From NCBI GenBank assembly GCA_026461395.1, contig JAPJNA010000049.1, positions 3,516-67,515 of the forward strand: 64,000 nt of DNA. The letters run 5' to 3'. Of this stretch, positions 1-64,000 are shown piece by piece; positions within the stretch are counted from its first letter, which is position 1; each line of letters starts with the position of its first letter. The notes beneath the pieces were generated by a model. It made no database searches, was not told where the DNA came from, and saw only the letters and a list, made by a program, of their open reading frames with translations. The translations under genes and the position numbers were made by a program. Origin of the DNA: Chthoniobacterales bacterium (GTDB lineage: Bacteria; Verrucomicrobiota; Verrucomicrobiia; Chthoniobacterales; UBA6821).

Positions 1-3
1 GGG

Positions 4-843
4 ATGTCGATCTTGACGCTACCGGAGGTATCGTCCCCCAAGCTTTCTCTCAAGTGGTCAGGGTACTCCGACAGCGGCAACATGAGGTCCAATAACGAAG
101 ATTCTTTCCTCGGACTGGCGATCGATGCAGCGGAAGTGCGTCATCTAGGAAAAGTCGGTACTACAACCCATGCTGAGAACGATCTGCTGTTTGCTGTCAG
201 CGATGGAATGGGTGGCGCGAATGCGGGTGAATTCGCAAGCAGGATCGTTGTTGATAAAATCACCCGGATGCTCCCCCCGCTGATCCGGCAACGAGCCAGC
301 GGCAAGCCAATCGGGTATGAAGGAGCTTTCGAAGCTCTTTTCTCGGAAATCAACAAGGCCCTTCAATATCTGGGCGACAGCTATGAGGAGTGCCGGGGGA
401 TGGGAGCCACCCTCAGCCTCTGCTGGTTTTCCGGCGATACGATGCACTTTGCTCATATCGGTGACACCCGCATCTACTCCCTGTTAAAAGATGGCAAAAT
501 CCTCCAGCTTACCGACGACGACACTCATGTCGGATGGCTGAAGCGCACCGGACAGATCAGTGAACTGGAGGCACGGATGCACCCGGCAAAGAACCGCCTG
601 CAAAAGGCGCTTGGGGCCGGCAATCAATTCGTGAACCCGCAGATCGGCGAGATCGCCTGCCATCCGGGCAACCGCTTCCTCATCTGCTCGGACGGAGTGA
701 CCGATGGACTCTCGGATCAACGAATCGCTGAGGTCTTGAAGGAATGTCCCAAAAATCGCACTCCCGCAGAGTATCTCGTGGTTGAAGCCGTGTCCTCTTC
801 AGGCAAGGATAATGCGACTGCAATGATTGTGACTATTTTATAG
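4..843 (+). CDS. PP2C-family (PrpC/Stp1-like) Ser/Thr protein phosphatase
   Basis: Motifs RSNNED, SDGMGG, HIGDTRIY, ICSDGV, GKDNAT of PPM/PP2C phosphatases. Confidence 0.92.
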   Translation: MSILTLPEVSSPKLSLKWSGYSDSGNMRSNNEDSFLGLAIDAAEVRHLGKVGTTTHAENDLLFAVSDGMGGANAGEFASRIVVDKITRMLPPLIRQRASGKPIGYEGAFEALFSEINKALQYLGDSYEECRGMGATLSLCWFSGDTMHFAHIGDTRIYSLLKDGKILQLTDDDTHVGWLKRTGQISELEARMHPAKNRLQKALGAGNQFVNPQIGEIACHPGNRFLICSDGVTDGLSDQRIAEVLKECPKNRTPAEYLVVEAVSSSGKDNATAMIVTIL

Positions 844-847
844 CCAC

Positions 848-896
848 AGGCTGAAGCAGTTTGGACTGAAGGCCGATAGGATATGGTGATGGCGGA
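848..896. repeat. Degenerate ~7-mer array (aggctga-type) after the phosphatase stop
   Basis: aggctga agcagtt tggactg aaggccg ataggat; shares ggctgaag with arrays at 42296 and 44472. Confidence 0.45.
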
Positions 897-908
897 TTTA
901 TCCTAAGA

Positions 909-930
909 CCTTTAGGTCCGTCCCTAAAGG
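909..930. terminator. Hairpin between convergent phosphatase and rpiB genes
   Basis: cctttagg-tccgtc-cctaaagg, perfect 8-bp stem; no clear U-tract. Confidence 0.45.
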
Positions 931-989
931 CACGCTGCGGCTTGGAAGTTTTGATGCCTCGCTAGGAGCGTGACCGATGCCGTAGTAAA

Positions 990-1442
990 CTACTGCATGG
1001 GGAGACCGGCCTCATACTTAGCCAGTTCCTCAATACGCTTCAGGTGGCGGCCACCCTCGAACGGGGTGGAGAGCCAAAGATCAACCAGCCGCTTGGCGGT
1101 CTCGAGCGAGACCATGCGCTCGCCGATCGAGAGGACATTCGCGTTGTTGTGCTGGCTGGCGAGCTTGGCGGTCTCATCACTCCAGGCGATGGCACAACGG
1201 ATCCCCTTCACCTTGTTAGCAGCGATAGCCTCCCCATTGCCGGAGCCGCCGACGACGATGCCCTTCTCAGCTTCACCGCTAGCCACACGCTCAGCGGCGG
1301 GAATGCACCAGAGGGGATAGTCGGTGGAGTCGGCGGAATGGGTGCCGCAGTCGATAATATCATGCCCCTGCGTGCGGAGCATCTCGGCCAAGGCCTGCTT
1401 GTATTCAAATCCTGCGTGGTCACTGCCGAGGGAAATTTTCAT
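990..1442 (-). CDS. rpiB: Ribose-5-phosphate isomerase B
   Basis: GSDHAG, DYP, GGSGNG, HNNAN, FEGGRH motifs. Confidence 0.95.
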   Translation of the reverse strand: MKISLGSDHAGFEYKQALAEMLRTQGHDIIDCGTHSADSTDYPLWCIPAAERVASGEAEKGIVVGGSGNGEAIAANKVKGIRCAIAWSDETAKLASQHNNANVLSIGERMVSLETAKRLVDLWLSTPFEGGRHLKRIEELAKYEAGLPMQ

Positions 1443-1469
1443 GATACAGCGGTATTGGGATGGACCTAA

Positions 1470-1712
1470 TCAGCCCTCGATCGTGTTGATCTCAACCGGC
1501 TCGACCTTCACTCCCAGCTCCTCGAGCCAGGCGATCGATCGCTTGATCTCGCCGCGCTCGCCGATGAGCTCGAGACAGACAAGGCCGATTTCGTTCGTCA
1601 CACTGGCCTGGCGGACATTCGTCGTGACGGAGAATTCGTGTCCCAGTTCGTAAACAAGCGGGCGTGTGATGAGCTTCGCCGGATACATGAGCCAGAGGCG
1701 GGTCGTTTCCAT
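1470..1712 (-). CDS. Stand-alone NIL-domain protein
   Basis: 80 aa, P..YEL..EF.V..N...A.V...G..CLEL.G pattern typical of NIL domains; in operon with moaD-like gene. Confidence 0.75.
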   Translation of the reverse strand: METTRLWLMYPAKLITRPLVYELGHEFSVTTNVRQASVTNEIGLVCLELIGERGEIKRSIAWLEELGVKVEPVEINTIEG

Positions 1713-1775
1713 ATGAAAAAAGATCGGAGGTTAGGGTCGCGAAGGCAAGAGGACTATCGGCAGGGGACTATCGGA

Positions 1776-2048
1776 CTAGCCTCCGGCGATAGCTGGAACG
1801 ATAGAGACGACATCGGCCTCTTGGATCGGGGTCTCTTTTTCCTGAAGGAAGCGGACATCCTCGTCGTTCACAAAGATATTCACGAAGCGACGTATGACGC
1901 CGTTTTCATCGACGATGCGCTCGCTCAGACCTGGATAGGCAGCATTGAGCTCGTCCAGAACGACGCCGAGCGTGGCGCCGGAGACCGTGACCTCCTCGAG
2001 ATTATTGGTTAGCTTGCGGAGTGGAGTGGGGATGCGGACGATTGGCAT
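1776..2048 (-). CDS. MoaD/ThiS/CysO-family ubiquitin-like sulfur carrier
   Basis: 90 aa, V.IPTPLR start, NIFVNDEDVR, C-terminal PAIAGG. Confidence 0.92.
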   Translation of the reverse strand: MPIVRIPTPLRKLTNNLEEVTVSGATLGVVLDELNAAYPGLSERIVDENGVIRRFVNIFVNDEDVRFLQEKETPIQEADVVSIVPAIAGG

Positions 2049-2052
2049 GGGA

Positions 2053-2094
2053 TTAGGTAATAGGGTTTAGGTGATAGGTAATGGGGAGTGAAGG
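2053..2094. repeat. Six degenerate heptamers filling the thrC-like/moaD-like spacer
   Basis: ttaggta atagggt ttaggtg ataggta atgggga gtgaagg. Confidence 0.7.
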
Positions 2095-3351
2095 TTAGTT
2101 TTTTGTCCCGACCTCGTCGGCAACAAGGGCCTCAAACTCGCGAAGGCTCGGTCCGATGACGCGAGGCTCGCCAACCTTGCCGATGATCGCTTCCTGAGTC
2201 TTGAGGCCGTGGCCCGTGATGCAGAGGACAGCGCTCTCATCACTGGGGATTTTGCCAGACTCGATGAGCTTCCTAGCACAGGCGACAGTCACGCCACCGG
2301 CGGTCTCGGCAAAGATCCCAGTGGTCTCGGCCAGGAGCTTGATCCCCTCGACGATCTCCTCATCGGTGCAATCTTCACAGCTTCCACCTGTCTCCTTCAT
2401 GCTCCGGATCGCGTAATACCCATCCGCAGGAGTACCGATGGCAAGTGACTTGGCGATGGTGTCGGGGTTCTGGACCGGCTTGACCATTTCAGTTCCTGCC
2501 TTGAAGGCCGTACTGATGGGTGAGCAACCCGAGGCCTGGGCTCCGTGTATCGAGAAATCGCTCTTTTCCACGATGTCGAGATCGATGAACTCCTTGTAGG
2601 CCTTGTGGAGCTTGGTCAGAAGTGATCCGGAGGCCATGCAGACCACGGTGTGGCGCGGTAGCTTCCAGCCGAGTTGTTCGGCAATCTCAAAGCCCATCGT
2701 CTTGGATCCTTCGGCGTAGTAAGGGCGCAGATTAACATTAACGAATCCCCATCCATACTTACCGGCGATCTCGGAGCAGAGGCGGTTCACTTGGTCATAG
2801 GGGCCCTTGATGCCAATGACATTGGTGCCGTAAACAAGTGATCCCAAGACCTTCCCCTGCTCCAGATTAGAGGGAATGAGGACATAGCTCTTAAGTCCCG
2901 CATTCGCGGCATTGGCTGCGACGGAGTTGGCCAGATTGCCGGTGGAGGCACAGGCAACCACCTTGAAGCCAAGCTCACGGGCCCGGCTCAGAGCCACGGA
3001 GACAACGCGGTCCTTGAAGGAGAGAGTCGGATAGTTGACGGAGTCATTCTTGATCCAGAGTTCGCGGATGCCAAGGGCCTTGGCAAGGCGGTCGGCCTTC
3101 ACCAGCGGGGTGAATCCCACCTGGGTGCCTACCGTCGGCTCGCCATCAATCGGAAGAAGCTCCCGATAGCGCCACATCGTCTGGGGCCGGGACTCAATCA
3201 ACTCACGGGTAAACACCTCGCGGATGGCGTCATAGTCGTACGCTGCCTCGAGAGGGCCAAAGTCGAATTCGCAGATATGGATTGCCTCCTTCTCGTAGAG
3301 GCGTCCGCATTCGCGGCATTTCAAATTACTAAACCAAGGTTTTGTGGACAT
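2095..3351 (-). CDS. Threonine synthase-like PLP enzyme (fold type II), possibly O-phosphohomoserine sulfhydrylase
   Basis: PLP-lysine motif PTLSFKDR, ASTGNLA, N-terminal CxxC; family certain, exact reaction inferred from context. Confidence 0.85.
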   Translation of the reverse strand: MSTKPWFSNLKCRECGRLYEKEAIHICEFDFGPLEAAYDYDAIREVFTRELIESRPQTMWRYRELLPIDGEPTVGTQVGFTPLVKADRLAKALGIRELWIKNDSVNYPTLSFKDRVVSVALSRARELGFKVVACASTGNLANSVAANAANAGLKSYVLIPSNLEQGKVLGSLVYGTNVIGIKGPYDQVNRLCSEIAGKYGWGFVNVNLRPYYAEGSKTMGFEIAEQLGWKLPRHTVVCMASGSLLTKLHKAYKEFIDLDIVEKSDFSIHGAQASGCSPISTAFKAGTEMVKPVQNPDTIAKSLAIGTPADGYYAIRSMKETGGSCEDCTDEEIVEGIKLLAETTGIFAETAGGVTVACARKLIESGKIPSDESAVLCITGHGLKTQEAIIGKVGEPRVIGPSLREFEALVADEVGTKN

Positions 3352-3434
3352 GGGATCTCGTCGTTGTTGCTCAACAAGAGTGACGAAGAGACTTGGTTAT
3401 CCCATCGAGGAGTTCTCGACAGCCGCACCAAGTA

Positions 3435-3547
3435 TCTCATCTTTTCCCCGATTGCTCGGAGCTGGATTTGGCACCTGGGCCTACGAAAAATTCCGCAGCG
3501 GTTGCCGTGACATCAGCGGGCCAGTCCCTCCGTCACTCTTGATAAGA
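3435..3547 (-). promoter_or_regulatory. SAM-I (S-box) riboswitch aptamer
   Basis: Minus strand reads tcttatcaagag..ggagggactggccc..ggcaacc..aggtgccaaatcc..gatgaga, matching the SAM-I consensus; 83 nt upstream of the thrC-like start. Confidence 0.95.
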
Positions 3548-3606
3548 TTGAAATGGAATTGTTAATCTTAAGACTCTGATCGTCAAGAGAAGTTTCAGCA
3601 AATGGG

Positions 3607-3636
3607 TTGACCCATGAGTCGTTCACCGCTTATGGT
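3607..3636 (+). promoter_or_regulatory. Candidate sigma70 promoter for the tRNA
   Basis: ttgacc-18 nt-tatggt, 13 nt before the tRNA. Confidence 0.4.
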
Positions 3637-3649
3637 TTAACCCCTCAAC

Positions 3650-3723
3650 GCAGCCATAGCTCAATTGGATAGAGCATCTGACTACGGATCAGAAGGTTTG
3701 AGGTTCGACTCCTCATGGCTGCA
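3650..3723 (+). tRNA. tRNA-Arg (ACG)
   Basis: Acceptor gcagcca/tggctgc, anticodon arm tctga-ctACGga-tcaga, T-loop ggttcgactcc; CCA not encoded. Confidence 0.97.
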
Positions 3724-3734
3724 CTCTTTTTTTA

Positions 3735-4649
3735 TCAGGGTCTCTGAAATGCACCCTTGATCCACCCAGAAAATCGGACGCGTTCCACAAGCGCCATGTG
3801 AGGGACGGTCAGAGCGGCCAGTCCTACAAAAACAATCTGAATCAGGCGTTCATCGAGGGACTTTCCTTTGAGGAACCACCAGGCAAGCGCCGAGACCACG
3901 GCAACGCCGATCATCGGCAGGAGAGCAGAAAGAGCCAGGAGGCGTCTCGAAAGAGATCCCGAGTAGTCGATGGTCCTGAGGATATGGCGAGCGCTGTGCA
4001 TGCCGCAAAAAAAGAGGGTGAATGCGATGAGAGGAGGCGCTGCAACACTTAGCAAAACGACGGAGGCTATCTCCATGGCTCCCAGCCAATCACTCCACGC
4101 AAGCAGGATCACTCCGAGTGCAACGCACGGCAGCCAGATCCAGGCAATCAACTTGATCCATGGCATGAGCAGAAGGGCAGGCTCATTACCCACGAGAAGC
4201 CCAAAAAGTTGCGCCATCTCCTCCGAGTGAAAGAGTGCGGGCAATAGAAGCACGCTTCCCCCATAGAGGATTCGAGTCGCGTGGGGGGTTCCCTCCTCAG
4301 GATCCCCCGAGAAATGGGCCGCTGAGATTAAAAGAAACAAAATCAAAAAACCCATCGGCGCCCACCACCAAACCGCTACAACAACTGCTGCTAGAAGAAG
4401 ATAGATCATGGCAAAAAGCATCCAGTCCGTTGGCTTCCGAAGATCGTAAAGTCTGTAAGCAAAGATCGTGTCGAATGCCCCGTGCGGGACCCCCAGAAGA
4501 AGGATCAAGGTCGCAAGGATGATGAGTCCTGATTGATCGTTACCCCCCCCTTTTTGAGACCCAACCAGTGCGAAAAAAGCCGCCGCTCCAAGCGCGCAGA
4601 GGCTGAACAAAAATCCTTGAATACGGAGCGGGCTCATCAGTTTCATCAT
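3735..4649 (-). CDS. blh: Brp/Blh beta-carotene 15,15'-dioxygenase (retinal synthesis)
   Basis: Membrane protein with GVPHGAFD, AAHF, HSARH, LTVPHM histidine motifs; last gene of the crt cluster. Confidence 0.92.
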   Translation of the reverse strand: MMKLMSPLRIQGFLFSLCALGAAAFFALVGSQKGGGNDQSGLIILATLILLLGVPHGAFDTIFAYRLYDLRKPTDWMLFAMIYLLLAAVVVAVWWWAPMGFLILFLLISAAHFSGDPEEGTPHATRILYGGSVLLLPALFHSEEMAQLFGLLVGNEPALLLMPWIKLIAWIWLPCVALGVILLAWSDWLGAMEIASVVLLSVAAPPLIAFTLFFCGMHSARHILRTIDYSGSLSRRLLALSALLPMIGVAVVSALAWWFLKGKSLDERLIQIVFVGLAALTVPHMALVERVRFSGWIKGAFQRP

Positions 4650-5839
4650 GCCCCCTTTTCTTTTTTCCCTCTTTTTGTTCTATTGCCGTAGGATAACCCA
4701 ACGGTCTTGGCCAATTCGCTCAGAAAAGGCACCGGAGGAAGCGATGCCATGATTGTGAGGCAATCAGCGAGACTCGCGCGATCACTCATAAAGCGGGCTA
4801 CGCGAACCGGGTCCACCTTGGAAAAGAGTGAAAAGAAAAGATCAGGAGCCAGTTCGGGACGGGAGTAAAGCACATGCAGAAAAAGAGCGTCCATGGTGCG
4901 GATGATGGTAGGATCTTGCGGATGGGATATTGGGGGACGGCCCTTTGCCAACACTATGGCGCACTCTTGCGACCACTTCCAGATGCGCTGAAAGGCGTAT
5001 CCACTGCTGGGTCTTGCCCCTCCGGCCATCAGTCCCGCACGGACGTAGCTGGGATCAGTCTGTCGATTTTCAGGAGGTGCCCCCATGGGTAGGATTCCAT
5101 GCTCTTTCCTGCCGCTTGAGTAAGGGCTCCCTTGAAGTCGTTGTTTGACGAGAACGCCGAACGACTCCTCCAAATCCTCTGCTTTCAAAGGCTCCGGTCC
5201 GAAAACCGTAGCCTCCACAAGGGCTTTCTTCTTGGAGAAAGGGAGAACGTATAGGAAGAGGATCCTTTCGGATGAACTTCCAGAAAAATCCATTAGCTCC
5301 GCGCAACCCGGATCAAAGATTTCCTCTTCAGTTGTGATCTCCTCCCCAAGGAACGACTGCCAAAGAAGAGGTTCAAAGTGGCCAAAATGCGGGACCTTGG
5401 GACGAGTATCCACGATCTGTGGGGCCGTGTAGACTCCCATCGGAGTTTCCACATGCCAGAGCCCACCTCTCTTCAAAACCTCACCCGAGACGATGCTTTC
5501 CATCTTCAAATTGATCCGAGAGGACTTGTCAATCACTCCTACTGCAGCCTGGTAGAAGTCTTTGGAGGCGACCATGAGGTAGGGATTTTCTTTGCAGCTG
5601 CGGGTGATGCGATCCTTGGCCGTGGCAATTGAAAAAGATTCCCACCGGTGGGTAGCGAGCTTTTCCGACCCAGACCCAAAACCGCCCCAAAAACACCAGG
5701 TGCGATCATTGGTATATTCCTGCCTGCCCTCGAGAATAAGAGTCCGGAGGCTGGCCTCTCCATAGTTGGCAAGATTCATGCCGAGGCTTAACCCGGCACA
5801 ACCACCCCCCAAGATGATGAGATCGGAGTGATTGCTCAT
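4646..5839 (-). CDS. crtY: Lycopene beta-cyclase
   Basis: GGGCAGLSL FAD motif, DRTWCFW, E.G.LPM, SSGYAF; 4-nt overlaps with both neighbours. Confidence 0.9.
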   Translation of the reverse strand: MSNHSDLIILGGGCAGLSLGMNLANYGEASLRTLILEGRQEYTNDRTWCFWGGFGSGSEKLATHRWESFSIATAKDRITRSCKENPYLMVASKDFYQAAVGVIDKSSRINLKMESIVSGEVLKRGGLWHVETPMGVYTAPQIVDTRPKVPHFGHFEPLLWQSFLGEEITTEEEIFDPGCAELMDFSGSSSERILFLYVLPFSKKKALVEATVFGPEPLKAEDLEESFGVLVKQRLQGSPYSSGRKEHGILPMGAPPENRQTDPSYVRAGLMAGGARPSSGYAFQRIWKWSQECAIVLAKGRPPISHPQDPTIIRTMDALFLHVLYSRPELAPDLFFSLFSKVDPVRVARFMSDRASLADCLTIMASLPPVPFLSELAKTVGLSYGNRTKRGKKEKGA

Positions 5840-6756
5840 GGAGCGATCTCAAGGCCTGCAAGTGCGATGTGGAGTTCCGAGCGGTGAGCGCAGGTAGCAG
5901 ACCAGAACGATCCCTCTCTCGATCCCTTCAGCACGAGGCTCGTGAGAGCCGACACCGTGATAATCGCCTTTTGAGCGGAAGAGACCATCGCCCGTCGGGA
6001 CCAGCAATCTCCCTTGCGTGAAATAAGATCGAGCCCAATGCCTCGATAGACCCTGGAGGCGATCAAGATAGCCCCGCGTGCACGCAAGGGCAGGTAGGAG
6101 AGTCCCTCCTCGCCGCTTCGGTAGTAGTCTTCAGAAAGTCGCAAGAGTTCGAGTACTCCCGAGGCAATCTTAGCGCACACGGCAGAGCTGGGGTTGATCA
6201 ACTCTTGGGCAGAAAGATCTCCTACAAGGGTGCAGGGAAGGTATCGACGGCCCATTGCGCCATCCTCAAGGACATCGCGACAGATATTAGTCAATTGCAT
6301 GGCAATCCCAAGGTCGACGGCATACGGATAGGCTGCTGGGGAGCTGACATCAAGAACACGGCACATCATGAGGCCTACGGTGCCGGCCACGCGGTAGCAG
6401 TAGCGGATGAGTTCATCCACATCAGCGATCCGAACCTCCCCCAGATCCGAGGCGATTCCATTGATAAGTTCAAGAATCGGCTCTTTCGAAATACCACACT
6501 CTCGGGCCAGTGAGAGGCCGTCGCTGAGGGAGGCATCAGCAGATTCACCTCTCTGGACATCTTCCCGTGCCGCTTCGATTTTTGAGCGCGCCTCATGGGG
6601 AGAGGAGGACTCATCGGCAAGATCATCCAAATAGCGACAAAATGCATAAAGCCTTGTTGCTCTCTCCGCATGCCTACTCCCTAAAAAGTGCCGCGCCCAA
6701 TAAAAGCTACGCCCCTTACTGGAGAGCACCTCGTTGGCAGAGGGTGCTAAGATCAT
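5836..6756 (-). CDS. crtB: Phytoene synthase
   Basis: GRSFYWA, YAFCRYLDDLAD, YCYRVAGTVG, MQLTNICRDV; start moved to the ATG at 6756 (gagg upstream, 7 nt after crtI stop). Confidence 0.93.
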   Translation of the reverse strand: MILAPSANEVLSSKGRSFYWARHFLGSRHAERATRLYAFCRYLDDLADESSSPHEARSKIEAAREDVQRGESADASLSDGLSLARECGISKEPILELINGIASDLGEVRIADVDELIRYCYRVAGTVGLMMCRVLDVSSPAAYPYAVDLGIAMQLTNICRDVLEDGAMGRRYLPCTLVGDLSAQELINPSSAVCAKIASGVLELLRLSEDYYRSGEEGLSYLPLRARGAILIASRVYRGIGLDLISRKGDCWSRRAMVSSAQKAIITVSALTSLVLKGSREGSFWSATCAHRSELHIALAGLEIAP

Positions 6757-6763
6757 GCCGGCC

Positions 6764-8248
6764 TCATGCCGGGTTAAAGGCTTCGGCGCGCGGCAGAAGG
6801 GCATCCACCACTTTTGCCGAACAGAGAACCCCGGGCAGTCCAGCACCCGGATGAGTGCCTGCGCCGGTGAGGAAGAGATTCCTGATTCCCTCACCTTTAT
6901 TATGAAAGCGAAACCAAGCAGACTGACGGAAAATGGGGGCGATGGAAAAACCTGCCCCATGGGTACTCAGGTACTCATCGCTAAAATCCTTCGGCGTCTT
7001 GAAAAAATCTGCCCTGATCGTGGAGGAAAGTTCCGGAAGAATCGTCTCCTCCAAGGCCTTGACGATCCGATCCCGAAGTCTTGGTCCCTGGATGCTCCAA
7101 TCGATACCGGACTGCAGATTGGGAACCGGGCAAAGGACATAAAAGCTGTCGCACCCAGGAGGTGCAAAGCTTGGATCCGTGGCTGTCGGACGGTGCAGGT
7201 AGAGCGAAAAGTCATCTGCTAGGATTTTTCGGTCGAAGATATCCTTGAGTAACTCCTGATACCTCGGACCAAGCCAGATCGTGTGGTGGGCGACCTCCGG
7301 ATAGATGCGCGTCGTTCCAAAATAGAGCACAAAGAGTCCCATGGAGTATTTTGCCCCGGCAAGCTTGAGTCGTGAGGAGAGCGCCTGTTTCTTGGAACTG
7401 ATCATGTTGCCGTACAGGTGGGCGGGGTCTGTGTTGGTGACAATGAGGTCAGCCTTGACCATCTCTCCGCCCTCCAAGACTGCACCTGTCGCCTTTCCAC
7501 CCTCCACCACAATCCGCTCGATCGTTGTAACCAGGCGGGTCGAGATCTGTTGTCTCTCCATGAGGCTCCCGAGCGCAGAGGTAATCGCCGCAGTGCCACC
7601 CATCGCAAAATGGACGCCGTGCTTCCTCTCTAAATAATGGATTAGGGAATAAATGCTCGTGGTATCGAAGGGGTTTCCACCAACAAGGAGCGGCTGGATC
7701 GAGAAGGCCTGCCGCAGTTTGGGACTCAAAAGATAATGGCAGACCATTTGCCAGACAGTTTCGTAGTTACGCAGGCGAAGAAGTTTGGGAACCTGCCGTA
7801 CCATGGTTAAGACACGGTGAAAAGATACCGAGGAAAGCTCTTCAAAACCGACTTTGTAAATTTGCTTGGAATGCTCCACAAGGCGCAAATATCCCTCGCG
7901 GTCCTTGGGTTCGATGCGCCCTATTTCTTCCAGAGTCTCCTCGAGCGTCCCGCCATAATCGAAGGTGGTGCCGTCAGAGTATCTGAACCGGTACCACGGT
8001 TTCAGTGGTACAAGTTTCACATGGTCATGGAAGTTCTCCCCAAAGAGTTCAAAAAGCTCCTCAAAAAGAAACGGTGCGGTGATGACCGTGGGACCAGCAT
8101 CGTGACGAAAACCTTCCCTCTCATAAATCTGTGCACGACCTCCGAGCCCCGGGGATCGATCGATCAGGGTTACCTGATATCCTTTTGCCCGGAGCCTGAG
8201 TGCAGCCGCCATGCCCCCATAACCGGCTCCAATAACGAGCGCATGCAT
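6764..8248 (-). CDS. crtI: Phytoene desaturase
   Basis: GAGYGG, DAGPTVIT, QSAWFR, GAGTHPGAGLPGV. Confidence 0.95.
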   Translation of the reverse strand: MHALVIGAGYGGMAAALRLRAKGYQVTLIDRSPGLGGRAQIYEREGFRHDAGPTVITAPFLFEELFELFGENFHDHVKLVPLKPWYRFRYSDGTTFDYGGTLEETLEEIGRIEPKDREGYLRLVEHSKQIYKVGFEELSSVSFHRVLTMVRQVPKLLRLRNYETVWQMVCHYLLSPKLRQAFSIQPLLVGGNPFDTTSIYSLIHYLERKHGVHFAMGGTAAITSALGSLMERQQISTRLVTTIERIVVEGGKATGAVLEGGEMVKADLIVTNTDPAHLYGNMISSKKQALSSRLKLAGAKYSMGLFVLYFGTTRIYPEVAHHTIWLGPRYQELLKDIFDRKILADDFSLYLHRPTATDPSFAPPGCDSFYVLCPVPNLQSGIDWSIQGPRLRDRIVKALEETILPELSSTIRADFFKTPKDFSDEYLSTHGAGFSIAPIFRQSAWFRFHNKGEGIRNLFLTGAGTHPGAGLPGVLCSAKVVDALLPRAEAFNPA

Positions 8249-8261
8249 GGGCGGATAATAA

Positions 8262-9179
8262 TCAGCTCATCGCTTCGAGGCGATGAGAGAGTTCCCGGGC
8301 AATCTCACGGAGTAGCGCTCCAGAGCCATTGGGAAGTGATCCGGCGAGAGATGCCGCTTTAGACAGATGCGCAAGTGCATGACTGCGCGCCTTCTCCGAT
8401 GCCTCGTTGATTGGGCAACCGCTTGCCGCGGCAATCACTAGCAGTGCATTGACGGAAAGGGTCCCGCGATCTTGCTCCACATCCTCCATATCATCGGCGA
8501 TCTGATATCCGATGGCAAAATGCTCAGCGGCACGCCGCGCGTCCTCCGACCACATCCCTTTGGAGGAACCCTTAAGGGCAAGCTCCAGAGGAAGACTCAA
8601 AAGTGCCCCTGACTTGGCGGAGGCGATGGTGTCGTATGCAGCCATGTCGCTCTCTTCATCTCCGATCGGGACTAACCGCGCGCACTGACCCCCTATCACG
8701 ACTGCAATACGAGAGTGAACTAAGGATAGCAACTCGGGAAGCAGAAGCACGTTACTGAATCGTGCAAGGGCTGCATAGGCGGCTGAGAGAAGCAAATCCC
8801 CGGAACACAGGGCGACATGGAAGCCATAGGCTGCGTGGACGGTTTCGACTCCACGCCGGAATTGTTGGCGATCTTCCAGATCATCATGCACAAGAGAAGC
8901 GTTGTGGATGATCTCGACGCATGAGGCAATGGCCACCGAATCCTCAGGCGGAAGCCCAAGGGCACTTCCTGCAGAGAGTGCAAGCCTGGCACGAATACGC
9001 TGACCTCCAGAGGAGAGGTGATAGGACGCGGCGCGGGTTGAGTCCGATCGCCCCTCAATCAATCCCGCCGATCCCGCCGGCGATGCATGAACTACTTCCG
9101 TCATCCTTTCCTCCACCACGCCGAGAAGGGACTCGCCATGGAGTCCTGCTCCTACTCTTATCTTCGGAATCGTGGACAT
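8262..9179 (-). CDS. crtE: Geranylgeranyl diphosphate synthase
   Basis: GGQRIR, HNASLVHDDLED, KSGAL, YQIADDMED aspartate motifs; heads the crt genes. Confidence 0.85.
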   Translation of the reverse strand: MSTIPKIRVGAGLHGESLLGVVEERMTEVVHASPAGSAGLIEGRSDSTRAASYHLSSGGQRIRARLALSAGSALGLPPEDSVAIASCVEIIHNASLVHDDLEDRQQFRRGVETVHAAYGFHVALCSGDLLLSAAYAALARFSNVLLLPELLSLVHSRIAVVIGGQCARLVPIGDEESDMAAYDTIASAKSGALLSLPLELALKGSSKGMWSEDARRAAEHFAIGYQIADDMEDVEQDRGTLSVNALLVIAAASGCPINEASEKARSHALAHLSKAASLAGSLPNGSGALLREIARELSHRLEAMS

Positions 9180-9230
9180 AGTGGTAGACCTAGGCGATAG
9201 TGCCCGAGAACTAACCTTAGTTTATAAAGG

Positions 9231-9262
9231 AAATCCGTGCGCCGAATAAACCGGCGCACGGA
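9231..9262 (-). terminator. Hairpin plus partial U-tract after the rhodopsin gene
   Basis: tccgtgcgccg-aataaac-cggcgcacgga (11-bp perfect stem); minus strand continues tttccttta. Confidence 0.65.
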
Positions 9263-9276
9263 GAAACCCCTAAACG

Positions 9277-10068
9277 TTACTTGGCGTGAGCGTCTGTCTC
9301 AGTGACAGCAGCGGCCCAGATGATGACACCGAAAGCGATTTTGTTGAGCACGTCGGCCAAGTTATAAACAATGTTCAGGCCTTTCATGCTATCGTCGTGG
9401 CTCATACCGGTCAGGTAGCCGACAAAGTAACCGATGGGATAGATCGCCCATCCGAAGGTGACGATCAGACGCATGAGGTTGAACGCCGTCTTGACTGCAG
9501 GAGGCGACTGGTGGGCATTGATGCGGCTGGCCTCGCCGAAGAAAATCTCGAAAAGGATGTAGGCCCAACCGACCATTCCTACAATGAATGCAGGAAGTGC
9601 GGGAACATAACCGGCCTCGCCCACATATCCGCCGACGAGCATGACAAGGGTTCCAATCAGCAAGCGCCAGAAAACGCCTGCGGGAACCTTCGTGATTGCC
9701 GAGAGGATCAGGAAGAACTCCACCATGAGAAGTGGCACAGTGATGAGCCAGTCAATGTAGCGGTAGACGGTCGGGGTGTCGTGGGTGGTTACCCAAACCT
9801 CACGCATGTAGAAGTAGTGAACGGCGGCAACTAAGGTCACGAGTCCGGAGACGGTGAGGGAAGTCTTCCACTTTCCAGAAACTCGTTGGGTTTCGAGGAA
9901 GAAAAACGCGGTGGAAGCGACAAGCGCCATGGAGATCAGCCAGAAAGAAATTCCGACAAAATCATTTGGCTCAAGGACAACTCCTGCGGAGGCCTGAGCT
10001 CTGGCAGGGATGAGGAGAGCCGCAAATGCGAATAGCGATAGTTTGGGGAACAGGGAACGTATCTTCAT
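9277..10068 (-). CDS. Proteorhodopsin (DTE proton pump, green-tuned)
   Basis: RYIDWLITVPLLMVE (D/T/E, Leu at the 105-equivalent), AVHYFYMR His, DVLNKIAFG retinal Lys, N-terminal signal peptide. Confidence 0.96.
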   Translation of the reverse strand: MKIRSLFPKLSLFAFAALLIPARAQASAGVVLEPNDFVGISFWLISMALVASTAFFFLETQRVSGKWKTSLTVSGLVTLVAAVHYFYMREVWVTTHDTPTVYRYIDWLITVPLLMVEFFLILSAITKVPAGVFWRLLIGTLVMLVGGYVGEAGYVPALPAFIVGMVGWAYILFEIFFGEASRINAHQSPPAVKTAFNLMRLIVTFGWAIYPIGYFVGYLTGMSHDDSMKGLNIVYNLADVLNKIAFGVIIWAAAVTETDAHAK

Positions 10069-10268
10069 TTTTTTAGGGGTTTAGTTTTTTATTTAACGAC
10101 CGACACACTCAACAAACTACACAACTTCAAATCAGGAAAGAAAAAAGTTTGTGCCCTCTGTTATGCTACTTTTTTCAAGAGGGATCGCGTTAACAACATT
10201 ACAATGCACTTCCGCTTTCTCCTTCATAATCCTTTGACGGGATTCGTTTCTTGGCTTGGAGTAGTTTT

Positions 10269-10889
10269 GTGAAGACTGTTTCCCCCGCATCCACCGCGAG
10301 ATGGCTTCTGATAATGATTGCCCTACTCTCCTCACTATTTGCCGGCTGCGGGGAGTCGAAGTACCAGTCTCCCGAGTACAAGGTCGTGCAGAAAGAGGGT
10401 TCCTTCGAGATCCGAGACTATCCCGAACTCACGATCGTCTCAACTCCGATGCAGAAGCGCACTGAGGACGGATCCTTCATGAAACTCTTTCGATTTATCT
10501 CTGGACGCAATGAGCGATCCCAAAAGATCTCCATGACCACTCCCGTATTGATGACGGGCGCTGAGTCGGGAATCATGAGCTTTATTGTGCCGGAGGATGT
10601 CGTTCGGCAGGGCGTCCCGACCCCCTCGAATCCCGAGGTGACGATCAGCACCAAGCCTCCAGCCCGCTATGCCACCTATCGCTTCTCAGGGCCCAGCAAG
10701 CCCCACCCCAGTGAGGTAGCCGCCAAAAAACTCCTTGCCTGGGTCGACTCGAAACATCTCCCAACCCCTGGTTCACCATCACCTATTTACGCCTACTATA
10801 ATCCCCCGTGGACACCCGGATTTATGAGGCGAAACGAGGTTTTGCTTCGATTGGCACCTTTGGCAACTAAAGCGCCGGGCCATCCCTAG
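10269..10889 (+). CDS. SOUL heme-binding family protein, probable lipoprotein
   Basis: FMKLFRFISG.N, ISMTTPV, YNPPWTPGFMRRNEV; hydrophobic leader ending LFAGC. Start uncertain (10251, 10269 or 10314). Confidence 0.85.
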   Translation: MKTVSPASTARWLLIMIALLSSLFAGCGESKYQSPEYKVVQKEGSFEIRDYPELTIVSTPMQKRTEDGSFMKLFRFISGRNERSQKISMTTPVLMTGAESGIMSFIVPEDVVRQGVPTPSNPEVTISTKPPARYATYRFSGPSKPHPSEVAAKKLLAWVDSKHLPTPGSPSPIYAYYNPPWTPGFMRRNEVLLRLAPLATKAPGHP

Positions 10890-10907
10890 GAGGCGATCAG
10901 CCAGCGC

Positions 10908-11459
10908 ATGGATCTCTGGCTCTCACCACATGATGCCAGAGTCCGCACCCTCCGCTCGGAGGGTGAATTGCTCTGCGGAGTTATTCGCTCCCCTTTTGGT
11001 TACTGCATCGCAGTGACAGGAGGCGATTACCTGCTCGCACTTCGCTTCGTGGAGAGCCGAGAAGAGGGCATTGTTTCGCTTCAATCCGAGTGGCCCAAGA
11101 CACCTCTGCGCTACTCTCCTGAGGTCGAGCGACTGATCATACGAGGCTTTGAAAACCCCTCCTTGGTTCCAGTTCTCGCGATCGGAACACCCTTCCAGCT
11201 CACGATCTGGGAATATCTCCGACGCAATCGCGCTTCAATGACCCTGACCTACGGCGAACTGGCCAAGGCGATCGGTCGGCCCAAGGCTGCCCGTGCGGTC
11301 GGTCGGGCCGTCAGTGCCAATGGTATTGCTTTCCTGATCCCCTGCCATCGCGTTATTTCCCGGGGAAAACTCACAGGCTACCGCTGGGGGGTGGAGCGCA
11401 AAAGGAATCTCTTGGCTTGGGAGCTGGCCAACCGCGACCCGCTCGTGATGCCTTTCTAA
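10908..11459 (+). CDS. ogt: Methylated-DNA-protein-cysteine methyltransferase (Ogt/Ada C-terminal type)
   Basis: GTPFQ..IW, TYGELA, ARAVG, IPCHRV, GYRWG. Confidence 0.88.
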   Translation: MDLWLSPHDARVRTLRSEGELLCGVIRSPFGYCIAVTGGDYLLALRFVESREEGIVSLQSEWPKTPLRYSPEVERLIIRGFENPSLVPVLAIGTPFQLTIWEYLRRNRASMTLTYGELAKAIGRPKAARAVGRAVSANGIAFLIPCHRVISRGKLTGYRWGVERKRNLLAWELANRDPLVMPF

Positions 11460-11473
11460 TAAACCTGGGTAAC

Positions 11474-12949
11474 CTAAGCCCCGGGCAAGGAAAGCCTCGG
11501 CAGCTTCAGGGCCGAGTCGCGGAATAGGGATGCCGGAGAGACGGGGCCCACGCTTTCCCCGAGTGCGAGAAAGAGATCGATGCGGTTGTTAAGCATAAGG
11601 AGTCGCGTGTTCATCAGGACACTCTCGGCGGACAGCATGCTACGCTGGGCCTGCAGGAGCGAAACGATGTCAATCTGGCCGGATTTGTATCGCACAGTGG
11701 CGATCTGGTAGGCCTGACGGAGCTCACCGAGTGCCTTCTCCTGGAGTCGTTGGCGGGAGACGAGCGTGACCTCGTTGGAGAGTGTGTTCTCAACTTCCCG
11801 GAATGCGTTAAGCACTTGCTGGGCGTAAGCGGCCGCCGCGGTGTCGCGCTGAGCTTTGGTCAACTTCACGTTCCCGGAAATCCTGCCGCCGTCGAGGATC
11901 GGAGCCGTGAGGTTGGCCGCCACCGTGTAGAGGAAGCTGCTATCATTAGTGACGTCCTGCAGGAGAACGGAAGGCGTCCCCGCCGTGGAGGTAAGGGATA
12001 GCTTCGGCAAGCGCTCGGTCTTGGCGGAGAAGAGACGGTTTTCCGATGCAAAGAGATTCCAATCGGCCGCGCGCAGATCGGGACGGCGGAGGAGCAGTTC
12101 GGAGGGAATTCCGGCCGGAACTTCCGGAATGATGCGGGGGAAAGAGGCGCGCCGGTCTTCCAGTTCGGCGGAGGGATAACGGCCAAGCAGAGTCTCGAGT
12201 GAGCGCTTGGCATCGGCGTAGTTCTGCCGTCGCTGGACAAGATTCGCCTCGGCATTGGTCTCGTCGGCACTACTCAGACGGACATCGAAGGCGGAGACGG
12301 CGCCGTTCTCGAAGCGTGCCCTCGCCAGATCGCGCGTTTTGCGAAGGCTCGCCAGTGTCTCTTCGGCGATACGAACCTGCTCTCGGCTCTCGATCACGGA
12401 GAACCATCCCTTGGCGGCCTGTCCAGCAAGCGAGAGCCGGGCTCCTTCGTAGGTGAAGGTCGCAAAGGCGGCATCTGCCTTGGCGGCCGTGGAGAGGGAT
12501 CTCAGGCGGCCCCAGACATCCAATTCCCAGCTGAGAGCAAGGTTGACGGTGTAGTTCCAGTTGCCCGGATCGATCTGATAGTTGACAGACTGCGCGTTGT
12601 AGACCGGCGTGTCGTTGACCGAGGCGCCCGCCCTCACCCCCATCTGGGGATAGAGGTCGGCGGTGGCGACGCGGGATTTCGCGATGGCCGCCCCAAGGCG
12701 TCCCGCTGCGGCCTTCAGATCGTAATTGTCTGTAAGGACGCCACGCACCACGGAATCGAGCATGGGGTCGCGGAAGGTGGAGAGCCATCCGGAGGGGGCA
12801 AGCGGCGATTTCAGGCCCGTGGCCTTCCATTCCCGAGGAACGGCCACAGGTGATGACGGCTCCTTCTTGCGGGGCGTGGAGCAACTTGGTGTGGCGAAGG
12901 CAAGCATCACTGCCGTCACCGAAATGCGTCTGGTCATTGAACGATCCAT
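11474..12949 (-). CDS. NodT/TolC-family outer-membrane efflux lipoprotein
   Basis: Signal ending ATPSC, WELDVWG, PSELLLRRPDLRAA, LFLALG; start moved to ATG 12949. Confidence 0.88.
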   Translation of the reverse strand: MDRSMTRRISVTAVMLAFATPSCSTPRKKEPSSPVAVPREWKATGLKSPLAPSGWLSTFRDPMLDSVVRGVLTDNYDLKAAAGRLGAAIAKSRVATADLYPQMGVRAGASVNDTPVYNAQSVNYQIDPGNWNYTVNLALSWELDVWGRLRSLSTAAKADAAFATFTYEGARLSLAGQAAKGWFSVIESREQVRIAEETLASLRKTRDLARARFENGAVSAFDVRLSSADETNAEANLVQRRQNYADAKRSLETLLGRYPSAELEDRRASFPRIIPEVPAGIPSELLLRRPDLRAADWNLFASENRLFSAKTERLPKLSLTSTAGTPSVLLQDVTNDSSFLYTVAANLTAPILDGGRISGNVKLTKAQRDTAAAAYAQQVLNAFREVENTLSNEVTLVSRQRLQEKALGELRQAYQIATVRYKSGQIDIVSLLQAQRSMLSAESVLMNTRLLMLNNRIDLFLALGESVGPVSPASLFRDSALKLPRLSLPGA

Positions 12950-12956
12950 GGGACGA

Positions 12957-14942
12957 CTATTCCGAGCTGAGTGCAACCACGGGATCAAGTTGGGAAGCCT
13001 TACGGGCAGGCCAAAACCCGAAAAGGACACCCGTCACAAAGGCCGCCGCAAAGGATAGCACGACGGGCGCGAGGGTGACGACCGCCTTGGATTGGCCGAT
13101 GGTTCCGAACTCGGAGACCAGCATTCCGAGAAGCACCCCAATCACTCCACCCAGCAGGCAGACGAGGACCGCTTCGGTGAGGAACTGGAACTGGATGTCT
13201 CTACTGCGCGCACCACAAGCCATCCTAACCCCGATCTCTCGCGTCCGCTCGACCACGTTGACCAGCATGATGTTCATGACACCGATTCCCCCGACAAGCA
13301 GAGAGACCACCCCGACGGCGCCCAAGAGGAAACGGTAGGCGCTCTGGGTGTTTCGGTTCGTCTCGATCATCGCGGCTTGGTTGAAGATCCTGAAGTCCTC
13401 CTGCTGCCTGAGACGGTTGAGGCGCGACCGAATCTCGTCCTGCACCGCCTCGACGTTGACGTAATCATCGACCGTCACGCTGATCTGGTTGATGCGGACG
13501 CTCCGGAAGATGCGCGCCTCCCCAGTGGAGAGGGGGATGAGAGCGATGTCGTCCTCGCGGTCTCGCCCGTCGGCACTCCCGCCGCTCACGGTGATCACAC
13601 CAACGACAAGGAAGGGAGCCCCGTCGATCAGGATCCTCTTGCCCACGGGGTCGCTTCTATCGGGGAAAAGCTCGAGGTAGGCCTTCATGCCCAACACGAC
13701 CACGGGGGCCTTCGCCTCCTCGTCCCGCTCGTCAAAGAACCCGCCCCGGACCATCACCCGTTTCTCGGCCCTGATAAAGGATGGGGTCGTGGCCAGCACG
13801 GTGCAGGCGTAGATCCTGTCGCGGTAGCGAAGTGTGCACGCCGAGAAGACCCTCGGCACGATCTCCTGCACATGGGAGATATCGGCGATCGCACGTGCGT
13901 CCTGAAGGGTGAGAGTGCCGCTATTGTACGACATCTTCGCCCCCGGTTCGATCCTCAGCACATTGGTCCCCATACGGCTCATCCATTGCTGCATGTCGCG
14001 GCGGGACCCCTCGCCGATAGCCAGCATGGCCACCACCGAGGCGACACCGATGATGATGCCGAGCATGGTAAGGAAAGTGCGGAAGCTGTTTGCCTGGAGC
14101 GCATGGAGCGCCATGCGGAACGCCTCGGCAGCATCGGCAAGGAGAGTGATCCTTCCCCTCTCCGCCAAGGAAGGGAGCGCGGGAAGGGAGTCTGCTTCCT
14201 GAAGGGCCTCGTCCGGGACAGCGGAGCGCTCCGTCGCCTCATCGATAATGATCTCTCCATCGACGATGCGTATCATCCTGTCAGCCTGCGCGGCCACACC
14301 GGGATCGTGGGTGATGAGGATGACGGTGAGGCCCTGCCGGTGGAGTTTCCTGATGCGGGCCATGAGCTCCTGGCCGCGAGCCGTATCGAGTGCCCCTGTC
14401 GGCTCGTCGGCCAGGATGATCTCCCCTCCATTCATGAGGGCGCGCGCCACGGCAACACGCTGCTGCTCGCCGCCGGAGAGTTGCGGCGGCTTGTTGGCGA
14501 TGCGGTGCCCGAGACCCAACCCCTCCAACAGGCTGACAGCCCTCTCCTTGCGTTGCGCCGAGGGCATCCCGATGTAGGCACCGGGCAACCCGACATTCTC
14601 GACAGCCGTCTCGTTGGCCAGGAGATTGTAGCGCTGGAAGATGAAGCCAAAGGTCTTTCCCCTTGCCTCGGCACGCTGATCCGCCGAGAGACTGGAAACA
14701 TCACGTCCCTGGAGCTCGAAGGATCCAGCCGTCGGCGAATCCATGAGGCCGAGGATATTCATCAGCGTGGTCTTCCCGGAGCCGGAGGGGCCCACAATGG
14801 CGACGAATTCTCCCTGATCAATCCTCAGGTCGATACCGTTGAGAACGCGCGTTGGCACGTCTCCCGTTTCGTAATCTTTCACGATCCCCCTAAGGAGGAT
14901 GGCGGGAGTCTTCCCCCTTCCCAATCCGTCGGGGTCTTCCAT
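12957..14942 (-). CDS. macB: MacB-like ABC ATPase-permease fusion
   Basis: GPSGSGKT, LSGGEQQR, ADEPTGALD, LTMLGIIIG, GGIGVMNIMLV, ERTREIG. Confidence 0.92.
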   Translation of the reverse strand: MEDPDGLGRGKTPAILLRGIVKDYETGDVPTRVLNGIDLRIDQGEFVAIVGPSGSGKTTLMNILGLMDSPTAGSFELQGRDVSSLSADQRAEARGKTFGFIFQRYNLLANETAVENVGLPGAYIGMPSAQRKERAVSLLEGLGLGHRIANKPPQLSGGEQQRVAVARALMNGGEIILADEPTGALDTARGQELMARIRKLHRQGLTVILITHDPGVAAQADRMIRIVDGEIIIDEATERSAVPDEALQEADSLPALPSLAERGRITLLADAAEAFRMALHALQANSFRTFLTMLGIIIGVASVVAMLAIGEGSRRDMQQWMSRMGTNVLRIEPGAKMSYNSGTLTLQDARAIADISHVQEIVPRVFSACTLRYRDRIYACTVLATTPSFIRAEKRVMVRGGFFDERDEEAKAPVVVLGMKAYLELFPDRSDPVGKRILIDGAPFLVVGVITVSGGSADGRDREDDIALIPLSTGEARIFRSVRINQISVTVDDYVNVEAVQDEIRSRLNRLRQQEDFRIFNQAAMIETNRNTQSAYRFLLGAVGVVSLLVGGIGVMNIMLVNVVERTREIGVRMACGARSRDIQFQFLTEAVLVCLLGGVIGVLLGMLVSEFGTIGQSKAVVTLAPVVLSFAAAFVTGVLFGFWPARKASQLDPVVALSSE

Positions 14943-16108
14943 CAGTGCGGGCGGGCCCTCTGCCGCATTTCGATGGGGCCAGTGATCACCTGGTCGCCGA
15001 CCGAGAGCCCCGACACCACCTCGACGGTGACGCGGTTTTTCATTCCCAGAGCCACGCAGACCTCGACCGGCTTTCCATCACGCAGCACGAAGACCCTCGT
15101 GCCGGCATCCGTGCCATGCTTCTTCTGCAGCGAGTTGGCAGACAATGGGCGCCGGGCGGCATAATCGATCGCGGCGAGCGGCATAAGCAGCACGTCGTCC
15201 CTGTGCATCATGGGAAAAAAAACCTGCGCGGTCATCGACGGCATGAGGGCCAACCCGGGGTTCGGGACATCAAAGAGGGTGTTGTAAAAAATAGGCGGTG
15301 TCGTCGTGGTGGGACTTGGCTCCATGCCTCGGACCTTCCCCTCGTGCTTTGTTTCGGGATCTCCCAGCGAGGTGAAATAGACAGAAGCACCTGGGCGGAT
15401 CCTCTGTACATCAGCCTCCGAGACCTGTGCCTTCACGGTCATGGTGGCCATGTCGGCAAGACGGAAGAGGATCGGCGCCGTCTGGGTGGCATTCAGGGTC
15501 TGCCCTTCGCGAGCCTGGATCTGGATGACGGTCCCATCGATCGGGGCACTGATTTTCGTGAATCCGAGGTTCGCCGCGGCGGCATCAAGGCTTCCCTGGG
15601 CCTTTTCGATCTGGGCGTTGATGGCGTCGATAGCGGCTTTCGAGCGCTCGAACTCAGCTTCAGAAAAATTGACCTCGTCGATGCTGACTGCGTCGCTCTT
15701 GACTAGGTTACGGTTTCGCTCGAACCGCTGGGTGGCAAGCTTGAGGGTCGCCTTGGCAGAGGCCAGTCTCGCGGTGAGATCCTTCAGGTTCGCCTGCTCT
15801 TGGATCACCTGCGCCCTGAAGAGGGTCGGATCGATTTGCGCGAGGAGATCGCCTTTCTGCACGGTCTGACCAATCTGGACAGCGATTTTTTTCAGGATAC
15901 CCGAAACCTGCGTCCCAATATCGACATACTGGCTGGCTTCCAGTACGCCGGTCGCCGTAACGGCATCTTCGAGCGTTCCCTTGGTGATCGTGCCGGTGAT
16001 GTAGGTTTCGGGTTCCGCAGAGCTTCTCATCTTCCAGAAAGCAAACAGCCCGGTCATCAGAAGCAACCAGGGAAGCCATCGGAGAATGGAGAAACGGGGG
16101 AGAGTCAT
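14942..16108 (-). CDS. macA: MacA-like periplasmic adaptor subunit
   Basis: GTQVSG, KISAPIDGTV, AQVSEADV, GL..GDQV; start ATG 16108. Confidence 0.88.
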   Translation of the reverse strand: MTLPRFSILRWLPWLLLMTGLFAFWKMRSSAEPETYITGTITKGTLEDAVTATGVLEASQYVDIGTQVSGILKKIAVQIGQTVQKGDLLAQIDPTLFRAQVIQEQANLKDLTARLASAKATLKLATQRFERNRNLVKSDAVSIDEVNFSEAEFERSKAAIDAINAQIEKAQGSLDAAAANLGFTKISAPIDGTVIQIQAREGQTLNATQTAPILFRLADMATMTVKAQVSEADVQRIRPGASVYFTSLGDPETKHEGKVRGMEPSPTTTTPPIFYNTLFDVPNPGLALMPSMTAQVFFPMMHRDDVLLMPLAAIDYAARRPLSANSLQKKHGTDAGTRVFVLRDGKPVEVCVALGMKNRVTVEVVSGLSVGDQVITGPIEMRQRARPH

Positions 16109-16175
16109 AGAAGGGATGACATTAGAGTCTACCAAAGAGGGACGGTCAAACGAGGGTTTTCCCGGCAGGTTACCT

Positions 16176-16952
16176 TCACCAGCATGGCTTCAACCACTGT
16201 GCCAGATCCTCCGCAAGGACAGATTCCCAGCGGAGATTCTGACCCAGATAATCGATCTCCAGTAAGCAGGAATGGAGTGCGTGGCGTGGGAGCCAGAGTT
16301 GCGCAGCAAGTTCCGTGGTCCAGCCGGTTTCGATAAATCGTAGGTAGTATTCCTCGGAAGGCCCGTAGATTTTGTCGCCCACCACGGGATGCCCCGAGTG
16401 CGCAAGGTGGATTCGAATCTGATGCGTCTTCCCGGTAAAGGGAGTGCAGTGAATGAGAGCGATGGGGCCATGTTTTGGATGCGTCATTCTTTTTAGAACG
16501 CGAAAGGCCGTGTGCGAGGGGGCCCCCTCTGGGTGCACCCCACGCTTCAGCCATATTCGGGAGTCCTGCACCTCTCCGAGCCTCAGGATCGGCTCCCGTA
16601 CCTCCCAATGCTCTCTATCCGGCCAGCCCGTGACGATGGCCTGGTACTCCTTCTTCACCTCTCCCCGCGCCATTGTCATGCTGCAGACGCGGGCGGCCGC
16701 GGCGTTCTTGGCTACGAGCACGATGCCGCTTGTCTCACGGTCGAGCCGGTTGATTAGGGAGACCTGACCTCCTCCGGCGATCTCGTAGGCAAGGAGCTCT
16801 TTGAGCCGGTCCCAGAGCGTCACCGGATCGCCCGGCTTGCTGGGATGGATGAGCAAGAAAGGGGGCTTCTCCACGGCCAGCAGATCGGGGGTTTCCCCAA
16901 GAATTCGAAAGTCTCCTGAAAGGGAGGCCGGTATAGAAGCTTGCTCGGACAT
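16176..16952 (-). CDS. RluA-family pseudouridine synthase
   Basis: VEKP, NRLDRETSG catalytic motif, TGKTHQIRIH, GHPVVGDKIYG. Confidence 0.92.
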   Translation of the reverse strand: MSEQASIPASLSGDFRILGETPDLLAVEKPPFLLIHPSKPGDPVTLWDRLKELLAYEIAGGGQVSLINRLDRETSGIVLVAKNAAAARVCSMTMARGEVKKEYQAIVTGWPDREHWEVREPILRLGEVQDSRIWLKRGVHPEGAPSHTAFRVLKRMTHPKHGPIALIHCTPFTGKTHQIRIHLAHSGHPVVGDKIYGPSEEYYLRFIETGWTTELAAQLWLPRHALHSCLLEIDYLGQNLRWESVLAEDLAQWLKPCW

Positions 16953-16977
16953 GGTTGGTCGTTCATTTGTGAACAAC

Positions 16978-17646
16978 ATGATCCGACTCGTCAAAGCCTC
17001 CCGCTCCTACGGCACACCTCCAGTCACCGCACTCGACTCGGTTTCTCTGGAGATCGGGCGCGGTGAATTCATCGCCATCACCGGGGCCAGCGGTTCGGGC
17101 AAAAGCACGCTGCTGAACCTGCTGGGAGGTCTTGACCACCCCACCTCGGGCGAGGTCATCGTGGATGGGATCCACCTGGAACATGCGAATGACCAAACCC
17201 TGACCCAGTACAGGAGGCTTAAGCTGGGGATCGTCTTCCAGTTCTTCAACCTACTTCCCTCCATGACCGTTGTGGAGAATGTCGAGCTGCCTCTCTTGCT
17301 ACGTGGCGATCCCTCCTCGGGAGTCAGGCAAGCTGCCCTGGCTATGCTCGATCAGGTCGGGATGACTCAGCGTGCCATGCACTTCCCCCACCAGCTCAGC
17401 GGAGGCGAGATGCAGCGGGCTGCCATTGCCAGGGGACTGGTCCATGGCCCCTCCCTCCTGCTGGCGGATGAACCGACGGGGAATCTGGACAGTGAAAACG
17501 CTTCCCAAGTCCTCGATGTGATTGCAAAGATTGCTTCCCGCCGCACCTCCACCGTCATTATGGTAACCCACAGCGATTCGGTGGCGGCCTTGGCCGACCG
17601 GCGTATCAGGATGAAGGATGGACGCATCACTCCGGATGCCACCTGA
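16978..17646 (+). CDS. LolD-like ABC transporter ATP-binding protein
   Basis: GASGSGKST, LSGGEMQR, ADEPTGNLD; start ATG 16978. Confidence 0.9.
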   Translation: MIRLVKASRSYGTPPVTALDSVSLEIGRGEFIAITGASGSGKSTLLNLLGGLDHPTSGEVIVDGIHLEHANDQTLTQYRRLKLGIVFQFFNLLPSMTVVENVELPLLLRGDPSSGVRQAALAMLDQVGMTQRAMHFPHQLSGGEMQRAAIARGLVHGPSLLLADEPTGNLDSENASQVLDVIAKIASRRTSTVIMVTHSDSVAALADRRIRMKDGRITPDAT

Positions 17647-17695
17647 CGCGCCTCTTCATTATCCTCCTAACACCTTAAGACACAGAAGATTTTCC

Positions 17696-19000
17696 ATGGA
17701 ACTCCAGCGCACTCTTGCGAAGTCTGCCAGCCTCACTGGCGCCGCCCTCCACAACGGAGGCAATGTCACCCTGACCATCCATCCGGCTCCAGTCTGCTAC
17801 GGTTATAAATTCCGCCGGTCGGATCTTCCTGATGAGCCGATTGTGGATGCCTTGGTCGAGCATGTGAAGACTGTCGAGCGGTCCACCACACTCGTGCAGG
17901 GAAATGCCAAGATCCAGACCGTCGAGCATGTCCTCTCGGCCTTGGCCGGCCTCGGTGTTGATAATGCCCTCATCGAGATGGACGCGAACGAGCCTCCGAT
18001 TGGCGATGGCAGTGCCGCCCCCTATGTCGCCCTGATCCAGCAGGCAGGCATCATTGACCAGGATGCTGCCCGCTCACCCTTCGAGCTAGGCCAACCGATT
18101 CACCTGGAGACTAGTGGCGGCTCCATCATGTCGGTCTTCCCTCATCCGGGATTCAAGATTTCCTGCACCCAGGCAAATCACGACGGCCGCTTCACCCAAT
18201 ACCTCTCCCTGGAGATCACCCCCGAGGTGTATGCGCGGGAAATCGCCCCCGCGCGCACCTTCGTTCATTACGAGGATGTGAAGGATCTGATGGAAAAGGG
18301 CCTTATCAAGGGTGGCAGTCTGGAGAATGCCCTCGTGATCCGTGGCGAATCAGTTCTCAGTAAAGAACCGCTCCGCTTTCAGGACGAGTTCGTCCGTCAT
18401 AAGATCCTCGATATCATCGGCGATCTGGCACTTGCGGGACGTCCCCTGAGAGGTCACGTCGTCGCCGTCAGGCCCGGCCATGGCCCCAATACAGAACTCG
18501 CGCGCGCCATTGCCAAGCGCCATAGCGACCTTCTGGCCATGGCTCCCACTCCAGTAACCTCGTCGGCACCCGTGATGGATATCAACGAGGTGATGCGTGT
18601 CCTTCCCCACCGCTATCCCTTCTTGATGGTGGACCGTGTCGTGGAATTCGACGGCGACACCAAGGCCGTCGGAGTCAAATGTATCTCGATCAACGAGCCC
18701 TTCTTCCAGGGTCACTTCCCGGGCCACCCAGTCATGCCGGGAGTCCTGCAACTCGAGGCCATGGCCCAGGTCGCCTCGATTGTTATGATGCGCAAGAGCG
18801 AGAATACCGGAAAAATCGGCTACTTCATGAGCGCCGATGAAGTGAAGTTCCGCAAGCCAGTTTTCCCTGGCGACACACTCTTCATTCATGTGGAGATGCT
18901 CAAGGCTCGCAAGAATCTGGGCAAAGCTTCCTGCAAGTGCGTCGTGAACGGCGATGTGGTGAGCGAAGGATCACTCCTCTTTGGCATCATCAACAAATAA
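17696..19000 (+). CDS. lpxC-fabZ: Bifunctional LpxC-FabZ
   Basis: EHVLSAL and HKILD (LpxC) followed by LPHRYPFL and GHFPGHPVMPGVL (FabZ); start ATG 17696. Confidence 0.95.
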   Translation: MELQRTLAKSASLTGAALHNGGNVTLTIHPAPVCYGYKFRRSDLPDEPIVDALVEHVKTVERSTTLVQGNAKIQTVEHVLSALAGLGVDNALIEMDANEPPIGDGSAAPYVALIQQAGIIDQDAARSPFELGQPIHLETSGGSIMSVFPHPGFKISCTQANHDGRFTQYLSLEITPEVYAREIAPARTFVHYEDVKDLMEKGLIKGGSLENALVIRGESVLSKEPLRFQDEFVRHKILDIIGDLALAGRPLRGHVVAVRPGHGPNTELARAIAKRHSDLLAMAPTPVTSSAPVMDINEVMRVLPHRYPFLMVDRVVEFDGDTKAVGVKCISINEPFFQGHFPGHPVMPGVLQLEAMAQVASIVMMRKSENTGKIGYFMSADEVKFRKPVFPGDTLFIHVEMLKARKNLGKASCKCVVNGDVVSEGSLLFGIINK

Positions 19001-19009
19001 GAGTCCGTC

Positions 19010-19783
19010 ATGGCACGCATTCATCCTACAGCCATCATCGAGACAACGGCCAAAATCGGCCAATCCAGCACCATCGGGCCCTACTGCATCATCGGCGCAG
19101 GCGTGGTCATCGGTGAACAATGCGAGTTGCATGCCCATGTCACCATCGCCGGCCCCACAAAGATCGGCAACGGCAACAAATTCTACCCCTACTCATGCAT
19201 CGGCCATCGCAGTCAGGATCTCAAGTATGAGATCGAGCCGACCTACCTCGAGATCGGTGACGAAAACTGCTTCCGCGAATTCACGACCGTTCACCGCGCC
19301 ACTGCACCGGACGGCGTCACGCGCATCGGCAGCCGCGGCAACTTCCTGGCCTACTCCCACATCGCCCATGACTGCGTGGTCGGTGACGATGTCGTCTTTT
19401 CCAACAACGGCACCCTAGCCGGTCATGTGGTTGTCGGGGATCATGCGGTGATCGGCGGACTCAGCGGCGTGCATCAGTTCTGTCGCATCGGCGCACATGC
19501 CATTGTGGGGGGATGCACCAAGATCGTGCAGGATGTCCCCCCATTCCTGATCGCCGACGGCAATCCGGCCGAGATCCGCGGCGTGAATTTCGTGGGACTC
19601 GAGCGGCGCGGATTCGCGCCGGAAGCGATCCGGGAACTCCGCGATGCCTACAAGCTGGTCTACCGTAGTAATCTTAACACCAGTCAGGGATTGGACGCGC
19701 TCAGGGCTCAATTCGCTTCCTCGGCACTTGTCACTCATCTCGCCGATTTCATCGCAACAAGCGAACGCGGCATCGTACGCTGA
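19010..19783 (+). CDS. lpxA: UDP-GlcNAc acyltransferase
   Basis: Hexapeptide repeats, FREFTTVHRAT, SHIAHDC, QDVPPF. Confidence 0.96.
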   Translation: MARIHPTAIIETTAKIGQSSTIGPYCIIGAGVVIGEQCELHAHVTIAGPTKIGNGNKFYPYSCIGHRSQDLKYEIEPTYLEIGDENCFREFTTVHRATAPDGVTRIGSRGNFLAYSHIAHDCVVGDDVVFSNNGTLAGHVVVGDHAVIGGLSGVHQFCRIGAHAIVGGCTKIVQDVPPFLIADGNPAEIRGVNFVGLERRGFAPEAIRELRDAYKLVYRSNLNTSQGLDALRAQFASSALVTHLADFIATSERGIVR

Positions 19784-19870
19784 ACGGCATCCTGCAGACG
19801 CGCCTCCCTCGGCGGAACTTCCCATTGGAAGAAACCCGTCATGAAACGGAACTCTCTGCATTTTAAAACT

Positions 19871-20692
19871 ATGGCCCGTACTATTCCTCTCGAAGACGGC
19901 TTCACCGACATCATCGGTAAGGCTCAACGCGGACAATCCATCACCGACGAGTCGCTTGCCGGACTCGCCGGAATCAGCCTCTCGGCAATCCAATCCCTCA
20001 AGGCGGGTAATCTCGACGAAGCCACCCTCACGAAGGTGGCGGGAGCCCTGGGGCTGGGTGCCAACGCCCTACTGGCCCTGGCCCGGGGAAGCTATCAACC
20101 CGTGCCGATCACAGCGCCGGAGGGACTCGCTTGCTTCAACACGGACTTCGAGGACATGACGGTGAATTCCTACCTCGTCTGGGATCCCTCCACGCGCGAG
20201 GCCGCCTTCTTCGATACCGGGGCTGACGGCCAACCGATGCTCGATTTCGCGTCTGCCCACAACCTCAAGGTGAAACAGATTTTCATCACCCACATCCACA
20301 CGGATCATATCCTCGACCTCGACAGGCTGATCGAGAAAACCGGCGCGCAGGCCTGGGCCTGCGTGAAGGAGCCGCTGGCGGGAGCCGAGTCGTTCAAGCC
20401 CGGACGCTCCTTCACAATCGGAAACCTCTCCGTTGAGACGCGCGAAACCAGCGGTCATGCCGCGGGTGGCGTGACTTTTGTCGTGGGTGGACTTGTCCAA
20501 CCGGTCGCCATCGTCGGCGACTCGATCTTCGCCGCTTCCATGGGTGGGGGTATGGTCTCCTATGCCGACGCCGCACGAAACAACCGAGAGCAGGTGCTGA
20601 CCCTTCCCGATGCTTCCATCATTTGCTCCGGACACGGTCCCCTTACGACCGTGGGGGAGCAAAAAGTCGCCAATCCGTTTTTCGCGGCCTGA
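19871..20692 (+). CDS. MBL-fold metallo-hydrolase with N-terminal HTH-like region
   Basis: THIHTDH, SGHAAG, GDSIF, GHGP; first ~60 aa resemble an XRE helix-turn-helix. Confidence 0.82.
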   Translation: MARTIPLEDGFTDIIGKAQRGQSITDESLAGLAGISLSAIQSLKAGNLDEATLTKVAGALGLGANALLALARGSYQPVPITAPEGLACFNTDFEDMTVNSYLVWDPSTREAAFFDTGADGQPMLDFASAHNLKVKQIFITHIHTDHILDLDRLIEKTGAQAWACVKEPLAGAESFKPGRSFTIGNLSVETRETSGHAAGGVTFVVGGLVQPVAIVGDSIFAASMGGGMVSYADAARNNREQVLTLPDASIICSGHGPLTTVGEQKVANPFFAA

Positions 20693-20719
20693 TCTTTTCA
20701 GATATAACCTGCACCCATT

Positions 20720-21610
20720 ATGAGCAAAGAAACCATCGCAGTCGTAGGAGTCGGCCGTATGGGCGCCAACATGGCGCACCGCCTCAAGGACCGGGGATAC
20801 AGCGTCGCCGCCGTCCATGACAGCCATGCCCCGCTGGCCGCAGAACTGGCCGCCGAACTTGGGGCGGAGGCGGTGGGATCGCTGGCGCGCGTCACGGAAC
20901 TGGCCGACGTCATCCTCACCGTCGTCACCGACGATAAAGCGATGCACGCGATTTTCCAACCGCAGGGGGACAGCCTGGTGAACGGAGCGAAGGGGAAGCT
21001 CTTCATCAACTGTGCCACCGTCTCCCCTGCGGTGCATCTTGCCGTCGAGGAAGTCGCCCACCAGGCGGGCGCTGAATCCCTCGAGGCCTGCATGGCTTCG
21101 AGCATCACCCAGGCCCGGGAAGGAACGCTCTACCTCATGACTGGAGGTGCCGACCAAGCCTTCCGTCGCGCCGAACCGATCCTCAAGGATCTCAGCGCTT
21201 CGCTCCGTCACATTGGCGCCACTGGCAAGGCGGCCCAGGTCAAGGCCCTCGTCAACATGGTCATGAACATCAATACCGCAGGCCTCGCCGAGGGACTTGG
21301 ACTGGGAGCCGCCCTCGACCTCGACCTGACCATGCTGCGTGAGGTCTTCTCCCAGACCGGCGCGAACTCCCGGGTGCTCGTGACCGACGGCGAGGATATG
21401 CAGAACCGCGACCACTCCTGCTTCTTCTCCGGCGCCCACGCCGCCAAGGACAGCGGTATCGCACTGGCACTGGCGCAGGAAAAGGGACTTACCCTCCCCC
21501 TTGCCGAGGCGACCAAGAAGCAGTATGACCGGATGGTCTCCGAGGGCTTCGGCGAACTCGATAAATCCGGTGTCGCAGAACTCACCTTCCTGGAAAGGGG
21601 AAGCAAGTGA
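20720..21610 (+). CDS. 3-hydroxyisobutyrate/6-phosphogluconate dehydrogenase-family NAD(P) oxidoreductase
   Basis: GVGRMGANMA, NCATVSP, KALVN, AKDSGIA. Confidence 0.88.
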   Translation: MSKETIAVVGVGRMGANMAHRLKDRGYSVAAVHDSHAPLAAELAAELGAEAVGSLARVTELADVILTVVTDDKAMHAIFQPQGDSLVNGAKGKLFINCATVSPAVHLAVEEVAHQAGAESLEACMASSITQAREGTLYLMTGGADQAFRRAEPILKDLSASLRHIGATGKAAQVKALVNMVMNINTAGLAEGLGLGAALDLDLTMLREVFSQTGANSRVLVTDGEDMQNRDHSCFFSGAHAAKDSGIALALAQEKGLTLPLAEATKKQYDRMVSEGFGELDKSGVAELTFLERGSK

Positions 21611-21663
21611 CAGCCCCCGAATCCCGACTCACCTTTAAGATTCCCAAACAACATCCATCAACC

Positions 21664-22476
21664 ATGAAACTCCTCTTCATCTGCCCCCGCTGGGGAAGCG
21701 AATCGCTTCCCTCCCAAGACTTCATCACCAAAGTACGCGAGGCGGGATATGATGGTGTCGAGATCGGGTTCCTAGATGTCGATCCCGCGGCCGAGGAGAC
21801 CGTCGCCCTCGCCAAGGCCGCCGGACTTGCGTTAATCACCCAGCACTGGACAACCCAGGATCGCGATCTTGAGAAGCACCTCGAACTCTACGGCCAGCGA
21901 CTGCACCGAATGGCGGGATTCCAGCCCCTCTTTGTCAACAGCCACACAGGCCGTAACCTTTTCAGCCTTGAGGAGAACAAGCGTGTCTTCGCCGTTGCTG
22001 AAAAAGTGGCCGCCGAGACGGGCATCCCGATCCTTCACGAGACCCATCGAGGCCGTTGTCTGCACACGCCATGGAGAACCGGGGAGTTGTTGGCCGCGAT
22101 GCCTGCCACGCGGATCGTGCTCGATATGTCACATTGGTGCAATGTCTGCGAATCGCTGCTCGAAGATCAGGATGACCTGATCGAACCCCTTCTTCCTGCC
22201 GTCGACCATATCCACGCCCGCGTGGGATGGCAGCATGGTCCCCAGGTTAGCGACCCGCGCGCGCCCGAGTGGAGCGATGCCGTGAATGCGCACCTCAAGT
22301 GGTGGGACAAGATCATTGCCGCACGCCGGGCTTCGGGCATCGCCCAGTTCACGATCTGCCCCGAATTCGGGCCGCCACCTTATCTGCCTCTCCTTCCCTA
22401 CACCCAGCAACCCGTCGCCAACCAGTGGGACATCAATGTCCACATGATGAACTTCCTGCGCGACCGCTATCGGTGA
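21664..22476 (+). CDS. Xylose-isomerase-like TIM-barrel sugar phosphate isomerase/epimerase
   Basis: GYDGVE, HETHRGR, D.SHW, HIHARVG, PEFGP; start ATG 21664. Confidence 0.8.
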   Translation: MKLLFICPRWGSESLPSQDFITKVREAGYDGVEIGFLDVDPAAEETVALAKAAGLALITQHWTTQDRDLEKHLELYGQRLHRMAGFQPLFVNSHTGRNLFSLEENKRVFAVAEKVAAETGIPILHETHRGRCLHTPWRTGELLAAMPATRIVLDMSHWCNVCESLLEDQDDLIEPLLPAVDHIHARVGWQHGPQVSDPRAPEWSDAVNAHLKWWDKIIAARRASGIAQFTICPEFGPPPYLPLLPYTQQPVANQWDINVHMMNFLRDRYR

Positions 22477-22515
22477 AATACCATCGACTGCTCCCCGTTC
22501 GTTGCTTGGTGAGGC

Positions 22516-23421
22516 TCACCAATAGATGCGCGGAGCGATTTCCGGTGGAAGGGGATTCGGGGGCGGCGGCTCGCTCCGCAACAGGGAGCGCCTCACTAGC
22601 GTAGGGGATTTCCCGTAAACGCGGGTGAAGCAGCGCGTGAAGTAGAGCGGGTTCTCGAAGCCGCAGCGGTCGGCAATCTCCTTCACCGCGAGACCGGAAC
22701 GTCCGAGTAAAGCGAGCGCAAGCTGGAGCTTGAGCAAACGGAAAGTCTCCATGGGCGAGTGGCCGAGCGACTTCCGGAAGAGGCGGCAGAGATGCTTCTC
22801 GGTCACGCCCGACCGTGCCGCCAACTCCCCCAACTGGAGGGCCCGAGACGGCTTGATGTCGAGGGTCTCCCTCATCAGGTTAAGCGAGGTATGAACGGAA
22901 TCGGGGAGGCGGGCTCCGATGGAGATCCCGCTCTCATGCGAGGGCTTGAGAAGGACCGTCATCAGACACCGTAGGAAACGGCTCTCCTCAACACCGGCGC
23001 TGAGCGTGGGCCAATCCGACTCCCCTTGCGTGGCGATGTTCTCGAGAAGATGCCTCAGCATCGGGGCGACGACCTCCGGGGGATTGGCATGGCAGACGGG
23101 CCACTTCCCCGGATCGGGCCAGTCCGAGGGGATCGTGGCGATGTCGAAATGGATATAGGCATGGCGTGTCGCGAGGCGGCGGTCCCACCGGTAGGACTCC
23201 CGGAAACCGGGGCGGGCCAGGATCACGCTCCCGGGCGGAGCCTGATGCTCCTCATCATCATGCCGGTAGGTCGCCGTCCCCTCGATCATGAGCACCAGTT
23301 CATAGTCCTTCAGGGTCCGTGGAACCAGGCGGTCGCCCGGACGGTAATGGACCACTCCCCCGTAGAGATATTTCAGAACGAGGGCATCCTCGCGGGCTGG
23401 CTCGATGTCTGGAAAGGGCAT
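22516..23421 (-). CDS. AraC-family transcriptional regulator
   Basis: N-terminal cupin; C-terminal HLCRLF..IADRCGFENPLYFTRCF double HTH. Confidence 0.92.
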   Translation of the reverse strand: MPFPDIEPAREDALVLKYLYGGVVHYRPGDRLVPRTLKDYELVLMIEGTATYRHDDEEHQAPPGSVILARPGFRESYRWDRRLATRHAYIHFDIATIPSDWPDPGKWPVCHANPPEVVAPMLRHLLENIATQGESDWPTLSAGVEESRFLRCLMTVLLKPSHESGISIGARLPDSVHTSLNLMRETLDIKPSRALQLGELAARSGVTEKHLCRLFRKSLGHSPMETFRLLKLQLALALLGRSGLAVKEIADRCGFENPLYFTRCFTRVYGKSPTLVRRSLLRSEPPPPNPLPPEIAPRIYW

Positions 23422-23448
23422 AAGGGTCGTGCATAAAATTGCACAGAC

Positions 23449-23464
23449 CTTGGGTTAACCCAAG
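23449..23464. promoter_or_regulatory. Perfect 16-bp palindrome, candidate operator
   Basis: cttgggttaacccaag in the divergent araC/desaturase spacer. Confidence 0.45.
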
Positions 23465-23555
23465 CACTCATGCGAATTTCGTGCATGTTTTCACGACTCC
23501 TGACCATTGGCAAAACTCACGGAAGGACTAGCTTGAGGAAGTAATTCCCATCCTA

Positions 23556-23583
23556 CCATCATCCATCACTCATCACCCACCAC
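23556..23583 (+). repeat. Four heptamers abutting the start codon
   Basis: ccatcat ccatcac tcatcac ccaccac ATG. Confidence 0.7.
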
Positions 23584-25872
23584 ATGAGCACCGACCACGC
23601 AACCGCCGCTATCTCCAAACCGCCGACGAAGCTCGACTACAGCCTGACCGGTGAAAACGCCGCCCGCGCCATCGAGCGCGGCCTCGCCGAAGCGGACTGG
23701 TACCAATGCGCCGTTCCCCGGGCGACCATGAGGAAGTTGCTGGAGCGGCGCGACGGACCGGCGATCCGCGACACGCTTCTCTGGTTTGCCCTGATCCTTG
23801 GTGCCGGATACGCCACGTTCGCGCTCTGGGGCACCTGGTGGGCTCTCCTCCCTTACTTAGTGTATGCGGTGCTCTACGCCTCAACCTCCGACTCGCGATG
23901 GCATGAGGCGGGCCATGGCACGGCCTTCAAGACTGACTGGATGAACAATGCCCTCTACGAGATCGCTTCCTTCATGGTCATGCGCGAATCGACCGTCTGG
24001 CGCTGGAGCCATACCCGTCATCACAGCGATACGATCATCGTCGGCCGCGATCCCGAAATCTTGGTTCCGCGCCCACCCGACATCGCCGGGATCATCAAGG
24101 CCTTCTTCCACCTTCCAGTCTATCCGAATTATTTCAAACATATCCTCATGCACGCCTTCGGACGGATGAGCGCCGATGAGAAAACCTACATTCCTGAGAG
24201 CGAGTTTCCCAAGATCTACCGCAAGGCACGGATCTACTTCCTCATCTATGCCTCGGTCATCGCCCTTGCGATAGCGACCCGCAGTATCCTGCCCCTCCTC
24301 TTTGTGGGCCTTGCCAACATGGTAGGATCGTGGCTCATGGTCGTCTACGGTCTGACCCAGCATACTGGCCTCGCGGAGAACGTCCTCGATCACCGCCTGA
24401 ACTGCCGCACCGTCCGGATGAACTTTATCAACCGGTATCTCTACTGGAACATGAACTACCACGTAGAGCACCACATGTTCCCGCTCGTTCCCTATCATGC
24501 GCTCCCGCGCCTCCACGAGGCCGTTAAGGAGGATATGCCTACACCCTACCATAGCCTCCTCCATGCCTGGAGCGAAATCATTCCCTCCGTCCTGCGACAG
24601 GTGAAGGATCCCGCATATCACGTGAAGCGCAAGCTGCCCGAACCGAAGGCGCGTCTGCAGGAGGGCCTCCACGCCAACGAGGCGCAACCGGATGCTGAGG
24701 GGTGGATCGAGGTCTGCTCCGCGCAGGATCTCGGCCCGGCCGACGTGATCCGCTTCGACCACGGCAAGAAGACTTACGCCCTCTACCGGGACGAACATGG
24801 CACGCTCTTCGCAACCGACGGCATCTGCACCCATGGCAACACCCACCTTGCCAACGGCCTCGTCAAGGGATCGATCATCGAGTGTCCGAAGCATAATGGC
24901 CGCTTCAACCTCGCCGACGGATCCCCAGCGCGCCCGCCGATCTGCCGCGGACTGGCCACCTATCCTCTCGAAGAGCGCAACGGACGCCTTCGTCTTAACA
25001 TCGCACAGATCGGGGGTGCCGGTGCCCGCCATCAGAAAAGCTATACCCTGCGCGTCGTCAGCAACCAGAGCGTGGCCACCTTCATCAAGGAACTCGTCCT
25101 CGAACCGGCCGATCCCTCCGAAAAGATCGCCTTCACCCCCGGCGACTACCTCCAGCTCGACATCCCCTCCTATGGGATGATTCGGTTCCGGGAATTCGAT
25201 ATTCCCGAACCGTACGCATCGGTCTGGGAAGCCCAGCACGTCTTCGACCTCGTCGCGCGGAATCCCGAAGGCGGCCGCCGTAACAACTACTCGCTGGCCT
25301 CCAACCAGCAGACTGAGCGGATCCTCCGCTTCAATGTCCGCATTGCCACGCCGCCACCCGGACAGGATTGCCCCCCCGGCGTCGGTTCCGCCTATGTCTT
25401 CAACCTCAAGCCCGGCGACACCGTCACCGCCATCGGCTCCTTCGGCGACTTCCACATCAAGCCTACCCAACGCGAGATGGTCTACATCGGCGGAGGCGCC
25501 GGGATGGCCCCGCTGCGCTCCCATCTCTCTCATCTCTTCGAGACGGAGAAGACTGCACGCAAGGTCAGCTTCTGGTACGGAGCCCGCTCACGCCAAGAGA
25601 TCTACTACAACGAATATTTTGATCAGCTTTCCAGGGAGCACTCGAATTTTAATTTTAACCTCGCCCTCTCCTCTCCTCTTCCCGAGGATGCCTGGAAGGG
25701 ACTGGAGGGCTTCATCCACGAAGTCGTGCTGGAACGCCACCTCAAAGACCATCCCAATCCCAAAGCCGTCGAATACTATCTCTGCGGCCCCCCGATGATG
25801 GTCAAGGCCTGCACCAAGATGCTCGCCGACCTTGGCGTTCCCGCCAACCAGATCGCCTACGACGAGTTTTGA
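23584..25872 (+). CDS. Fusion of membrane di-iron desaturase/oxygenase (MocD-like), Rieske ferredoxin (MocE-like) and NqrF-like FAD/NAD(P)H reductase
   Basis: His boxes H107EAGH, H143TRHH, H293VEHH; Rieske C415-x-H..C434-xx-H; NYSLAS, GGGAGMAP, WYGARS, YYLCGPP. Confidence 0.9.
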   Translation: MSTDHATAAISKPPTKLDYSLTGENAARAIERGLAEADWYQCAVPRATMRKLLERRDGPAIRDTLLWFALILGAGYATFALWGTWWALLPYLVYAVLYASTSDSRWHEAGHGTAFKTDWMNNALYEIASFMVMRESTVWRWSHTRHHSDTIIVGRDPEILVPRPPDIAGIIKAFFHLPVYPNYFKHILMHAFGRMSADEKTYIPESEFPKIYRKARIYFLIYASVIALAIATRSILPLLFVGLANMVGSWLMVVYGLTQHTGLAENVLDHRLNCRTVRMNFINRYLYWNMNYHVEHHMFPLVPYHALPRLHEAVKEDMPTPYHSLLHAWSEIIPSVLRQVKDPAYHVKRKLPEPKARLQEGLHANEAQPDAEGWIEVCSAQDLGPADVIRFDHGKKTYALYRDEHGTLFATDGICTHGNTHLANGLVKGSIIECPKHNGRFNLADGSPARPPICRGLATYPLEERNGRLRLNIAQIGGAGARHQKSYTLRVVSNQSVATFIKELVLEPADPSEKIAFTPGDYLQLDIPSYGMIRFREFDIPEPYASVWEAQHVFDLVARNPEGGRRNNYSLASNQQTERILRFNVRIATPPPGQDCPPGVGSAYVFNLKPGDTVTAIGSFGDFHIKPTQREMVYIGGGAGMAPLRSHLSHLFETEKTARKVSFWYGARSRQEIYYNEYFDQLSREHSNFNFNLALSSPLPEDAWKGLEGFIHEVVLERHLKDHPNPKAVEYYLCGPPMMVKACTKMLADLGVPANQIAYDEF

Positions 25873-25878
25873 GCGCCC

Positions 25879-26250
25879 ATTCCTAGCACCTGCTCACCCT
25901 TCGGCCAACTCCCGGACGGCCCGTTCCGTCGAGCGCTTCACCCTGGCGAACGGCAAGGGACTCGAATGCGATGTCATTCCCCTGGGGAGAACCATTACCG
26001 ATCTACGTCTCCCACACCCACCCGGCGAGCGGGCTCACCATGACGGCCCTCACAATGCAAGATTGCGTGCGGGTTTTCAGCGCAACCGTCCTCGACGGCT
26101 CCCTGATAGGGAAGTCTGGAAGGCCTTATGAAAAACATGCGGGACTCTGTCTGGAGCGCCAGGAAGCCCCGGAGCGGTGCACACGCCCCTATTGGGTGAC
26201 ATCATTCTCCGCCCCGGAAAGCACTACGATCAGACCACCCTCTCCCGGTC
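25879..26250 (+). pseudogene. galM: Aldose 1-epimerase (mutarotase) remnant with frameshifts and a large deletion
   Basis: Segments FGQLPDG, VERFTLANGKG, HPASG..LDGSLIGKSGRPYEKHAGLCLE and IILRPGKHYDQTT are GalM-like and lie in shifting frames. Confidence 0.75.
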
Positions 26251-27649
26251 ACCCCTTCCAGCCGAAGAACTTCCGTGACTTGATGATCTCGGCTACCTTG
26301 GCGGGAACCATTTGCTCCCATTCCGGATCACCTTTCTGAAGTTTGGTCAGGGCCTTGGCAGAATCGATGCCTAGGTAATCGAGCTTGCAACCGGCCATCG
26401 GAACGATGAAACGATTCTCGATCAGGTAGGCGTACAAAGCCCGCAGACTGGGATCGACCTTGTAGGAGGCGGCTTCGATGATGTGTCCCTTGTCGTCCTT
26501 GGTGGGATAGACATAGAGACGCACCCCCTTCTTGAAGAGCCGCCCAAGACCCTCGAGAATGCCTCCGTCCAGATTGGTGTAGTACTTCTCGTCGAAGATC
26601 TCGTGGAGACTCGGAATGCCAAGCGGCATCCCTATGGCGCGGTCAGTGTAGCGCCGCAAATACTGAATCAGCCGGTAGAACTCACCGTAATTGGAGATAA
26701 GCACAGTCTGACCTAGAGCACCGAGCATGTCGACGCGGTCGAGGAAATCCTGCAGGTCGAGTTCCCCGCCGCTCATCAGATTCCTCATCGTGATTTCCAG
26801 GATGATCTCGGGCTTCTCGTCGTTCAGTTCCTCCTCCATTAGGAACATCGAGTGACCGCACTCGAGCATGTCGTAAGCGACATTGGTGACCGGTCGGAAA
26901 CTGCCGCGCTCGATGATGAGGGGCTTGTGATAAAAGGCATCCGCCGCCTGCACCACTTCCCCATCGGGACGGAATAGCACGGCCTGAGCAAGACCCTGGG
27001 TGACCAGCTCCAGACACATGATTCGGTTGTCAACCATCGCAAAATCAGGTCCCGAGAACCGGATCATGTCGATCTCGATGCGCGTTGACTCGAGATCATC
27101 CAGGAGCGAGGCAATGAATTTCTTCAGATCCTTGCGAAGGAAAAACGCCCCGTAGATGAGGTTCAGCCCGACGATGCCCAGCGCCTCCTGCTGCTCGAGG
27201 TTATGTGGATCGAGCATGCGGACATGCATGATGATCTCGTTGGGCTGAGCACGGGGATGACTCTGGTAGCGGATTCCCATCCATCCGTGGGATTCATTGA
27301 GCGTCTTGTAGGACCTGGCCGCAACAGTATCGGCAAAGGCAAAGAAGGTGCGCTCCGCTCCGACCTTCTCGTCGAGACGTTCGATCAGCAGATCGTACTC
27401 ATGGTCGAGCATCTCGCCCAAGCGCTGACGACTGACAAAGCGCGTACTCTTCCCGTAGATCGCATCCGAGAAGGTCATGTCATAGGCGGAGATCGTCTTG
27501 GCTACAGTCCCAGCGGCACCGCCTACATGGAAGAAACGTCGGGCGACTTCCTGGCCTGCCCCAATCTCGGCGAAGGTGCCATAGATCGGCTTAGCCATGT
27601 TGATCTCAAAGGCCTTCTTGTTCGCTTTCAGATCGATCGGATTGAGCAT
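26249..27649 (-). CDS. Conserved protein of uncertain function (nucleotidyltransferase-like; family often labelled nicotinate-nucleotide adenylyltransferase)
   Basis: YGTFAEIGAGQEVAR, AKTISAYDM, degenerate GSFRPVT motif, C-terminal WEQMVP. Confidence 0.65.
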   Translation of the reverse strand: MLNPIDLKANKKAFEINMAKPIYGTFAEIGAGQEVARRFFHVGGAAGTVAKTISAYDMTFSDAIYGKSTRFVSRQRLGEMLDHEYDLLIERLDEKVGAERTFFAFADTVAARSYKTLNESHGWMGIRYQSHPRAQPNEIIMHVRMLDPHNLEQQEALGIVGLNLIYGAFFLRKDLKKFIASLLDDLESTRIEIDMIRFSGPDFAMVDNRIMCLELVTQGLAQAVLFRPDGEVVQAADAFYHKPLIIERGSFRPVTNVAYDMLECGHSMFLMEEELNDEKPEIILEITMRNLMSGGELDLQDFLDRVDMLGALGQTVLISNYGEFYRLIQYLRRYTDRAIGMPLGIPSLHEIFDEKYYTNLDGGILEGLGRLFKKGVRLYVYPTKDDKGHIIEAASYKVDPSLRALYAYLIENRFIVPMAGCKLDYLGIDSAKALTKLQKGDPEWEQMVPAKVAEIIKSRKFFGWKG

Positions 27650-27787
27650 GGGGAATTTCTAGAGAAGCCTTTCCCGTCTGCCTAGGCAATCCGTGTGGCA
27701 ATTTCGAAACATAAAACCAAAAACTAATGAAACAGCTGAAATTTAATCATTGGATTCCTTAACTCCATTCTGCGAAAAAACATTTTG

Positions 27788-28348
27788 ATGAAGCGTCTGT
27801 GCTTATTTCTTTACCTGCTTCTTCCACTGATTCTGGGAGGCTGCCTCCATCCGCTTCCACGCTACGAACCACCGCTCCACCGTGCCGCTGTTCAGAAAGT
27901 CCGAACGACTGCCTACACGCACACCGAGAGTGATCATAGGCGCTACAGTAACCTCTCCGCTATCGGGAAGCCACTCCGCTGCGGCGCGGTCAATAGCGCA
28001 GCCGCCGACTGGGCTCGGTGGCCCTGTGGCACCATCTTCCGAATCAGGGCGACGGGAGAGCTCTACGAGGTGGATGACTACGGCTTCGCCCTCTCCGGGG
28101 TGAACACCATCGATCTCTACAAGCCCTCCAAGAAAACCATGCGCGAGTGGGGAGTGCGCAGGGTGACGATCGAAGTGCTCAAGTGGGGCGACCCCTGGGC
28201 CAGTTACCGCAAGATGGTCCGCGTCCGTAGCTATCGCCACATCAAGCGGATGATGACCGAGATCAAATCGTGGTTTCGCACTCCCCCAGTCGAACCGGTC
28301 TTCCCCGCCGGGGGTATCTGTCCTGCGCCACTGCCGGCCTCGCGCTAG
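27788..28348 (+). CDS. 3D-domain (MltA-like) cell-wall protein, probable lipoprotein
   Basis: Leader ending LGGC; TTAYTH, AAADW, VDDYG, IDLY supply three Asp. Confidence 0.75.
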   Translation: MKRLCLFLYLLLPLILGGCLHPLPRYEPPLHRAAVQKVRTTAYTHTESDHRRYSNLSAIGKPLRCGAVNSAAADWARWPCGTIFRIRATGELYEVDDYGFALSGVNTIDLYKPSKKTMREWGVRRVTIEVLKWGDPWASYRKMVRVRSYRHIKRMMTEIKSWFRTPPVEPVFPAGGICPAPLPASR

Positions 28349-28359
28349 AGAAAGAGAGC

Positions 28360-30165
28360 CTAAGCCGGTTGCTCAACCCACTTGTTGTGCTCTTTAATTA
28401 AATCCACCAGGCGATCAACAGCTTCCAATTCTGGAATGTTGAATTTCACAGCTTGCTTTCCGACATAGAGGTTCACCTTGCCAGGAGCTCCGCCGACATA
28501 GCCGAAGTCGGCGTCTGCCATCTCTCCCGGGCCGTTGACAATGCAACCCATGACCGCAATGCGGACACCCTTGAGATGAGAGGTCGAGGCCTTGATCCGA
28601 GCCGTAGTCTCCTGGAGGTTGAAGAGGGTGCGGCCGCAGGAAGGGCAGGCGACATAGTCGGTCTTGAAGATGCGGACGCCAGCAGCTTGGAGGATATTAT
28701 AAGCAAGCCGCAGGGACTGTCCCGGAGCCTCCTCGGAGCGCAGTAGGACGGCATCACCGATTCCGTCACAGAGTAGCGATCCCAGAACGGTTGCTGCTGA
28801 GAGGAGATGATCAATAAATTCACCGCCTGAAGCAGGAGTGAATATATCCTTCAGCAGAATTGGATGACGCGAATTCACCTGCGCAGCAAGCAGTCGGAAG
28901 GCAACGATGGGATCCACCGCAACGCCATCGCGCACGGTGATAAGGCGCGGCTCCGAAACCGCATTCACTGCGGCGATCTCTTCCGGAGAGAGGGGGTCCA
29001 CTTCCACTAGTAACAAGTCTTCGAGGATCAGTTCCGGCTGGTAGTCGCCGAGCACGTCACGCTTGTGGGCCACGGCCTCATCGACGCGTCGCGGCACAGT
29101 AACAGCGACAGTTTCTGTTCCTCCCAGAGCGATCCGCCGAGTGATGCCCTCCAGGACGATCCGTTCGGTAGCACGCCTTTGATAGTCGAAAAGCGGCCAG
29201 TTAGCTTGGATCCCGGAAACTGGGGAGACGGCGGCAATTCGTGTTTCAAAGGGAGCCACCAAGGCACGCGCCACAGGGATCTCATGCTCGCTATCCTCGG
29301 TCAGCGAGACGCGGATGGTATCGCCGATCCCGTCGGAAAGGAGAGAACCTATCCCGATGGCACTCTTGATCCGCCCATCCTCGCCGTCACCCGCCTCCGT
29401 CACACCGAGATGGATCGGATAGTTCCAGTCGGGCCCCTCCGCATTCAGTCGGGCCACAAGTAAACGATACGCGGCGATCATGACTTTCGGATTTGAGGCC
29501 TTCATCGAGAAGATCATCTGATGAAAATCGAGATCCCGTGCGATCCGTGCAAACTCCAGGGCACTCTCCACCATGCCGAGTGGTGAGTCGCCGAAGCGAT
29601 TCATGATCCGGTCGCTGAGCGATCCGTGGTTGGTTCCGATCCTCAGTGCCACACCGCGCTTCTTGGAGAGACTAACAAGCGGAGTGAAACGCTCCCGGAT
29701 GCGCTCCAGTTCTGCGGCATATTCCGCATCCGTGTAATCTCGGACATTGAATTTTTTCGAGTCGGCGAAGTTTCCTGGATTGATGCGGACCTTCTCTACC
29801 CAAAGCGCGGCCTCCATCGCCGCTTCCGGCTTGAAATGGATGTCGGCAACGAGAGGAACGTTACAACCGCGCGCATTCAACTCCGCACGGATTTTTTGGA
29901 GATTAGCGGCATCCTTCACGGTCGGCGCCGTGATACGAACCATTTCACATCCGACCTCGACCAGTCGCAGCGTCTCCCGGATACAGGCCTCCGTATCCAT
30001 TGTGTCGCTGGTGATCATCGACTGGATCCGGATCGGATTGGCCCCACCAAACCCCAAGCCTCCAATGATCACTTCACGACTGGGACGTCGTGCGTAGGAG
30101 AAGAGATCGGCCGCATAGCTGAGCGGCACTCCCGTTTGGGCTGCGGCATCACCCGCCCTGCTCAT
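28360..30165 (-). CDS. ispG: HMBPP synthase, long form
   Basis: IQSM, PLVADIHF, RINPGN, RIGTNHGSLS, CPSCGR, GCIVNGPGE. Confidence 0.96.
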   Translation of the reverse strand: MSRAGDAAAQTGVPLSYAADLFSYARRPSREVIIGGLGFGGANPIRIQSMITSDTMDTEACIRETLRLVEVGCEMVRITAPTVKDAANLQKIRAELNARGCNVPLVADIHFKPEAAMEAALWVEKVRINPGNFADSKKFNVRDYTDAEYAAELERIRERFTPLVSLSKKRGVALRIGTNHGSLSDRIMNRFGDSPLGMVESALEFARIARDLDFHQMIFSMKASNPKVMIAAYRLLVARLNAEGPDWNYPIHLGVTEAGDGEDGRIKSAIGIGSLLSDGIGDTIRVSLTEDSEHEIPVARALVAPFETRIAAVSPVSGIQANWPLFDYQRRATERIVLEGITRRIALGGTETVAVTVPRRVDEAVAHKRDVLGDYQPELILEDLLLVEVDPLSPEEIAAVNAVSEPRLITVRDGVAVDPIVAFRLLAAQVNSRHPILLKDIFTPASGGEFIDHLLSAATVLGSLLCDGIGDAVLLRSEEAPGQSLRLAYNILQAAGVRIFKTDYVACPSCGRTLFNLQETTARIKASTSHLKGVRIAVMGCIVNGPGEMADADFGYVGGAPGKVNLYVGKQAVKFNIPELEAVDRLVDLIKEHNKWVEQPA

Positions 30166-31643
30166 GGCTTTGGAGGGGAAACCGGCGAGGGAGCCGCAAC
30201 AGTGGAAGCAGGAGATTTTGGCGAGAAGGTCATGATTTCCGCTGTTTTGTCACTCGTAGCTGCCGCTGCAGATTTGTGTCCCTTCACTAAGTCACTGACA
30301 TCGTAAAAGGAGATATAGAGCATGGTTCCGATCAGCAGCATGGCAAAGGTGGTCTGGACAATCTCCAGCGTCTTCTGATGGATCGGATGTCCGCAAATCC
30401 ATTCGATAAAGGCCAACAGGATATGCCCGCCGTCGAGAACAGGCAGCGGGAGCATATTCATGACGGCCAGGTTGACGTTCAGAACGACACTGAACCAAAG
30501 GGCCAACTGCCACCCCATCGGACTCTGGAAGAGAAGGTAGTAGATCCTCATGATCCCAACGGGCCCGCTGAGCTGTTGGACGCCTATTTCGGAATGGCGG
30601 GCCGTGACGGCCGAGATGGTCTCCCACATGGTCAGAAGGCTCGACTTGATCTGGGTGATGGGATCCGGATGGACCAGCCTGACAAGCCCGCGCTGATCCC
30701 ATTGGATACCGAGGCGTACCTGCTTCTCGCCCTCCGGAATGCGTGGGGTGATGGAAATGGGGAAATCTGTACTGCCACGGCGGATTGTCAGAGTCACTGG
30801 GGCTCCCTTGGTGGCGCTTAGCAGCTCTGCAAGTGTCTGGCCGCTGTACAGAGTCTGCGCATTGGCAGCAATCACGAGATCACCGGCTCGTAGCCCGGCC
30901 TCTTCAGCGGGGCTGTTTGGGATGACCCGCGCAATCAACGGGGTCATGGCCGGAATAATCTGGATCTGGCGCAGGTTCTTCCGCCCCCAACCTTTGGTTG
31001 GCTCGACAACGGGCTCCACCTCGACCGCCGATTGCTTGCCGGCGCGTTCGTACCGGATAGGCACCACGGGAGCCGAGCTGATAGCTAGATTCCAGGCAAC
31101 GCTGTCACTCATCCGCCCCATGCCATTAATCCGAGTGACCGGATGTCCGTTGACGGCCAGGATCCTGTCTCCAGGTTGCAGTCCAGCCTTGGCAGCGGGT
31201 CCTCCCTCAAGGACATAGCCAATCATGTTGGTCGTTTCGGCCTCGCTGACAGGGCGGCCAACATACCAAACCACGCAGGCAATCAGAAAAGCTAGTCCAA
31301 GGCTAGCGGCGGGACCGGCAAGAGCGACGATGATCTTGTCGAGGGGGCGTGCCGGCGGCAAGGCCTCACCCTTCTCATTGGTCTCACCTTCCAAAGCCTC
31401 CATGGGGGCGAGCTGAGGAATAGCCACGAATCCTCCAGCAGGAATGCTGCCGAGCCTGTATTCTACGCCGTTGATTGTCTTGGACCAGAGCGCCTTGCCG
31501 AACCAGATAGCGAACTTCTCCACTTTCAGACCACGCCATTTAGCGGCGAAAAAGTGGCCCAACTCATGCACGACAATGAGCAGGTTGAAGAGGAGTACCA
31601 CCTCGAGAATAATACCGATGACTTTAAGGGCTCCTAAAAACAT
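30162..31643 (-). CDS. rseP: RIP metalloprotease RseP with PDZ domains
   Basis: HELGH, LAGP, NMLPLPVLDGG; start ATG 31643. Confidence 0.93.
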   Translation of the reverse strand: MFLGALKVIGIILEVVLLFNLLIVVHELGHFFAAKWRGLKVEKFAIWFGKALWSKTINGVEYRLGSIPAGGFVAIPQLAPMEALEGETNEKGEALPPARPLDKIIVALAGPAASLGLAFLIACVVWYVGRPVSEAETTNMIGYVLEGGPAAKAGLQPGDRILAVNGHPVTRINGMGRMSDSVAWNLAISSAPVVPIRYERAGKQSAVEVEPVVEPTKGWGRKNLRQIQIIPAMTPLIARVIPNSPAEEAGLRAGDLVIAANAQTLYSGQTLAELLSATKGAPVTLTIRRGSTDFPISITPRIPEGEKQVRLGIQWDQRGLVRLVHPDPITQIKSSLLTMWETISAVTARHSEIGVQQLSGPVGIMRIYYLLFQSPMGWQLALWFSVVLNVNLAVMNMLPLPVLDGGHILLAFIEWICGHPIHQKTLEIVQTTFAMLLIGTMLYISFYDVSDLVKGHKSAAAATSDKTAEIMTFSPKSPASTVAAPSPVSPPKP

Positions 31644-31714
31644 GAACGCCAAGCCTCGCCCCTACCGGGGTAAAAATCAATCGCTATGCGCTTCCGAAGG
31701 AGGCAGAGGTAAGC

Positions 31715-31755
31715 AGGCTGAAAACTGTAGTCTGTTGGACTATTGGGCTGTAGGT
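31715..31755. repeat. Degenerate aggctga/agtctgt array at the left edge of the rhamnose module
   Basis: aggctga aaactgt agtctgt tggactt attgggc tgtagg. Confidence 0.5.
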
Positions 31756-31811
31756 CACAGGCCGAGAATAAACATGGTTTTTTCCCAACACCGGCCCCTT
31801 GGATTTTCGAT

Positions 31812-33056
31812 TCAGCTTCTCTTCAAGAGAACATCCCGTTCGTAGGAACGGACTTCGCCCATCCAGTCGGTGGGGACCTCCTGACGGTGGCAAAATTCCT
31901 GCCAGACCGCCCCGACAGGGAGAGTCTTGGACTCCTCCATGAGGGCCAGGCGCTCCCAGAGTGCGCCGGAGTTCTCGGCGGCGCGGAGTTTGTCGAGAGG
32001 TTGGAGAAGCGCATGAAGGAGCGCCTTCTGGGCGCTCCGGGTGCCGATGACCCACGCGGCGATGCGGTTGATGGAGGCGTCGAAGAAATCGAGCCCGATG
32101 TGGGTGCGGCCAAGGAAGTCGCCGCGCACCAGTTCCTCCATGATGGCGATCGTCGGGTCATCCAGCAGGACGACATGGTCGCTGTCCCAACGCACGCCGC
32201 GGCTGACATGGAGCAGGAGTCCGGGAACAAACTGGAGCACCGAGGAGATCTTGTCGGCGATCTGCTCGGTGGGGTGGAAGTGTCCGGCATCAAGGCAGAT
32301 CAGCTTCTGCCTTGTCACGGCGTATCCGAGGTAGAACTCGTGGGAGCCCACGACGTAACTCTCGCTGCCGATCCCGAAGAGCTTGCACTCGACGGCGTCG
32401 AGGTTGATCGCCGGGTCGATCTTCTCCACAAAGATGGCGTCAAGCGAGGCCTCAAGCCGCTCGCGGGGCCCCTTGCGGTCCGCCGGAAGATCCTTCGAGC
32501 CGTCCGGGATCCAGACATTGGTCACGCAGGCCGATCCGAGCTGGCGGCCGATCTCGGCACCGATGCGGCGGCAGGCCTTACCATGCTCGATCCAGTAGTC
32601 GCGGATCCCTTGGTCGGGGCTGGAGAGGGTGTAGCCCGAGGAGGCCTTCGGATGGGCGAAGAAACTCGGGTTGAAATCCATGCCGAGCCCCTGTGCCTTG
32701 GCCCAGTCGATCCAGCCCTGAAACTCGGCGACGCCGTAGTCGCTGCGCTCCGTTTTCCGGCCCCCGAGCTCCGCGTAGCAGGCGTGGAGGTTAAGACGGT
32801 GGCTCCCGGGGATCAGGGAGAGCGCTTTTTCCAGGTCCTGACGGAGCTCTTCCGGCGTCCGCGCCTTGCCGGGATGGTTCCCCGTGGCGGCCAGACCGCT
32901 TCCGGCAAGGTCGGCTTCCGCTTTCTCAAATCCACCCACATCATCCCCCTGCCAGCAGTGCAGCGAGATCGGCGTGGAGGCGAGACACTTGATCACCTCC
33001 TCGGTGTCGACCCCGATTGAGGCGTAGGTTTCCTTGGCAAGTGGGTAAGCGTTCAT
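31812..33056 (-). CDS. rhaA: L-rhamnose isomerase
   Basis: [55 protein letters not shown]; start ATG 33056. Confidence 0.95.
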
Positions 33057-33110
33057 GCTTTTATTGATGATGTGGTTGGGTGTGAAGGGAAGTTTTCCGT
33101 GGAGCGGTGG

Positions 33111-33130
33111 TAGGGAAGCGCGCTTCCCTA
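33111..33130. other. Perfect 20-bp palindrome at the rhaT stop
   Basis: tagggaagcgcgcttcccta. Confidence 0.6.
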
Positions 33131-34303
33131 GCCTTGACCCTTGAGCCAGGTCCCGATGCCGATGATGATCGTGGAAAGAATCAGCGTGCCGATGCCCATG
33201 GCAATAAGGGCGTGGGTCTTTTTGCTCGCCCCCTTCCACTCGTGGAAGATCCATCCCCACATCGTGCTAAAGATGATGATGCTGGCCATGTGGAGCGTCC
33301 AACTGGCGAAGCCGAACCTGCCCATCTGGGTCTCGCCCATCGTGTAGAAGAAGAACTGTAGGTACCAGATCGTCCCGGCCAGGGCGGAGAGGATGTAGTT
33401 CCTGACCATCGGCACCCGGAGACCTTCGCCTATCGGATCGTGGTCGGGGGCTGCAACGGGAGTGATGCTCCCATGCTCACCACCCCCGGCACCGCCGAGA
33501 GCCGCATGTTCCTTACGCACTGTGCCGCTGAGGTACTGGTAGGCCGTGCCGTTCTTGAAGTGGAGGAACAGACACCAGAGGAAGTTCGTCGTGAAGCCGC
33601 CGAGCAGAACGACCACCAGCTTCGGAAGTCCTGTCCAGATCTGATCCGTGCCGGCCAGCAGCGAGGCCTCTCCGATCGGTTTGCCGGCCGTGAGGGCGAA
33701 GGCGAAGCAGGCGCTCATGACGCCGGAGAAGGTGGCGACAGCCATCCCCTTGGGGAAGTTGAACTCCTTGACGGCTTCCGTCTTCGCCGACTCGTCCATT
33801 TCCCGCTCCTTGTTGAGTCCCGCCAGGGCGGCGAGTCCGATGCCAAAGAGGCAGGCCACGACACCGATCAGCGTGATCTGGCCGGGCAGCGTGGAGGCGA
33901 TCTGGACGATTGTTTCGTCGCACGGAATGGAGGGGATGAAGAGCTTGGCGATGGGCGGAAGGAGCGTCCCGAATGCGGCGCAGTAGCCGAGGGCGACACC
34001 CATGCCGAGCGACATGCCGAGATAGCGGATCGTGAGGCCGAAGGTCAGGCCACCCAGACCCCAGAGACATCCGAAGAAATAGGTCCACAAGAGCGTACCG
34101 CCACTCTGGCGCGTGATCACACCGTGCAGATCATGTGTCATCACCAGCGCCATCAACGACGGCATGATGATCCAGGAGGCGACACCGCCGACCATCCAGG
34201 CGGTTTCCCAGGCCCACTTCTTCACAAAGCGGTACGGGACATAGAAACTTCCGGAGGCAAAGCCGCCGAGCCAGTGAAAGAAGACGCCGAGGAAGGGATT
34301 CAT
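33128..34303 (-). CDS. rhaT: L-rhamnose/H+ symporter
   Basis: [35 protein letters not shown]. Confidence 0.92.
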
Positions 34304-34325
34304 GACCGGGGGGAGGAGGAATGCG

Positions 34326-35759
34326 TCAGCAAACGGTCGCGATCTCCACGCCGAGAAGCCGTGCGATCTTGATCAGCTTGCCGGAGAGGTGACCCACCCC
34401 GACCGCGCAGTGGTGAGCAGGCCCCTGCGCGTTCCATTCGTTCATGAAGCGGCGAGCTCCGATGGGGAACCTGTAGCGGCTGTTGGTGTTACCGATCTCA
34501 AGGATCGGTCCGGGAATGGACTCCCCCTCGGCGACGAGGAGCTTGAGCCTGTTGTCCACGGTCTCCACCACGCTGAGCAGGGTGACGGGACCGTGCTTAA
34601 CCGACATCTCCACGGAGAGGCCACTTCCTACCTTGCCGTGGTAAACCGCCAGGGGGCGCACGCGGGTCGGTCCCTCGGCGATGGCGATGTGCCCTGGGCC
34701 GTCGTGCCCCATCAGGACGACATCATCGTTCCAGTCAACGGCGTAATACTCGGTGAAGGATCCGCCGGCACCGAGCAGATCCATGATCTTCATGGCCTGG
34801 ACGTTCTTGATCTCGAGCTCCCCGGCGACGGGACAACCCTGCGCGGTGAGCAGCGAGTTGCCCAGGATGATGGAACTAACCGATTCCTCGTTCTCTGCAA
34901 TGCCGGTGCCCATGTGGTAGTAGGCCAAGGAACCGAGCCGCTTCCTGCGGACGAGGCGGTCCAGGGCGACGGAAGTGCGGGCCGCCCGCAGCAACTCCTC
35001 CACGGGGCAATCCTCCTGGACATCGAACTCCCTGCGGAACTCCTCCACCCGCGCCTCGGCCTCGGACGAGCTGACATCGCGGCGCAGGGCGCTGAGTTCC
35101 TCGACCTCAAGGATCTCGATATGCGTGCCGAATACCGAACTCTGAAGCGTGAGGTCGGAGTAGATGTCGAGCATCCCGTTGTAATAATGGCCCATGACCC
35201 CAAGACGGTTGTGCTCCATCCCGTGGACCACCCGGGCGGCGTCTATCCAGTCGTCGATCTCCCCCCAGCACACGGGATCATCCTCGAGCCTTCCGGTGAC
35301 CTGGTGAAACGGTATCCGGGCCCGCGTCAGGACATTGGCGATCTCGGGCACGGGACACGCCCCGCAGTGGGCCAGCCATTCGCCGGTCATCGCCGTGCGG
35401 TCGCCCATGCGGTTGAAGGAGGCGTAATCGATGGCCGCCTCCGGGGAGAGGTTCAGCAGAACGACCGGCACCTTGGCGCGCCGCACCATCGGAAGGACGG
35501 TCGAGGAAAGGGCGTAGGTGGTCGAATGGATGAGCAGGAGATCGATGTCGGCCACCCTCAACTCGTGACCCGCGGCAAGCGCCCTCTCCGGAGAATCAAC
35601 GAGGCCGAGATTCACGATCTGCACGCCGGGTCGCCCGAGCTTCGATCCGATCCGCGCCGTGTAACCCTCCAAGCGTTCCTTCAGGCCGGGAAACTGGGGC
35701 CAGTAGGTGTCGAGTCCGATTCCGACAAGTCCAATGCGGACGCTAGAGGGGTTTTCCAT
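34326..35759 (-). CDS. L-fucose/L-arabinose isomerase-family protein
   Basis: GLDTYWPQF, GVMGHYYNGMLD, AGELE, MGHDGP, GPAHH; start ATG 35759. Confidence 0.8.
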   Translation of the reverse strand: MENPSSVRIGLVGIGLDTYWPQFPGLKERLEGYTARIGSKLGRPGVQIVNLGLVDSPERALAAGHELRVADIDLLLIHSTTYALSSTVLPMVRRAKVPVVLLNLSPEAAIDYASFNRMGDRTAMTGEWLAHCGACPVPEIANVLTRARIPFHQVTGRLEDDPVCWGEIDDWIDAARVVHGMEHNRLGVMGHYYNGMLDIYSDLTLQSSVFGTHIEILEVEELSALRRDVSSSEAEARVEEFRREFDVQEDCPVEELLRAARTSVALDRLVRRKRLGSLAYYHMGTGIAENEESVSSIILGNSLLTAQGCPVAGELEIKNVQAMKIMDLLGAGGSFTEYYAVDWNDDVVLMGHDGPGHIAIAEGPTRVRPLAVYHGKVGSGLSVEMSVKHGPVTLLSVVETVDNRLKLLVAEGESIPGPILEIGNTNSRYRFPIGARRFMNEWNAQGPAHHCAVGVGHLSGKLIKIARLLGVEIATVC

Positions 35760-35822
35760 CTCGGCAAAGTAACAGATGGCCTCCGTCGGGGAATGCGGAT
35801 AATGATCTTTTTCATACAGAAT

Positions 35823-36728
35823 ATGACCAACTTTCCCAAGAGGGATGAGCGGACGAAGGATGACTATTTCCGCTATTTTCCCGACACCAAGGACCTCGAA
35901 CGCTGGGGCATCTGGGTCTCCGCTTCCGGCATCGCCACCGTGGCGCCGGGGAACCCCTACCCTCCGCTCCCCCACCCCGGGGACCATCATTTCGAGTGGG
36001 AACGGGGACGGGTCCTTGAATCCCTCCAGATCGTGATGGTGACCGCGGGCGAAGGACTACTCGAAACCCGGCAGACCGGCGCGAAGCGGATCAGCGCGGG
36101 GAGCGTCATCCTCCTTCGCCCCGGGGTATGGCACCGCTACAAGCCCGAGCCGGAGACGGGCTGGAGGGAAAGCTGGATCGAGATGCGGGGGCGGGTGGTC
36201 ACGGATCTCCTGCAATCCGGAACCATTCCCGACGGCCCCCTGCTCCGGGGAAGCCGGCTCACGCCTCTTCTCGAGGAACTCCTTGAGACGATCCACAGGA
36301 GAACGGGCGCGAAAATCCCCACCCACCGGCCGGAACTCTCCGCGGAGGCGCTCAGGATGCTGGCGCTCCTCTGCGGCATGGAGGCGGAGGAACCCGCCGG
36401 GGAGACCCTCCGCGCGGCCGTCACGCGGGCCGAACACCACCTGGCCGAACACCACGCCGAATCCCTCGACATGCAGGATATGGCAAGGATGCTCGGGGTC
36501 TCTTACTCTAGCTTTCGCCGCGCCTTCCGGAAAGAGACAGGCCTCTCCCCCTGGCAGTATCTCATGAGCGTCCGCCTGAACCGTGCGCGCCGACTGCTCT
36601 CCTCACGTGAGACCAAGCTCGAGTCGGTCGCGGCCGCCGTCGGGTTCAGCTCCGCCTTTCACCTCTCTGCGGCGTTCAAAAAGGCCTACGGAGTTTCCCC
36701 CGGCAACTGGAGAAAACAGGATCGGTAA
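35823..36728 (+). CDS. AraC-family transcriptional regulator
   Basis: Real start ATG 35823 inside the supplied 808-aa ORF; PGVWHRY cupin, SYSSFRRAF, VGFSSAFHLS. Confidence 0.9.
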   Translation: MTNFPKRDERTKDDYFRYFPDTKDLERWGIWVSASGIATVAPGNPYPPLPHPGDHHFEWERGRVLESLQIVMVTAGEGLLETRQTGAKRISAGSVILLRPGVWHRYKPEPETGWRESWIEMRGRVVTDLLQSGTIPDGPLLRGSRLTPLLEELLETIHRRTGAKIPTHRPELSAEALRMLALLCGMEAEEPAGETLRAAVTRAEHHLAEHHAESLDMQDMARMLGVSYSSFRRAFRKETGLSPWQYLMSVRLNRARRLLSSRETKLESVAAAVGFSSAFHLSAAFKKAYGVSPGNWRKQDR

Positions 36729-36819
36729 CTCGGGTTAGCCGCCATTGCGTGCATCACTGCTCAGACTTTTGCATTCAGCTAGGCCAGAGGAGCGAAGTGA
36801 ACAGAACTTTCTTCCGTTG

Positions 36820-36846
36820 AAAAACCCTTCGGATGATGGCGAAGGG
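36820..36846 (-). terminator. Intrinsic terminator downstream of pheT/6S
   Basis: cccttcg/cgaaggg stem followed by a 5-U run on the minus strand. Confidence 0.6.
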
Positions 36847-36861
36847 ATTCACAACATATCA

Positions 36862-36900
36862 CCCTCTAACAGTCTAAAAACCTTCAGCCTAATTAGCTTC
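36862..36900. repeat. Reverse-oriented aggctga-family array at the right edge of the rhamnose module
   Basis: Minus strand reads agctaat taggctg aaggttt ttagact gttagag gg. Confidence 0.5.
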
Positions 36901-36925
36901 CTCGTCCTAGGGACAAGGAGAGAGA

Positions 36926-37100
36926 TTGCCCCGCGATGCCGTTAGGTCGCGATCCCGTTCCCAATATAGGTTAGGGTGGAGACCTCCGTGCAGACCGCTG
37001 ACCTCCAGTGAAGGCCTGTCATTGTTCCGCCCGGTTAGCCTCCGGTTTGATCACATCGGATCGGGAGCATACAGACCGAATCCCGAACACCGCAGGGCAA
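36926..37100 (-). ncRNA. ssrS: 6S RNA
   Basis: 175-nt rod: ttgccctgcggtgtt pairs with ggcatcgcggggcaa, further helices ggtc/gacc and tcccg/cggga, central bubble, apical stem; lies directly after pheT. Folded by eye. Confidence 0.75.
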
Positions 37101-37146
37101 ATTCAAAATGTGGAGAGAACGATAACCATGTTTATGGCTCGAAGAT

Positions 37147-39534
37147 TCAGCCACGGACCTCGGCTCCCGCCGCTTCCCGAAGCCGGGCGACGATGCGTGT
37201 GACCGCCTCGTTCACCTCTTCCGTGGTTAAGGTTCTTTCGGGATGAAGGAAAGTCAAGGCGATGGCCAGAGATTTTTTGCCAAGGGGCACTTTGACTCCC
37301 TCGGAATCGCTGAAGACATCGAAAGGAGTAACGGCGGAGAGTAACTCTTCCCGTGCTCCCAGAACCGCCTGCTCGATAACGGAGTAGGAAGTGGCTGCAT
37401 CCATCAGTAGGGCCAGATCGCGGCGAACCGCCGGGAACTTGTGAAGTGAACTATGCTGCTTCGGATCCTTCGAGAACCCAATACCGTTAGTAATCTGCAA
37501 TGCATGGAGGTCGAGTTCGGCTACAACGATCTGACCCTGATGCCCGCCGACCATCAACTCGCGCGTGGCAGATGGTGAAAGAACGCCGAGAATGCCGGCG
37601 GGTTTGCCCGCTATCAGGATCTCGAGAGCCAGAGGTAATGAGGCATGCGTTTTAGCACGGAAGGTGATCGGTTCCAGGCGAGTACCTAGCAGTTGGATAA
37701 CGCCCTTGAGATCATAGAGATCCAGGGACCTCTCCCCATCCTCCTTACCACGCCAATTCTCGGGCGCTGTGCGGCCCGTCATGACAAGACCGAGGCGGAT
37801 CGACTCCTCGGGTTGCTCCTGCTGGTAGACTTTGCCGATCTCGAAGAGCCGTATCGAATCAGTGCCATGACGCAGATTACGCGAAACGGCCTCCAGAAGT
37901 CCGGGTATCAGGCTGGCTCGCAGGGTAGAGTGCTCCTCACCCATCGGGTTGCGGACGGCGATCACGCCTCCGGTAGAGAAGGCTTCCTGATCGCGGCTGC
38001 CGGTCAGTGTTCCACTACGAGCTTCATGAAATCCTCCACCCGAGAGGCGACGTCGCAGACCGCAAGCGAAGTCATAGGCCTTGTCGGCATCGCTCGAATG
38101 AGCAGGTATACCAGCGCATTTTGCTGTGATGGAGTTGATCCCATGGAGTCGAGCGACCTCCTCGATCAGATCGACCTCGCGGGTCAGGTCGTTCCGCCAG
38201 GAGGGAATCTGAAATCCCAAATCAGCTTCACTTGCGATCTTTTTTAGCCCCAGCTTCGTGAGGAGTATGGCAATGGAGTCGTCGTCCAGATCGATGCCGA
38301 GAAGCGAGCGAACACGATCACCGCGCAGAGCCACCACGCGCGGCGTGGGAAGCGATCCGGCGATGACGAGTTCCGCAGAAGGTATTCCTCCTGCCAACTC
38401 CACGATCAGAGCCGCAGCCCGTGCGGAAGCGGCCAGTGATCCTTGGGCATCGACTCCGCGCTCGAAGCGGTAGCTGGAGTCGGTCGAAATTCCGAGTGCT
38501 CGGCTCGATCTGCGGATCACGGTCGGCTCGAAGAGGGCGCTTTCTAACAGAATCGATGTGGTCGTTTCAGAAACCCCGCTTTCAACGCCTCCGGTGATTC
38601 CGGCAATAGCTTGGGAGCCCTTGGCATCGGCGATCACAAGATCATGCGCGGTGAGCTTGTACTCTTTTCCATCAAGGGCGGTGAAGGCTTCCCCTTCGTT
38701 CGCAAAGCGCACGGTCAGAGCCCCATCGACCTTACCAGCATCAAAGGCGTGAAGAGGCTGAGCCGTCTCGAACATCACGAAATTCGTGATATCGACAATG
38801 TTATTGATGGAACGGAGCCCAACCGATTCGAGACGCTTCCGGAGCCACTCGGGGCTCGGACCTATTTTGACACCGTCGATGCGGCGGATGCTGTAGAAGG
38901 ATGCGGCGTCGGGAGCGGCAATGGCGGCGACGGAAGCATTCTCCTTTGTAACAGGCAGCTCAGGATCCTTGGTGATAAGCTCTCCACAGCCAAAAGCGGC
39001 CGCTTCACGGGCCACACCAACATGACCGAGCCAGTCGGGACGATTTGGCGTGATCTCGATCTCAAAGACTTCCTCCGCTGGAAAGAGTTCGCTCAAGGGC
39101 GTGCCGATTGCGGTCTCCGAAGGCAGGATCAATAATCCATCAGCTCCTTCGCCGAGGCCGAGCTCCTTGGAACTGCACATCATCCCCTCGCTTTCGACGC
39201 CACGCAGCTTGCCAACCTTGATCTTGAAATCACCGGGCATCACGGCGCCGGGTTGCGCGAGCGGCACCTTGTCACCGACCTTGTAATTCTTGGCTCCGCA
39301 GACGATCTGGCGCGGCGTGCCACTGCCATCATCGACCTTGCAGACGCTGAGGCGGTCGGCATTCGGATGCTGGATTGACTCAAGGATCTGGGCGGCGACA
39401 ACCTTTGGAATGGCAACGCCTGTCGACTCGATCGAACCGACTTCGAGGCCAGCATCAGTCAGAATACGCGCGATCTCGGCAACCGGCTTTTCGGTGCGGA
39501 GATAGTCCCGGAGCCAGGAAAGGGAAATCTTCAT
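37147..39534 (-). CDS. pheT: Phenylalanyl-tRNA synthetase beta
   Basis: HPNADRL, IVCGA, TPNRPD, SYRFERG, REVDLIEE, RDLAL. Confidence 0.97.
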   Translation of the reverse strand: MKISLSWLRDYLRTEKPVAEIARILTDAGLEVGSIESTGVAIPKVVAAQILESIQHPNADRLSVCKVDDGSGTPRQIVCGAKNYKVGDKVPLAQPGAVMPGDFKIKVGKLRGVESEGMMCSSKELGLGEGADGLLILPSETAIGTPLSELFPAEEVFEIEITPNRPDWLGHVGVAREAAAFGCGELITKDPELPVTKENASVAAIAAPDAASFYSIRRIDGVKIGPSPEWLRKRLESVGLRSINNIVDITNFVMFETAQPLHAFDAGKVDGALTVRFANEGEAFTALDGKEYKLTAHDLVIADAKGSQAIAGITGGVESGVSETTTSILLESALFEPTVIRRSSRALGISTDSSYRFERGVDAQGSLAASARAAALIVELAGGIPSAELVIAGSLPTPRVVALRGDRVRSLLGIDLDDDSIAILLTKLGLKKIASEADLGFQIPSWRNDLTREVDLIEEVARLHGINSITAKCAGIPAHSSDADKAYDFACGLRRRLSGGGFHEARSGTLTGSRDQEAFSTGGVIAVRNPMGEEHSTLRASLIPGLLEAVSRNLRHGTDSIRLFEIGKVYQQEQPEESIRLGLVMTGRTAPENWRGKEDGERSLDLYDLKGVIQLLGTRLEPITFRAKTHASLPLALEILIAGKPAGILGVLSPSATRELMVGGHQGQIVVAELDLHALQITNGIGFSKDPKQHSSLHKFPAVRRDLALLMDAATSYSVIEQAVLGAREELLSAVTPFDVFSDSEGVKVPLGKKSLAIALTFLHPERTLTTEEVNEAVTRIVARLREAAGAEVRG

Positions 39535-39553
39535 AGGCGTTTAGGCTGTGAAA

Positions 39554-40588
39554 TCAGGGGGTGAATCGGGAAAGGAAGCGCAGATCGTTCTCGCTCAGCA
39601 TCCGGATGTCGGAGACACCCGTGAGATTCATGGCGAGCCGGTCGAGACCGAAGCCGAAGGCAAAGCCGCTCACCTTCTCGGGATCGTAGGCATTGTCGCC
39701 GCGCTTTTTGTTCACTTCCTCGAAGACGGCGGGGTCGACCATACCGCAGCCGGCGAGTTCCATCCACTTCCCGCCTAGGGCCTCGGTACGGAGATCGATC
39801 TCGTAGCTCGGCTCGGTGAAGGGGAAGAAGTGGGGGCGGAAACGAATCTCGGTACCGGTGCCGAAAAGCTCGCGGAAGAAGAATTCGATGGTTCCCTTGA
39901 GATCGGCCAAACTCACGCCGGGAGCGACATAGAGTCCCTCCATCTGGGTAAACTGAGCGAGATGCGTGGCATCAACCTCGTCGCGGCGGTAGGCGGCGCC
40001 AGGGGCGATGATACGGATCGGGGGCGGATTTGCCACCATGGTCCGGATCTGAATGGACGACGTATGCGTGCGGAGCAAGCGTCCGTCAGAGAGATAGAAG
40101 GTATCCTGCTCGTTCCGGGCCGGATGGTCGGCAGGCGTGTTCAGCGCGTCGAAGCAGTGCCACTCGGTCTCCATGTCGGGACCGTCGGCAATGGCAAATC
40201 CTAGCCTGCGGAAGATTTGTACGGCACGGTCCACCAGGAGGGTGAGTGGGTGGAGTGATCCGGCCTCGGGGGCGGTGCCTGGCAGGGAGGCGTCGATTAC
40301 GGAGAGCGCGGCTTCATCCGCCTGCGCAGTGAGAGCCGTTTCCTTCTCATCGAGCGCGGCCGTGACAGCAGTCCTCAAGTCATTGAGAAGTTTACCCATG
40401 ACAGGGCGCTCTTCCTTGGAGAGCGCGCGCATCCCTTCGCTCAGCAGGGAGACCGATCCGGTCTTGCCGAGGTAGCGGACGCGAGCTTCCTTAAGAGCTA
40501 AAGCATCGGACGCCTCCGCAATAGCGGAGAGCGCCTCGATGCGAAGCTGGTCAATCTGGCTGCTAAGCGCTGGTGTCTGGGTCTCCAC
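39554..40588 (-). CDS. pheS: Phenylalanyl-tRNA synthetase alpha
   Basis: LRTHTS, FRPHFFPFTEPS, FAFGFGLDR. Confidence 0.97.
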   Translation of the reverse strand: METQTPALSSQIDQLRIEALSAIAEASDALALKEARVRYLGKTGSVSLLSEGMRALSKEERPVMGKLLNDLRTAVTAALDEKETALTAQADEAALSVIDASLPGTAPEAGSLHPLTLLVDRAVQIFRRLGFAIADGPDMETEWHCFDALNTPADHPARNEQDTFYLSDGRLLRTHTSSIQIRTMVANPPPIRIIAPGAAYRRDEVDATHLAQFTQMEGLYVAPGVSLADLKGTIEFFFRELFGTGTEIRFRPHFFPFTEPSYEIDLRTEALGGKWMELAGCGMVDPAVFEEVNKKRGDNAYDPEKVSGFAFGFGLDRLAMNLTGVSDIRMLSENDLRFLSRFTP

Positions 40589-40612
40589 TTAGGGAAATCC
40601 CGGTGACCGCCC

Positions 40613-41008
40613 TTAGGCTGCGACAGCCTGCGGCGCCTTGACTTTCGGCTTTGCCTCGAGGGCGGCCTTGGCCTTGGCGACGATCTGGGTGAAGGAACCC
40701 TCATCCGTGATCGCGATGTCCGAGAGGACCTTGCGATCAAGCAGGATGTTGGCGGCCTTCAGGCCCTCGATGAAGCGGTTGTAGCTTAGTCCCTGAGCGC
40801 GGACAGCTGCATTCAGACGGACGATCCAGAGGGAACGAACGTTGCGCTTGCGTGTTTTACGATCACGGTAGGCCCAGTACTTGGCCTTCATCCGTGCATC
40901 CTTCGCATAACGGTAAAGTTTGGAACGGCGGCCGCGGTATCCGCTGGCTTCTACGATGACCCGCTTGCGACGTGCGCGACTGGCGGGTGAATTGGTGGCT
41001 CTTGGCAT
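40613..41008 (-). CDS. rplT: 50S ribosomal protein L20
   Basis: GYRGRRS, AYRDRK, WIVRLNAA, LDRKVLS. Confidence 0.97.
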   Translation of the reverse strand: MPRATNSPASRARRKRVIVEASGYRGRRSKLYRYAKDARMKAKYWAYRDRKTRKRNVRSLWIVRLNAAVRAQGLSYNRFIEGLKAANILLDRKVLSDIAITDEGSFTQIVAKAKAALEAKPKVKAPQAVAA

Positions 41009-41066
41009 CTCTTATTTCCACCGCTGTGACACGGTGGACCTCGTCGGGCTGGCTGTTTGTGTTGTT

Positions 41067-41126
41067 CGATCCGGGATCTCACCCGCCCGGGAAGGCCGGA
41101 AATCTTCCGGCCAGATCCTCGGATCG
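41067..41126. other. Structured three-way-junction-like element between rpmI and rplT
   Basis: cgatccg/cggatcg, ggatct/agatcc and ggccggaa/ttccggcc nested stems. Confidence 0.55.
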
Positions 41127-41140
41127 TATTTTTTAACCTT

Positions 41141-41356
41141 TTATCGCAGGCCGAAAGGCAGATTCAGCTTCACTCGGCTCACATCGCAGTCTTCAACGAC
41201 GACCTGTTTGCCAAGCTTCCGCTTGCTCTTGGAGCTTTTGCACTCGAGCAAGTGGCGCCGACCAGCCTTCGAACGAACGACCTTGCCCGTGGCGGTGATC
41301 TTAAACCGTTTGGCCACGGACTTCTTGGTTTTGCTACGTGCGATTGCTTTTGGCAT
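41141..41356 (-). CDS. rpmI: 50S ribosomal protein L35
   Basis: KTKKSVAKRFKITATGK, RHLL. Confidence 0.96.
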   Translation of the reverse strand: MPKAIARSKTKKSVAKRFKITATGKVVRSKAGRRHLLECKSSKSKRKLGKQVVVEDCDVSRVKLNLPFGLR

Positions 41357-41406
41357 GGGGGGTGGAAGATTTCAGAGTGAGAGCCGCTTGGCAACAATAA
41401 AAAGGC

Positions 41407-42285
41407 TCAACTCACAAACTCGAGTTTGTCGAGCCTAGGAACAAGCCCTTGGTCGGCTGCCCTCCCCAGGAACTCCCGGATCGCCGCACGACCGCTCTCG
41501 CCATAATCGAGGGTGTAGTCGTTCACATACATCCCGATGAATTCATCGGCAAGAGGGACCTCCATGCCGCGCGCATGGGACATGCTGTGGTCGACGGCGG
41601 CGCGGCGATGCTCCAGGCCGTAGCGGATGCTCTCCTTCATGATGATGTTGAGCTCACGGCGCTGATCGGAGTCGAAGTCCTTGCGGATGACATTGCCGCC
41701 GAGCGGAAGGGGTAGACCCGTCTCGGCCTTGAACCACTCGCCCATGTCGGCGATTTTTTCGAAGCCCTCGTTGGCATAGGTGAGCTGTCCCTCGTGAATA
41801 ATCAGGCCGACATCGACGGAACCTGAGCGAATCGCATCAAAGATCTCGTCAAAAGGAACGACCACATGGTTGAAAACAGGTCCAAGAAAGAGCTGTGCGC
41901 TCAGATAGGCGCTGGTCATAAGGCCGGGGATGGCAATCTTTTTGGATCGGAGCCAGGTCTTCTTCTCCTCAAGCGAGGCATCGGCAGCAGGCCCTTGATT
42001 CTGAAGGGCCACGAACATCGGCCCGTAGCCGTCACCCATGCTGGCTCCACACGGCAGCAGGGCATACTTGTCGAGCAGGTGGGCATAGGCGTGGATCGAG
42101 ACTGCAGAGAGGTGGAGTTCACCGCGCATCGCCCGCTCATTCAAAGTCTGAATGTCTTGGAGGATATGCTGGAACTTATAGCCCATCAGGTCGATCTTCT
42201 CGGCCGCCATGGCGTAGAACATGAAGGCGTCGTCGGGATCGGGCGAGTGGCCTAGGAGAAGCGTGGTGTCAGGTGCGTGGGACAT
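41407..42285 (-). CDS. mqnD: 1,4-dihydroxy-6-naphthoate synthase (futalosine pathway)
   Basis: GHSPDPDDAFMFYA, GASMGDGYGP, IIHEGQLTY, PLPLGG, MYVN. Confidence 0.9.
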   Translation of the reverse strand: MSHAPDTTLLLGHSPDPDDAFMFYAMAAEKIDLMGYKFQHILQDIQTLNERAMRGELHLSAVSIHAYAHLLDKYALLPCGASMGDGYGPMFVALQNQGPAADASLEEKKTWLRSKKIAIPGLMTSAYLSAQLFLGPVFNHVVVPFDEIFDAIRSGSVDVGLIIHEGQLTYANEGFEKIADMGEWFKAETGLPLPLGGNVIRKDFDSDQRRELNIIMKESIRYGLEHRRAAVDHSMSHARGMEVPLADEFIGMYVNDYTLDYGESGRAAIREFLGRAADQGLVPRLDKLEFVS

Positions 42286-42295
42286 GGATGAAAAG

Positions 42296-42330
42296 TATGA
42301 AGGCTGAAGTCTAAAGGCTAAAAGATAAAA
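42296..42330. repeat. Five degenerate heptamers in the pyrD-mqnD spacer
   Basis: tatgaag gctgaag tctaaag gctaaaa gataaaa. Confidence 0.7.
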
Positions 42331-42364
42331 GGTGTCTCGTGGAAGACAACTGCCAGAAAAAAGA

Positions 42365-43372
42365 TTAAAAGCTGGCAGCTAGATTCCTAAGTAGGCCGGG
42401 GCCTTGGTAGATGAAGGCGGTGTAGACTTGCAGGAGATCGGCTCCGGCATCCAGGCGCTCCTTGGCCGAGGCGGCATCACTGACTCCGCCGCAGGCGATG
42501 ACGGGAATTTTTGTTTGCTGACGGATCGTGCGCAGTGCCACCAGAGAGCGATGACGAACAGGAACCCCGCTCAGCCCTCCTGTCTGATCTTGGGAATGAG
42601 GAATCGCGGAGTGGTCGAGCGTGGTATTGGTGGCGATCAGGCCAGCCAGCTGCTCCGTCTCGGCAAGCTGGACGATTGCGATCAGATCCTCCTCCGCAAG
42701 ATCGGGGGCAACCTTCACGAAGAGAGGGCAACGTGGAGGGCCCTCCCAATCGCGCAGAGTGCGGATGATCCTGCCCAGAGCCTCGGTCGATTGCAGATCG
42801 CGCAGACCCGGAGTATTGGGCGAGCTGACATTGATCACGAAATAATCACCCAAGCCATGAAGACGCTTGAAGGAGGCTAGATAATCCTCATGAGCCCGCT
42901 CCGCAGGCGTCACTTTCGACTTTCCGATGTTCAAGCCCACGGGGATGCGCGGCCATCGACCTGCGGCTCTCAGTCCTTTCAGGCGCGTTGCAACCGACTC
43001 GGCTCCCTCGTTGTTGAATCCCAGCCGGTTGATCAGGGCCTGTTGCTCAGGATAGCGGAAGAGTCGGGGCTTCGGATTGCCCGGCTGGGCCAGCGCGGTG
43101 ATCGTACCGATCTCCATGAAGCCAAATCCCAGAGCCTCCCAAGCGGGAAGAGCGATTCCGTTCTTGTCCATCCCGGCTGCAAGACCGATCGGATTCGGAA
43201 ACTTGATTCCCGCCACCGTGCGGGGACTCTTTGGCAAGGACTTACCTGCGGTTAAACGAACCAGACCGGGATACTGCGATCCAGCCTCCAGAAGACTCAT
43301 CACGGCGTCATGGGCCTGCTCCGCATCCAGGGCAAAGAAGATCGGGCGAAGGAAGCGTTGGTAGAAATCCAT
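42365..43372 (-). CDS. pyrD: Quinone-dependent dihydroorotate dehydrogenase (class 2)
   Basis: GLAAGMDK, INRLGFNN, NVSSPNTPGLR, ATNTT, GGLSG. Confidence 0.95.
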   Translation of the reverse strand: MDFYQRFLRPIFFALDAEQAHDAVMSLLEAGSQYPGLVRLTAGKSLPKSPRTVAGIKFPNPIGLAAGMDKNGIALPAWEALGFGFMEIGTITALAQPGNPKPRLFRYPEQQALINRLGFNNEGAESVATRLKGLRAAGRWPRIPVGLNIGKSKVTPAERAHEDYLASFKRLHGLGDYFVINVSSPNTPGLRDLQSTEALGRIIRTLRDWEGPPRCPLFVKVAPDLAEEDLIAIVQLAETEQLAGLIATNTTLDHSAIPHSQDQTGGLSGVPVRHRSLVALRTIRQQTKIPVIACGGVSDAASAKERLDAGADLLQVYTAFIYQGPGLLRNLAASF

Positions 43373-43443
43373 CTAGAAATGACCTTTATCAGCATTTCAA
43401 AAATCAGGAACGCACGAAATCAGCGTTCGGTGTGAAGGCATTT

Positions 43444-43515
43444 GCTACAAAAGGCACAAGAGGCACAAAAAAATACGATGCTAGCTTCAGCTTTAAAGTT
43501 TCACGTTTCACCTTT
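43444..43515. repeat. 9-mer triplet plus five heptamers in the pyrD/prmA divergent spacer
   Basis: gctacaaaa ggcacaaga ggcacaaaa, then ctagctt cagcttt aaagttt cacgttt caccttt (43481-43515). Confidence 0.65.
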
Positions 43516-43623
43516 GATGGCATCCGCCTCCCGGCGGACGGTGCCACCCTTCGGGCAACGACTCTGTCGTTGTCTTCCGCGCTAGTTCCCACGAGCTTGG
43601 TTCATAATTCATCCTATCCCATC

Positions 43624-44478
43624 ATGCTCCCAATCACTCATCTCTGGACACGTCTCTCTTCCGTCAAATGGGAAGACGCCTGGGTCGAGCGACTGTGCTT
43701 TGCCGGCGAACAGAATCTGGTCATCAAGAAGTTCCCCGCCTCCCGTTCGATCAAGCTCGATCTCTATACCGACGCCACCAACGGCAAGAAACTGATCAAG
43801 GCATTTGGTGGCACCCTGCGCCCTTTTGACGCCAAGGGTTGGCAGCCTCCTGCATCCAAGATGATCGATCCTCTCCGCATCAGCGGAGTGCTGCGCATCT
43901 ATCGCGATAAAGCTCTCTTCGCGAAGGAACGCAACGCCGGGAAAGGTCTCCCCCTGCTCGTTCCCAGTGGCATGGCCTTCGGCACCGGAGACCATGCCAC
44001 CACGACCCGCTGTCTTCAGCTGCTCGTTAAGGCCTCTGCACCTCTCCTGGCTTCCGGCAAGCCCTGGTCGCTACTCGACCTAGGTTGCGGCTCTGGAATC
44101 CTGGCTCTTGCCGCCGAAACACTCGGCGCCGGAAAGGTCCTCGGCTGCGACTTCGATGAAGCCTGCGTCCGTATCTCCAAGGAGAATGCTAAACTCAACA
44201 AGCTAACCGCATCTCGCTTTATCAAGGCCGACGTTCTCAAGTGGAAGGCCAATGAGATGGGAGGCGCCTATGATATCGTCACGGCCAATCTCTACTCGAC
44301 CATCCTCACCGTAGCCGCCCCGATGATCATCAAAGCCATCAAACCTAGTGGCACACTCATTCTCTCGGGCATCCTAGCCGTGGAAGAAATAGCCATCCTC
44401 AAGACCTTCTCAAAACTCCACCACATCAAGACACTCAAGCGTGGCAAATGGGCAGCAGTGATGATGAGGAAAGGCTGA
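43624..44478 (+). CDS. prmA: Ribosomal protein L11 methyltransferase
   Basis: MAFGTGDHATT, LDLGCGSGIL, ANL, LSGIL; start ATG 43624. Confidence 0.9.
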   Translation: MLPITHLWTRLSSVKWEDAWVERLCFAGEQNLVIKKFPASRSIKLDLYTDATNGKKLIKAFGGTLRPFDAKGWQPPASKMIDPLRISGVLRIYRDKALFAKERNAGKGLPLLVPSGMAFGTGDHATTTRCLQLLVKASAPLLASGKPWSLLDLGCGSGILALAAETLGAGKVLGCDFDEACVRISKENAKLNKLTASRFIKADVLKWKANEMGGAYDIVTANLYSTILTVAAPMIIKAIKPSGTLILSGILAVEEIAILKTFSKLHHIKTLKRGKWAAVMMRKG

Positions 44479-44507
44479 AGCGATTTAGGCTGAAGGCTGT
44501 TAGGGCA
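44472..44507. repeat. aggctga-family array at the prmA stop
   Basis: aggctga agcgatt taggctga aggctgt tagggca. Confidence 0.55.
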
Positions 44508-44543
44508 GAATTCTGAAAGTCCGAGTCTCGTTTTCATTTGAGG

Positions 44544-44700
44544 ACTTCCAAGGCTTGGAAGTTTGGATGCAGCGCTTGGCCGCCAAGTGAACCAAGCCTC
44601 TGGGAAGAGGCGCGGAGAAGTTGCCGTAGGCAAACCCGAAGGGCGGCACAGCTTTGCGGGAGCAAAGTGCCGTTCAAGCTGTAGTAGTCCTACGGCGACA
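44544..44700. other. Multi-hairpin structured intergenic element
   Basis: At least five stems including acttccaa/ttggaagt, gcctct-GGGA-agaggc and tttgc-GGGA-gcaaa. Confidence 0.55.
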
Positions 44701-44740
44701 GCAGGCGAACAACGCGCTGAGCCGATATCCCAAGCCGCTC

Positions 44741-45031
44741 TTACTCCTCGCCGAAGCGGGTGCGTATCAACTGCTCTAACTCGCTCAACACCGTCGTTGC
44801 ATCGTCGCCCTCGGCGGTGACACGCAGAATCGATCCCTTGCCAGCGGCCAGCATCATGAGTCCCATGATGCTCTTGCCATTGACGCGCTCTCCATCCTTC
44901 TCAACCCAGACCTCGGAGCGGAAGCGGCTGGAAGTCTTCACGAAGAGAGCTGCGGGGCGGGCATGGAGACCGTTCCGGTTCTCGATGGTGAGATCCTTGG
45001 TGGCCTTGGAGTCGTCTGCTTGAGTGGTCAT
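44741..45031 (-). CDS. ptsH: HPr phosphocarrier protein
   Basis: GLHARPAA (His15), NGKSIMGLM (Ser46). Confidence 0.95.
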   Translation of the reverse strand: MTTQADDSKATKDLTIENRNGLHARPAALFVKTSSRFRSEVWVEKDGERVNGKSIMGLMMLAAGKGSILRVTAEGDDATTVLSELEQLIRTRFGEE

Positions 45032-45059
45032 GTCTTGAAAGAGTTCCGTGAAAATATTT

Positions 45060-46025
45060 TTAGTGATCCCTGGCGGGTTTCATCGCACGCAGGAGGCGGT
45101 CGTTGAATTCCCGGGCCGTGTCATGGCCCATGCCCCTGAGTTTTTGATTGAGGGCCGCGACTTCCACGAGTCGGGCGAGATCACGGCTTGGTCTGACGGG
45201 AATTGTGACATGCGGGATGGGAATGCCGAGGATCTCATAGGCATCCCGGTCGAGTCCCAACCTATCAATCTCCTCGACGTCGTGCCAATCCTTTAGCGTG
45301 ACGATCAGGTCGAGCCGTTTCTCGGGCCGGACGGATCCGGCGCCGAAGATGGCGGCCACATTGATGATGCCGATGCCCCTCACCTCCATGTGGAAGCGGG
45401 TGAGCTCCTTGCTGTTGCCGATGAGCTCGCGCCCCTCGAGATTGCGGAAGCGGGTGATGTCGTCGCTGACCAGGCTGTAGCCGCGCTCAATGAGTCCGAG
45501 GACGCACTCGCTCTTGCCAATCCCGCTGGCGCCGCGGATCAATACGCCCATTCCCATGATGTCGACCATGCTGCCGTGCTCGGAAGCCACGGGGGCAAAC
45601 TCGTCCTCCAGAGCAATGGTGGCTGAGTTGATAAACTTCATGGTCACCAGGGGCGTGCGGAACACAGGGGTTTCGGATTTGGCAGCAAACTCGAGCAGGC
45701 CGGTCGGGAGAGGAAGTCCCCTGGCGATCACGAGGCAGGGGATCTGCTGTTCGAAAAGAGACTTGATCCTAGTAGCACGCTCCTCGGCAGGCAAACTGCG
45801 GAGATAGCTGAGTTCGGCATGCCCGGCGACCTGAACACGCTTGGAGGCAAAATACCGGAAGAAACCGGCTAGGGCTAGGCCTGGCCTGTTGATGGTGGGC
45901 TCGGCGATGGGTCGCTCCATGCCGACCGAGTCGCCGATGAGCTCTAACTCGAGCGACGGTCCGTGATCGGCAAAAAACTTGCCGACCGAGAGGGACTTGA
46001 ACAATGGATCCTTGGTTCTGGCCAT
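45060..46025 (-). CDS. hprK: HPr kinase/phosphorylase
   Basis: RPGLAL, HG, GASGIGKSE, VSDD, MEVRGIGII. Confidence 0.96.
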   Translation of the reverse strand: MARTKDPLFKSLSVGKFFADHGPSLELELIGDSVGMERPIAEPTINRPGLALAGFFRYFASKRVQVAGHAELSYLRSLPAEERATRIKSLFEQQIPCLVIARGLPLPTGLLEFAAKSETPVFRTPLVTMKFINSATIALEDEFAPVASEHGSMVDIMGMGVLIRGASGIGKSECVLGLIERGYSLVSDDITRFRNLEGRELIGNSKELTRFHMEVRGIGIINVAAIFGAGSVRPEKRLDLIVTLKDWHDVEEIDRLGLDRDAYEILGIPIPHVTIPVRPSRDLARLVEVAALNQKLRGMGHDTAREFNDRLLRAMKPARDH

Positions 46026-46027
46026 GG

Positions 46028-46816
46028 CTACATAGCGAAGGATTCGCCGAGGTACAGCTTGCGGCTGATGGGGTCGCGTAGCAGAAAGTCCTTGTCACCC
46101 TGACTCTCGACGCGTCCCTCGTAGATAAGGTAAGCGCGGTCGGTGATTGCCAGCGTCTCACGCACATTGTGATCGGTGATCAGGATGGCCAATCCCATGT
46201 CGCGCAGGTCGGAGATGATCTGTTGTACGTCGTACACAGCGATGGGATCCACGCCGCTGAAAGGCTCGTCCAGCATGAGAAGCTTCGGGTTGGTGACTAG
46301 CGAACGGGCAATCGTGAGGCGGCGCTTCTCGCCGCCGGAGAGGGTAAGAGCTTCGTTCTTGGCGATATGGGCGATGCCGAATCGCTCGAGCAGCTCGTCG
46401 CAGCGCTCGTCCCTCTCCTTCTTGGACAGGGAGGTGGTCTCCAGGATCGCCATGATGTTCTGCCTCACGGTGAGCTTGCGGAAGATCGACTCTTCCTGGG
46501 GCAGATAGCCCATGCCAAGCCGGGCGCGCTTGTACATCGGATCATGCGTGACGTCCTTCCCGTGAAAGAAAACACGGCCACCGTCGGGGCGGACCAGCCC
46601 GACGATCATGTAAAAGGTAGTCGTCTTGCCCGCACCGTTGGGGCCTAGCAGGCCGACGATCTCACCCTTACGCACATGGATATCGACTCCGTTCACGACG
46701 GAACGGCCGCCATAGATTTTCTTCAACCCGTCGGTGCGCAGGATGGGCTCGTCAGCCAAATTTGCTGCGACGGCGGCGTCAGCTACGACTTGTTGGGGAT
46801 CAGTTTCTTGGCTCAT
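46028..46816 (-). CDS. lptB: LPS export ABC ATPase
   Basis: GPNGAGKTT, GYLPQEESIF, LSGGEKRR, DEPFSGVDP, TDHNVRE. Confidence 0.96.
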   Translation of the reverse strand: MSQETDPQQVVADAAVAANLADEPILRTDGLKKIYGGRSVVNGVDIHVRKGEIVGLLGPNGAGKTTTFYMIVGLVRPDGGRVFFHGKDVTHDPMYKRARLGMGYLPQEESIFRKLTVRQNIMAILETTSLSKKERDERCDELLERFGIAHIAKNEALTLSGGEKRRLTIARSLVTNPKLLMLDEPFSGVDPIAVYDVQQIISDLRDMGLAILITDHNVRETLAITDRAYLIYEGRVESQGDKDFLLRDPISRKLYLGESFAM

Positions 46817-46832
46817 GCGTATTCGGAGAAAA

Positions 46833-47480
46833 TCAGGGGGTAGCGGGCTTGTCGCCCTGACCTTGATCGACGATCATGGTGCGACTGGGTCCGATCGTGC
46901 GTGAGCGGCCCTTGGAGTTGAGAATCATCACCGTTGTGCCCTGGGTAGCGACCTGGTTGTTGATGCCTTGCTGGATCTGCGGCCACTCCTCCAGAGTCAC
47001 GTCGCCGGTCGCGGGATCGTAAGTCGCCTTGCCACACTTACCGACCGATTTCACGAGATCGCCGCGGTCGTTTTTCTTCTGCTGGATGACGATCACATTG
47101 CCCATGGCAATGACTTGCTGAAGTCCCCTGCGGTCAGGTCTGAGAACCACATGCAGCTTCTCACACGTGAGGTCGAACTGGGGGTCACGCACGATGACAT
47201 GCCCGATAAAGTCGGCGGAGTTGCTGGCATTCTCAAAATTGGCCCCGTCATCACTATCGATGATCGTGCGTGCGTTCTTGGGGCGCTCCTCATTCCCGGC
47301 CATTCCGAAGATACCATTCATGGGGCCCACTGGGGCACCTGCAACCGGTCCCACGGGCCCCGCTTCCTGTGCGTGCAACAAGGCCACTTGCCCAGCGGCA
47401 AGGATTCCCATGCCTATGAGAACAAAGGATATCCGAATGTGAGCGCGGAACAGATATAGGAATGAGCGTGGGAAGTTCAT
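46833..47480 (-). CDS. lptA: LptA/OstA-like periplasmic LPS transport protein
   Basis: Signal peptide, beta-rich F.G.V.V and A.GNV.V pattern; position between lptC-like and lptB. Confidence 0.7.
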   Translation of the reverse strand: MNFPRSFLYLFRAHIRISFVLIGMGILAAGQVALLHAQEAGPVGPVAGAPVGPMNGIFGMAGNEERPKNARTIIDSDDGANFENASNSADFIGHVIVRDPQFDLTCEKLHVVLRPDRRGLQQVIAMGNVIVIQQKKNDRGDLVKSVGKCGKATYDPATGDVTLEEWPQIQQGINNQVATQGTTVMILNSKGRSRTIGPSRTMIVDQGQGDKPATP

Positions 47481-48007
47481 GGTAGGTTGGCTGTTTCCCC
47501 ATTGCGGAAGGATGCATGGACCCGCCCCTTGAAAGTGCCAGATCGTGCGAGGGTGTCAAACTCCGCGCCCTGTCCTATGATCTCAAAATCCTCCCTGCGG
47601 ATTATCGTCTCCGTGTCGGCGACAAGCATCTTGGACTCCATATCGAGGATGCTATGGGGGATCTCCACAACAATGGTCTTCTCCTCCTTCTCATTGAACT
47701 CAATCTTGAGCTTCCCAAACTCGACCTGCTTTTCGTCCAGTTTGCGGGCCGTCTCAGCGATCAGGTTCATGGTCAACTTGCCGTTCTCATCATACTGCGG
47801 GATCTTGATCCCCTTGACCGGCTCACCCACCGGAATGGGGAGATCGATTTTCTGACCCTGGCCTTGCCCCTTTCCCTGTCCCTGTCCCTGTCCCTGTCCC
47901 ATCACTTTGGCGGCAACGGGTGAAGCGGTGGTGTTGCTTCCCAGGAAAGCCGAATCCGGCGCAGCGACCACGATTCCTGTCACCGATAGGAGCAGAACAA
48001 CCGGCAT
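47477..48007 (-). CDS. lptC: LptC-like protein with GQ repeat
   Basis: N-terminal hydrophobic anchor, beta-rich body, synteny kdsA-lptC-lptA-lptB; start uncertain. Confidence 0.6.
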   Translation of the reverse strand: MPVVLLLSVTGIVVAAPDSAFLGSNTTASPVAAKVMGQGQGQGQGKGQGQGQKIDLPIPVGEPVKGIKIPQYDENGKLTMNLIAETARKLDEKQVEFGKLKIEFNEKEEKTIVVEIPHSILDMESKMLVADTETIIRREDFEIIGQGAEFDTLARSGTFKGRVHASFRNGETANLP

Positions 48008-48026
48008 GAAGCCGAGAAACTTGGGA

Positions 48027-48896
48027 TCAGACAAGCGCACGGCGGATTGCGATGAGGGATTTGAGAAGGGCCGGGAGATGCGCGTGGGGAATCTGGTTCG
48101 GCCCGTCAGAGGGGGCCTTGGCAGGATTCTCATGGGTCTCGATAAAGATCCCATCGACCCCGGCGGCCATGGCGGCACGCGCCAGCACGGGAGCCAAATG
48201 CCCATCACCTGTTGTATGGCCGCCGCCGCCGCCCGGTCGCTGGACGGAGTGTGTGGCGTCGAAGATCACAGGGAAGCCCTGCTCACGGATCCAGTAGAGA
48301 GACCGCATGTCGGCGACCAGGTTGTTATAGCCGAAGGTCGTGCCGCGCTCGGTGAAACAGAAGCGCTTGCATCCCGCCGCCTTCAGCTTGCCGGCAATCG
48401 GGGCCAGATCCCATGGGGCAAGGAACTGTCCTTTCTTCACATTCACGGCGCGTCCTGCAGAAACCGCAGCCCTTGCAGCCGACTCGATCAAGTCGGTCTG
48501 ACGGCAGAGAAATGCGGGGATCTGCAGCAGATCGATGAAGTCAGCCGCGATCTCAGCCTCCTCGGGAGTATGAATATCGGTGGTTACAGGCACCCCGATT
48601 ACGTCACCAGCCTCGGCAAGCATCCGGCAGCCATCAAGAACCCCGACCCCGCGGTAGGAAGAGCCGGAGGTGCGGTTAGCCTTGTCATAGGAAGCCTTGA
48701 AGATGAACTGCACACCGAGATCATCACAGATCGTCTTGATCGTGCGTGCTGAGCGTAGAAGCGACCTCTCCCCTTCGATGACACAGGGCCCAAGAATGAA
48801 GAGCGGCTCCTTGCCACCAAGAGTCACGGAACCGATGGAGATCTCGTTTCCGGGGGATTTGGTAGTTTTGGCAGGAGTCTTTTTCCGGGATGGCAT
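48027..48896 (-). CDS. kdsA: KDO8P synthase
   Basis: GPCVIE, KASYDKANRT, QIPAFLCRQT, KKGQF, DATHSVQ, ETH, SDGP. Confidence 0.97.
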   Translation of the reverse strand: MPSRKKTPAKTTKSPGNEISIGSVTLGGKEPLFILGPCVIEGERSLLRSARTIKTICDDLGVQFIFKASYDKANRTSGSSYRGVGVLDGCRMLAEAGDVIGVPVTTDIHTPEEAEIAADFIDLLQIPAFLCRQTDLIESAARAAVSAGRAVNVKKGQFLAPWDLAPIAGKLKAAGCKRFCFTERGTTFGYNNLVADMRSLYWIREQGFPVIFDATHSVQRPGGGGGHTTGDGHLAPVLARAAMAAGVDGIFIETHENPAKAPSDGPNQIPHAHLPALLKSLIAIRRALV

Positions 48897-48997
48897 GGAT
48901 CTATGACCTTATCCCCTGTAAGGCAGGCTGGTCACGAGGATTGTGCAGGATAGTAGTTCCCTAAGGCTAAGGAATTTCTGACGAGGGCGCTTTTTTT

Positions 48998-49888
48998 TCA
49001 ATGAAATTGCGCCCATTGCATCAACCGTTCCGCATCGTCGAAGATATACCGAGCACGACTTCCGAGCTGGACTAGAATGAAGTCGCGCCCCCCCTTGCTA
49101 TAACTGGTGATCAGACACTTGCCTGCTGATTCGGTAAACCCGGTCTTCATCCCATTGCAGTGGAAGTCGCGCAAGAGGAGCTTGTTCGTGGGGTCGAGAT
49201 TGCAGAGGCGGCCATTAGCATAGCGGAAGCGGTAGGATCTCAACGCCATGGCATCGCGAAGGTCCGGATTACGATAGGCCCGGAAGGCGATGCGCGCCAT
49301 ATCTCGCGCGGTCGAGTGCTGTGAGGCCGGCAGTCCGTGAGGATTCACGAAATGGGAACAAGTGGCCCCGCAGCGCTCGGCCAAGCCATTCATCTCCCCG
49401 GCAAAGCCACTAAGGCTTCCGGCATGGGAACGGGCGAGCGCGGCGGCGCAATCGTTCGCGCTATGGACCAGCATGGCACTCAGGAGCTGGCGGCGGGGAT
49501 AGCTCTCACCAGCCCGGATCCCGACCTTTGTCGGCTCTACCGCCGCATCCTCTCGGGCGACGCGGACCGGGGCGTCGAGCGGATCCTGTTCGGCGACAAT
49601 CAGGGCTGTCACGAGCTTCTGAGTGCTGGCCACCTGACGCGGTTCATCGGCATTCTTCTGGTAGAGCGTCCGGCCGGTTCGGGCGTCGATGAGAATCGCC
49701 GAGACGGCATGAATCGGCGGGGCATCCGCGGGCCAGACTGATCGAGCGGCATCAGGGGCAACCACAACAGGTTTGCTCGAAGCAGACCTGCGCTCTAATT
49801 GCTCGGATTGTTGGGGTTGTTGAGAATCGTCCAGAGCACATCCGGAAAGCAGAATGAAGAGCAGGGGCAAAAATCGGCGTCGTGACAT
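48998..49888 (-). CDS. D-Ala-D-Ala carboxypeptidase (S11), lipoprotein
   Basis: STQK, SAN, KTG motifs, NPHGL; leader ending LSGC; start ATG 49888. Confidence 0.88.
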   Translation of the reverse strand: MSRRRFLPLLFILLSGCALDDSQQPQQSEQLERRSASSKPVVVAPDAARSVWPADAPPIHAVSAILIDARTGRTLYQKNADEPRQVASTQKLVTALIVAEQDPLDAPVRVAREDAAVEPTKVGIRAGESYPRRQLLSAMLVHSANDCAAALARSHAGSLSGFAGEMNGLAERCGATCSHFVNPHGLPASQHSTARDMARIAFRAYRNPDLRDAMALRSYRFRYANGRLCNLDPTNKLLLRDFHCNGMKTGFTESAGKCLITSYSKGGRDFILVQLGSRARYIFDDAERLMQWAQFH

Positions 49889-50009
49889 CACTCTTCCGTA
49901 ACTGCAAAACCGCCACGGGCAAGTCAAACTATCAAAACTATCCTTTCCCTACCCTTCCGGACTTGACCGGAAGCCCGGCACGGAGCGAACTGCTCTTTGT
50001 TTTACTTTC

Positions 50010-50705
50010 ATGAATTTCCCAATTCCGAAAAGCTCTCAGCTGAAGATATTATTCTTCCTACTGATCGCAATTACTGCGATTGCCGGGTCTTTCCTGCTGG
50101 ATGATCCAGCCTCCAAATTGTTGAAGGCTCTCAATCACGAGCACTGGAAACACAAACCCGTAGCGGAGCTGCTAAGCCGCTACGGCGACTGGCCCGAGCT
50201 AATGATGCTTGGTGGCATTGGTTTCCTGGTGGCCTGGCGTCTACGAAATGTCCGTTGGCAACGTATGATCCTCGCGGCAATGATTGCCTCCACGTTAGCG
50301 GGTATGACGGTAAATCTCTCGCGCCTGACCACCGGCAGGACTCGCCCCAGGGCTGTTGCGGAACAGGGGTGGTATGGACTTAAAAACGGTGAAAAATGGC
50401 TGATTGGGCAAGCCGACTTCAACAGCTTCCCCTCGGGTCATACGGCGACCGCCATCGGTTTCGCGGGAGTTTTCCTCTTTGCTGCCCCGGAGTGGGGCTT
50501 GCTAGCCATCATTGTGGCTGCTGCCATTGCGATTTCCCGCATTCTGCTGGGCGCCCACCACCCGTCGGATGTGATCACTGCCTCAACCGTGGCCTTGGGT
50601 ATCGCCTGGCTGGTCTGGGAATTCCTCGGCCGTCGAGGCCGGGTTGATGGAGCGATCCGTTACCCAAAGATCTCAATCAAGCGGGAAAGGTCATCAGTGA
50701 GCTGA
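50010..50705 (+). CDS. PAP2-family membrane phosphatase
   Basis: R..GR.RP, SFPSGH, SRI..G.HH.SD; 3' end overlaps apt by 29 nt. Confidence 0.88.
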   Translation: MNFPIPKSSQLKILFFLLIAITAIAGSFLLDDPASKLLKALNHEHWKHKPVAELLSRYGDWPELMMLGGIGFLVAWRLRNVRWQRMILAAMIASTLAGMTVNLSRLTTGRTRPRAVAEQGWYGLKNGEKWLIGQADFNSFPSGHTATAIGFAGVFLFAAPEWGLLAIIVAAAIAISRILLGAHHPSDVITASTVALGIAWLVWEFLGRRGRVDGAIRYPKISIKRERSSVS

Positions 50706-51204
50706 ACTCGGTAGGTGCCAAACGCTCACGGCCTCCAAGACCCGTGAGTTCCAAGACAAAGAGCACTTTCAACACGCGAGCTCCGAGCTTTTCCACAAGT
50801 TGAATCGCCGCCCCGGCGGTACCGCCGGTCGCGAGAAGATCATCGACAATGATCACGGAATCAAGAGACGTAAGGCTGTCCTCATGAATCTCGAACTCCG
50901 CTGCGCCATACTCCAGCTCGTAGGATTGGGAAAGAGTTCGGAAGGGGAGTTTTCCTTTCTTTCGAATCGGCACAAAGCCTGTCCCCAGCTTGTAGGCCAA
51001 TGCTCCGCCAAAGATGAATCCCCTGGCATCGAGCCCTATAATTTTCGAGGGAGTGCTTCTACCACACTCCGTCGCCAGCAAGTCGATGGTGCGATGAAAA
51101 AGTTCCCCACTCTCCAGAAGCGGTGAGATGTCGCGAAAGAGAATGCCCGGCTTTGGAAAATTGGGGATCGAGCGGATCGCGCTTCGGAGATCGTCGGATT
51201 GCAT
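50677..51204 (-). CDS. apt: Adenine phosphoribosyltransferase
   Basis: PNFPKPGI.FRDI, DARGF, LEYG, VDDLLATGGT. Confidence 0.96.
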   Translation of the reverse strand: MQSDDLRSAIRSIPNFPKPGILFRDISPLLESGELFHRTIDLLATECGRSTPSKIIGLDARGFIFGGALAYKLGTGFVPIRKKGKLPFRTLSQSYELEYGAAEFEIHEDSLTSLDSVIIVDDLLATGGTAGAAIQLVEKLGARVLKVLFVLELTGLGGRERLAPTEFSSLMTFPA

Positions 51205-51224
51205 TCGCAGGTTAATAGAGAATC

Positions 51225-52307
51225 CTAGTCCCCGAAACTGATTCCTAAGGCGCGGGCTGTCCCCACGAGCTGGCAGTCGGGAGAAACCTTTTTCAGATGA
51301 TGAATAGCCTCAGCGATCGGCACGTCGAGCACCTCGTAATTCTGGTAACTCACCATGGTCCCAAAACGTTCCTCCCGAGCTAGCTGGACAGCCTTCACGC
51401 CGAAGCTAATGCCCAGGATGCGGTCCAATGTCGTGGGGTCGCCACCACGCTGCAGATGGCCGAGCACGCAGACGCGGGTCTCCTTTTTACTGCGCGCCTC
51501 GACTTCCTGGGCAATCATTTCCCCAATACCTCCGAGTCTCCATTCGCCGCTCGCGGACTGCTTGCGAAACTGCTGGCCATGAGAGGTGCGCGCCCCTTCG
51601 GCCACCACGATCATGGTACTCTTGAATCCCGCTTCATCACGTTTCTGGACCACCTCGGCGACTTTCTCCAGAGAGAAGGGGATCTCCGGGATCAGGATGA
51701 TGTCGGCGGCTCCCGCGAGGCCTCCCCAGAGAGCGATCCATCCGGCATGGCGCCCCATCACCTGGACGACGATGGCACGCTTGTGACTAGCTGCCGTGGT
51801 GTGAAGCCTGTCGAGCGCGTCGGTGACGCAAGCCACGGCGGAGTCGAAGCCGAAGGTCATCGCCGTGGCCTCGAGATCGTTGTCGATTGTTTTTGGCACG
51901 CCGATCATGGGGAAGCCGGCACGGTAGAGCTGCAAGGCCGTGCTCATCGAGCCGTCCCCGCCGATGGCAATGATGGCCGAGAGATCCAGCTTGCGGCAGG
52001 TCTTGGAAGCCTTGGCGATCACCTCCTCGGGAATCATCGAACGCTCGCCCCCGGCAATCTTGGAAGTGAAATGTCCCTTGTTGGTGGTCCCGAGGATTGT
52101 TCCACCCACCTGCATGATACCGGCTGTGTTCTCGCGATTCAGCACCATGGTATCTCCCCCTTCGACCAGCATCCCTTCGAAGCCGTCACGTAAACCGAGA
52201 ACCTCCCAGCCCAACTCCGTGGCTGCGGAATAGACTCCGCGCAGGACCGCGTTCAGGCCGGGACAGTCGCCCCCGCTGGTGAGGACGCCGATGCGCTTTG
52301 GGGACAT
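51225..52307 (-). CDS. pfkA: 6-phosphofructokinase (PfkA family)
   Basis: GGDCPG, GGTILGT, GGDGS, PKTIDND, MGRHAG, GHLQRGG. Confidence 0.93.
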   Translation of the reverse strand: MSPKRIGVLTSGGDCPGLNAVLRGVYSAATELGWEVLGLRDGFEGMLVEGGDTMVLNRENTAGIMQVGGTILGTTNKGHFTSKIAGGERSMIPEEVIAKASKTCRKLDLSAIIAIGGDGSMSTALQLYRAGFPMIGVPKTIDNDLEATAMTFGFDSAVACVTDALDRLHTTAASHKRAIVVQVMGRHAGWIALWGGLAGAADIILIPEIPFSLEKVAEVVQKRDEAGFKSTMIVVAEGARTSHGQQFRKQSASGEWRLGGIGEMIAQEVEARSKKETRVCVLGHLQRGGDPTTLDRILGISFGVKAVQLAREERFGTMVSYQNYEVLDVPIAEAIHHLKKVSPDCQLVGTARALGISFGD

Positions 52308-52312
52308 CAGAT

Positions 52313-53230
52313 TTAAAGGCAGTTGGAAGACTTGGCCGGACGGCCCTTACCGGCCCAGTTGTTGTAGAGTGCCCAGCCTCGTTGGATAAGGCCCAGCCCT
52401 TCCTGCTCGCGGTTAGTCCCACCCAGCAGAACGACGATAATGCGGCGGGGAGTCGTCAGGATGGTGTCACCCTGATGAACCACGTCGGGTGTATGCTCGG
52501 AAGTCAGGATGATGCAGTCGCCAGCACTCGAGGTACGGCCGGTCTTCACCCCGTCGATGTGGTCGGTGCCGAGGAGCTTGTTGGTGTTGGTGATCTGATA
52601 GGCGAGATTTGTTGCGCCGCGCTGGATATGGATCTCACGTGAGGTCTGGGAGACATAGAACGCGAGACCCGATTTGGAATAGCCATACCGAGTGAGCCTC
52701 GCCAGATCAGCGGCGCTGGAGTAGGGACGGGCTTGGCCTTCGGGGGTGTCCAGACCATGGGGATTCAGGAAGAGGGTGTGCCTCATCCCGAGCTGACGGG
52801 CGAGTGCATTCATGTTGGCCACCGTGTTGCCCGCAGGATCAAGGCCAGTGGGATTAGGCAGGTTACGACCGATATGATCGGCCAGCGTGACAGCCGCCAC
52901 ATTGTCGGAAGCCAGTAGAGAGCAATAGAGTAGATCGCGGAGCGTCAGGACATCTCCGACCTGGAGACCGAGAGGATTGATCCCGCCGGTAGAAGTGATG
53001 GCCTGCTCGGGAACAATGGCGGTTTCATCCAGGTTCCCTTTCTTGATCTGGGACCAGTCGATGATCACCATCGCAAGCGCCAATTTCGTCAGGCTGGCGG
53101 TTGGCAGCTTCCTGTTCTCACCGATACCCTCCAGGATCCGCCCAGTCTGATTATCGACGATAATCGAGCTCTCGGAGCGGAGAACGCCGACCATCATGGC
53201 CATGAGGAGAATGAGTCGAAGCGCTTGCAT
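52313..53230 (-). CDS. D-Ala-D-Ala carboxypeptidase (S11), second paralogue
   Basis: SLTK, SDN, KTG motifs, NPHGL; start ATG 53230. Confidence 0.87.
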   Translation of the reverse strand: MQALRLILLMAMMVGVLRSESSIIVDNQTGRILEGIGENRKLPTASLTKLALAMVIIDWSQIKKGNLDETAIVPEQAITSTGGINPLGLQVGDVLTLRDLLYCSLLASDNVAAVTLADHIGRNLPNPTGLDPAGNTVANMNALARQLGMRHTLFLNPHGLDTPEGQARPYSSAADLARLTRYGYSKSGLAFYVSQTSREIHIQRGATNLAYQITNTNKLLGTDHIDGVKTGRTSSAGDCIILTSEHTPDVVHQGDTILTTPRRIIVVLLGGTNREQEGLGLIQRGWALYNNWAGKGRPAKSSNCL

Positions 53231-53311
53231 GAGATGAGGATTGTAGCAGGTTAGAGAAATTTTCAAACCCCGATGTCGTGCGGTTTGATAAGTCCCTCAG
53301 CCCCTCAGTGC

Positions 53312-54022
53312 CTATGTCCCACGGGTGTTGCCAAAAAGTTCTATGTGAATTCGTGGCGCAAAACGGAATCCATGTTCGAGACACATCTCGGCAATCACTG
53401 GCCCTTTCTGACGCAGGGTCTCGACATCGGTTCCTTCGGGCATGAGCAGGACACGATCTCGGGTGAATCCAGGAACAGCTCCCACCTCATTGAGCAACTC
53501 TTCGATTTCCGGGAGATCCTCGACTTGAGAAACGACGAACTTCAGCTGGCACGGACCGGCCTCCAACCACTTGCGGATCACATCCGGCTGGAGTCTGGTC
53601 TTCTCATGGCGCTCTTTCCAAGGACCGGCGACTTCCGCATCAGGAGTGGAGTTAGCAAGCTTGGGACTCAAAGAGCCTAAATCAAACACCACTCCCATTC
53701 CGTCGACATCGGGAGGAATTGTCGCTGCGGTTTCAATTGTGATGTGCATTCCCGCTGAGCGCAACGCGGTGGTCAGTTCCCGGATGCCTGATGCCACCAT
53801 CGGCTCCCCGCCGGTGAGTACGACATGCTGGCTGTCATAGCTTCGAACCTGCCGAAGGATCTCCTCCAAGCTCATCTCCTCTCCCTCGGGATTCCACGAG
53901 GCATAAGGGGTATCACACCAGAGACAGCGCAGATTGCAGCCGGATGTACGCACAAAGACGGAGGGGACACCCAACATCAAGCCCTCTCCCTGAATCGAGT
54001 GGAAGATCTCCGAGATTCTCAT
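53312..54022 (-). CDS. queE: 7-carboxy-7-deazaguanine synthase (radical SAM)
   Basis: SIQGEG, CNLRCLWCDT, TGGEP, LSPK. Confidence 0.93.
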   Translation of the reverse strand: MRISEIFHSIQGEGLMLGVPSVFVRTSGCNLRCLWCDTPYASWNPEGEEMSLEEILRQVRSYDSQHVVLTGGEPMVASGIRELTTALRSAGMHITIETAATIPPDVDGMGVVFDLGSLSPKLANSTPDAEVAGPWKERHEKTRLQPDVIRKWLEAGPCQLKFVVSQVEDLPEIEELLNEVGAVPGFTRDRVLLMPEGTDVETLRQKGPVIAEMCLEHGFRFAPRIHIELFGNTRGT

Positions 54023-54708
54023 GGGTACAAGGGTTTTGGAGGGAGCGGTTCCGTGGAAGCATAAATTGTCGGATCCGGAACTCCGGCCAACAGGAAAGCT
54101 TCTCGCCGTTCCACACAGGTGCCGCAGGTGCCGCAGTGCACCTCATCGCCCTTGTAGCAGGACCAGGTATGGGAGAAGTCGACACCGAGTTCTGCTCCCT
54201 GCCGTACGATCCACGCCTTATCCTTGGCAATGAAGGGCCTGAGCAGCTCAATCCGTGCATAGGTTCCCTCGCGGATCGCCCGTGCCATAGGTTCCATAAA
54301 CGACTCCCGGCAGTCTGGATAAATGGCATGATCCCCGGCATGAGTTGCAATCACGACTCCCTCTGCTCCCCGACTTTCGGCAAATCCGGCGGTGATCGCG
54401 AGCATGATGCCGTTGCGGAAAGGGACGACCGTACTCTTCATCGATTCCTCCTCGTAGTGGCCGTCCGGAATAGTTCCTCCGCTACTCAGGAGATCGGACC
54501 GGAATTCCTCTGCGACGAATCCAAGCGGTGCAATGCTGTGTGGGATGCCGAGCAGGTTGCATTGCCAAGCCGCCATTGGCAGCTCACGGGCGTGATGTTT
54601 CGCCCCGTAGTCAAAACTGAGCGCAGCCACCACCTCATGTTGTTGCAAGGAATCATGCAGGGCTGTGACCGAATCGAGTCCGCCACTCACCAGGACGACG
54701 ACCTTCAC
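54019..54708 (-). CDS. queC: 7-cyano-7-deazaguanine synthase
   Basis: SGGLDS, VPFRN, YPDCR, TWSCY, CGTCGTCVER. Confidence 0.96.
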   Translation of the reverse strand: MKVVVLVSGGLDSVTALHDSLQQHEVVAALSFDYGAKHHARELPMAAWQCNLLGIPHSIAPLGFVAEEFRSDLLSSGGTIPDGHYEEESMKSTVVPFRNGIMLAITAGFAESRGAEGVVIATHAGDHAIYPDCRESFMEPMARAIREGTYARIELLRPFIAKDKAWIVRQGAELGVDFSHTWSCYKGDEVHCGTCGTCVERREAFLLAGVPDPTIYASTEPLPPKPLYP

Positions 54709-55154
54709 CGGCGCCCTGTCTTCGCTTTCGAGCCTTCGTAGGTCGCCTCCACGCGGATGCCGATGCCACCCCGCGGAAAGAAATCCCCAATTACCATGGC
54801 CCGACGAGGCGAGATCGCCCGGACAATGTCATCCAGGATCCTGTTAGTGATTCCTTCCGCAAAGACCGCCTGGTTGCGGTAGGCACCCAGATACTGCTTG
54901 AGCGATTTGCTCTCGATACAGCGACGATCGGGAGTGTAGCGGATAATGATCTCGGCAAAATCAGGCTGGCCTGTGACGGGACAATGGGAGGTGAATTCCT
55001 GAGTGGAAAACGTCACCTCGTAATCGCGCATGGAAGGGCTTTCAAAGGTTTCCAGAACGGCTTCTTCCGGTGAAGAGAGCTGCTGAAGAGGGCCGCCACC
55101 CAGGAGGGTTAGGTTACGGGTGTCCGACTGCGGTTTGGATTGTTTTTTTCCCAT
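54705..55154 (-). CDS. queF: preQ0 reductase, unimodular
   Basis: CPVTGQPDFA, ESKSLK, PRGGI. Confidence 0.92.
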   Translation of the reverse strand: MGKKQSKPQSDTRNLTLLGGGPLQQLSSPEEAVLETFESPSMRDYEVTFSTQEFTSHCPVTGQPDFAEIIIRYTPDRRCIESKSLKQYLGAYRNQAVFAEGITNRILDDIVRAISPRRAMVIGDFFPRGGIGIRVEATYEGSKAKTGRR

Positions 55155-55529
55155 ACCAAGATGCTTTCCGAGCGAGCATCATCCGCCAAGCCAGAAGTCT
55201 TGTCCATTGGGTTCCACCATGGGTCTTCTCCTTTGATCTCTACCTTCAGGGATGTCTTGTGAATAAGTTGTGTGTAGTGGCTTTAGGCGGCCCTCGGGAA
55301 TCCGTGGAACAGGCCGCTTTAATGAGATCGGCGGGCGGCTTTCACCTATTCGAATCACACTTCATGGCGTGGAACATTCTCTGATCGCGGTCTGATCAGC
55401 TGTTTTTCTATGACGATTCCGTAACATGCCATCAAATCAGGCTCTAAAGGCTATCGACTCAAGAAACCCAGAGGAGAAACTCTGTGAATAACCTGAGATA
55501 CTTCTATCAAGAACGACGAAAAGACACCC

Positions 55530-56927
55530 TCAAGCCAGCGCCGCCAGTAGCTTGACATGAAGGCCATCGAAGGCACCGTTGCTCAAGACCACAAGCACAT
55601 CCCCTTTTTGGAGCTGAGGACGGAGTTTCTCAATAATCCGGTCCGCTGAAGGCTCATGGAAGGAGGGCTTCCCGAGTTGCTGGAGATCGGCGACCAGGCG
55701 CTCGGCATCAAGCCGTTCCGTGGAAGCCAAATCAGCCGCACGGTTCACCTCTCCGATGACCACGCCATGCGCGGCGGCGAAAGCCTTGGGGAACTCCTCC
55801 TGAAAGATGGAACGTCGTGTCGTGTTCGAGCGCGGCTCGAAGAGAGCCCACAGGCGCGAACCAGCATACTGATGAGCGAGTCCCTCAAGGGTCTGACGAA
55901 TGGCCGTGGGATGATGACCGAAGTCATCGATGATGGTGATGCCGCCGACCACGCCGCGCACTTCCTGACGTCGCTTGATCCCCTGAAATGCGAGCAGGGC
56001 TTCACGGATCACCTTGGTGGAAACTCCGTAGAAGTGTGCCGCAGAGACAGCCATCGCGGCGTTGCGGATATTGAATTCCCCTGACATGGGGATCTCGAAC
56101 TTCTCGCCGAAGAGTTCGAAGCCGCTGCGTCCATCCTTCTGCCACGGATGCAGGATGCGGTTTCCGGCGTTTTCTGAAAACCCGACCTCGACGATCGGTG
56201 CCTGGCAGTTCTGCGACACATCGATGCAGTTCTGATCATCGCCGTTGATCAAGATCAGGCCTTCCGAAGGGACCACATTGAGCAGCCTGCGAAAACTTAG
56301 TTTTATCGCCTCCAGATTGTCGAAGATGTCGGCGTGGTCGAACTCGATGTTATTCACCACAACCAGCTCCGGGAGATAGTGAAGGAATTTTGAGCGCTTG
56401 TCGAAAAAGGCTGTGTCGTATTCATCTCCCTCGATGACGAAATGCCGGGAGTTAGAAGGATCTCGGAGACAGGCCCCCTGGCCAAGATTTGCCGGCAAGC
56501 CGCCTATCAGATAGGAGGGATTCAGGCCCGCGTGTTCCATGATCCAAGCCGCGATCGCAGTTGTGGTGGTCTTCCCGTGGGTCCCGGTGACGACGATATT
56601 GTGGCGACCGCGGAGGAAATGGGATCGGAGCACTTCGGGCAGAGAGACGTAGTTCAACTTGCGGTTAAGGACCGCCTCGACCTCGGGATTGCCGCGAGAT
56701 ATGGCGTTGCCGACAACGATAAGCGTCTCCTCCTTGGGAAGGTTTTCCGGACGGAAGCCGGCAGAAACATCAATTCCACGCGCAGCGAGGAAGTCGCTCA
56801 TAGGCGGATAGGCCTGGTTGTCCGAGCCCGTCACGATCCATCCCTGTTCCTTCATGCCGACGGCAACAGCGCCCATCGCAGTGCCGCAGATACCGAGGAA
56901 GTGAACTCGGCGCGTTGCGTCGGTCAT
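55530..56927 (-). CDS. mpl: Murein tripeptide ligase
   Basis: HFLGICGTAMG, GTHGKTTT, EGDEYDTAFFDKRSKF, DDFGHHPTA, FEPRSNT. Confidence 0.93.
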   Translation of the reverse strand: MTDATRRVHFLGICGTAMGAVAVGMKEQGWIVTGSDNQAYPPMSDFLAARGIDVSAGFRPENLPKEETLIVVGNAISRGNPEVEAVLNRKLNYVSLPEVLRSHFLRGRHNIVVTGTHGKTTTTAIAAWIMEHAGLNPSYLIGGLPANLGQGACLRDPSNSRHFVIEGDEYDTAFFDKRSKFLHYLPELVVVNNIEFDHADIFDNLEAIKLSFRRLLNVVPSEGLILINGDDQNCIDVSQNCQAPIVEVGFSENAGNRILHPWQKDGRSGFELFGEKFEIPMSGEFNIRNAAMAVSAAHFYGVSTKVIREALLAFQGIKRRQEVRGVVGGITIIDDFGHHPTAIRQTLEGLAHQYAGSRLWALFEPRSNTTRRSIFQEEFPKAFAAAHGVVIGEVNRAADLASTERLDAERLVADLQQLGKPSFHEPSADRIIEKLRPQLQKGDVLVVLSNGAFDGLHVKLLAALA

Positions 56928-57985
56928 AGCCCGTTACCCTCCAGAGGATAGAGCTTGCGGTACTCGATGGCTTGCAGGCCAATAATCGCGGCAACGGCGG
57001 CGATGTCCTCGCTTAAGGTCCCGCGCGAGAGTTCCGCAGCAGGTCGGGAGAGACCGGTCACGATCTGACCGTAGACCTTGGCTCCGGAGAGATACTGAAT
57101 CAGCTTGGCGGCGATGTTGCCGGAATTCAGGTCGGGGAAAATCAGGACATTGGCTTTTCCGGCCACCATGCTGTCGGGAAGTTTGATCTGAGCCACAGCC
57201 GGCACAATCGCCGTGTCACCCTGCAACTCCCCGTCGATTTCCATCGGATAATCCAGCCCGGCGGCTCCTCCTACCCGCACGGCGAGCTCCTTGGCCAGCA
57301 CGGCGGCGGCGGACATCTTGGTCGCCGAGGCGTGGGCCGAGCTGCCGTGCGTGGAAAAGCTGAGAAAAGCGATGCGTGGAGTTTTTCCAAAGACCTGACG
57401 TGCAAGAAGACCCGTCTGCACACCGATCGAGGCAAGCTGTTCCACCGTCGGCTCGGGCACCACACCGCAGTCGGCGAAGAAGAGTACCCCCTCATCCCCG
57501 AACTCGCGGCGGGGCACCTCGACGATCATCGCGCCAGAGACAACCGGCGCGTGGGGCAGGGGCTTGATGAGTTGCAACAGCGGGCGGAAGAGCGAGGCAG
57601 AGTATGATCCCACACCTCCAACCAGGCCATCCACCAGCCCATGCTGAAGCATCATGCAGGCGAAGTAGTTCGGGGTGATCAGCAGATTGCGCAGATCCCC
57701 CTCGGCTATCCCCTTGTACCGCTCCAGCACCGCCGCCATCTTCAGGAAACGCGTCATCTCGGAGGAACTCTCCGGATCCACGATGGCAACCTTCTCCAGC
57801 GAGATTTGATGGGCGGCCGCTAACTGCTGGATCTCATCGCGCTTGCCGATGAGGACCGCCACACCCAGACCATGATCATTGAACATACGTGCCGCCCGAA
57901 TCACCCGCAAATCGGTTCCGTCCGGGAAGACGATTCTCTTCGGATGACGGCGAAGTTTTGCGTAAACGGATTGGAGAAACGACAT
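56924..57985 (-). CDS. pta: Phosphate acetyltransferase (short form)
   Basis: RIVFP, FADC, AFLSFST, DGELQ.D, FPDLNSGNI, LSRG; start ATG 57985. Confidence 0.88.
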   Translation of the reverse strand: MSFLQSVYAKLRRHPKRIVFPDGTDLRVIRAARMFNDHGLGVAVLIGKRDEIQQLAAAHQISLEKVAIVDPESSSEMTRFLKMAAVLERYKGIAEGDLRNLLITPNYFACMMLQHGLVDGLVGGVGSYSASLFRPLLQLIKPLPHAPVVSGAMIVEVPRREFGDEGVLFFADCGVVPEPTVEQLASIGVQTGLLARQVFGKTPRIAFLSFSTHGSSAHASATKMSAAAVLAKELAVRVGGAAGLDYPMEIDGELQGDTAIVPAVAQIKLPDSMVAGKANVLIFPDLNSGNIAAKLIQYLSGAKVYGQIVTGLSRPAAELSRGTLSEDIAAVAAIIGLQAIEYRKLYPLEGNGL

Positions 57986-58073
57986 GTACCGTAAGGTTGG
58001 AAAAGATCCGCCTGATAGACAAGACTGTTCCCTGCCGTAATGCCCCGTCCCCCACGCCCGAGTACCTTTCATC

Positions 58074-58108
58074 TTTCACTTTGCACTTTGCATCTTTTAC
58101 AATCTCAA
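58074..58108 (+). repeat. Heptamer array just before the lysA start
   Basis: tttcact ttgcact ttgcatc ttttaca atctcaa g ATG. Confidence 0.65.
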
Positions 58109-58109
58109 G

Positions 58110-59435
58110 ATGCATTCTTTTCGATATGTTGACGGCTCGCTGAAGTGCGAGGGGGTTGATCTGGAGACTTTAGCCGCCGAGGTGGGCACGCCCGCCTATG
58201 TCTATTCCGCCGAGACGATCCGAGGCAACTATCGTCGACTTGATGAGGCGCTGGCTCCGCTGGGAGACCGGATGATCTGCTATGCGATGAAGGCAAACGG
58301 AAATCTTTCCGTGCTGAATCTGCTCGCCAAGGAAGGGGCTGGATTTGACATCGTCTCGGGTGGTGAGCTCTTCAAGGTTCTGAAGGCTGGAGGTCGTGCG
58401 GATCGCTGCACTTTTGCGGGTGTCGGCAAGACGGCCGCTGAGATCGATTACGCTCTACGTCAGGGGATCTACAGCTTCAATGTCGAGTCAGAGGAGGAGT
58501 TGGAAATGATCAATGAGGTTGCGGGCCGGGCAGGTCTGGTGGCTCCGATCGCGATCCGTGTGAATCCCGATGTCGACGCACCGACGCACAAGTATATCTC
58601 GACGGGCAAGAGCAAGAACAAGTTCGGTATCGGCCTCGACCGCGCGGCCGCCGTCTATGAGCGAGCTGCCTCACTTCCTAATCTGAAGATACGTGGTCTC
58701 CAGACCCATATAGGATCCCAAATCCTGAAAGCCCCTCCCTTCGCAGAGGCTGTAAGGAAGCTCACTCCGCTGGTTATGGAACTCAAGTCCAAGTACGGGC
58801 TTGAGTTTTTTAGCGTCGGTGGAGGGGTCGGCATTGTCTATCGCGGAGCCCTCTCCAGCGGTGACGCTGCCTGGTGGAAGGGAAGTGCAGAGGGAAGTGA
58901 TGACATCAACTCGGAAAAGGAGGGAGAGCGTCTAGCCCCCGAGACCTATGCAGCCGAGGTGATCGAACCGCTGAAAGCGCTCGGTCTTCGGATCCTCTTC
59001 GAGCCGGGCCGCTTCATTGTCGGCAATGCCGGAGTCCTGCTCTCGACCGTGCTCTACAGGAAGTCCACTCCGACCAAAAACTTTGTGATCGTCGACGCTG
59101 GCATGAATGACCTCATCCGTCCTGCCCTTTACGAGGGATACCACGAGATTGAGCCGTTAAAGCAATGCTCCTCAACCGTATTGGAAAAAGTCGACGTGGT
59201 AGGGCCCGTCTGCGAGAGCGGAGATTTCTTCGCTCAGGATCGAGAGGTTCCGGTGCTGGCACCAGGCGACCGCATTGCCCTGATGAGCTCCGGCGCCTAC
59301 GGCTTTGTCATGGCCTCAACCTACAATGCTCGCCCCCTCCTCCCCGAGGTCCTAGTGGAGGGAGAGAAGGCGACGGTCGTGCGCACTCGCCAGACCTGGA
59401 ACGATCTGATCGTGGGTGAGCGGCTTCCTACTTAA
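58110..59435 (+). CDS. lysA: Diaminopimelate decarboxylase
   Basis: YAMKAN, RVNPDV, HIGSQ, EPGR, GPVCESGD, GAYG. Confidence 0.96.
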   Translation: MHSFRYVDGSLKCEGVDLETLAAEVGTPAYVYSAETIRGNYRRLDEALAPLGDRMICYAMKANGNLSVLNLLAKEGAGFDIVSGGELFKVLKAGGRADRCTFAGVGKTAAEIDYALRQGIYSFNVESEEELEMINEVAGRAGLVAPIAIRVNPDVDAPTHKYISTGKSKNKFGIGLDRAAAVYERAASLPNLKIRGLQTHIGSQILKAPPFAEAVRKLTPLVMELKSKYGLEFFSVGGGVGIVYRGALSSGDAAWWKGSAEGSDDINSEKEGERLAPETYAAEVIEPLKALGLRILFEPGRFIVGNAGVLLSTVLYRKSTPTKNFVIVDAGMNDLIRPALYEGYHEIEPLKQCSSTVLEKVDVVGPVCESGDFFAQDREVPVLAPGDRIALMSSGAYGFVMASTYNARPLLPEVLVEGEKATVVRTRQTWNDLIVGERLPT

Positions 59436-59443
59436 TCAGCGGA

Positions 59444-60523
59444 TCAGTGTACCGGAGCTGGGGCAATGAGGGCTCCCTGCGCTGAGGAATTCGTAGGCGT
59501 CGGCGTGGCGGCTAAGTTCGTAGCGGTCGGGACACCTATAACCGGCGTCGGCAGATTGGTCAGTAGTCCCCGCGCCGTTGTGATCCAGTCCTTCATCGAG
59601 GGATTCTGAGGATAGTTACCAACCAGCACCATGACTTCACCAAGGGCTCGGTTGGGTTGGCCAATGGCTGCGGTGTCCTTGGCCTTGCTGAAAAGGAGGT
59701 ATGGGAGTCGGATCTGGTTGAATGCATCGGCCTGCTGCTTGGAATTGCTCTCGGTGGCGGTCGCCGTTTCCATGGCTATTTGCATATCCCATGTCTGGAT
59801 GATTCGGGGATCTTTCATTGCCTTGAGGGATCTCCGAATGTTCTTTCCCATGATGGACTGGTAATTTCCAGCAGATGGCGCGAAATCCTTGTCCGGGAGT
59901 AAGTCGGAAATTTGAAACCACTCCACCACACTCGATTTGTCTACCGGTTGGTTGATTAGAGCAAGCGCCTCAGGGTAGGGTTTGTCGGTCGAAGTGGTTT
60001 TGATAGGTGTTTTCTGATTCTGTATTTGGGAAGATGTAGACGCACCTGCCGACCGCAGGGACTTCTGCGATGCCAAGGCCTCCAGGTAGGCGAGGCATTC
60101 CGGAATCTGGGCAAAGGCATCATGCTTCTCATCGCGCTGAAGGGCCATAGAGAGATAACGCATCTGGAGTTGGGCGGCATTCTGGAAGGAGAGGCTGTGG
60201 AGCAGTTCCTGGTTTTTGCGGCTCCAGTCCACATAGTCCTGATGGCTCTCTAGGTATTTTGTGTTCTCAAGCGACCTGAGGTATAAATCTACGGCGACAG
60301 ACCCGGAATTGGCCGCTGCCTGAATTTGGGAGATCGCGGCCCTACGGCGATTGTTTTCATTCGCCTTGGCCCCTTGGTCGATTTTGTCCAACTCCTTGAG
60401 AATCGCAGTGGCGTTTTGTGGAACAGGTAAATCCTGGGCTATTGTAACCGTCACCCAGAGGAGGGACACGATGGTCGCAAGAAAGAAGGTGGCGTGAGGG
60501 GTCTTGTTGGGGGCTAAATTCAC
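59444..60523 (-). CDS. Hypothetical exported protein
   Basis: Clean 359-aa ORF with signal-like N-terminus and Pro/Thr-rich tail; no recognised motif. Confidence 0.7.
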   Translation of the reverse strand: MNLAPNKTPHATFFLATIVSLLWVTVTIAQDLPVPQNATAILKELDKIDQGAKANENNRRRAAISQIQAAANSGSVAVDLYLRSLENTKYLESHQDYVDWSRKNQELLHSLSFQNAAQLQMRYLSMALQRDEKHDAFAQIPECLAYLEALASQKSLRSAGASTSSQIQNQKTPIKTTSTDKPYPEALALINQPVDKSSVVEWFQISDLLPDKDFAPSAGNYQSIMGKNIRRSLKAMKDPRIIQTWDMQIAMETATATESNSKQQADAFNQIRLPYLLFSKAKDTAAIGQPNRALGEVMVLVGNYPQNPSMKDWITTARGLLTNLPTPVIGVPTATNLAATPTPTNSSAQGALIAPAPVH

Positions 60524-60538
60524 GGGTTGAATTCAAAA

Positions 60539-61510
60539 TCAGCCCTGTCCGGCTGTCAATGGTGAAGCGTGCAGGGGGTGGATTGTGATTTCGGGAGGGC
60601 AATGGAAGCGTGCGGCAACGCCTGCTGAACCTGTCCCCCGCGAGGTGTACCCGATCATCTTCCCCTCCCTCCAGGAGCCCGAAAGATGTTCCCTTCGGCA
60701 ACCAGGGGCATTCCGGTAGAGGGGAATGCCTCCCGGAGCGCAGATCTGACCTCCGTGAGTGTGGCCGCTTAACTGAAGATCATAGCCCAGCGAGCCTGCC
60801 TCCCGGTAGGTCTCCGGCGAGTGGGAGAGCAGGATGCTGATTTCGTTGACTGGCACTCCGGAACGCGCCTGTACCAAATCATGGGTCAGGAAGAAGTGGG
60901 GATCATCAATTCCGCAAATCCAGATCCGTGAGCCTTCCCTCTCAATAAAAGCGGATTCGTTCAGCAGGAAAGTAAGTCCCGTCGCCTCGAGTGGTTCCAC
61001 TTTTTCTAAAAAGTCATGATTTCCAAGAACGGCGAAGCGGAGCGGATGGAGATAGGGGATAAGGCTGATCATGGCATTTACCGAGTGCTCGAAAGTTTCC
61101 GAGACCTTGTTGTGGTAATCACCCGTCAGGACCACGGCGTCGTGAGGGATAGTGAGCATCACTTCACGGATCCGTGTCATCATGTTTGCATCGAGATCAC
61201 AGTGCAGATCGGCCAACTGCAAGAGGCGGAACCCTTCGAAGGCGGCGGGCAGTGACGGCAGGATCACCTGGTGCTGCTCGATCCTGAGATCCATGATATT
61301 GCGGAACCCCCTTTCCTTCATCCCGCAAAGCGAAATGATTCCGCCGATGCAGGCATTCACGGAAAAAAAGCGCTCCAGGGCAAAGAGACCAAGCCCTTGG
61401 GAGACTTTTCGCTGCTTGAGCTTTTCCTGGAGCCGAAGCCTCCGGCCCGTCTTTTCCTCGCCCAAACGTTGTCGGATCGACTCGGGAATTGATTGGGCCG
61501 TGAGAGTCAT
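60539..61510 (-). CDS. Metallophosphoesterase (YkuE-like)
   Basis: DLH, TGDY, GNHD, SHSP, GHTHGGQ. Confidence 0.9.
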   Translation of the reverse strand: MTLTAQSIPESIRQRLGEEKTGRRLRLQEKLKQRKVSQGLGLFALERFFSVNACIGGIISLCGMKERGFRNIMDLRIEQHQVILPSLPAAFEGFRLLQLADLHCDLDANMMTRIREVMLTIPHDAVVLTGDYHNKVSETFEHSVNAMISLIPYLHPLRFAVLGNHDFLEKVEPLEATGLTFLLNESAFIEREGSRIWICGIDDPHFFLTHDLVQARSGVPVNEISILLSHSPETYREAGSLGYDLQLSGHTHGGQICAPGGIPLYRNAPGCRREHLSGSWREGKMIGYTSRGTGSAGVAARFHCPPEITIHPLHASPLTAGQG

Positions 61511-61553
61511 CAGGAAGACTCACTATGACATCACTGCTCTTGGAATGGCGTTC

Positions 61554-61622
61554 AAAAAAGAGCAGCCCGGTCGGAGTTTTCCGAGCCCCCCGAGACCTCG
61601 AAAGCTTTTACGACCGGGCTGC
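61554..61622. other. Long hairpin with minus-strand U-tract in a divergent spacer
   Basis: gcagcccggtcg (61562-61573) / cgaccgggctgc (61611-61622), with further inner pairing. Confidence 0.55.
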
Positions 61623-61644
61623 AACCACAAACCAACTCCAATAA

Positions 61645-63923
<2,279 letters not shown>

Positions 63924-63948
63924 TTCTCTTTCCGCATTCTCTTTAGCC

Positions 63949-64000
63949 ATGATCACCCCTTCCACTTCCGAGCTCTACCGGGATTATGTGATGCCGACCT
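63949..64000 (+). CDS. argD: N-terminus of a probable acetylornithine aminotransferase, cut by the window edge
   Basis: MITPSTSELYRDYVMPT resembles the Y.M.TY start of ArgD; only 17 codons visible. Confidence 0.5.
   Translation, partial: MITPSTSELYRDYVMPT

Follow-up and report, generated by a model that had tools for sequence, protein, structure and literature searches.

The analysis described here indicates that the minus strand of a 64-kb stretch of Chthoniobacterales DNA (the window) carries a SAM-I-controlled metM-metO-NIL operon that probably makes homocysteine from O-phosphohomoserine, with the NIL protein most likely serving as a methionine- or homocysteine-binding accessory subunit. 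The core MetM/MetO route is already known; the new part is NIL, a recurrent third partner in several bacterial phyla, and comparative genomics indicates that it is a genuine functional partner of the MetM/MetO machinery. The MetM/MetO route to homocysteine has been reported for Streptomyces albulus (Hasebe et al. 2024, AEM 90:e01247-24), and, according to the summary given in GapMind (bioRxiv 10.1101/2024.10.14.618325), it comprises a carrier (MetO), a hydrolase (Mec), a ligase (MoeZ), and a homocysteine synthase that depends on the MetO thiocarboxylate (MetM); the last is a ThrC homologue and is frequently given the wrong annotation of ThrC. In S. albulus, metM is preceded by a SAM riboswitch (PMC12172450). 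These two sources bear out the Streptomyces route that a preliminary description of this DNA had mentioned, and its designation of the free NIL protein as the added element also holds, since NIL is absent from the published four-protein scheme and occurs in several phyla as a neighbour or fusion partner of MetM, MetO, and JAMM genes.

Layout of the operon and its SAM-I leader

A SAM-I riboswitch followed by co-oriented thrC-like, moaD-like, and NIL-only genes had been reported in the preliminary description, and all four elements are indeed present on the minus strand at the positions given there, except that its endpoint of 3547 misses the first base of the aptamer, 3548. The domain and aptamer matches of the four elements are far beyond chance. 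From the leader downstream, the features are as follows.

3558..3586, minus strand: promoter-like site, TTGACG, 17-nt spacer, AACAAT (consensus scan only, weak evidence)
3434..3548, minus strand: SAM-I riboswitch aptamer, RF00162 (covariance model, 80.2 bits)
3352..3433, minus strand: expression platform (folding)
2095..3351, minus strand: metM-like gene, ThrC-family PLP enzyme of 418 aa (PF00291, TIGR00260, homologues)
1776..2048, minus strand: metO-like gene, ThiS/MoaD-family sulfur-carrier protein of 90 aa (PF02597)
1470..1712, minus strand: free-standing NIL-domain protein of 80 aa (PF09383)
990..1442, minus strand: rpiB, ribose-5-phosphate isomerase B (27 nt downstream of NIL)

The intergenic gaps are 46 nt between metM and metO and 63 nt between metO and NIL, and a site scan detected no terminator-like site on the minus strand between the three genes. 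The rpiB gene is possibly co-transcribed with NIL, yet it lies outside the metM-metO-NIL module. The relatives of the locus are from Chthoniobacterales and Terrimicrobium; the order metM-metO-NIL is shared by the window and L004–L008, with the order metM-NIL-metO being found in Dehalococcoidia, and in one relative (L008) the trio is intact although its flanks are entirely different. A peptidase gene is located between NIL and rpiB in L005 and L006, and rpiB is absent from L008. The annotation of the ORFs in the window, which past position 20000 covered mostly ORFs of about 230 aa or more, so that a small JAMM gene could be missed, revealed no thrC besides the metM-like gene, no other PALP gene, and no metX/Y/B, thrB (homoserine kinase), ThiF/MoeZ (E1), or JAMM gene.

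SAM-I riboswitches control the supply of methionine and SAM. The aptamer in the window, with 82 nt between it and the start of metM and the promoter-like site ending about 10 nt before it, matches RF00162 over the full model (1–108 of 108) with 80.2 bits and E 2.8e-17, the gathering score being 44.4. Within the leader, segment 3390–3370 has complementarity to the aptamer's 5′ half (3546–3528) and constitutes an anti-P1 segment, and in the P1-enforced fold, 3391–3382 pairs with the purine-rich stretch 3362–3355 just before the AUG. The unconstrained fold disrupts the aptamer (minimum free energy −84.5 kcal/mol), and the P1-enforced fold (−70.7 kcal/mol) has the pre-AUG stretch paired; the site scan found no U-tract terminator in the leader. 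From these folds we infer that the riboswitch would be an off-switch acting at the level of translation: when SAM is plentiful, the aptamer would close, the downstream segment would pair with the stretch preceding the start codon, and the operon would be turned off. A riboswitch is present upstream of the orthologous metM-like gene in all of the eight verrucomicrobial loci examined. A search with our own model R1, built from seven mostly verrucomicrobial sequences and thus liable to miss divergent aptamers, found no SAM riboswitch at the unlinked NIL genes (L001–L003) or in L091–L095, and an Rfam search found none in five of six Dehalococcoidia loci.

The MetM-like enzyme and its carrier

The metM-like protein is a fold-type II PLP enzyme of the ThrC family (PF00291 PALP, E 3.1e-68), and in the alignment the PLP lysine of ThrC structures falls on its SFKDR motif (the Schiff-base motif). 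It scores 275 bits against the equivalog model TIGR00260 (thrC; cutoff 167), so that sequence models alone would call it ThrC; public sources without exception name it and its relatives threonine synthase, and NCBIfam holds no specific model for either this enzyme or the free NIL protein. The enzyme is 29–37% identical to five crystallised ThrCs and 52–83% identical to carrier- or NIL-linked homologues from four other lineages. Its clade-specific motifs are SFKDRV, STGNLA, RPYYAEGSKT, ASGS, and GC(S/A)P, and the motifs SFKDRG, STGNTS, NPxRxEGQKT, and GNAGN of the ThrC structures are not kept; the four bacterial ThrC structures agree with one another at positions where the clade differs (SFKDRG to SFKDRV, GNAGN to ASGS, and NPxRxEGQKT to RPYYAEGSKT). 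Further features of the enzyme are an insert of 8 residues, the conserved Cys of GCSP, and an N-terminal extension of about 55 aa that resembles a zinc ribbon (CxxC...C), the fourth ribbon Cys being replaced by Asp.

In a neighbour-joining tree, a comparison with threonine synthases that had been proposed at the outset, the clade of the window enzyme is monophyletic and stands apart from the five crystallised ThrCs, and the enzyme groups with carrier-linked homologues, among them one from the actinomycete Nonomuraea. The locus of the latter, which served as a proxy for the S. albulus MetM sequence in judging closeness to MetM, consists of a SAM-I riboswitch, an enzyme 54.5% identical to that of the window, and a 91-aa carrier ending in AVAGG. 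Elsewhere in the Nonomuraea genome, 9.3 Mb from the MetM locus, there is a canonical ThrC that shares 65% identity with ThrC of Mycobacterium tuberculosis. Judged from its sequence, the window enzyme belongs to a distinct clade and is not a canonical threonine synthase; by homology and gene context, it is predicted to be a MetO-thiocarboxylate-dependent homocysteine synthase. In the predicted reaction, this threonine-synthase paralogue would take O-phosphohomoserine and exchange its γ-phosphate for sulfur from the C-terminal thiocarboxylate of MetO, thereby yielding homocysteine.

The presumed sulfur donor, the metO-like protein, has a β-grasp ThiS-family domain (PF02597, E 1.9e-16) and ends in ...PAIAGG, followed at once by the stop codon. 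It is 54% identical to the carrier behind the riboswitch-controlled Nonomuraea enzyme, and a carrier gene stands beside the metM-like gene in every related locus examined. Of the activating and processing partners, E1 (MoeZ/ThiF-type) and JAMM are both encoded in the clusters L092 and L093, and ThiF in L063, L076, and L080.

The protein-thiocarboxylate routes known besides MetM/MetO include CysM/CysO/Mec+ of M. tuberculosis and HcyS/HcyD/HcyF/MetY of Wolinella succinogenes, for neither of which do we know of a NIL component. As in CysM/CysO/Mec+ and HcyS/MetY, the thiocarboxylate of a ubiquitin-like carrier would be the sulfide donor to a PLP enzyme, and E1 and JAMM partners are encoded in loci related to that of the window; unlike CysM or MetY, however, the window enzyme is of the ThrC family, and its predicted substrate is a phospho-ester of homoserine. 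The resemblance to the S. albulus system is closer, comprising a ThrC-homologous PLP enzyme followed by a GG-ended ThiS/MoaD-type carrier, a SAM riboswitch upstream, and the predicted conversion of O-phosphohomoserine to homocysteine through the carrier thiocarboxylate. The window system differs from the latter in its host phylum (Verrucomicrobiota), in the third co-oriented gene encoding a free NIL protein, in the Asp at the fourth zinc-ribbon position, and in a carrier that needs no C-terminal trimming. The operon types of thiocarboxylate routes have been described (PMC1779556), NIL is not mentioned by Iyer et al. (2006), and a full-text literature search, with Hasebe et al. (2024) outside its scope, found no paper tying the NIL domain to thiocarboxylates, MoaD, a sulfur carrier, JAMM, or threonine synthase.

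The NIL protein and its genomic linkage

The third protein matches PF09383 (39.7 bits versus a threshold of 24; E 4.6e-10), but scores only 15.9 bits against the MetN model TIGR02314 (cutoff 499.7) and has no ATPase attached; it is therefore a NIL-domain protein and not MetN. The profile of the NIL family matches the C2 domain of MetN (E 2.6e-11), and the structure model (pLDDT 92.6) has a β-α-β-β-α-β fold superposable on that domain (TM 0.77–0.84, 28% identity; for 3tui, TM 0.84 and rmsd 1.1 Å). Conservation in the free NIL family reaches 90% or more at N32 and A36, whose aligned counterparts in MetN are N295 and A299; N295 hydrogen-bonds L-methionine, and the N295A mutation abolishes binding (PMC6233128), whereas A299 is an Ala of the dimer strand. 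The likeness to MetN C2 thus extends from the fold to the methionine-contacting residues, although the window protein (80 aa) stands alone and its genomic partner is a biosynthetic enzyme with its carrier, not a transporter. The family also has features without a counterpart in MetN, namely T31, R34, and a C-terminal tail that is conserved, flexible, and acidic, so that its ligand may not be methionine. No Cys is conserved in the free NIL family, and hence NIL cannot itself carry a persulfide. The existence of tandem NIL–NIL proteins fits a dimeric unit. It is most likely, on this structural modeling, that NIL is a methionine- or homocysteine-binding accessory subunit, and a putative sensing of methionine would be consistent with the N295 and A299 equivalents and the C2-like fold.

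A NIL domain devoted to non-canonical homocysteine synthesis has a precedent in the NIL-ferredoxin protein (MA1822 type), which is required for the DUF39 route from aspartate semialdehyde to homocysteine (PMC5764234). In contrast to that protein, the window NIL has neither a ferredoxin domain nor a cysteine motif, and its predicted route proceeds through O-phosphohomoserine; no DUF39 or COG2122 partner was found among the annotated ORFs of the window. Some databases name free NIL proteins after the NIL-ferredoxin protein.

The linkage of NIL to the pathway was most extensively observed in Dehalococcoidia, where NIL directly follows the MetM homologue in 71–72 of 80 species genomes (median gap 46 nt) and MetO directly follows NIL in 26–28 of the 80 genomes (order M-N-O), in a scan of genome contigs that was queried with the Dehalococcoidia-type NIL subfamily and thus surveys one class in depth. 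At 29 loci of this class, NIL is followed after about 3 nt by a cysteine desulfurase gene, with no adjacent carrier, and CysE-like and Cys/Met-PLP genes are mixed with MetM in Dehalococcoidia loci; second PALP genes in these loci, considered as ThrC, were rejected, being CysK-like and 18–19% identical to the window enzyme. Fusions of ThiS to NIL, with NIL placed behind the GG of the carrier, form more than 100 clusters; such carrier–NIL fusions occur in Thermodesulfobacteriota, with a JAMM protease gene nearby, and in Limnocylindrales. Their reading frame is continuous at the DNA level, their neighbours include MetM, ThiF, TusA, a ThiI-like protein, and JAMM, and the fusion model predicts two independent domains with a flexible GG linker joining them. 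In L092 and L093, the arrangement resembles that of MoaD–MoaE in Deinococcus radiodurans, for which cleavage of the fusion by JAMM has been demonstrated experimentally (PMC8832034), in that the carrier is fused through GG to its partner and a JAMM gene is nearby; it differs in that the fused partner is NIL rather than the catalytic MoaE and that cleavage of ThiS–NIL is a prediction, and in the window the genes are separate. In L099, where JAMM and NIL are adjacent (2-nt gap), NIL belongs to a cysteine-type carrier cluster (CysK/M-like enzyme, PAPS reductase, ThiS, and JAMM) without MetM. An apparent JAMM–NIL fusion (P0341) was set aside as adjacency only, L099, its closest relative at the DNA level (82% identical), having two ORFs separated by a stop codon and 2 nt. 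A PALP–NIL fusion (P0365), whose linker looks as if an intergenic stretch had been translated up to the native start of NIL, is a probable read-through artefact, and P0264, a chimeric fragment, was discarded.

The linkage is not universal. Several Verrucomicrobiota have a NIL gene whose product is 75–79% identical to that of the window, unlinked to metM-metO and without a riboswitch, and in Terrimicrobiaceae and other Verrucomicrobiota NIL is found beside genes for a mechanosensitive channel, YceI, STAS, and an FAD oxidase, with metM-metO occurring without NIL. No match to NIL was detected in a plasmid database including the Nonomuraea record, nor in the 15-kb Nonomuraea locus. That NIL was undetected with the Nonomuraea pathway and lies outside the published four-protein scheme fits an accessory rather than a catalytic role. 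In view of the 29 desulfurase-linked loci and of L099, NIL may instead take part in sulfur delivery or serve more broadly.

Role of NIL and alternative explanations

Of the alternatives concerning the enzyme, an ordinary threonine synthase flanked by unrelated carrier and NIL genes would agree with the TIGR00260 score and with the public annotations, but it is hardly credible for a gene that is controlled by a SAM riboswitch instead of a threonine signal, in which the motifs shared by the four bacterial ThrC structures are altered and which keeps a GG-ended carrier as its neighbour across phyla, quite apart from the warning in GapMind that MetM is misannotated as ThrC. It is improbable, too, that sulfur from the carrier thiocarboxylate, or from free sulfide, is transferred by the enzyme to another substrate, for example in a conversion of O-phosphoserine to cysteine or another thio-amino acid; CysM/CysO/Mec of M. 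tuberculosis would be the mechanistic template, and both the L099 cluster and the mixture of CysE-like and Cys/Met-PLP genes with MetM in Dehalococcoidia point in this direction, whereas the role of SAM-I riboswitches in methionine/SAM supply, the membership of the enzyme in the phosphohomoserine-binding ThrC family rather than CysK/CysM (with only 18–19% identity to the CysK-like paralogues), and the homocysteine-yielding reaction published for MetM all argue against it. Very improbable as well is the idea that NIL is merely a chance neighbour in this lineage, its function being unrelated to MetM/MetO: the verrucomicrobial NIL genes beside unrelated genes, and metM-metO pairs without NIL, speak for it, but the adjacency to MetM in 71–72 of the 80 Dehalococcoidia genomes in a different gene order, the widespread ThiS–NIL fusions, and the preservation of the trio in L008 amid wholly different flanks speak against it.

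A further explanation, rather unlikely in our estimation though of more weight than the foregoing, is that NIL plays a structural part in sulfur transfer as an adaptor or receptor, either docking or protecting the carrier tail, as in MoaE–MoaD, or bridging cysteine desulfurase or JAMM to MetM. The fusion of NIL behind the carrier GG would be understandable on this basis, the fused domain in MoaD–MoaE fusions being the physical partner of the carrier, as would its translational coupling to cysteine desulfurase at the 29 carrier-less Dehalococcoidia loci, its position beside JAMM in L099, and the occurrence of the domain in the NIL-ferredoxin protein of the DUF39 homocysteine route (PMC5764234); the family-specific R34 and the acidic tail also resemble a partner-binding feature. 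However, the methionine-contacting Asn of MetN is kept in NIL, the lack of a conserved Cys means that NIL itself is no persulfide carrier, and the fact that it was undetected in the Nonomuraea record that has the pathway, and is no part of the published scheme, implies that it is unneeded for the chemistry.

Under the preferred explanation of NIL as an accessory subunit of the MetM/MetO operon, it would be a dimeric subunit binding a small ligand, methionine or homocysteine, and may tune the carrier, JAMM, and MetM steps in a manner analogous to the ACT-type regulatory subunits of amino-acid biosynthetic enzymes. A more specific proposal, possible but on balance doubtful, is that the C2-like NIL dimer binds methionine or homocysteine and thereby gates the processing of a MetO–NIL precursor by JAMM, the release of the product from MetO, or both; if true, such gating would constitute end-product feedback on a prokaryotic ubiquitin-like carrier cycle, superimposed on the SAM riboswitch. 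The clade signature of the enzyme would correct methionine-pathway reconstructions in Verrucomicrobiota, Dehalococcoidia, Thermodesulfobacteriota, and others. That the published four are joined by a fifth component, through gene linkage or even within one protein with the carrier, suggests an additional layer of regulation or docking in this pathway. This component also adds a third methionine-related context to the two known for the NIL domain, MetN and the DUF39 system, and the three together point to a common ligand-binding role.

The riboswitch operon and its surroundings

The operon comprises four features, all on the minus strand, and the gene run read in the preliminary description (a riboswitch followed by thrC-like, moaD-like (..IAGG) and NIL genes) is confirmed as written by Rfam, ORF and domain matches.

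3548-3434, minus strand: SAM-I aptamer (Rfam, full-length match, 80.2 bits, E 2.8e-17)
3351-2095, minus strand: ThrC-like PLP enzyme, 418 aa (PF00291, E 3.1e-68)
2048-1776, minus strand: ThiS/MoaD-family carrier, 90 aa (PF02597, E 1.9e-16)
1712-1470, minus strand: NIL-only protein, 80 aa (PF09383, E 4.6e-10)

The intergenic gaps are 46 nt (enzyme–carrier) and 63 nt (carrier–NIL), the carrier ends in ...AIAGG immediately before its stop codon, and the site scan gave a promoter-like site just 5′ of the aptamer and no terminator-like site on the minus strand of the operon. The rpiB gene, 27 nt 3′ of the NIL gene, is left out of the module because its placement differs among relatives; a PP2C-type protein phosphatase gene (4-843, plus strand) adjoins rpiB, and the PP2C/rpiB neighbourhood is kept in three related Verrucomicrobial loci (L004-L006). 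Nearest homologues of both enzyme and NIL belong to Verrucomicrobiota, namely, Chthoniobacterales MAGs, ‘Spartobacteria’, and Terrimicrobium sacchariphilum (85%).

Outside the operon lie housekeeping genes and a rhodopsin/carotenoid cluster; annotation of the 64 kb, which beyond position 20000 covered mostly ORFs of about 230 aa or more, found no second thrC, metX/Y/B, thrB, E1, or JAMM gene. The retinal photosystem cluster, directly upstream of the riboswitch (3735-10068, minus strand), contains blh (β-carotene dioxygenase), a lycopene-cyclase-like gene, crtB, crtI, a polyprenyl synthase gene, and a rhodopsin gene whose product has the DTE proton-pump motif (RYIDWLITVPLLMVEF). Between this cluster and the riboswitch promoter lies a tRNA-Arg (ACG; 3650-3724, plus strand), which also adjoins the riboswitch in the Verrucomicrobial loci L004 and L007. 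Two fusion ORFs were seen elsewhere, one joining LpxC to a FabA/FabZ-like dehydratase (17618-19000, 460 aa) and the other fatty-acid desaturase, Rieske, and NAD-binding reductase domains (23584-25872, 762 aa).

In each of the eight Verrucomicrobial loci inspected, a SAM-I aptamer lies ahead of the orthologous gene, NIL being present or not; it does so as well in Nonomuraea and 3 of the 80 Dehalococcoidia loci. Left unconstrained, the window leader folds (−84.5 kcal/mol, z −4.6) with the 21-nt segment 3390-3370 paired to the aptamer 5′ half, of which it is a near-perfect complement; enforcing P1 shifts part of the segment onto a purine-rich stretch 4-11 nt upstream of the AUG. Because of this predicted pairing, and because the terminator scan found no U-tract terminator in the leader, the mechanism is likely a SAM-dependent block of translation initiation.

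Proposed assignment of the enzyme to the MetM type

According to the summary of Hasebe et al. 2024 in GapMind 2026 (bioRxiv 10.1101/2024.10.14.618325, Appendix 4), a route to homocysteine uses the carrier MetO, the hydrolase Mec, the ligase MoeZ, and MetM, a MetO-thiocarboxylate-dependent homocysteine synthase. A passage in PMC12172450 places a SAM riboswitch upstream of S. albulus metM and an adjoining metO encoding a sulfur-carrier-family protein. These two accounts bear out the MetM/MetO route in Streptomyces named in the preliminary description. Searching a plasmid collection by tblastn with the window enzyme retrieved an 11.85-Mb replicon of Nonomuraea gerenzanensis, in which a SAM-I riboswitch (68.7 bits) is followed by an enzyme and a 91-aa carrier ending in AVAGG, 54.5% and 54% identical, respectively, to the window proteins; the same record encodes, 9.3 Mb from this locus, a canonical ThrC that shares 65% identity with the crystallised enzyme of M. 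tuberculosis.

The window enzyme scores 275 bits against the thrC equivalog model TIGR00260 (cutoff 167). When carrier- or NIL-linked homologues from Verrucomicrobiota, Dehalococcoidia, Limnocylindrales, Thermodesulfobacteriota, and Nonomuraea were aligned with five solved ThrCs, the linked enzymes formed a single clade, 52–83% identical to the window protein, whereas identity to the solved ThrCs was only 29–37%; the comparison with validated ThrCs proposed earlier therefore puts the window enzyme in a separate group. The clade has an N-terminal CxxC...CxxC zinc ribbon that the ThrC structures lack, SFKDRV versus SFKDRG, STGNLA versus STGNT(S/A), N-x-N-x-RPYYAEGSKT versus N-SVNPxRxEGQKT, (M/A)ASGS in place of the ThrC GNAGN loop, a GC(S/A)P cysteine (window residue 276) conserved in all members and replaced by Ala in ThrCs, and a common 8-residue insert missing from four bacterial ThrCs. 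The fourth ribbon cysteine (enzyme residues 12-30) is Asp in the window and Terrimicrobium (CEFDF versus CEFCF elsewhere). The MetM call in the Verrucomicrobial locus L008 (4454-5539) is short (361 aa), losing similarity past GC(A)P as from a frameshift or assembly error. A sequence search of the PDB found no MetM structure.

By homology and context, S. albulus MetM being compared indirectly, the window enzyme is filed as a putative MetM-type homocysteine synthase. The riboswitch-metM-metO core is a probable further member of the pathway published in 2024, and the carrier-sulfur route to homocysteine proposed in the preliminary description is supported.

Linkage and fusion of NIL genes

Free NIL proteins make up a small, specific family: at 50% clustering, just 535 representatives reach E 0.001, nearly all of them 80–125 aa long, with some tandem NIL-NIL proteins. 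Genomes of 80 species matched in a scan with the Dehalococcoidia-type subfamily; of these, 71–72 carry a MetM homologue upstream of NIL (median gap 46 nt; 415–535 bits to the window enzyme) and 26–28 have MetO directly after NIL, giving the order M-N-O (metM, NIL, metO). CysE-like and Cys/Met-PLP genes lie upstream within these clusters, and cysteine desulfurase, NifU, ThiF, MOSC, and AIRS-like genes downstream. The desulfurase gene directly follows NIL in 29 loci (e.g., L013, 4725-7411; median gap 3 nt), in none of which a carrier gene adjoins NIL; NifU or an AIRS-like gene and MOSC often come next. In Verrucomicrobiota, the lineage of the window has M-O-N, an order shared by L008 despite its strongly different flanks. 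A cluster without MetM (L099, 3374-6713) combines an Rrf2 regulator, a CysK/M-like PALP enzyme, PAPS reductase, ThiS, JAMM, and NIL, the last two separated by 2 nt, so that NIL may also serve a cysteine-type carrier system.

ThiS-NIL fusion proteins of 171–176 aa, in which an internal ...AIAGG leads through a short basic linker into NIL, make up well over 100 clusters (90% identity) and come from Thermodesulfobacteriota/‘Deltaproteobacteria’ and Limnocylindrales. Their reading frame is continuous in the DNA, and their genes adjoin MetM, with ThiF, a ThiI-like protein, TusA, and a JAMM protease added in four clusters (L092-L095). The AlphaFold model shows two confident independent domains, with pLDDT <50 exactly at the GG and linker (residues 89-95). 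This layout is that of MoaD-MoaE fusions, one of which is cut by a JAMM protease, exposing the carrier glycine (PMC8832034). Acidic positions in tail residues 71-80 (xEPxExxxxEG) are invariant in free and fused NIL.

NIL is thus a real partner of the MetM/MetO machinery and not a bystander. However, Terrimicrobium-type genomes and some others from Verrucomicrobiota have metM-metO with no NIL beside it, NIL genes 75–79% identical to the window's lie elsewhere without a riboswitch, and tblastn with NIL gave no match in the plasmid collection including the Nonomuraea replicon; taken with the linkage and fusions, these cases make NIL a frequent but dispensable accessory of carrier-dependent machinery. 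In Terrimicrobium-type loci, a conserved 148-aa ORF directly follows metO, in NIL's window position (L009, 9633-10079; L098, 6633-7079; also L010), with no match to Pfam or to the NIL and MetO profiles.

Possible role of NIL in the carrier system

The NIL family profile matches the isolated E. coli MetN C2 domain (3dhx, E 2.6e-11), and the AlphaFold model of the window protein (pLDDT 92.6) superposes on it with TM 0.77–0.84 and rmsd 1.1–2.1 Å, ACT-like and NikR-type regulatory domains being the next-best folds. In MetN, L-methionine is bound across the C2 dimer with a hydrogen bond to N295, N295A abolishing binding, and A299 is on the dimer strand (PMC6233128). NIL N32 and A36 align with these residues, each conserved in at least 90% of the free family. 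T31, R34, and an acidic C-terminal tail (E71, E74, E79) are specific to this family. The tail is invariant in these acidic residues yet predicted to be unstructured (pLDDT <50 at residues 78-80), which suggests that it binds a partner. The family alignment shows no conserved cysteine, so NIL itself cannot be the sulfur carrier.

On the most economical view, NIL would form a dimeric subunit with methionine or homocysteine as its ligand, modulating MetM, the carrier, or its JAMM. A serious rival is that NIL would act as an adaptor or receptor, as favoured by its location behind the carrier's GG, its coupling to cysteine desulfurase, and the occurrence of a NIL-ferredoxin protein in the DUF39 route (PMC5764234). 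NIL is not among the components of the MetM/MetO scheme as relayed by GapMind; we found no NCBIfam model for the free protein, and full-text searches for NIL together with carrier, JAMM, or threonine-synthase terms surfaced no linking paper. Altogether, the MetM-type assignment would correct a widespread ‘threonine synthase’ annotation, and NIL is a candidate fifth player beside the four MetM/MetO proteins of the published scheme, as summarized there.

Follow-up and report, generated by a model that had tools for sequence, protein, structure and literature searches.

What does an oxygenase that carries its own electron-transfer chain, encoded beside sugar-type genes in a member of the Chthoniobacterales, act upon? 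The original prediction for this part of the window (the whole 64,000-nucleotide stretch of DNA that was analysed) was a fusion enzyme that O-demethylates methyl-sugars or cyclitols and is not a lipid desaturase. The features that bear on the question are the following.

20720-21610, forward strand: beta-hydroxyacid dehydrogenase of the HIBADH/tartronate-semialdehyde-reductase type, 296 aa (Pfam, NCBIfam)
21664-22476, forward strand (ORF open from 21607): xylose-isomerase-like TIM barrel, PF01261, 270 aa (Pfam; homologues are ~270 aa long)
22516-23421, reverse strand: cupin-AraC regulator with an AraC_binding domain, divergent from the fusion gene (Pfam)
23422-23583, no strand: divergent control region (alignment with close relatives L066 and L068)
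23584-25872, forward strand: MocD-like/Rieske/NqrF-like fusion, 762 aa in a single chain (Pfam and NCBIfam)
Fusion residues ~14-372: MocD-like membrane di-iron domain with His boxes H107-EAG-H111, H143-TR-HH147 and H293-VE-HH297
Fusion residues ~371-473: MocE-like Rieske domain with C415-x-H417 and C434-xx-H437
Fusion residues 485-762: NqrF-like FAD/NADH reductase domain with R566-NN-YS570 and GGGAGMAP at 636-643
~25916-26247, forward strand: galM (aldose 1-epimerase) pseudogene (tblastn, blastn, three-frame translation)
26249-27649, reverse strand: conserved 466-aa protein, convergent on the cassette and in the same position in L066 and L068
31812-33260, reverse strand: rhaA (Pfam RhaA, 633 bits)
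33128-34303, reverse strand: rhaT-like transporter (Pfam RhaT, 220 bits)
34302-36728, forward strand: AraC-type regulator, 808 aa, adjoining rhaA/rhaT

Domains of the fusion protein

The fusion is present as a 762-aa reading frame, and desaturase-type, Rieske and reductase domains are all matched: Pfam places FA_desaturase at residues 84-325 (119 bits), Rieske at 374-461 and FAD_binding_6/NAD_binding_1 at 550-744, and the best NCBIfam match to the Rieske part is MocE_fam (TIGR02377). Four membrane helices are predicted. The His boxes, the Cys and His ligands of the Rieske centre, and the RxYS and GGGAGMAP motifs show no variation among 46 homologues. Confidence is low in the structure model of the di-iron domain; the fold model of the reductase domain matches NqrF FAD domains (TMt 0.92), which are also its sequence matches in the PDB (E 3e-86).

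Databases usually file the fusion under NqrF, subunit F of Na+-NQR, and its C-terminal 278 residues are indeed 45-49% identical to the FAD/NADH domains of that protein. That identity is rejected here as an annotation error, because the match is partial (340 bits to TIGR01941, at model positions 128-403 only), because NqrF's membrane helix and plant-type 2Fe-2S domain give way to di-iron and Rieske domains, and because the organism's own genome holds no other NqrF-like gene.

Kinship with MocDEF

Residues 14-372 are 52.9% identical, over the full length of the domain, to MocD of Phyllobacterium zundukense, and residues 371-473 are 49.5% identical to its MocE. The P. zundukense locus is a canonical cluster for the catabolism of rhizopine (3-O-methyl-scyllo-inosamine): a MocR-type regulator, a sugar-binding protein and a Gfo/Idh/MocA protein are followed by mocDEF and then by a PanB-like gene and purU, the last two suggesting that C1 units are handled there. 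Rhizopine catabolism needs mocDEF, which rhizopine induces (PMC10107442). MocDEF is referred to (Bahar 1998, cited in PMC10107442) as a 'ferredoxin oxygenase complex' that catabolizes a cyclitol methyl ether, and the evidence for its demethylation step is genetic; a literature search for an in vitro assay of any MocD-family enzyme found none. A split desaturase-family/MocE gene pair is present in 572 plasmid records.

The likeness to MocDEF (of Sinorhizobium, Rhizobium, Phyllobacterium and rhizobial plasmids) takes in the catalytic family (53% identity to MocD, with all His boxes), the family of the Rieske carrier (50-56% identity to MocE), a common chain leading from NAD(P)H through a flavoprotein and a Rieske protein to a membrane di-iron centre, and a carbohydrate or cyclitol catabolic context with a PF01261 TIM barrel nearby. 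The differences are also considerable. One polypeptide stands in place of three; the reductase is FNR-fold and NqrF-like and shows no similarity to MocF, a FAD-dependent protein of 408 aa; an AraC regulator replaces MocR or LacI; an aldose mutarotase takes the place of mocABC or inositol genes as conserved partner; and the host belongs to the Verrucomicrobiota.

Judged by sequence, the MocD and MocE identities (53% and 50%) and the non-lipid neighbourhoods described below support an O-demethylase rather than a desaturase. We lean, at somewhat better than even confidence, to the view that the fusion is a MocD-type monooxygenase, membrane-anchored and self-sufficient, which most likely O-demethylates an imported methylated aldose. 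It was also proposed to be a non-heme alternative for sugar demethylation; the MocD-type di-iron domain would fit this, but the alternative is not wholly new, since MocDEF, which had been overlooked, is a precedent.

The cassette and its defunct mutarotase

The cupin-AraC gene lies, as had been described, divergent from the fusion across a 162-bp spacer. It is collinear with its counterparts in close relatives (89.5% nucleotide identity), the synteny ending exactly at its 3' end; its dN/dS is 0.12-0.15, and orthologues with 52-67% identity adjoin the fusion in three further loci (L053, L056 and L057). It probably serves the cassette as a dedicated sensor and regulator. Within the spacer a 30-nt block (23469-23498; ATGCGAATTTCGTGCATGTTTTCACGACTC), part of a conserved stretch of ~68 nt, is invariant in comparison with L066 and L068 and better conserved than the flanking coding DNA; it is a putative operator or promoter.

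The mutarotase remnant reported to follow the fusion is real. GalM proteins of homologous loci match by tblastn at 25916-26247 in two frames, the remnant scores E 1e-5 against NCBIfam galM_Leloir, and the DNA is collinear with L066 and L068: in blastn against L066 the alignment runs to 26014 and then skips 662 bp of the intact galM. An N-terminal fragment is thereby fused to the C-terminal ~85 codons across an internal deletion, and three-frame translation locates a second frame change near 26162-26189. Because the galM of this cassette is dead, the link to aldoses is weaker in this window than in its relatives.

Might the loss of galM mark the onset of erosion of an entire pathway, so that the fusion is no longer used? 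The 662-bp deletion and second frameshift, the small genome (2.03 Mb, 95% complete) and the rearranged upstream synteny would fit such a decaying relic, which we nevertheless consider very unlikely: the fusion and AraC frames are intact with all cofactor ligands present, the same gene order occurs in a second assembled population, and the genome has an intact galM paralogue (C9:5937-7073, adjoining a Sugar_tr transporter). The dN/dS of the fusion (0.09-0.18) indicates purifying selection, as an average over the whole divergence that is compatible with very recent relaxation. The 466-aa gene beyond the remnant, whose product has no Pfam, NCBIfam or PDB match, probably lies outside the cassette; its dS is ~1.05, as against 0.3-0.5 for the cassette.

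Neighbourhoods in other Verrucomicrobiota

Full-length fusions are patchily distributed, occurring in ~27 of 301 genomes of the phylum. In 30 loci of other Verrucomicrobiota, the genes up to three positions away from the fusion (162 in all) were surveyed, and wider flanks were also examined. AraC HTH proteins are found 17 times, Aldose_epim 11, sulfatases 8, AP_endonuc_2 5 (with 10 further remote TIM homologues), Gfo/Idh/MocA 4, URO-D 3 (and 3 farther out), RhaT, MtaB and B12-binding proteins 2 each, and RACo once; HIBADH-type dehydrogenases and glycoside hydrolases also recur. The Gfo/Idh/MocA and TIM pairs of some loci would also fit a cyclitol substrate. In Opitutus, Methylacidiphilales and Terrimicrobiaceae the order is AraC (divergent), optionally URO-D, Aldose_epim, fusion; in the close relatives L066 and L068 it is AraC, fusion, galM; and in one locus (L070) the fusion sits amid GH3, GH2, GH28, GH29 and GH27 with an MFS_2 transporter. 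The adjacency of AraC, fusion and galM is not due to chance, because it recurs in many independent genomes, and the three genes behave as a mobile cassette. Of the neighbours expected for a sugar demethylase, galM, RhaT-like transporters and glycoside hydrolases do recur, but the conserved neighbours include no dedicated formaldehyde-detoxification gene. The organism had also been taken for a polysaccharide degrader; no glycoside hydrolase occurs within the 64-kb window to support this for the 2-Mb genome.

These surroundings bear directly on the Pfam name of the catalytic domain, fatty acid desaturase, which would make the protein an enzyme that desaturates or hydroxylates lipids and brings its own electron-transfer chain. 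The PF00487 score of 119 bits, the three His boxes, the four predicted membrane helices and the presence of lpxC-fabZ and lpxA 4 kb upstream all accord with that assignment. We regard it as highly improbable: the best desaturase equivalog, DesB, reaches 33 bits against a cut-off of 500, compared with 53% identity to MocD; the sole lipid-related protein among the 162 flanking the fusion in 30 loci is a phosphatidylserine decarboxylase, the neighbours being of sugar type instead; the gene is patchily distributed in the manner of a cassette and is under an AraC regulator of sugar type; and the lpx genes do not adjoin the cassette in close relatives.

Flanking genes and the choice of substrate

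The TIM barrel and the hydroxyacid dehydrogenase, described as flanking the fusion, are both present upstream, but they lie past the AraC gene and converge on it, and are therefore not in the fusion's transcription unit. Both are absent from the cassette loci of the nearest relatives and recur in other loci. The dehydrogenase, which scores under every NCBIfam equivalog cut-off and has relatives in the PDB, shares 61-63% identity with genes of L038 and L049, two loci that run fusion, TIM-like gene of cluster c6, dehydrogenase. The TIM barrel is 44-52% identical to TIM genes adjoining stand-alone and two-domain MocD-like genes. By hhalign (94-97.5%) it is also remotely homologous to clusters c3 and c6, whose members come immediately after the fusion in 10 loci. 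Its orthologues are mostly located elsewhere, and three of these do not adjoin MocD-like genes; its link to the fusion is recurrent and not exclusive. Its model (pLDDT 95.8; TM 0.6-0.67 to AsbF, allulose 3-epimerase and IolE) would suit an isomerase, epimerase or dehydratase that might act on the demethylated product.

The resemblance to IolE, among others, is one of the points in favour of a cyclitol O-demethylase like MocDEF, acting on O-methyl-inositols (pinitol, ononitol, quebrachitol) or methylated aminocyclitols, with the TIM barrel as inosose isomerase or dehydratase and a dehydrogenase feeding an inositol pathway. Among systems studied genetically, the nearest has 3-O-methyl-scyllo-inosamine as its substrate (PMC10107442), and PF01261 TIM barrels and Gfo/Idh/MocA proteins recur beside the fusion as they do beside rhizobial mocDEF, whose clusters lie next to a regulator of LacI type and a TIM barrel of PF01261 (PMC3538637). 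Set against this, no partner is as conserved as aldose 1-epimerase, an enzyme with no function for a cyclitol; iolB was not found in the 95% complete genome, and the canonical inositol route is therefore missing; MocR, mocA, mocB and mocC are all absent nearby; and some homologues are surrounded by glycoside hydrolases and sulfatases. The missing iolB and the conserved galM make a cyclitol substrate the less likely one here, and we judge it unlikely.

A rhamnose module had been noted 6 kb away. The rhaA and rhaT genes do lie 5.9 kb downstream but are not contiguous with the cassette, and since four unrelated ORFs (including ispG and rseP) stand between, the connection is weak. In L049 (42% identity) and L039 (30%), too, RhaT-like genes lie close to the fusion. 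Such genes raise the prospect of a hydroxylase or oxidase that does not demethylate at all, directed for example at the C6 methyl of a 6-deoxyhexose (rhamnose, fucose) or at another C-H bond of a modified sugar. Members of this enzyme superfamily, such as AlkB, hydroxylate terminal methyl groups; RhaT-like transporters are found near the fusion in three loci, with rhaA/rhaT 6 kb away here; and a search of the organism's own genome for dedicated formaldehyde-detoxification genes found none. The recurrence in fusion loci of URO-D, MtaB, corrinoid protein and RACo indicates a methyl ether instead, a PanB-like gene and purU come after rhizobial mocDEF, and housekeeping genes separate the rhamnose genes from the cassette here. 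We consider this non-demethylating activity quite unlikely.

Proposed reaction and its analogues

Under the favoured reading, O-demethylation of a methylated aldose, the divergent cupin-AraC protein would sense the sugar and switch on the fusion gene. The FAD of the NqrF-like domain would take electrons from NADH, and the internal Rieske [2Fe-2S] domain would relay them singly to the di-iron centre, which would face the cytoplasm with the three His boxes as its ligands. There O2 would be activated and would hydroxylate the methoxy carbon, and the hemiacetal product would collapse to free sugar and formaldehyde. GalM of the ancestral cassette would have equilibrated the anomers of the aldose once released; with the cassette copy decayed in the present, streamlined genome, the second galM could substitute. 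The TIM barrel and the beta-hydroxyacid dehydrogenase probably process the product further.

The same reaction, in which a sugar methoxy group is hydroxylated at the expense of O2 and NAD(P)H to yield formaldehyde and free sugar, would be shared with the cytochrome P450 that, with a ferredoxin and a ferredoxin reductase, demethylates 6-O-methyl-D-galactose in marine Bacteroidota (PMC6292453, PMC9400963), and with it perhaps the ecological role of unlocking methylated sugars. The resemblance is one of functional analogy only: the families and cofactors are unrelated (haem-thiolate in the P450, membrane di-iron in the fusion), and the P450 system is soluble with three components, whereas the fusion is membrane-bound and single-chain.

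Corrinoid O-demethylase/methanol methyltransferase systems (URO-D/MtaA-like protein, MtaB, corrinoid protein, RACo), whose genes adjoin the fusion in several genomes, would act on the same type of methyl group, removing or transferring it, but by O2-independent methyl transfer and with unrelated proteins. None is present in the organism's own genome, and since it has no URO-D protein, the fusion oxygenase is its sole candidate demethylase among the families searched.

The architecture of the fusion has parallels in other self-sufficient membrane di-iron hydroxylases, such as the AlkB-rubredoxin and AlkB-ferredoxin-reductase fusions and the two-component xylene monooxygenase XylM/XylA. They have in common with it a fused redox partner, membership of the His-box membrane oxygenase superfamily and the hydroxylation of methyl groups; their carriers, however, are rubredoxin or plant-type ferredoxin rather than Rieske, and their substrates are hydrocarbons, in contexts of alkane or aromatic degradation.

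Composition of the fusion protein

The original prediction saw a sugar or cyclitol demethylase in a fused enzyme set among sugar genes, and the elements on which it was built are all present in the region: the fusion, a cupin-AraC gene, a mutarotase (galM) remnant, a TIM barrel, a hydroxyacid dehydrogenase and, ~6 kb off, rhamnose genes. The nearest of them are laid out as follows, with an MBL-fold gene, lpxA and lpxC-fabZ upstream of the TIM-barrel and dehydrogenase genes.

20720-21610: beta-hydroxyacid dehydrogenase gene, upstream of the AraC gene and convergent on it
21607/21664-22476: PF01261 TIM-barrel gene, upstream of the AraC gene and convergent on it
22516-23421, minus strand: cupin-AraC gene, divergent from the fusion with 162 bp between
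23584-25872, plus strand: fusion ORF of 762 residues, with FA_desaturase at residues 84-325, Rieske at 374-461 and FAD_binding_6/NAD_binding_1 at 550-744

One membrane protein holds the complete NADH-FAD-Rieske-di-iron chain. Its three His boxes (HEAGH, HTRHH and HVEHH), Rieske ligands CTH...CPKH (C415, H417, C434, H437), flavin motif RNNYS and nucleotide motif GGGAGMAP do not vary across 46 homologues. The PF00487 match (119 bits, residues 84-325) shows superfamily membership and nothing narrower, and the structural model of the di-iron domain is poor (pLDDT <50 around the His boxes). For the Rieske part the top NCBIfam model is the MocE family (TIGR02377), at 111 bits, below a 136-bit cut-off that is set for free-standing proteins, while the last 278 residues align with positions 128-403 of the NCBIfam NqrF model (340 bits). 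PDB sequence and fold comparison confirms the Rieske ferredoxin domain as well as the NqrF-type FAD/NADH domain (45-49% identity, TMt 0.92), and it is the latter that dominates the matches when the fold of the whole protein is searched.

The fusion has more than 3,500 homologues. The best 120 of these are all 751-769 aa long, of the same architecture and 76-99% identical; they are labelled Opitutales, Opitutaceae, Terrimicrobiaceae, Methylacidiphilales or Verrucomicrobiota and usually go by the name 'NqrF' or 'MocE subfamily'. A search with the N-terminal domain alone brings in members from Acidobacteriota and Planctomycetota as well. In an even sample of the phylum, the full-length fusion is found in about 27 of 301 genomes, in two or three copies in some; the genome from which the window derives (2.03 Mb, 95% complete) has a single copy. 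The same phylum also holds a two-domain version (di-iron and Rieske, about 487 aa; locus L062, G218:C28) and a stand-alone MocD-like version (345 aa; locus L063, G104:C12), and each of these two genes adjoins an orthologue of the window TIM-barrel gene.

Relation to MocDEF

When plasmid records are searched, residues 1-475 of the fusion match 572 of them, as two neighbouring genes annotated 'fatty acid desaturase family protein' and 'MocE family 2Fe-2S ferredoxin', with 51-55% identity over 94-98% of the query. One of these records, of Phyllobacterium zundukense, shows a canonical cluster for rhizopine catabolism, in which a MocR-type regulator, a sugar-binding protein, Gfo/Idh/MocA and mocD-E-F are followed by a PanB-like hydroxymethyltransferase and purU. 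Against the MocD of this cluster the fusion has 52.9% identity over 359 aa and, in its Rieske part, 49.5% against its MocE (49.5-55.6% over the range of MocE proteins), but comparison with P. zundukense MocF yielded no similarity (best E 1.9). The fusion thus amounts to MocD and MocE in one chain, in which a non-homologous NqrF-type reductase replaces MocF.

MocDEF is the closest known system, alike in two defining features and different in two. Common to both are an integral-membrane di-iron subunit of MocD type, with its three His boxes, and a MocE-family Rieske [2Fe-2S] ferredoxin. In contrast, where MocDEF has an FAD-dependent MocF reductase of about 408 aa the fusion has an NqrF-like FNR-fold domain, and where MocDEF is three operon genes tied to mocABC/MocR and the inositol pathway the fusion is one ORF beside an AraC regulator gene; mocA, mocB, mocC and mocR were not found in its neighbourhood in the window.

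The original model, that of Bahar et al. in 1998, is said to make MocDEF a ferredoxin oxygenase complex, which reportedly, by the account of citing papers, demethylates rhizopine. The MocD family is used in rhizopine signalling circuits. Rhizopine (3-O-methyl-scyllo-inosamine) needs mocDEF for its use and also induces it (PMC10107442), and rhizobial mocDEF-like clusters likewise adjoin a LacI regulator and a PF01261 TIM barrel (PMC3538637). Going by homology and by methyl- or C1-related neighbours, the fusion may carry out oxidative O-demethylation of a methyl-ether polyol. It would work like the P450 demethylase of 6-O-methyl-galactose (PMC6292453, PMC9400963), an unrelated protein. In the literature we found no assayed MocD-type or non-haem sugar demethylase; a paper on pinitol (PMC9788770) deals with fungal P450s and with iol genes rather than MocD.

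Desaturase and NqrF annotations

Gene context and model scores lead us to reject a lipid desaturase. The top fatty-acid desaturase model for the fusion in NCBIfam is DesB, at 33 bits against a cut-off of 500, and among 162 flanking proteins of 30 loci there are no fatty-acid synthesis genes beside the fusion, the one lipid-related match being a phosphatidylserine decarboxylase. The original prediction would have been in difficulty had the homologues sat in lipid-synthesis contexts; the contexts found, in these 162 proteins and around a homologue flanked by glycoside hydrolases, are of carbohydrates and methyl groups. NqrF is also rejected, in that the FAD/NADH domain alone matches and nqr genes are lacking from the genome; a second NqrF-like sequence was not found in it either. 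NqrF consists of a membrane helix, a plant-type 2Fe-2S domain and an FAD/NADH domain, and is encoded in an nqrABCDEF operon, whereas the neighbours of the fusion are AraC and galM. The fusion is neither NqrF nor a characterised desaturase.

Gene neighbourhoods of homologues

About 19 kb were taken around each of 29 additional loci, of which 27 have a copy of the fusion, one the two-domain version and one the stand-alone MocD-like gene, and three loci from assemblies were added; ORFs were called with a GC3 filter and then clustered. AraC regulators (clusters c1 and c10) adjoin the fusion in 15 loci, an aldose 1-epimerase stands beside it in 11, and two remotely related clusters of ~300-aa TIM-like proteins, c3 and c6, lie directly downstream of it in 10; ORF clusters of URO-D family proteins are beside it in four. 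Counted by Pfam match within three genes on either side, the 30 loci give HTH_AraC 17, Aldose_epim 11, AP_endonuc_2 5, Gfo/Idh/MocA 4, URO-D, HIBADH-type and sulfatase 3 each, and GH43 2, with rhamnogalacturonan lyase, a RACo and others besides; the more distant flanks hold sulfatase (5), URO-D (3), and MtaB, B12-binding and RhaT (2 each). One homologue, 82% identical to the fusion, has GH3 on one side and a run of GH2, GH28, MFS_2, GH29 and GH27 on the other.

In loci L003, L004, L052, L057 and others, URO-D-family, MtaB-like, corrinoid (B12-binding) and RACo proteins are encoded around the fusion. These make up a cobalamin-dependent methyl-transfer system, by which the same methyl group could be removed without O2. 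The genome of the window (95% complete) has no URO-D/HemE family protein that we could find; the URO-D/corrinoid route of other genomes is therefore not open to it. The missing hemE hints at haem auxotrophy, an alternative route or an assembly gap.

The cassette and its partners

The spacer between the AraC gene and the fusion contains a 30-nt block (window 23469-23498, ATGCGAATTTCGTGCATGTTTTCACGACTC) that has not changed at all between three lineages, against differences of 10-13% in their coding DNA. A regulatory role is probable, and the block is a putative operator or promoter of the AraC-fusion-galM cassette.

GalM proteins from homologous loci match window 25916-26247 in two frames, over a small part of the N-terminus and over the final ~85 residues; the remnant keeps about 30 codons from the N-terminal end and about 85 from the C-terminal end, in different frames, and falls short of the reading frame of about 330-350 aa spanning PF01263 by which we defined an intact galM. 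At L066, one of the two nearest relatives of the cassette, the fusion is 94% identical to that of the window and galM is intact (333 aa). The two loci are collinear from the AraC end to 26014, and the alignment restarts 662 bp further on, within the L066 galM; three-frame translation places a second frame change in the remnant near 26162-26189. Because of the 662-bp deletion and this second frame change, the window galM, as assembled, is a predicted pseudogene that has been damaged at least twice. Elsewhere in the genome there is an intact paralogue (40-46% identical), adjoining a Sugar_tr transporter.

Several lines of evidence suggest that the cassette has moved, been exchanged or recombined as a block: synteny with both nearest relatives (L066 and L068) ends exactly at the AraC end (window 22515), dS in the cassette (0.3-0.5) is half that of the flanking gene for a 466-aa protein (about 1.05), and close relatives present two upstream contexts, Moco/TauE and lpx-MBL-dehydrogenase-TIM. 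The block, with its boundaries at window 22515 and 26247, is 84-90% identical to its relatives in nucleotide sequence, against 78% for the next gene. The fusion has a dN/dS of 0.09-0.18, and AraC one of 0.12-0.15. The 466-aa protein (26249-27649, minus strand) holds the same position in the two relatives and is under purifying selection (dN/dS 0.10), and has no Pfam, NCBIfam or PDB-sequence match.

In the two loci most closely related to the cassette, TauE and molybdopterin genes take the place that the TIM and dehydrogenase genes have in the window; another assembled population repeats the window order of lpx, MBL, dehydrogenase, TIM, AraC and fusion. Counterparts of the dehydrogenase at 61-63% identity occur in two other families of the class, arranged there in the order fusion, TIM-like c6, dehydrogenase. 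The TIM protein scores 34.7 bits for PF01261 (cut-off 31.1), and its model (pLDDT 95.8) has AsbF, allulose 3-epimerase and IolE as top PDB matches (TM 0.6-0.67, at most 18% identity), which are matches at superfamily level and point to a member of the xylose-isomerase-like superfamily. It is 44-52% identical to the TIM proteins encoded beside the stand-alone and two-domain MocD-like genes and remotely homologous to c3 and c6 (hhalign 94-97.5%). Since its orthologues in three genomes of other phyla do not lie beside MocD-like genes, its link to the fusion is recurrent and not exclusive. We conclude that AraC, fusion and galM are the core cassette, with TIM and dehydrogenase as recurrent, optional partners.

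RhaA and RhaT lie 5.9 kb downstream, beyond the 466-aa ORF, a 187-aa ORF, ispG and rseP. Divergent from rhaT is the gene for an 808-aa AraC-type regulator (window 34302-36728, plus strand) with AraC_binding and HTH only in its last ~240 residues, the N-terminal part of ~560 aa having no Pfam match.

Proposed function

Methyl ethers on a sugar keep the usual catabolic enzymes from acting, and the sole characterised way for bacteria to remove them from sugars is, to our knowledge, a three-component P450 system of marine Bacteroidota. The fusion has sugar-type regulation and sugar-type neighbours, and homology and conserved context support it as a candidate sugar demethylase; at that level the interpretation put forward in the original prediction stands. 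The enzyme would hydroxylate the methoxy carbon in an O2-dependent step, and formaldehyde and the free sugar would then be released in the cytoplasm. AraC would be the substrate sensor, and GalM would equilibrate the anomers of the product.

An aldose is favoured over a cyclitol as substrate, because GalM is the commonest partner and iolB was not found in the genome (95% complete), where its lack also leads us to reject the canonical inositol route. More speculatively, RhaT-like transporters, the HIBADH-type reductase and the GH29/GH28 contexts suggest methylated fucose, rhamnose or galactose as plausible substrates. Sugar demethylation has its weak points: no formaldehyde-detoxification gene was found in the genome (glutathione-dependent formaldehyde dehydrogenase is absent, the one match being a generic ADH that scores 76 bits where the cut-off is 544), the 64-kb window contains no glycoside hydrolases, and the window galM is dead.

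A wider proposal, rather unlikely, is that the ~760-aa fusions of Verrucomicrobiota, Acidobacteriota and Planctomycetota form a widespread, unrecognised class of carbohydrate O-demethylase (membrane-bound, non-haem di-iron and fully self-sufficient) and, with TIM protein, HIBADH-type dehydrogenase and RhaT-like transporter, a new route for the breakdown of methylated (deoxy)hexoses, parallel to the corrinoid-dependent, O2-independent route in the same loci elsewhere. Its candidate substrates would be O-methyl-fucose, O-methyl-rhamnose and O-methyl-galactose of algal and plant glycans. If the family is a second, unrelated solution to the problem of sugar methyl ethers, in a single protein, it would account for the use of methylated algal and plant sugars by abundant aquatic and soil Verrucomicrobiota, and by Acidobacteriota and Planctomycetota. 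Carbon-cycle models would gain another source of formaldehyde, biocatalysis a compact NADH-driven demethylase and the MocD family its first biochemical handle, and annotations as 'NqrF' or 'fatty acid desaturase' would have to be corrected in their thousands. A non-haem sugar demethylase in one protein would be new to biochemistry, and the idea can be tested directly.

Other loci in the window

The LpxC-FabZ fusion protein (460 aa, window 17618-19000, plus strand) is followed by LpxA, in a layout that recurs in a related contig. A complete rhodopsin and retinal-synthesis operon occupies window 3735-10068 on the minus strand:

3735-4649, minus strand: Blh beta-carotene dioxygenase
4646-5839, minus strand: lycopene cyclase
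5836-6960, minus strand: phytoene synthase
6764-8248, minus strand: phytoene desaturase
8262-9179, minus strand: polyprenyl synthase
9277-10068, minus strand: bacteriorhodopsin-family protein

The operon suggests a planktonic Verrucomicrobium of small genome that uses light.

Follow-up and report, generated by a model that had tools for sequence, protein, structure and literature searches.

Rhizopine oxygenase MocDEF is the closest described system to the protein analysed here. It is encoded by three separate genes linked to mocA, mocB, mocC and mocR, and electrons pass from a reductase to a Rieske ferredoxin (MocE) and then to a membrane di-iron oxygenase (MocD). According to the literature, mocDEF demethylates 3-O-methyl-scyllo-inosamine (PMC13434037, citing Bahar 1998; PMC10107442), although as far as we could find MocDEF has never been assayed in vitro, and a 2026 review calls the role of non-rhizopine mocDEF clusters unresolved. 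Membrane His-box di-iron hydroxylases fed by NADH through an FNR-like or flavoprotein reductase and an iron-sulfur or rubredoxin carrier also include XylM/XylA xylene monooxygenase and AlkB/AlkG/AlkT. These hydroxylate methyl groups of hydrophobic substrates with separate components, the carrier being the plant-type ferredoxin domain of XylA or the rubredoxin AlkG. A self-sufficient class III enzyme is represented by the three-domain alkane monooxygenase ferr_ferrR_AlkB (Nie 2014; Williams 2021, as reviewed in PMC8918992), in which a ferredoxin that is not a Rieske protein and a ferredoxin reductase are fused to the N-terminus of AlkB. Finally, oxidative O-demethylation of a methylated monosaccharide to sugar plus formaldehyde has been described for a soluble cytochrome P450 (CYP236A-type) 6-O-methyl-D-galactose demethylase that works with a ferredoxin and a ferredoxin reductase, is encoded in glycan-utilisation loci and is linked to formaldehyde detoxification (Reisky/Robb; PMC6292453, PMC10033563, PMC9400963).

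We analysed a window of 64,000 nucleotides from a Chthoniobacterales bacterium (contig JAPJNA010000049.1), in which a sequence-only reading had pointed out a single chain combining a membrane di-iron enzyme, a Rieske ferredoxin and an NqrF-type reductase. This observation holds: the gene is one uninterrupted ORF with an ATG start. All three His boxes are present, the Rieske ligands form C-T-H, 16 residues and C-P-K-H, and every reductase motif that had been listed was found again (VATFIKEL, RIATPP, LKPGD, GGGAGMAPLRSH, WYGARS, GFIHEV and EYYLCGPP). A stop or frameshift between the domains, which had been named beforehand as a reason to abandon the idea, is ruled out, and so is an assembly artefact, as 78 independently assembled loci carry the same continuous gene of about 757-766 aa. 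In an alignment of 36 sequences all metal and cofactor ligands are invariant. The features of the locus are collected below, where L followed by a number designates an individual locus of the fusion gene, and c1, c3 and c4 are clusters of homologous neighbouring genes.

Table. Features of the fusion gene and its surroundings (window coordinates; residue numbers refer to the 762-aa protein).
Position	Strand	Feature	Support
23584..25872	+	762-aa three-domain fusion protein: MocD-type di-iron oxygenase, Rieske ferredoxin, NqrF-type reductase	Intact ORF; Pfam, NCBIfam and PDB matches; 78 full-length orthologous loci
23584..24633	+	Catalytic membrane domain (aa 1-350), FA_desaturase/AlkB superfamily; two hydrophobic hairpins (aa ~63-97 and ~214-258) and a conserved N-terminal segment inferred to be cytosolic	PF00487, aa 84-325, 119.4 bits (gathering score 29.7); hydropathy; AF2 model of this domain, pLDDT 74, pTM 0.72
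23902..23916	+	His box 1, HEAGH (aa 107-111; H107, H111)	Invariant in fused and unfused members
24010..24024	+	His box 2, HTRHH (aa 143-147; H143, H146, H147)	Invariant in fused and unfused members
24460..24474	+	His box 3, HVEHH (aa 293-297; H293, H296, H297); further invariant His at 260, 270, 305 and 311	His box invariant in fused and unfused members
24703..25002	+	Rieske [2Fe-2S] ferredoxin domain (aa 374-473); ligands C415, H417, C434, H437	PF00355, aa 374-461, 61 bits; TIGR02377 (MocE family), 111 bits; PDB Rieske ferredoxins 2qpz, 5bok and 1vck at 1e-15 to 1e-17; ligands invariant
25036..25869	+	NqrF-type FAD/NADH reductase module (aa 485-762); R566-x-x-Y569-S570, G636GGAGMAP643, C734GPP, C-terminal F762	TIGR01941, 339.9 bits; NAD_binding_1, aa 635-744, 70 bits; weak FAD_binding_6, aa 550-624; PDB NqrF domains; tree; residues invariant
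22516..23421	-	Divergently transcribed AraC-family regulator, the likely regulator of the fusion gene	Pfam HTH_18 and AraC_binding; AraC-type genes flank the fusion divergently in about 29 of 78 loci (c3 and c4)
21607..22476	+	Xylose-isomerase-like TIM-barrel protein, the most conserved partner; probable true start at the internal Met at 21664	Weak AP_endonuc_2 hit; same cluster (c1) in 28 of 78 loci, 27 of them within 3 kb and on the same strand; invariant E/H/D/H/E-type residues; homologs ~270 aa
20720..21610	+	HIBADH/tartronate-semialdehyde-reductase-like NAD(P) dehydrogenase directly upstream of the TIM-barrel gene; possible pathway member	Pfam and NCBIfam; homologs (60-66% identity) next to the fusion/TIM pair in L023, L059 and L061
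25880..26250	+	Remnant of an aldose 1-epimerase (galM) gene: N-terminal ~30 and C-terminal ~80 codons, about 700 bp deleted internally, one frameshift	Alignment with the intact 353-aa gene of the closest relative, L003

The fusion is common. At least 595 species-level genomes from about six phylum-level groups encode it at 62-95% identity, mostly Verrucomicrobiota and Acidobacteriota, with some Bacteroidota, Kiritimatiellia, Phycisphaerae and one betaproteobacterium. Annotation pipelines mislabel it "NqrF" or "MocE", just as the three-domain AlkB is mis-annotated. A protein of 441 aa with only the Rieske and reductase domains was first taken for a two-domain evolutionary intermediate, but its gene starts at base 1 of its contig and it is probably a truncated three-domain protein, so this reading was dropped.

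To position the first two domains, we compared them with the rhizobial genes. Over aa ~14-474 they are 50-55% identical to adjacent but separate MocD-like and MocE-like genes; one of the rhizobial "fatty acid desaturase family" proteins is named MocD in one source. The Rieske domain scores below the curated cutoff of the MocE-family model (111 versus 136.15 bits), although this remains its best-matching Rieske family. It matches ferredoxin components in the PDB, and no catalytic domain of Rieske non-haem iron oxygenases was detected downstream of it by Pfam. In contrast, the reductase is of the FNR fold, whereas the rhizobial partner is a non-homologous Pyr_redox_2 + Reductase_C enzyme. The locus further differs from MocDEF in being a single ORF, in lacking mocA, mocB, mocC and mocR, and in its host phyla. 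The TIM-barrel protein was also compared with the TIM barrel found next to rhizobial MocD-like genes: no relationship was detectable by BLAST or hhalign, and the two share only the superfamily.

The hydropathy peaks of the catalytic domain agree with the four helices expected of the superfamily, and long helices are predicted at aa 57-80, 85-102, 205-232 and 236-260 in the AF2 model; the location of the His boxes on the cytoplasmic side is inferred. A sequence-profile search of the PDB with this domain found nothing, with no AlkB or SCD sequence even at E<=10. Foldseek comparison of the predicted model gave the desaturase-like subunits 8xks_K and 8xqw_M at TM 0.55-0.60 (E 2.5e-3) and FtAlkB 8sbb_A at probability 1.0 but a TM of only 0.43 (E 0.05), a distant match. 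Compared with ferr_ferrR_AlkB, the partners here are fused at the C-terminus in the order oxygenase, Rieske, reductase, and the catalytic domain is MocD-type.

The reductase module groups with NqrF. The nqrF equivalog TIGR01941 scores above its cutoff (295 bits) but on profile positions 128-403 of 405 only, while the next reductase families (flavohemoprotein, MmoC, BenC) score about 89 bits. In the PDB, NqrF FAD/NADH domains (for example Vibrio cholerae 8a1t_F, 7xk3_F, 4u9u) were matched at 2.9e-86 to 2e-75, with HMMER alignments of 260-294 bits, and the next non-NqrF reductase at 7e-19. The module is 45-51% identical to NqrF-type proteins by local alignment and shares their RxYS, GGxGxAP and CGPP motifs and C-terminal Phe. 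It lacks the N-terminal TM helix and the plant-type [2Fe-2S] domain, which genuine representatives possess as Fer2, and a Rieske domain sits in the corresponding position. Its electron acceptor is inferred to be an oxygenase and not NqrD/E. In our tree, which has no outgroup, all Rieske-linked NqrF-type modules form one clade (bootstrap 96/100).

We next examined the genes surrounding the fusion. The typical order is AraC (divergent), GalM, fusion, TIM barrel and MFS transporter. Among 116 immediately flanking genes we counted 18 aldose 1-epimerases, at least 11 AraC regulators, 5 Sugar_tr transporters and about 25 TIM-barrel c1 proteins, but no lipid genes. GalM is the second most frequent partner of the fusion, although in the window itself it is only a pseudogene remnant, and many loci show no informative neighbours. 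LacI regulators also occur, and GH106, GH78-like and GH38 glycosidases, KduI and RhaT-like transporters are present in several loci. The unfused Mesorhizobium systems lie beside LacI, a ribose-type ABC transporter and a Gfo/Idh/MocA dehydrogenase, and xylA2 lies downstream of mocDEF in P. syringae (PMC13434037). A homology search with the TIM-barrel partner returned only generic names, and a profile search of the PDB only AsbF/IolE-level similarity. Scanning for promoters and terminators around the gene gave one promoter-like site against 1.7 expected.

Some neighbours belong to C1 metabolism. A glutathione-independent formaldehyde dehydrogenase (713 bits, cutoff 637) lies 17 bp downstream of the fusion in L025 and beside the TIM barrel in L036. 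Seven loci were first counted, but BLAST showed that only these two, both from related Acidobacteriaceae, carry genuine FdhA, the others being generic Zn-dependent alcohol dehydrogenases. MtaA/URO-D-like methyltransferases occur in 7 loci, and complete sets of MtaB-like protein, corrinoid protein and RACo in L034, L038 and L039; in L039 the set follows the fusion immediately on the same strand. Corrinoid methyltransferases are, however, oxygen-sensitive systems, and their link to an oxygenase is unexplained.

These data support the interpretation given in the sequence-only reading, namely a complete NADH-FAD-Rieske-di-iron chain whose first two domains resemble MocD and MocE and whose reductase is related to NqrF rather than to ordinary oxygenase reductases. 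Our literature searches likewise found no biochemical description of the architecture and no characterised member. Two points of that reading need qualification. Recruitment of the module from a respiratory complex is inferred and not shown, since NqrF-type modules also occur fused to PepSY-TM, cytochrome c and FKBP domains, and standing alone. "Desaturase", one of the two activities proposed, is unlikely because the gene context is sugar catabolism. The architecture itself is not rare.

We propose that the gene encodes a self-sufficient, membrane-anchored monooxygenase. NADH would reduce FAD in the C-terminal module, FAD would pass single electrons to the Rieske domain, and the Rieske cluster would reduce the histidine-ligated di-iron centre at the cytoplasmic membrane face, where O2 would be activated. 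The substrate is most likely a small polar carbohydrate, an O-methylated aldose (or cyclitol) released from plant, algal or microbial glycans. Hydroxylation of the methyl ether carbon would give a hemiacetal collapsing to the free sugar plus formaldehyde, and the free aldose would be handled by the co-encoded aldose 1-epimerase and TIM-barrel enzyme under an AraC- or LacI-type sugar regulator. The sequence itself establishes that every domain and every ligand is present. Iron binding, O2 activation and the electron path are deduced from the known behaviour of these domain families, while the reaction and the substrate class, without the exact sugar, rest on homology to MocDE and on conserved gene neighbourhoods. 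The full-length AF2 model (36 sequences, pLDDT 59.9, pTM 0.38) was too poor to read interdomain geometry or cofactor distances; only the catalytic domain could be modelled acceptably. Moreover, there is no biochemical or genetic datum for any fused member, and all structurally or biochemically characterised members of this di-iron superfamily act on hydrophobic substrates. The resemblance to the P450 demethylase is an analogy in the proposed net reaction and not homology, the catalysts being unrelated, haem-thiolate in the soluble three-protein P450 system and di-iron in the single membrane-bound protein here. We hold O-demethylation to be only somewhat more likely than not.

An alternative that is possible but less likely is a sugar- or cyclitol-directed oxygenase that is not an O-demethylase. 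It might hydroxylate an unactivated C-H such as the C6 methyl of rhamnose or fucose, desaturate or oxidise a ring carbon, or N-demethylate an amino sugar. Terminal-methyl hydroxylation is the signature reaction of AlkB and XylM relatives. RhaT-like transporters occur in 4 of 78 loci, GH106 and GH78-like rhamnosidases in L073 and L081, and rhaA and rhaT lie 6-10 kb downstream in the window. A creatininase-fold hydrolase plus an aldo/keto reductase follow the fusion in the flavobacterial loci L065, from the cultured carrier Winogradskyella sediminis DSM 28134, and L069, and in the Verrucomicrobiales locus L077. The rhamnose lead is nevertheless weak, as rhaA is syntenic only in the closest relative and the dominant partner is GalM, not the rhamnose or fucose mutarotases. 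In addition, the formaldehyde dehydrogenase and methyltransferase neighbours fit release of a C1 unit, and the only genetics on the family (mocDEF) points to demethylation.

A lipid- or hydrocarbon-modifying enzyme, acting on acyl chains, hopanoids, carotenoids or alkanes with its own electron supply, appears doubtful. Membership of FA_desaturase with canonical His boxes, some resemblance of the predicted fold to desaturase-like proteins and AlkB, and the precedent of a three-domain AlkB active on alkanes (PMC8918992) speak for it, and the very high conservation across phyla would also suit a housekeeping membrane role. Against it, no lipid, ACP, acyltransferase or alkane-catabolic genes occur among the 116 flanking genes, the regulators are of sugar types, the operon partners are GalM, a TIM barrel and sugar transporters, and the absence of AlkB or SCD from the profile search places the catalytic domain on a separate branch. 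A variant NqrF subunit of Na+-NQR, as the TIGR01941 score and many PGAP and IMG names would have it, is refuted by the domain content, two thirds of the protein being a di-iron oxygenase plus a Rieske domain, and by the absence of nqr genes among the ORFs identified in the window and of any recurrent nqr-like cluster in the flanks of 78 loci.

What sets the protein apart from MocDEF, AlkB and XylMA is the fusion of a MocD-type oxygenase to both a Rieske ferredoxin and an NqrF-type reductase. The names given by PGAP and IMG constitute a systematic annotation error that can inflate the inferred distribution of Na+-NQR in Verrucomicrobiota and Acidobacteriota. A single-polypeptide NADH-driven di-iron oxygenase is also an attractive biocatalyst and a tractable object for structural study of electron delivery to class III di-iron centres.

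Methyl ethers block the enzymes that normally process sugars, and the only described bacterial carbohydrate O-demethylase is the P450 system of marine Bacteroidota. If the fusion is a sugar demethylase, it would add a second, unrelated and far more widespread solution, and would explain how abundant soil, peat and freshwater polysaccharide degraders deal with methylated sugars. It would also assign a function to the long-unresolved MocD/MocE family and show a membrane di-iron enzyme of lipid type acting on a water-soluble substrate. A bolder reading, which we consider tentative and somewhat less likely than not, is that this family is the main P450-independent route by which soil and freshwater Verrucomicrobiota and Acidobacteriota, and some marine Bacteroidota, remove methyl ethers from sugars of plant, moss, algal or microbial glycans. 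Its private NADH-FAD-Rieske wire would have been built once, by swapping the ferredoxin domain of an NqrF-type protein for a Rieske domain. A membrane-bound class III di-iron enzyme would then work on a hydrophilic carbohydrate, and this would give the first biochemical function for the whole MocD family, including the ubiquitous rhizobial and P. syringae mocDEF-like operons.

To verify that the three-domain architecture is genuine, we first examined the translation of the gene. The gene is a single uninterrupted ORF, and every motif on which the sequence-only reading relied is present in its product: the three His boxes, the Rieske motif, and the reductase motifs VATFIKEL, RIATPP, LKPGD, GGGAGMAPLRSH, WYGARS, GFIHEV and EYYLCGPP. 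Pfam detects the membrane di-iron, Rieske and NAD-binding domains, together with a weak FAD_binding_6 match. The nqrF equivalog model of NCBIfam scores 339.9 bits, above its cutoff of 295 bits, but it matches only profile positions 128-403 of 405, while the next reductase families (flavohemoprotein, MmoC, BenC) score about 89 bits. Crystal structures of isolated NqrF FAD/NADH domains match at 1e-75 to 1e-86, whereas the best non-NqrF reductase scores 7e-19. The observation of a membrane di-iron enzyme, a Rieske ferredoxin and an NqrF-type reductase in one chain is thus confirmed in full.

Coordinates of the features discussed in the text (aa, residues of the fusion protein)
Sequence	Position	Strand	Feature
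Window	23584..25872	+	Three-domain fusion, ATG start, 762 aa
Fusion protein	aa ~63-97 and ~214-258		Hydrophobic hairpins (hydropathy)
Fusion protein	aa 84-325		FA_desaturase (Pfam, 119 bits)
Fusion protein	aa 107-111		His box HEAGH
Fusion protein	aa 143-147		His box HTRHH
Fusion protein	aa 293-297		His box HVEHH
Fusion protein	aa 374-461		Rieske (Pfam)
Fusion protein	C415-x-H417, 16 residues, C434-x-x-H437		Rieske motif
Fusion protein	aa 635-744		NAD_binding_1 (Pfam)
Window	17618-19000, 19010-19783, 28360-30165, 30162-31652	+, +, -, -	Housekeeping genes: bifunctional LpxC-FabZ (533 bits, cutoff 465), LpxA, long-form IspG and RseP
Window	19841-20692	+	MBL-fold hydrolase
Window	21607-22476	+	TIM-barrel protein; probable start at internal Met (about 21664)
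Window	23430-23480		Intergenic region between the AraC gene and the fusion: inverted repeats GTGCA-N6-TGCAC and CATGC-N9-GCATG
Window	25880-26250	+	Aldose 1-epimerase (galM) remnant
Window	26249-27649	-	466-aa conserved protein of unknown function
Window	31812-33260, 33128-34303, 34302-36728	-, -, +	L-rhamnose isomerase RhaA (657 bits, cutoff 572) and RhaT symporter (479 bits, cutoff 468), next to an 808-aa protein with a C-terminal AraC-type domain
L039; L038; L034	9563-17705; 14643-20342; 14869-20626		MtaB-like / corrinoid protein / RACo activase / MtaA-like sets beside the oxygenase, in an Opitutaceae locus and two Acidobacteriaceae loci

In order to determine how widely this organization is shared, we searched protein and genome databases. 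The protein database holds thousands of relatives, of which the best 120 are all ~757-769 aa long with the same domains, at 76-99% identity. A scan of one genome per GTDB species found at least 595 genomes encoding a full-length relative. The best 80 of these are 62-95% identical and comprise, by record title, 39 Verrucomicrobiota, 31 Acidobacteriota, 4 Bacteroidota (among them the cultured Winogradskyella sediminis DSM 28134), 2 Kiritimatiellia, 1 Phycisphaerae, 1 Verminephrobacter (Betaproteobacteria) and 2 unclassified. The closest relative is carried by a 'Spartobacteria' MAG (locus L003, 95%). A stop or frameshift between the domains, which had been set beforehand as a refuting outcome, is excluded by 78 independent assemblies. 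In a 36-sequence alignment, the eight His-box histidines plus H260, H270, H305 and H311, the four Rieske ligands, R566/Y569/S570, G636-P643, C734GPP and the C-terminal F762 are invariant.

We next compared the protein with the MocDEF components of rhizobia. A translated search of plasmids aligned residues ~14-474 at 50-55% identity to adjacent genes in Rhizobium, Sinorhizobium and others, which are annotated 'fatty acid desaturase family protein' and 'MocE family 2Fe-2S ferredoxin' and are followed by an 'FAD-dependent oxidoreductase'. This third rhizobial component is a Pyr_redox_2/Reductase_C enzyme that is not homologous to the FNR-fold NqrF-type module of the fusion, so the reductase has been replaced by a non-homologous one. 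The unfused MocD-like protein is near-universal in rhizobia, with 378 member sequences in S. meliloti alone, one of them named MocD by a source, and it is therefore not restricted to rhizopine strains. Its neighbours are a LacI regulator and a TIM-barrel protein in R. etli, and LacI, a ribose-type ABC transporter, a Gfo/Idh/MocA dehydrogenase and an SDR in Mesorhizobium. The literature attributes demethylation of 3-O-methyl-scyllo-inosamine to mocDEF on genetic grounds. As of August 2026 it calls the role of other mocDEF clusters 'unresolved', and it notes that a xylose isomerase gene consistently follows mocDEF in P. syringae.

To trace the origin of the reductase module, we searched 1.84 billion representative proteins with residues 481-762, which gave 232 representatives below 1e-30. 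Besides proteins of ~405-430 aa with a plant-type ferredoxin domain (the NqrF architecture, 42-51% identical), the same module was found fused to PepSY-TM plus Fer2 (610-846 aa), to an NrfB-like cytochrome c plus Fer2 (556 aa) and to an FKBP/trigger-factor-like N-terminus (437 aa), and also alone (298 aa). In a neighbour-joining tree without outgroup, all Rieske-linked modules, which come from Verrucomicrobiota, Acidobacteriota, Bacteroidota, Phycisphaerae and a betaproteobacterium, form one clade among these Fer2 proteins, with a bootstrap support of 96/100. This supports a single event in which a Rieske domain took the place of the plant-type ferredoxin domain in front of an NqrF-type FAD/NADH module. 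The donor may have been a respiratory NqrF, as the sequence-only reading inferred, or one of the other carriers of this module. A 441-aa representative made of a Rieske domain and the reductase looked like an intermediate, but its gene starts at the first base of its contig and it is probably truncated.

The two hydrophobic hairpins of the catalytic domain correspond to the four-helix topology of the family. We infer that this topology leaves both termini, and hence the Rieske and reductase domains, on the cytoplasmic side. A profile built from fused and unfused members detected no PDB sequence at E<=10. The full-length AF2 model was poor, while the catalytic domain alone gave a pLDDT of 74 and a pTM of 0.72. 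Foldseek matched this predicted structure to desaturase-like subunits (8xks_K and 8xqw_M, TM 0.55-0.60) and to FtAlkB (probability 1.0, TM 0.43), all with weak E-values. We thus consider the domain as a distant, structurally unexplored branch of the class III di-iron membrane enzymes.

To explore the function of the fusion, we clustered the ORFs lying within 10 kb of it in 78 loci. The most frequent partner is a TIM-barrel family of ~270-300 aa to which the TIM-barrel gene of the window belongs. It is present in 28 loci across six phylum-level groups, in 27 of them within 3 kb and on the same strand, typically immediately downstream. This family is largely invisible to Pfam and NCBIfam and splits into two subfamilies that are only ~17-22% identical to each other. 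Its invariant Glu/His/Asp/His/Glu-type, metal-site-like residues (E145, H147, D173, H176, H203 and E253 in window numbering) and its remote similarity to AsbF and IolE place it in the xylose-isomerase-like superfamily, and sources call its relatives only 'sugar phosphate isomerase/epimerase'. Homologs are ~270 aa long, so the window gene probably starts at an internal Met and does not overlap the upstream dehydrogenase gene. The next most frequent partners are aldose 1-epimerase (GalM; 19 loci, usually immediately upstream on the same strand), divergent AraC regulators (about 29 loci in two clusters) and MFS sugar transporters (11 loci). The typical order is AraC (divergent), GalM, fusion, TIM barrel and MFS, for example in loci L038, L021, L036 and L035.

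An unbiased Pfam census of the 116 immediately flanking genes gave Aldose_epim 18, AraC 11 and Sugar_tr 5, and no lipid-metabolism family. Other loci add GH106 and GH78-like rhamnosidases and two GH38 enzymes (locus L073), a GH38-like protein (L025), KduI and DUF4861 (L065), beta-helix proteins (L069), RhaT-like transporters, aldo/keto reductases and LacI regulators. This context is carbohydrate catabolism.

In the window itself the module is partly eroded. The galM gene downstream of the fusion is intact in L003 (353 aa), but here it retains only its N-terminal ~30 and C-terminal ~80 codons, with about 700 bp deleted internally and a 1-base frameshift. The TIM-barrel gene and a HIBADH-like dehydrogenase gene lie upstream, beyond the AraC gene. 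Directly upstream of these two genes lies an MBL-fold hydrolase with a ~100-aa N-terminal extension. Its best match is hydroxyacylglutathione hydrolase, far below cutoff, and it has no homolog in any of the other 78 loci. Two short inverted repeats in the divergent promoter region are possible regulator sites, as judged from sequence alone. The conserved protein of unknown function has no Pfam or NCBIfam hit, yet it is 83% identical in L003 at the same position. The rhamnose genes RhaA and RhaT, with the unusually long AraC-type protein beside them, lie 6-10 kb from the fusion. The two ORFs as called overlap by ~130 bp, so one start is probably mis-called, and rhaA is syntenic only in L003. 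The surroundings of the fusion are housekeeping genes, and the oxygenase module therefore sits in core chromosome, not in an obvious island. GC content is ~0.60-0.62, against 0.55-0.63 elsewhere in the window.

Some loci also hint at the release of a C1 unit. A bona fide glutathione-independent formaldehyde dehydrogenase (713 bits, cutoff 637) lies 17 bp downstream of the fusion in L025 and next to the TIM barrel in L036. Five further candidate loci proved to encode generic Zn-dependent alcohol dehydrogenases. MtaA/URO-D-like methyltransferases occur in 7 loci from Methylacidiphilales, Akkermansiaceae, Acidobacteriaceae, Opitutaceae and Prolixibacteraceae. Complete sets of MtaB-like methyltransferase, corrinoid protein and RACo activase occur in L034, L038 and L039, and in L039 the set follows the fusion directly on the same strand. 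Together with the MocDEF genetics, these associations make O-demethylation of a methylated sugar the most economical reading. They are few, and the coexistence of an O2-dependent enzyme with an oxygen-sensitive corrinoid system is not explained.

Our analysis shows that all three domains are present with every ligand, in one chain, under strong purifying selection. The electron path, in which NADH would reduce FAD, then the Rieske cluster and then the di-iron centre, where O2 would be activated at the cytoplasmic membrane face, is inferred from knowledge of these families. The reaction is inferred from homology and gene context: the methyl carbon of an O-methyl aldose (or cyclitol) would be hydroxylated, and the hemiacetal would collapse to sugar plus formaldehyde. 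In this view the aldose is anomerised by GalM and processed by the TIM-barrel enzyme, and expression is controlled by the divergent AraC. GalM, rather than the rhamnose or fucose mutarotases, favours galactose-, glucose-, xylose-, arabinose- or mannose-type products.

Membrane His-box di-iron hydroxylases fed by a reductase and an iron-sulfur carrier are already known from AlkB/AlkG/AlkT, XylMA and MocDEF. A three-domain AlkB exists and is active, but its reductase and ferredoxin are fused at the N-terminus, its ferredoxin is not a Rieske protein, and it oxidises alkanes. The review describing it states that no ferredoxin-fused desaturases had been found (PMC8918992). The only described carbohydrate O-demethylase is a P450 with separate ferredoxin and reductase. 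The fusion is not a canonical MocDEF, since its components are fused, its reductase belongs to a different class, it scores below the MocE cutoff and no mocABCR genes are present. It is best grouped with the MocDEF/AlkB-type systems, as a variant. It is not an NqrF either, as it has no anchor, no Fer2 domain and no nqr operon.

The interpretation offered by the sequence-only reading, a complete NADH-FAD-Rieske-di-iron chain of undescribed architecture, is essentially right. The proposed function is supported by conserved context but as yet by no experiment. We consider the O-demethylase reading somewhat more likely than not, and we are fairly confident in the broader statement that the protein is a self-sufficient oxygenase acting on a polar carbohydrate-like substrate. 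The architecture is uncharacterised, abundant and mis-annotated. PGAP names many members 'NADH:ubiquinone reductase (Na(+)-transporting) subunit F', because the TIGR01941 equivalog model passes its cutoff on a partial match, and IMG names them 'MocE subfamily Rieske protein', each name describing one third of the protein. The PGAP naming could inflate the inferred occurrence of Na+-NQR in Verrucomicrobiota and Acidobacteriota.
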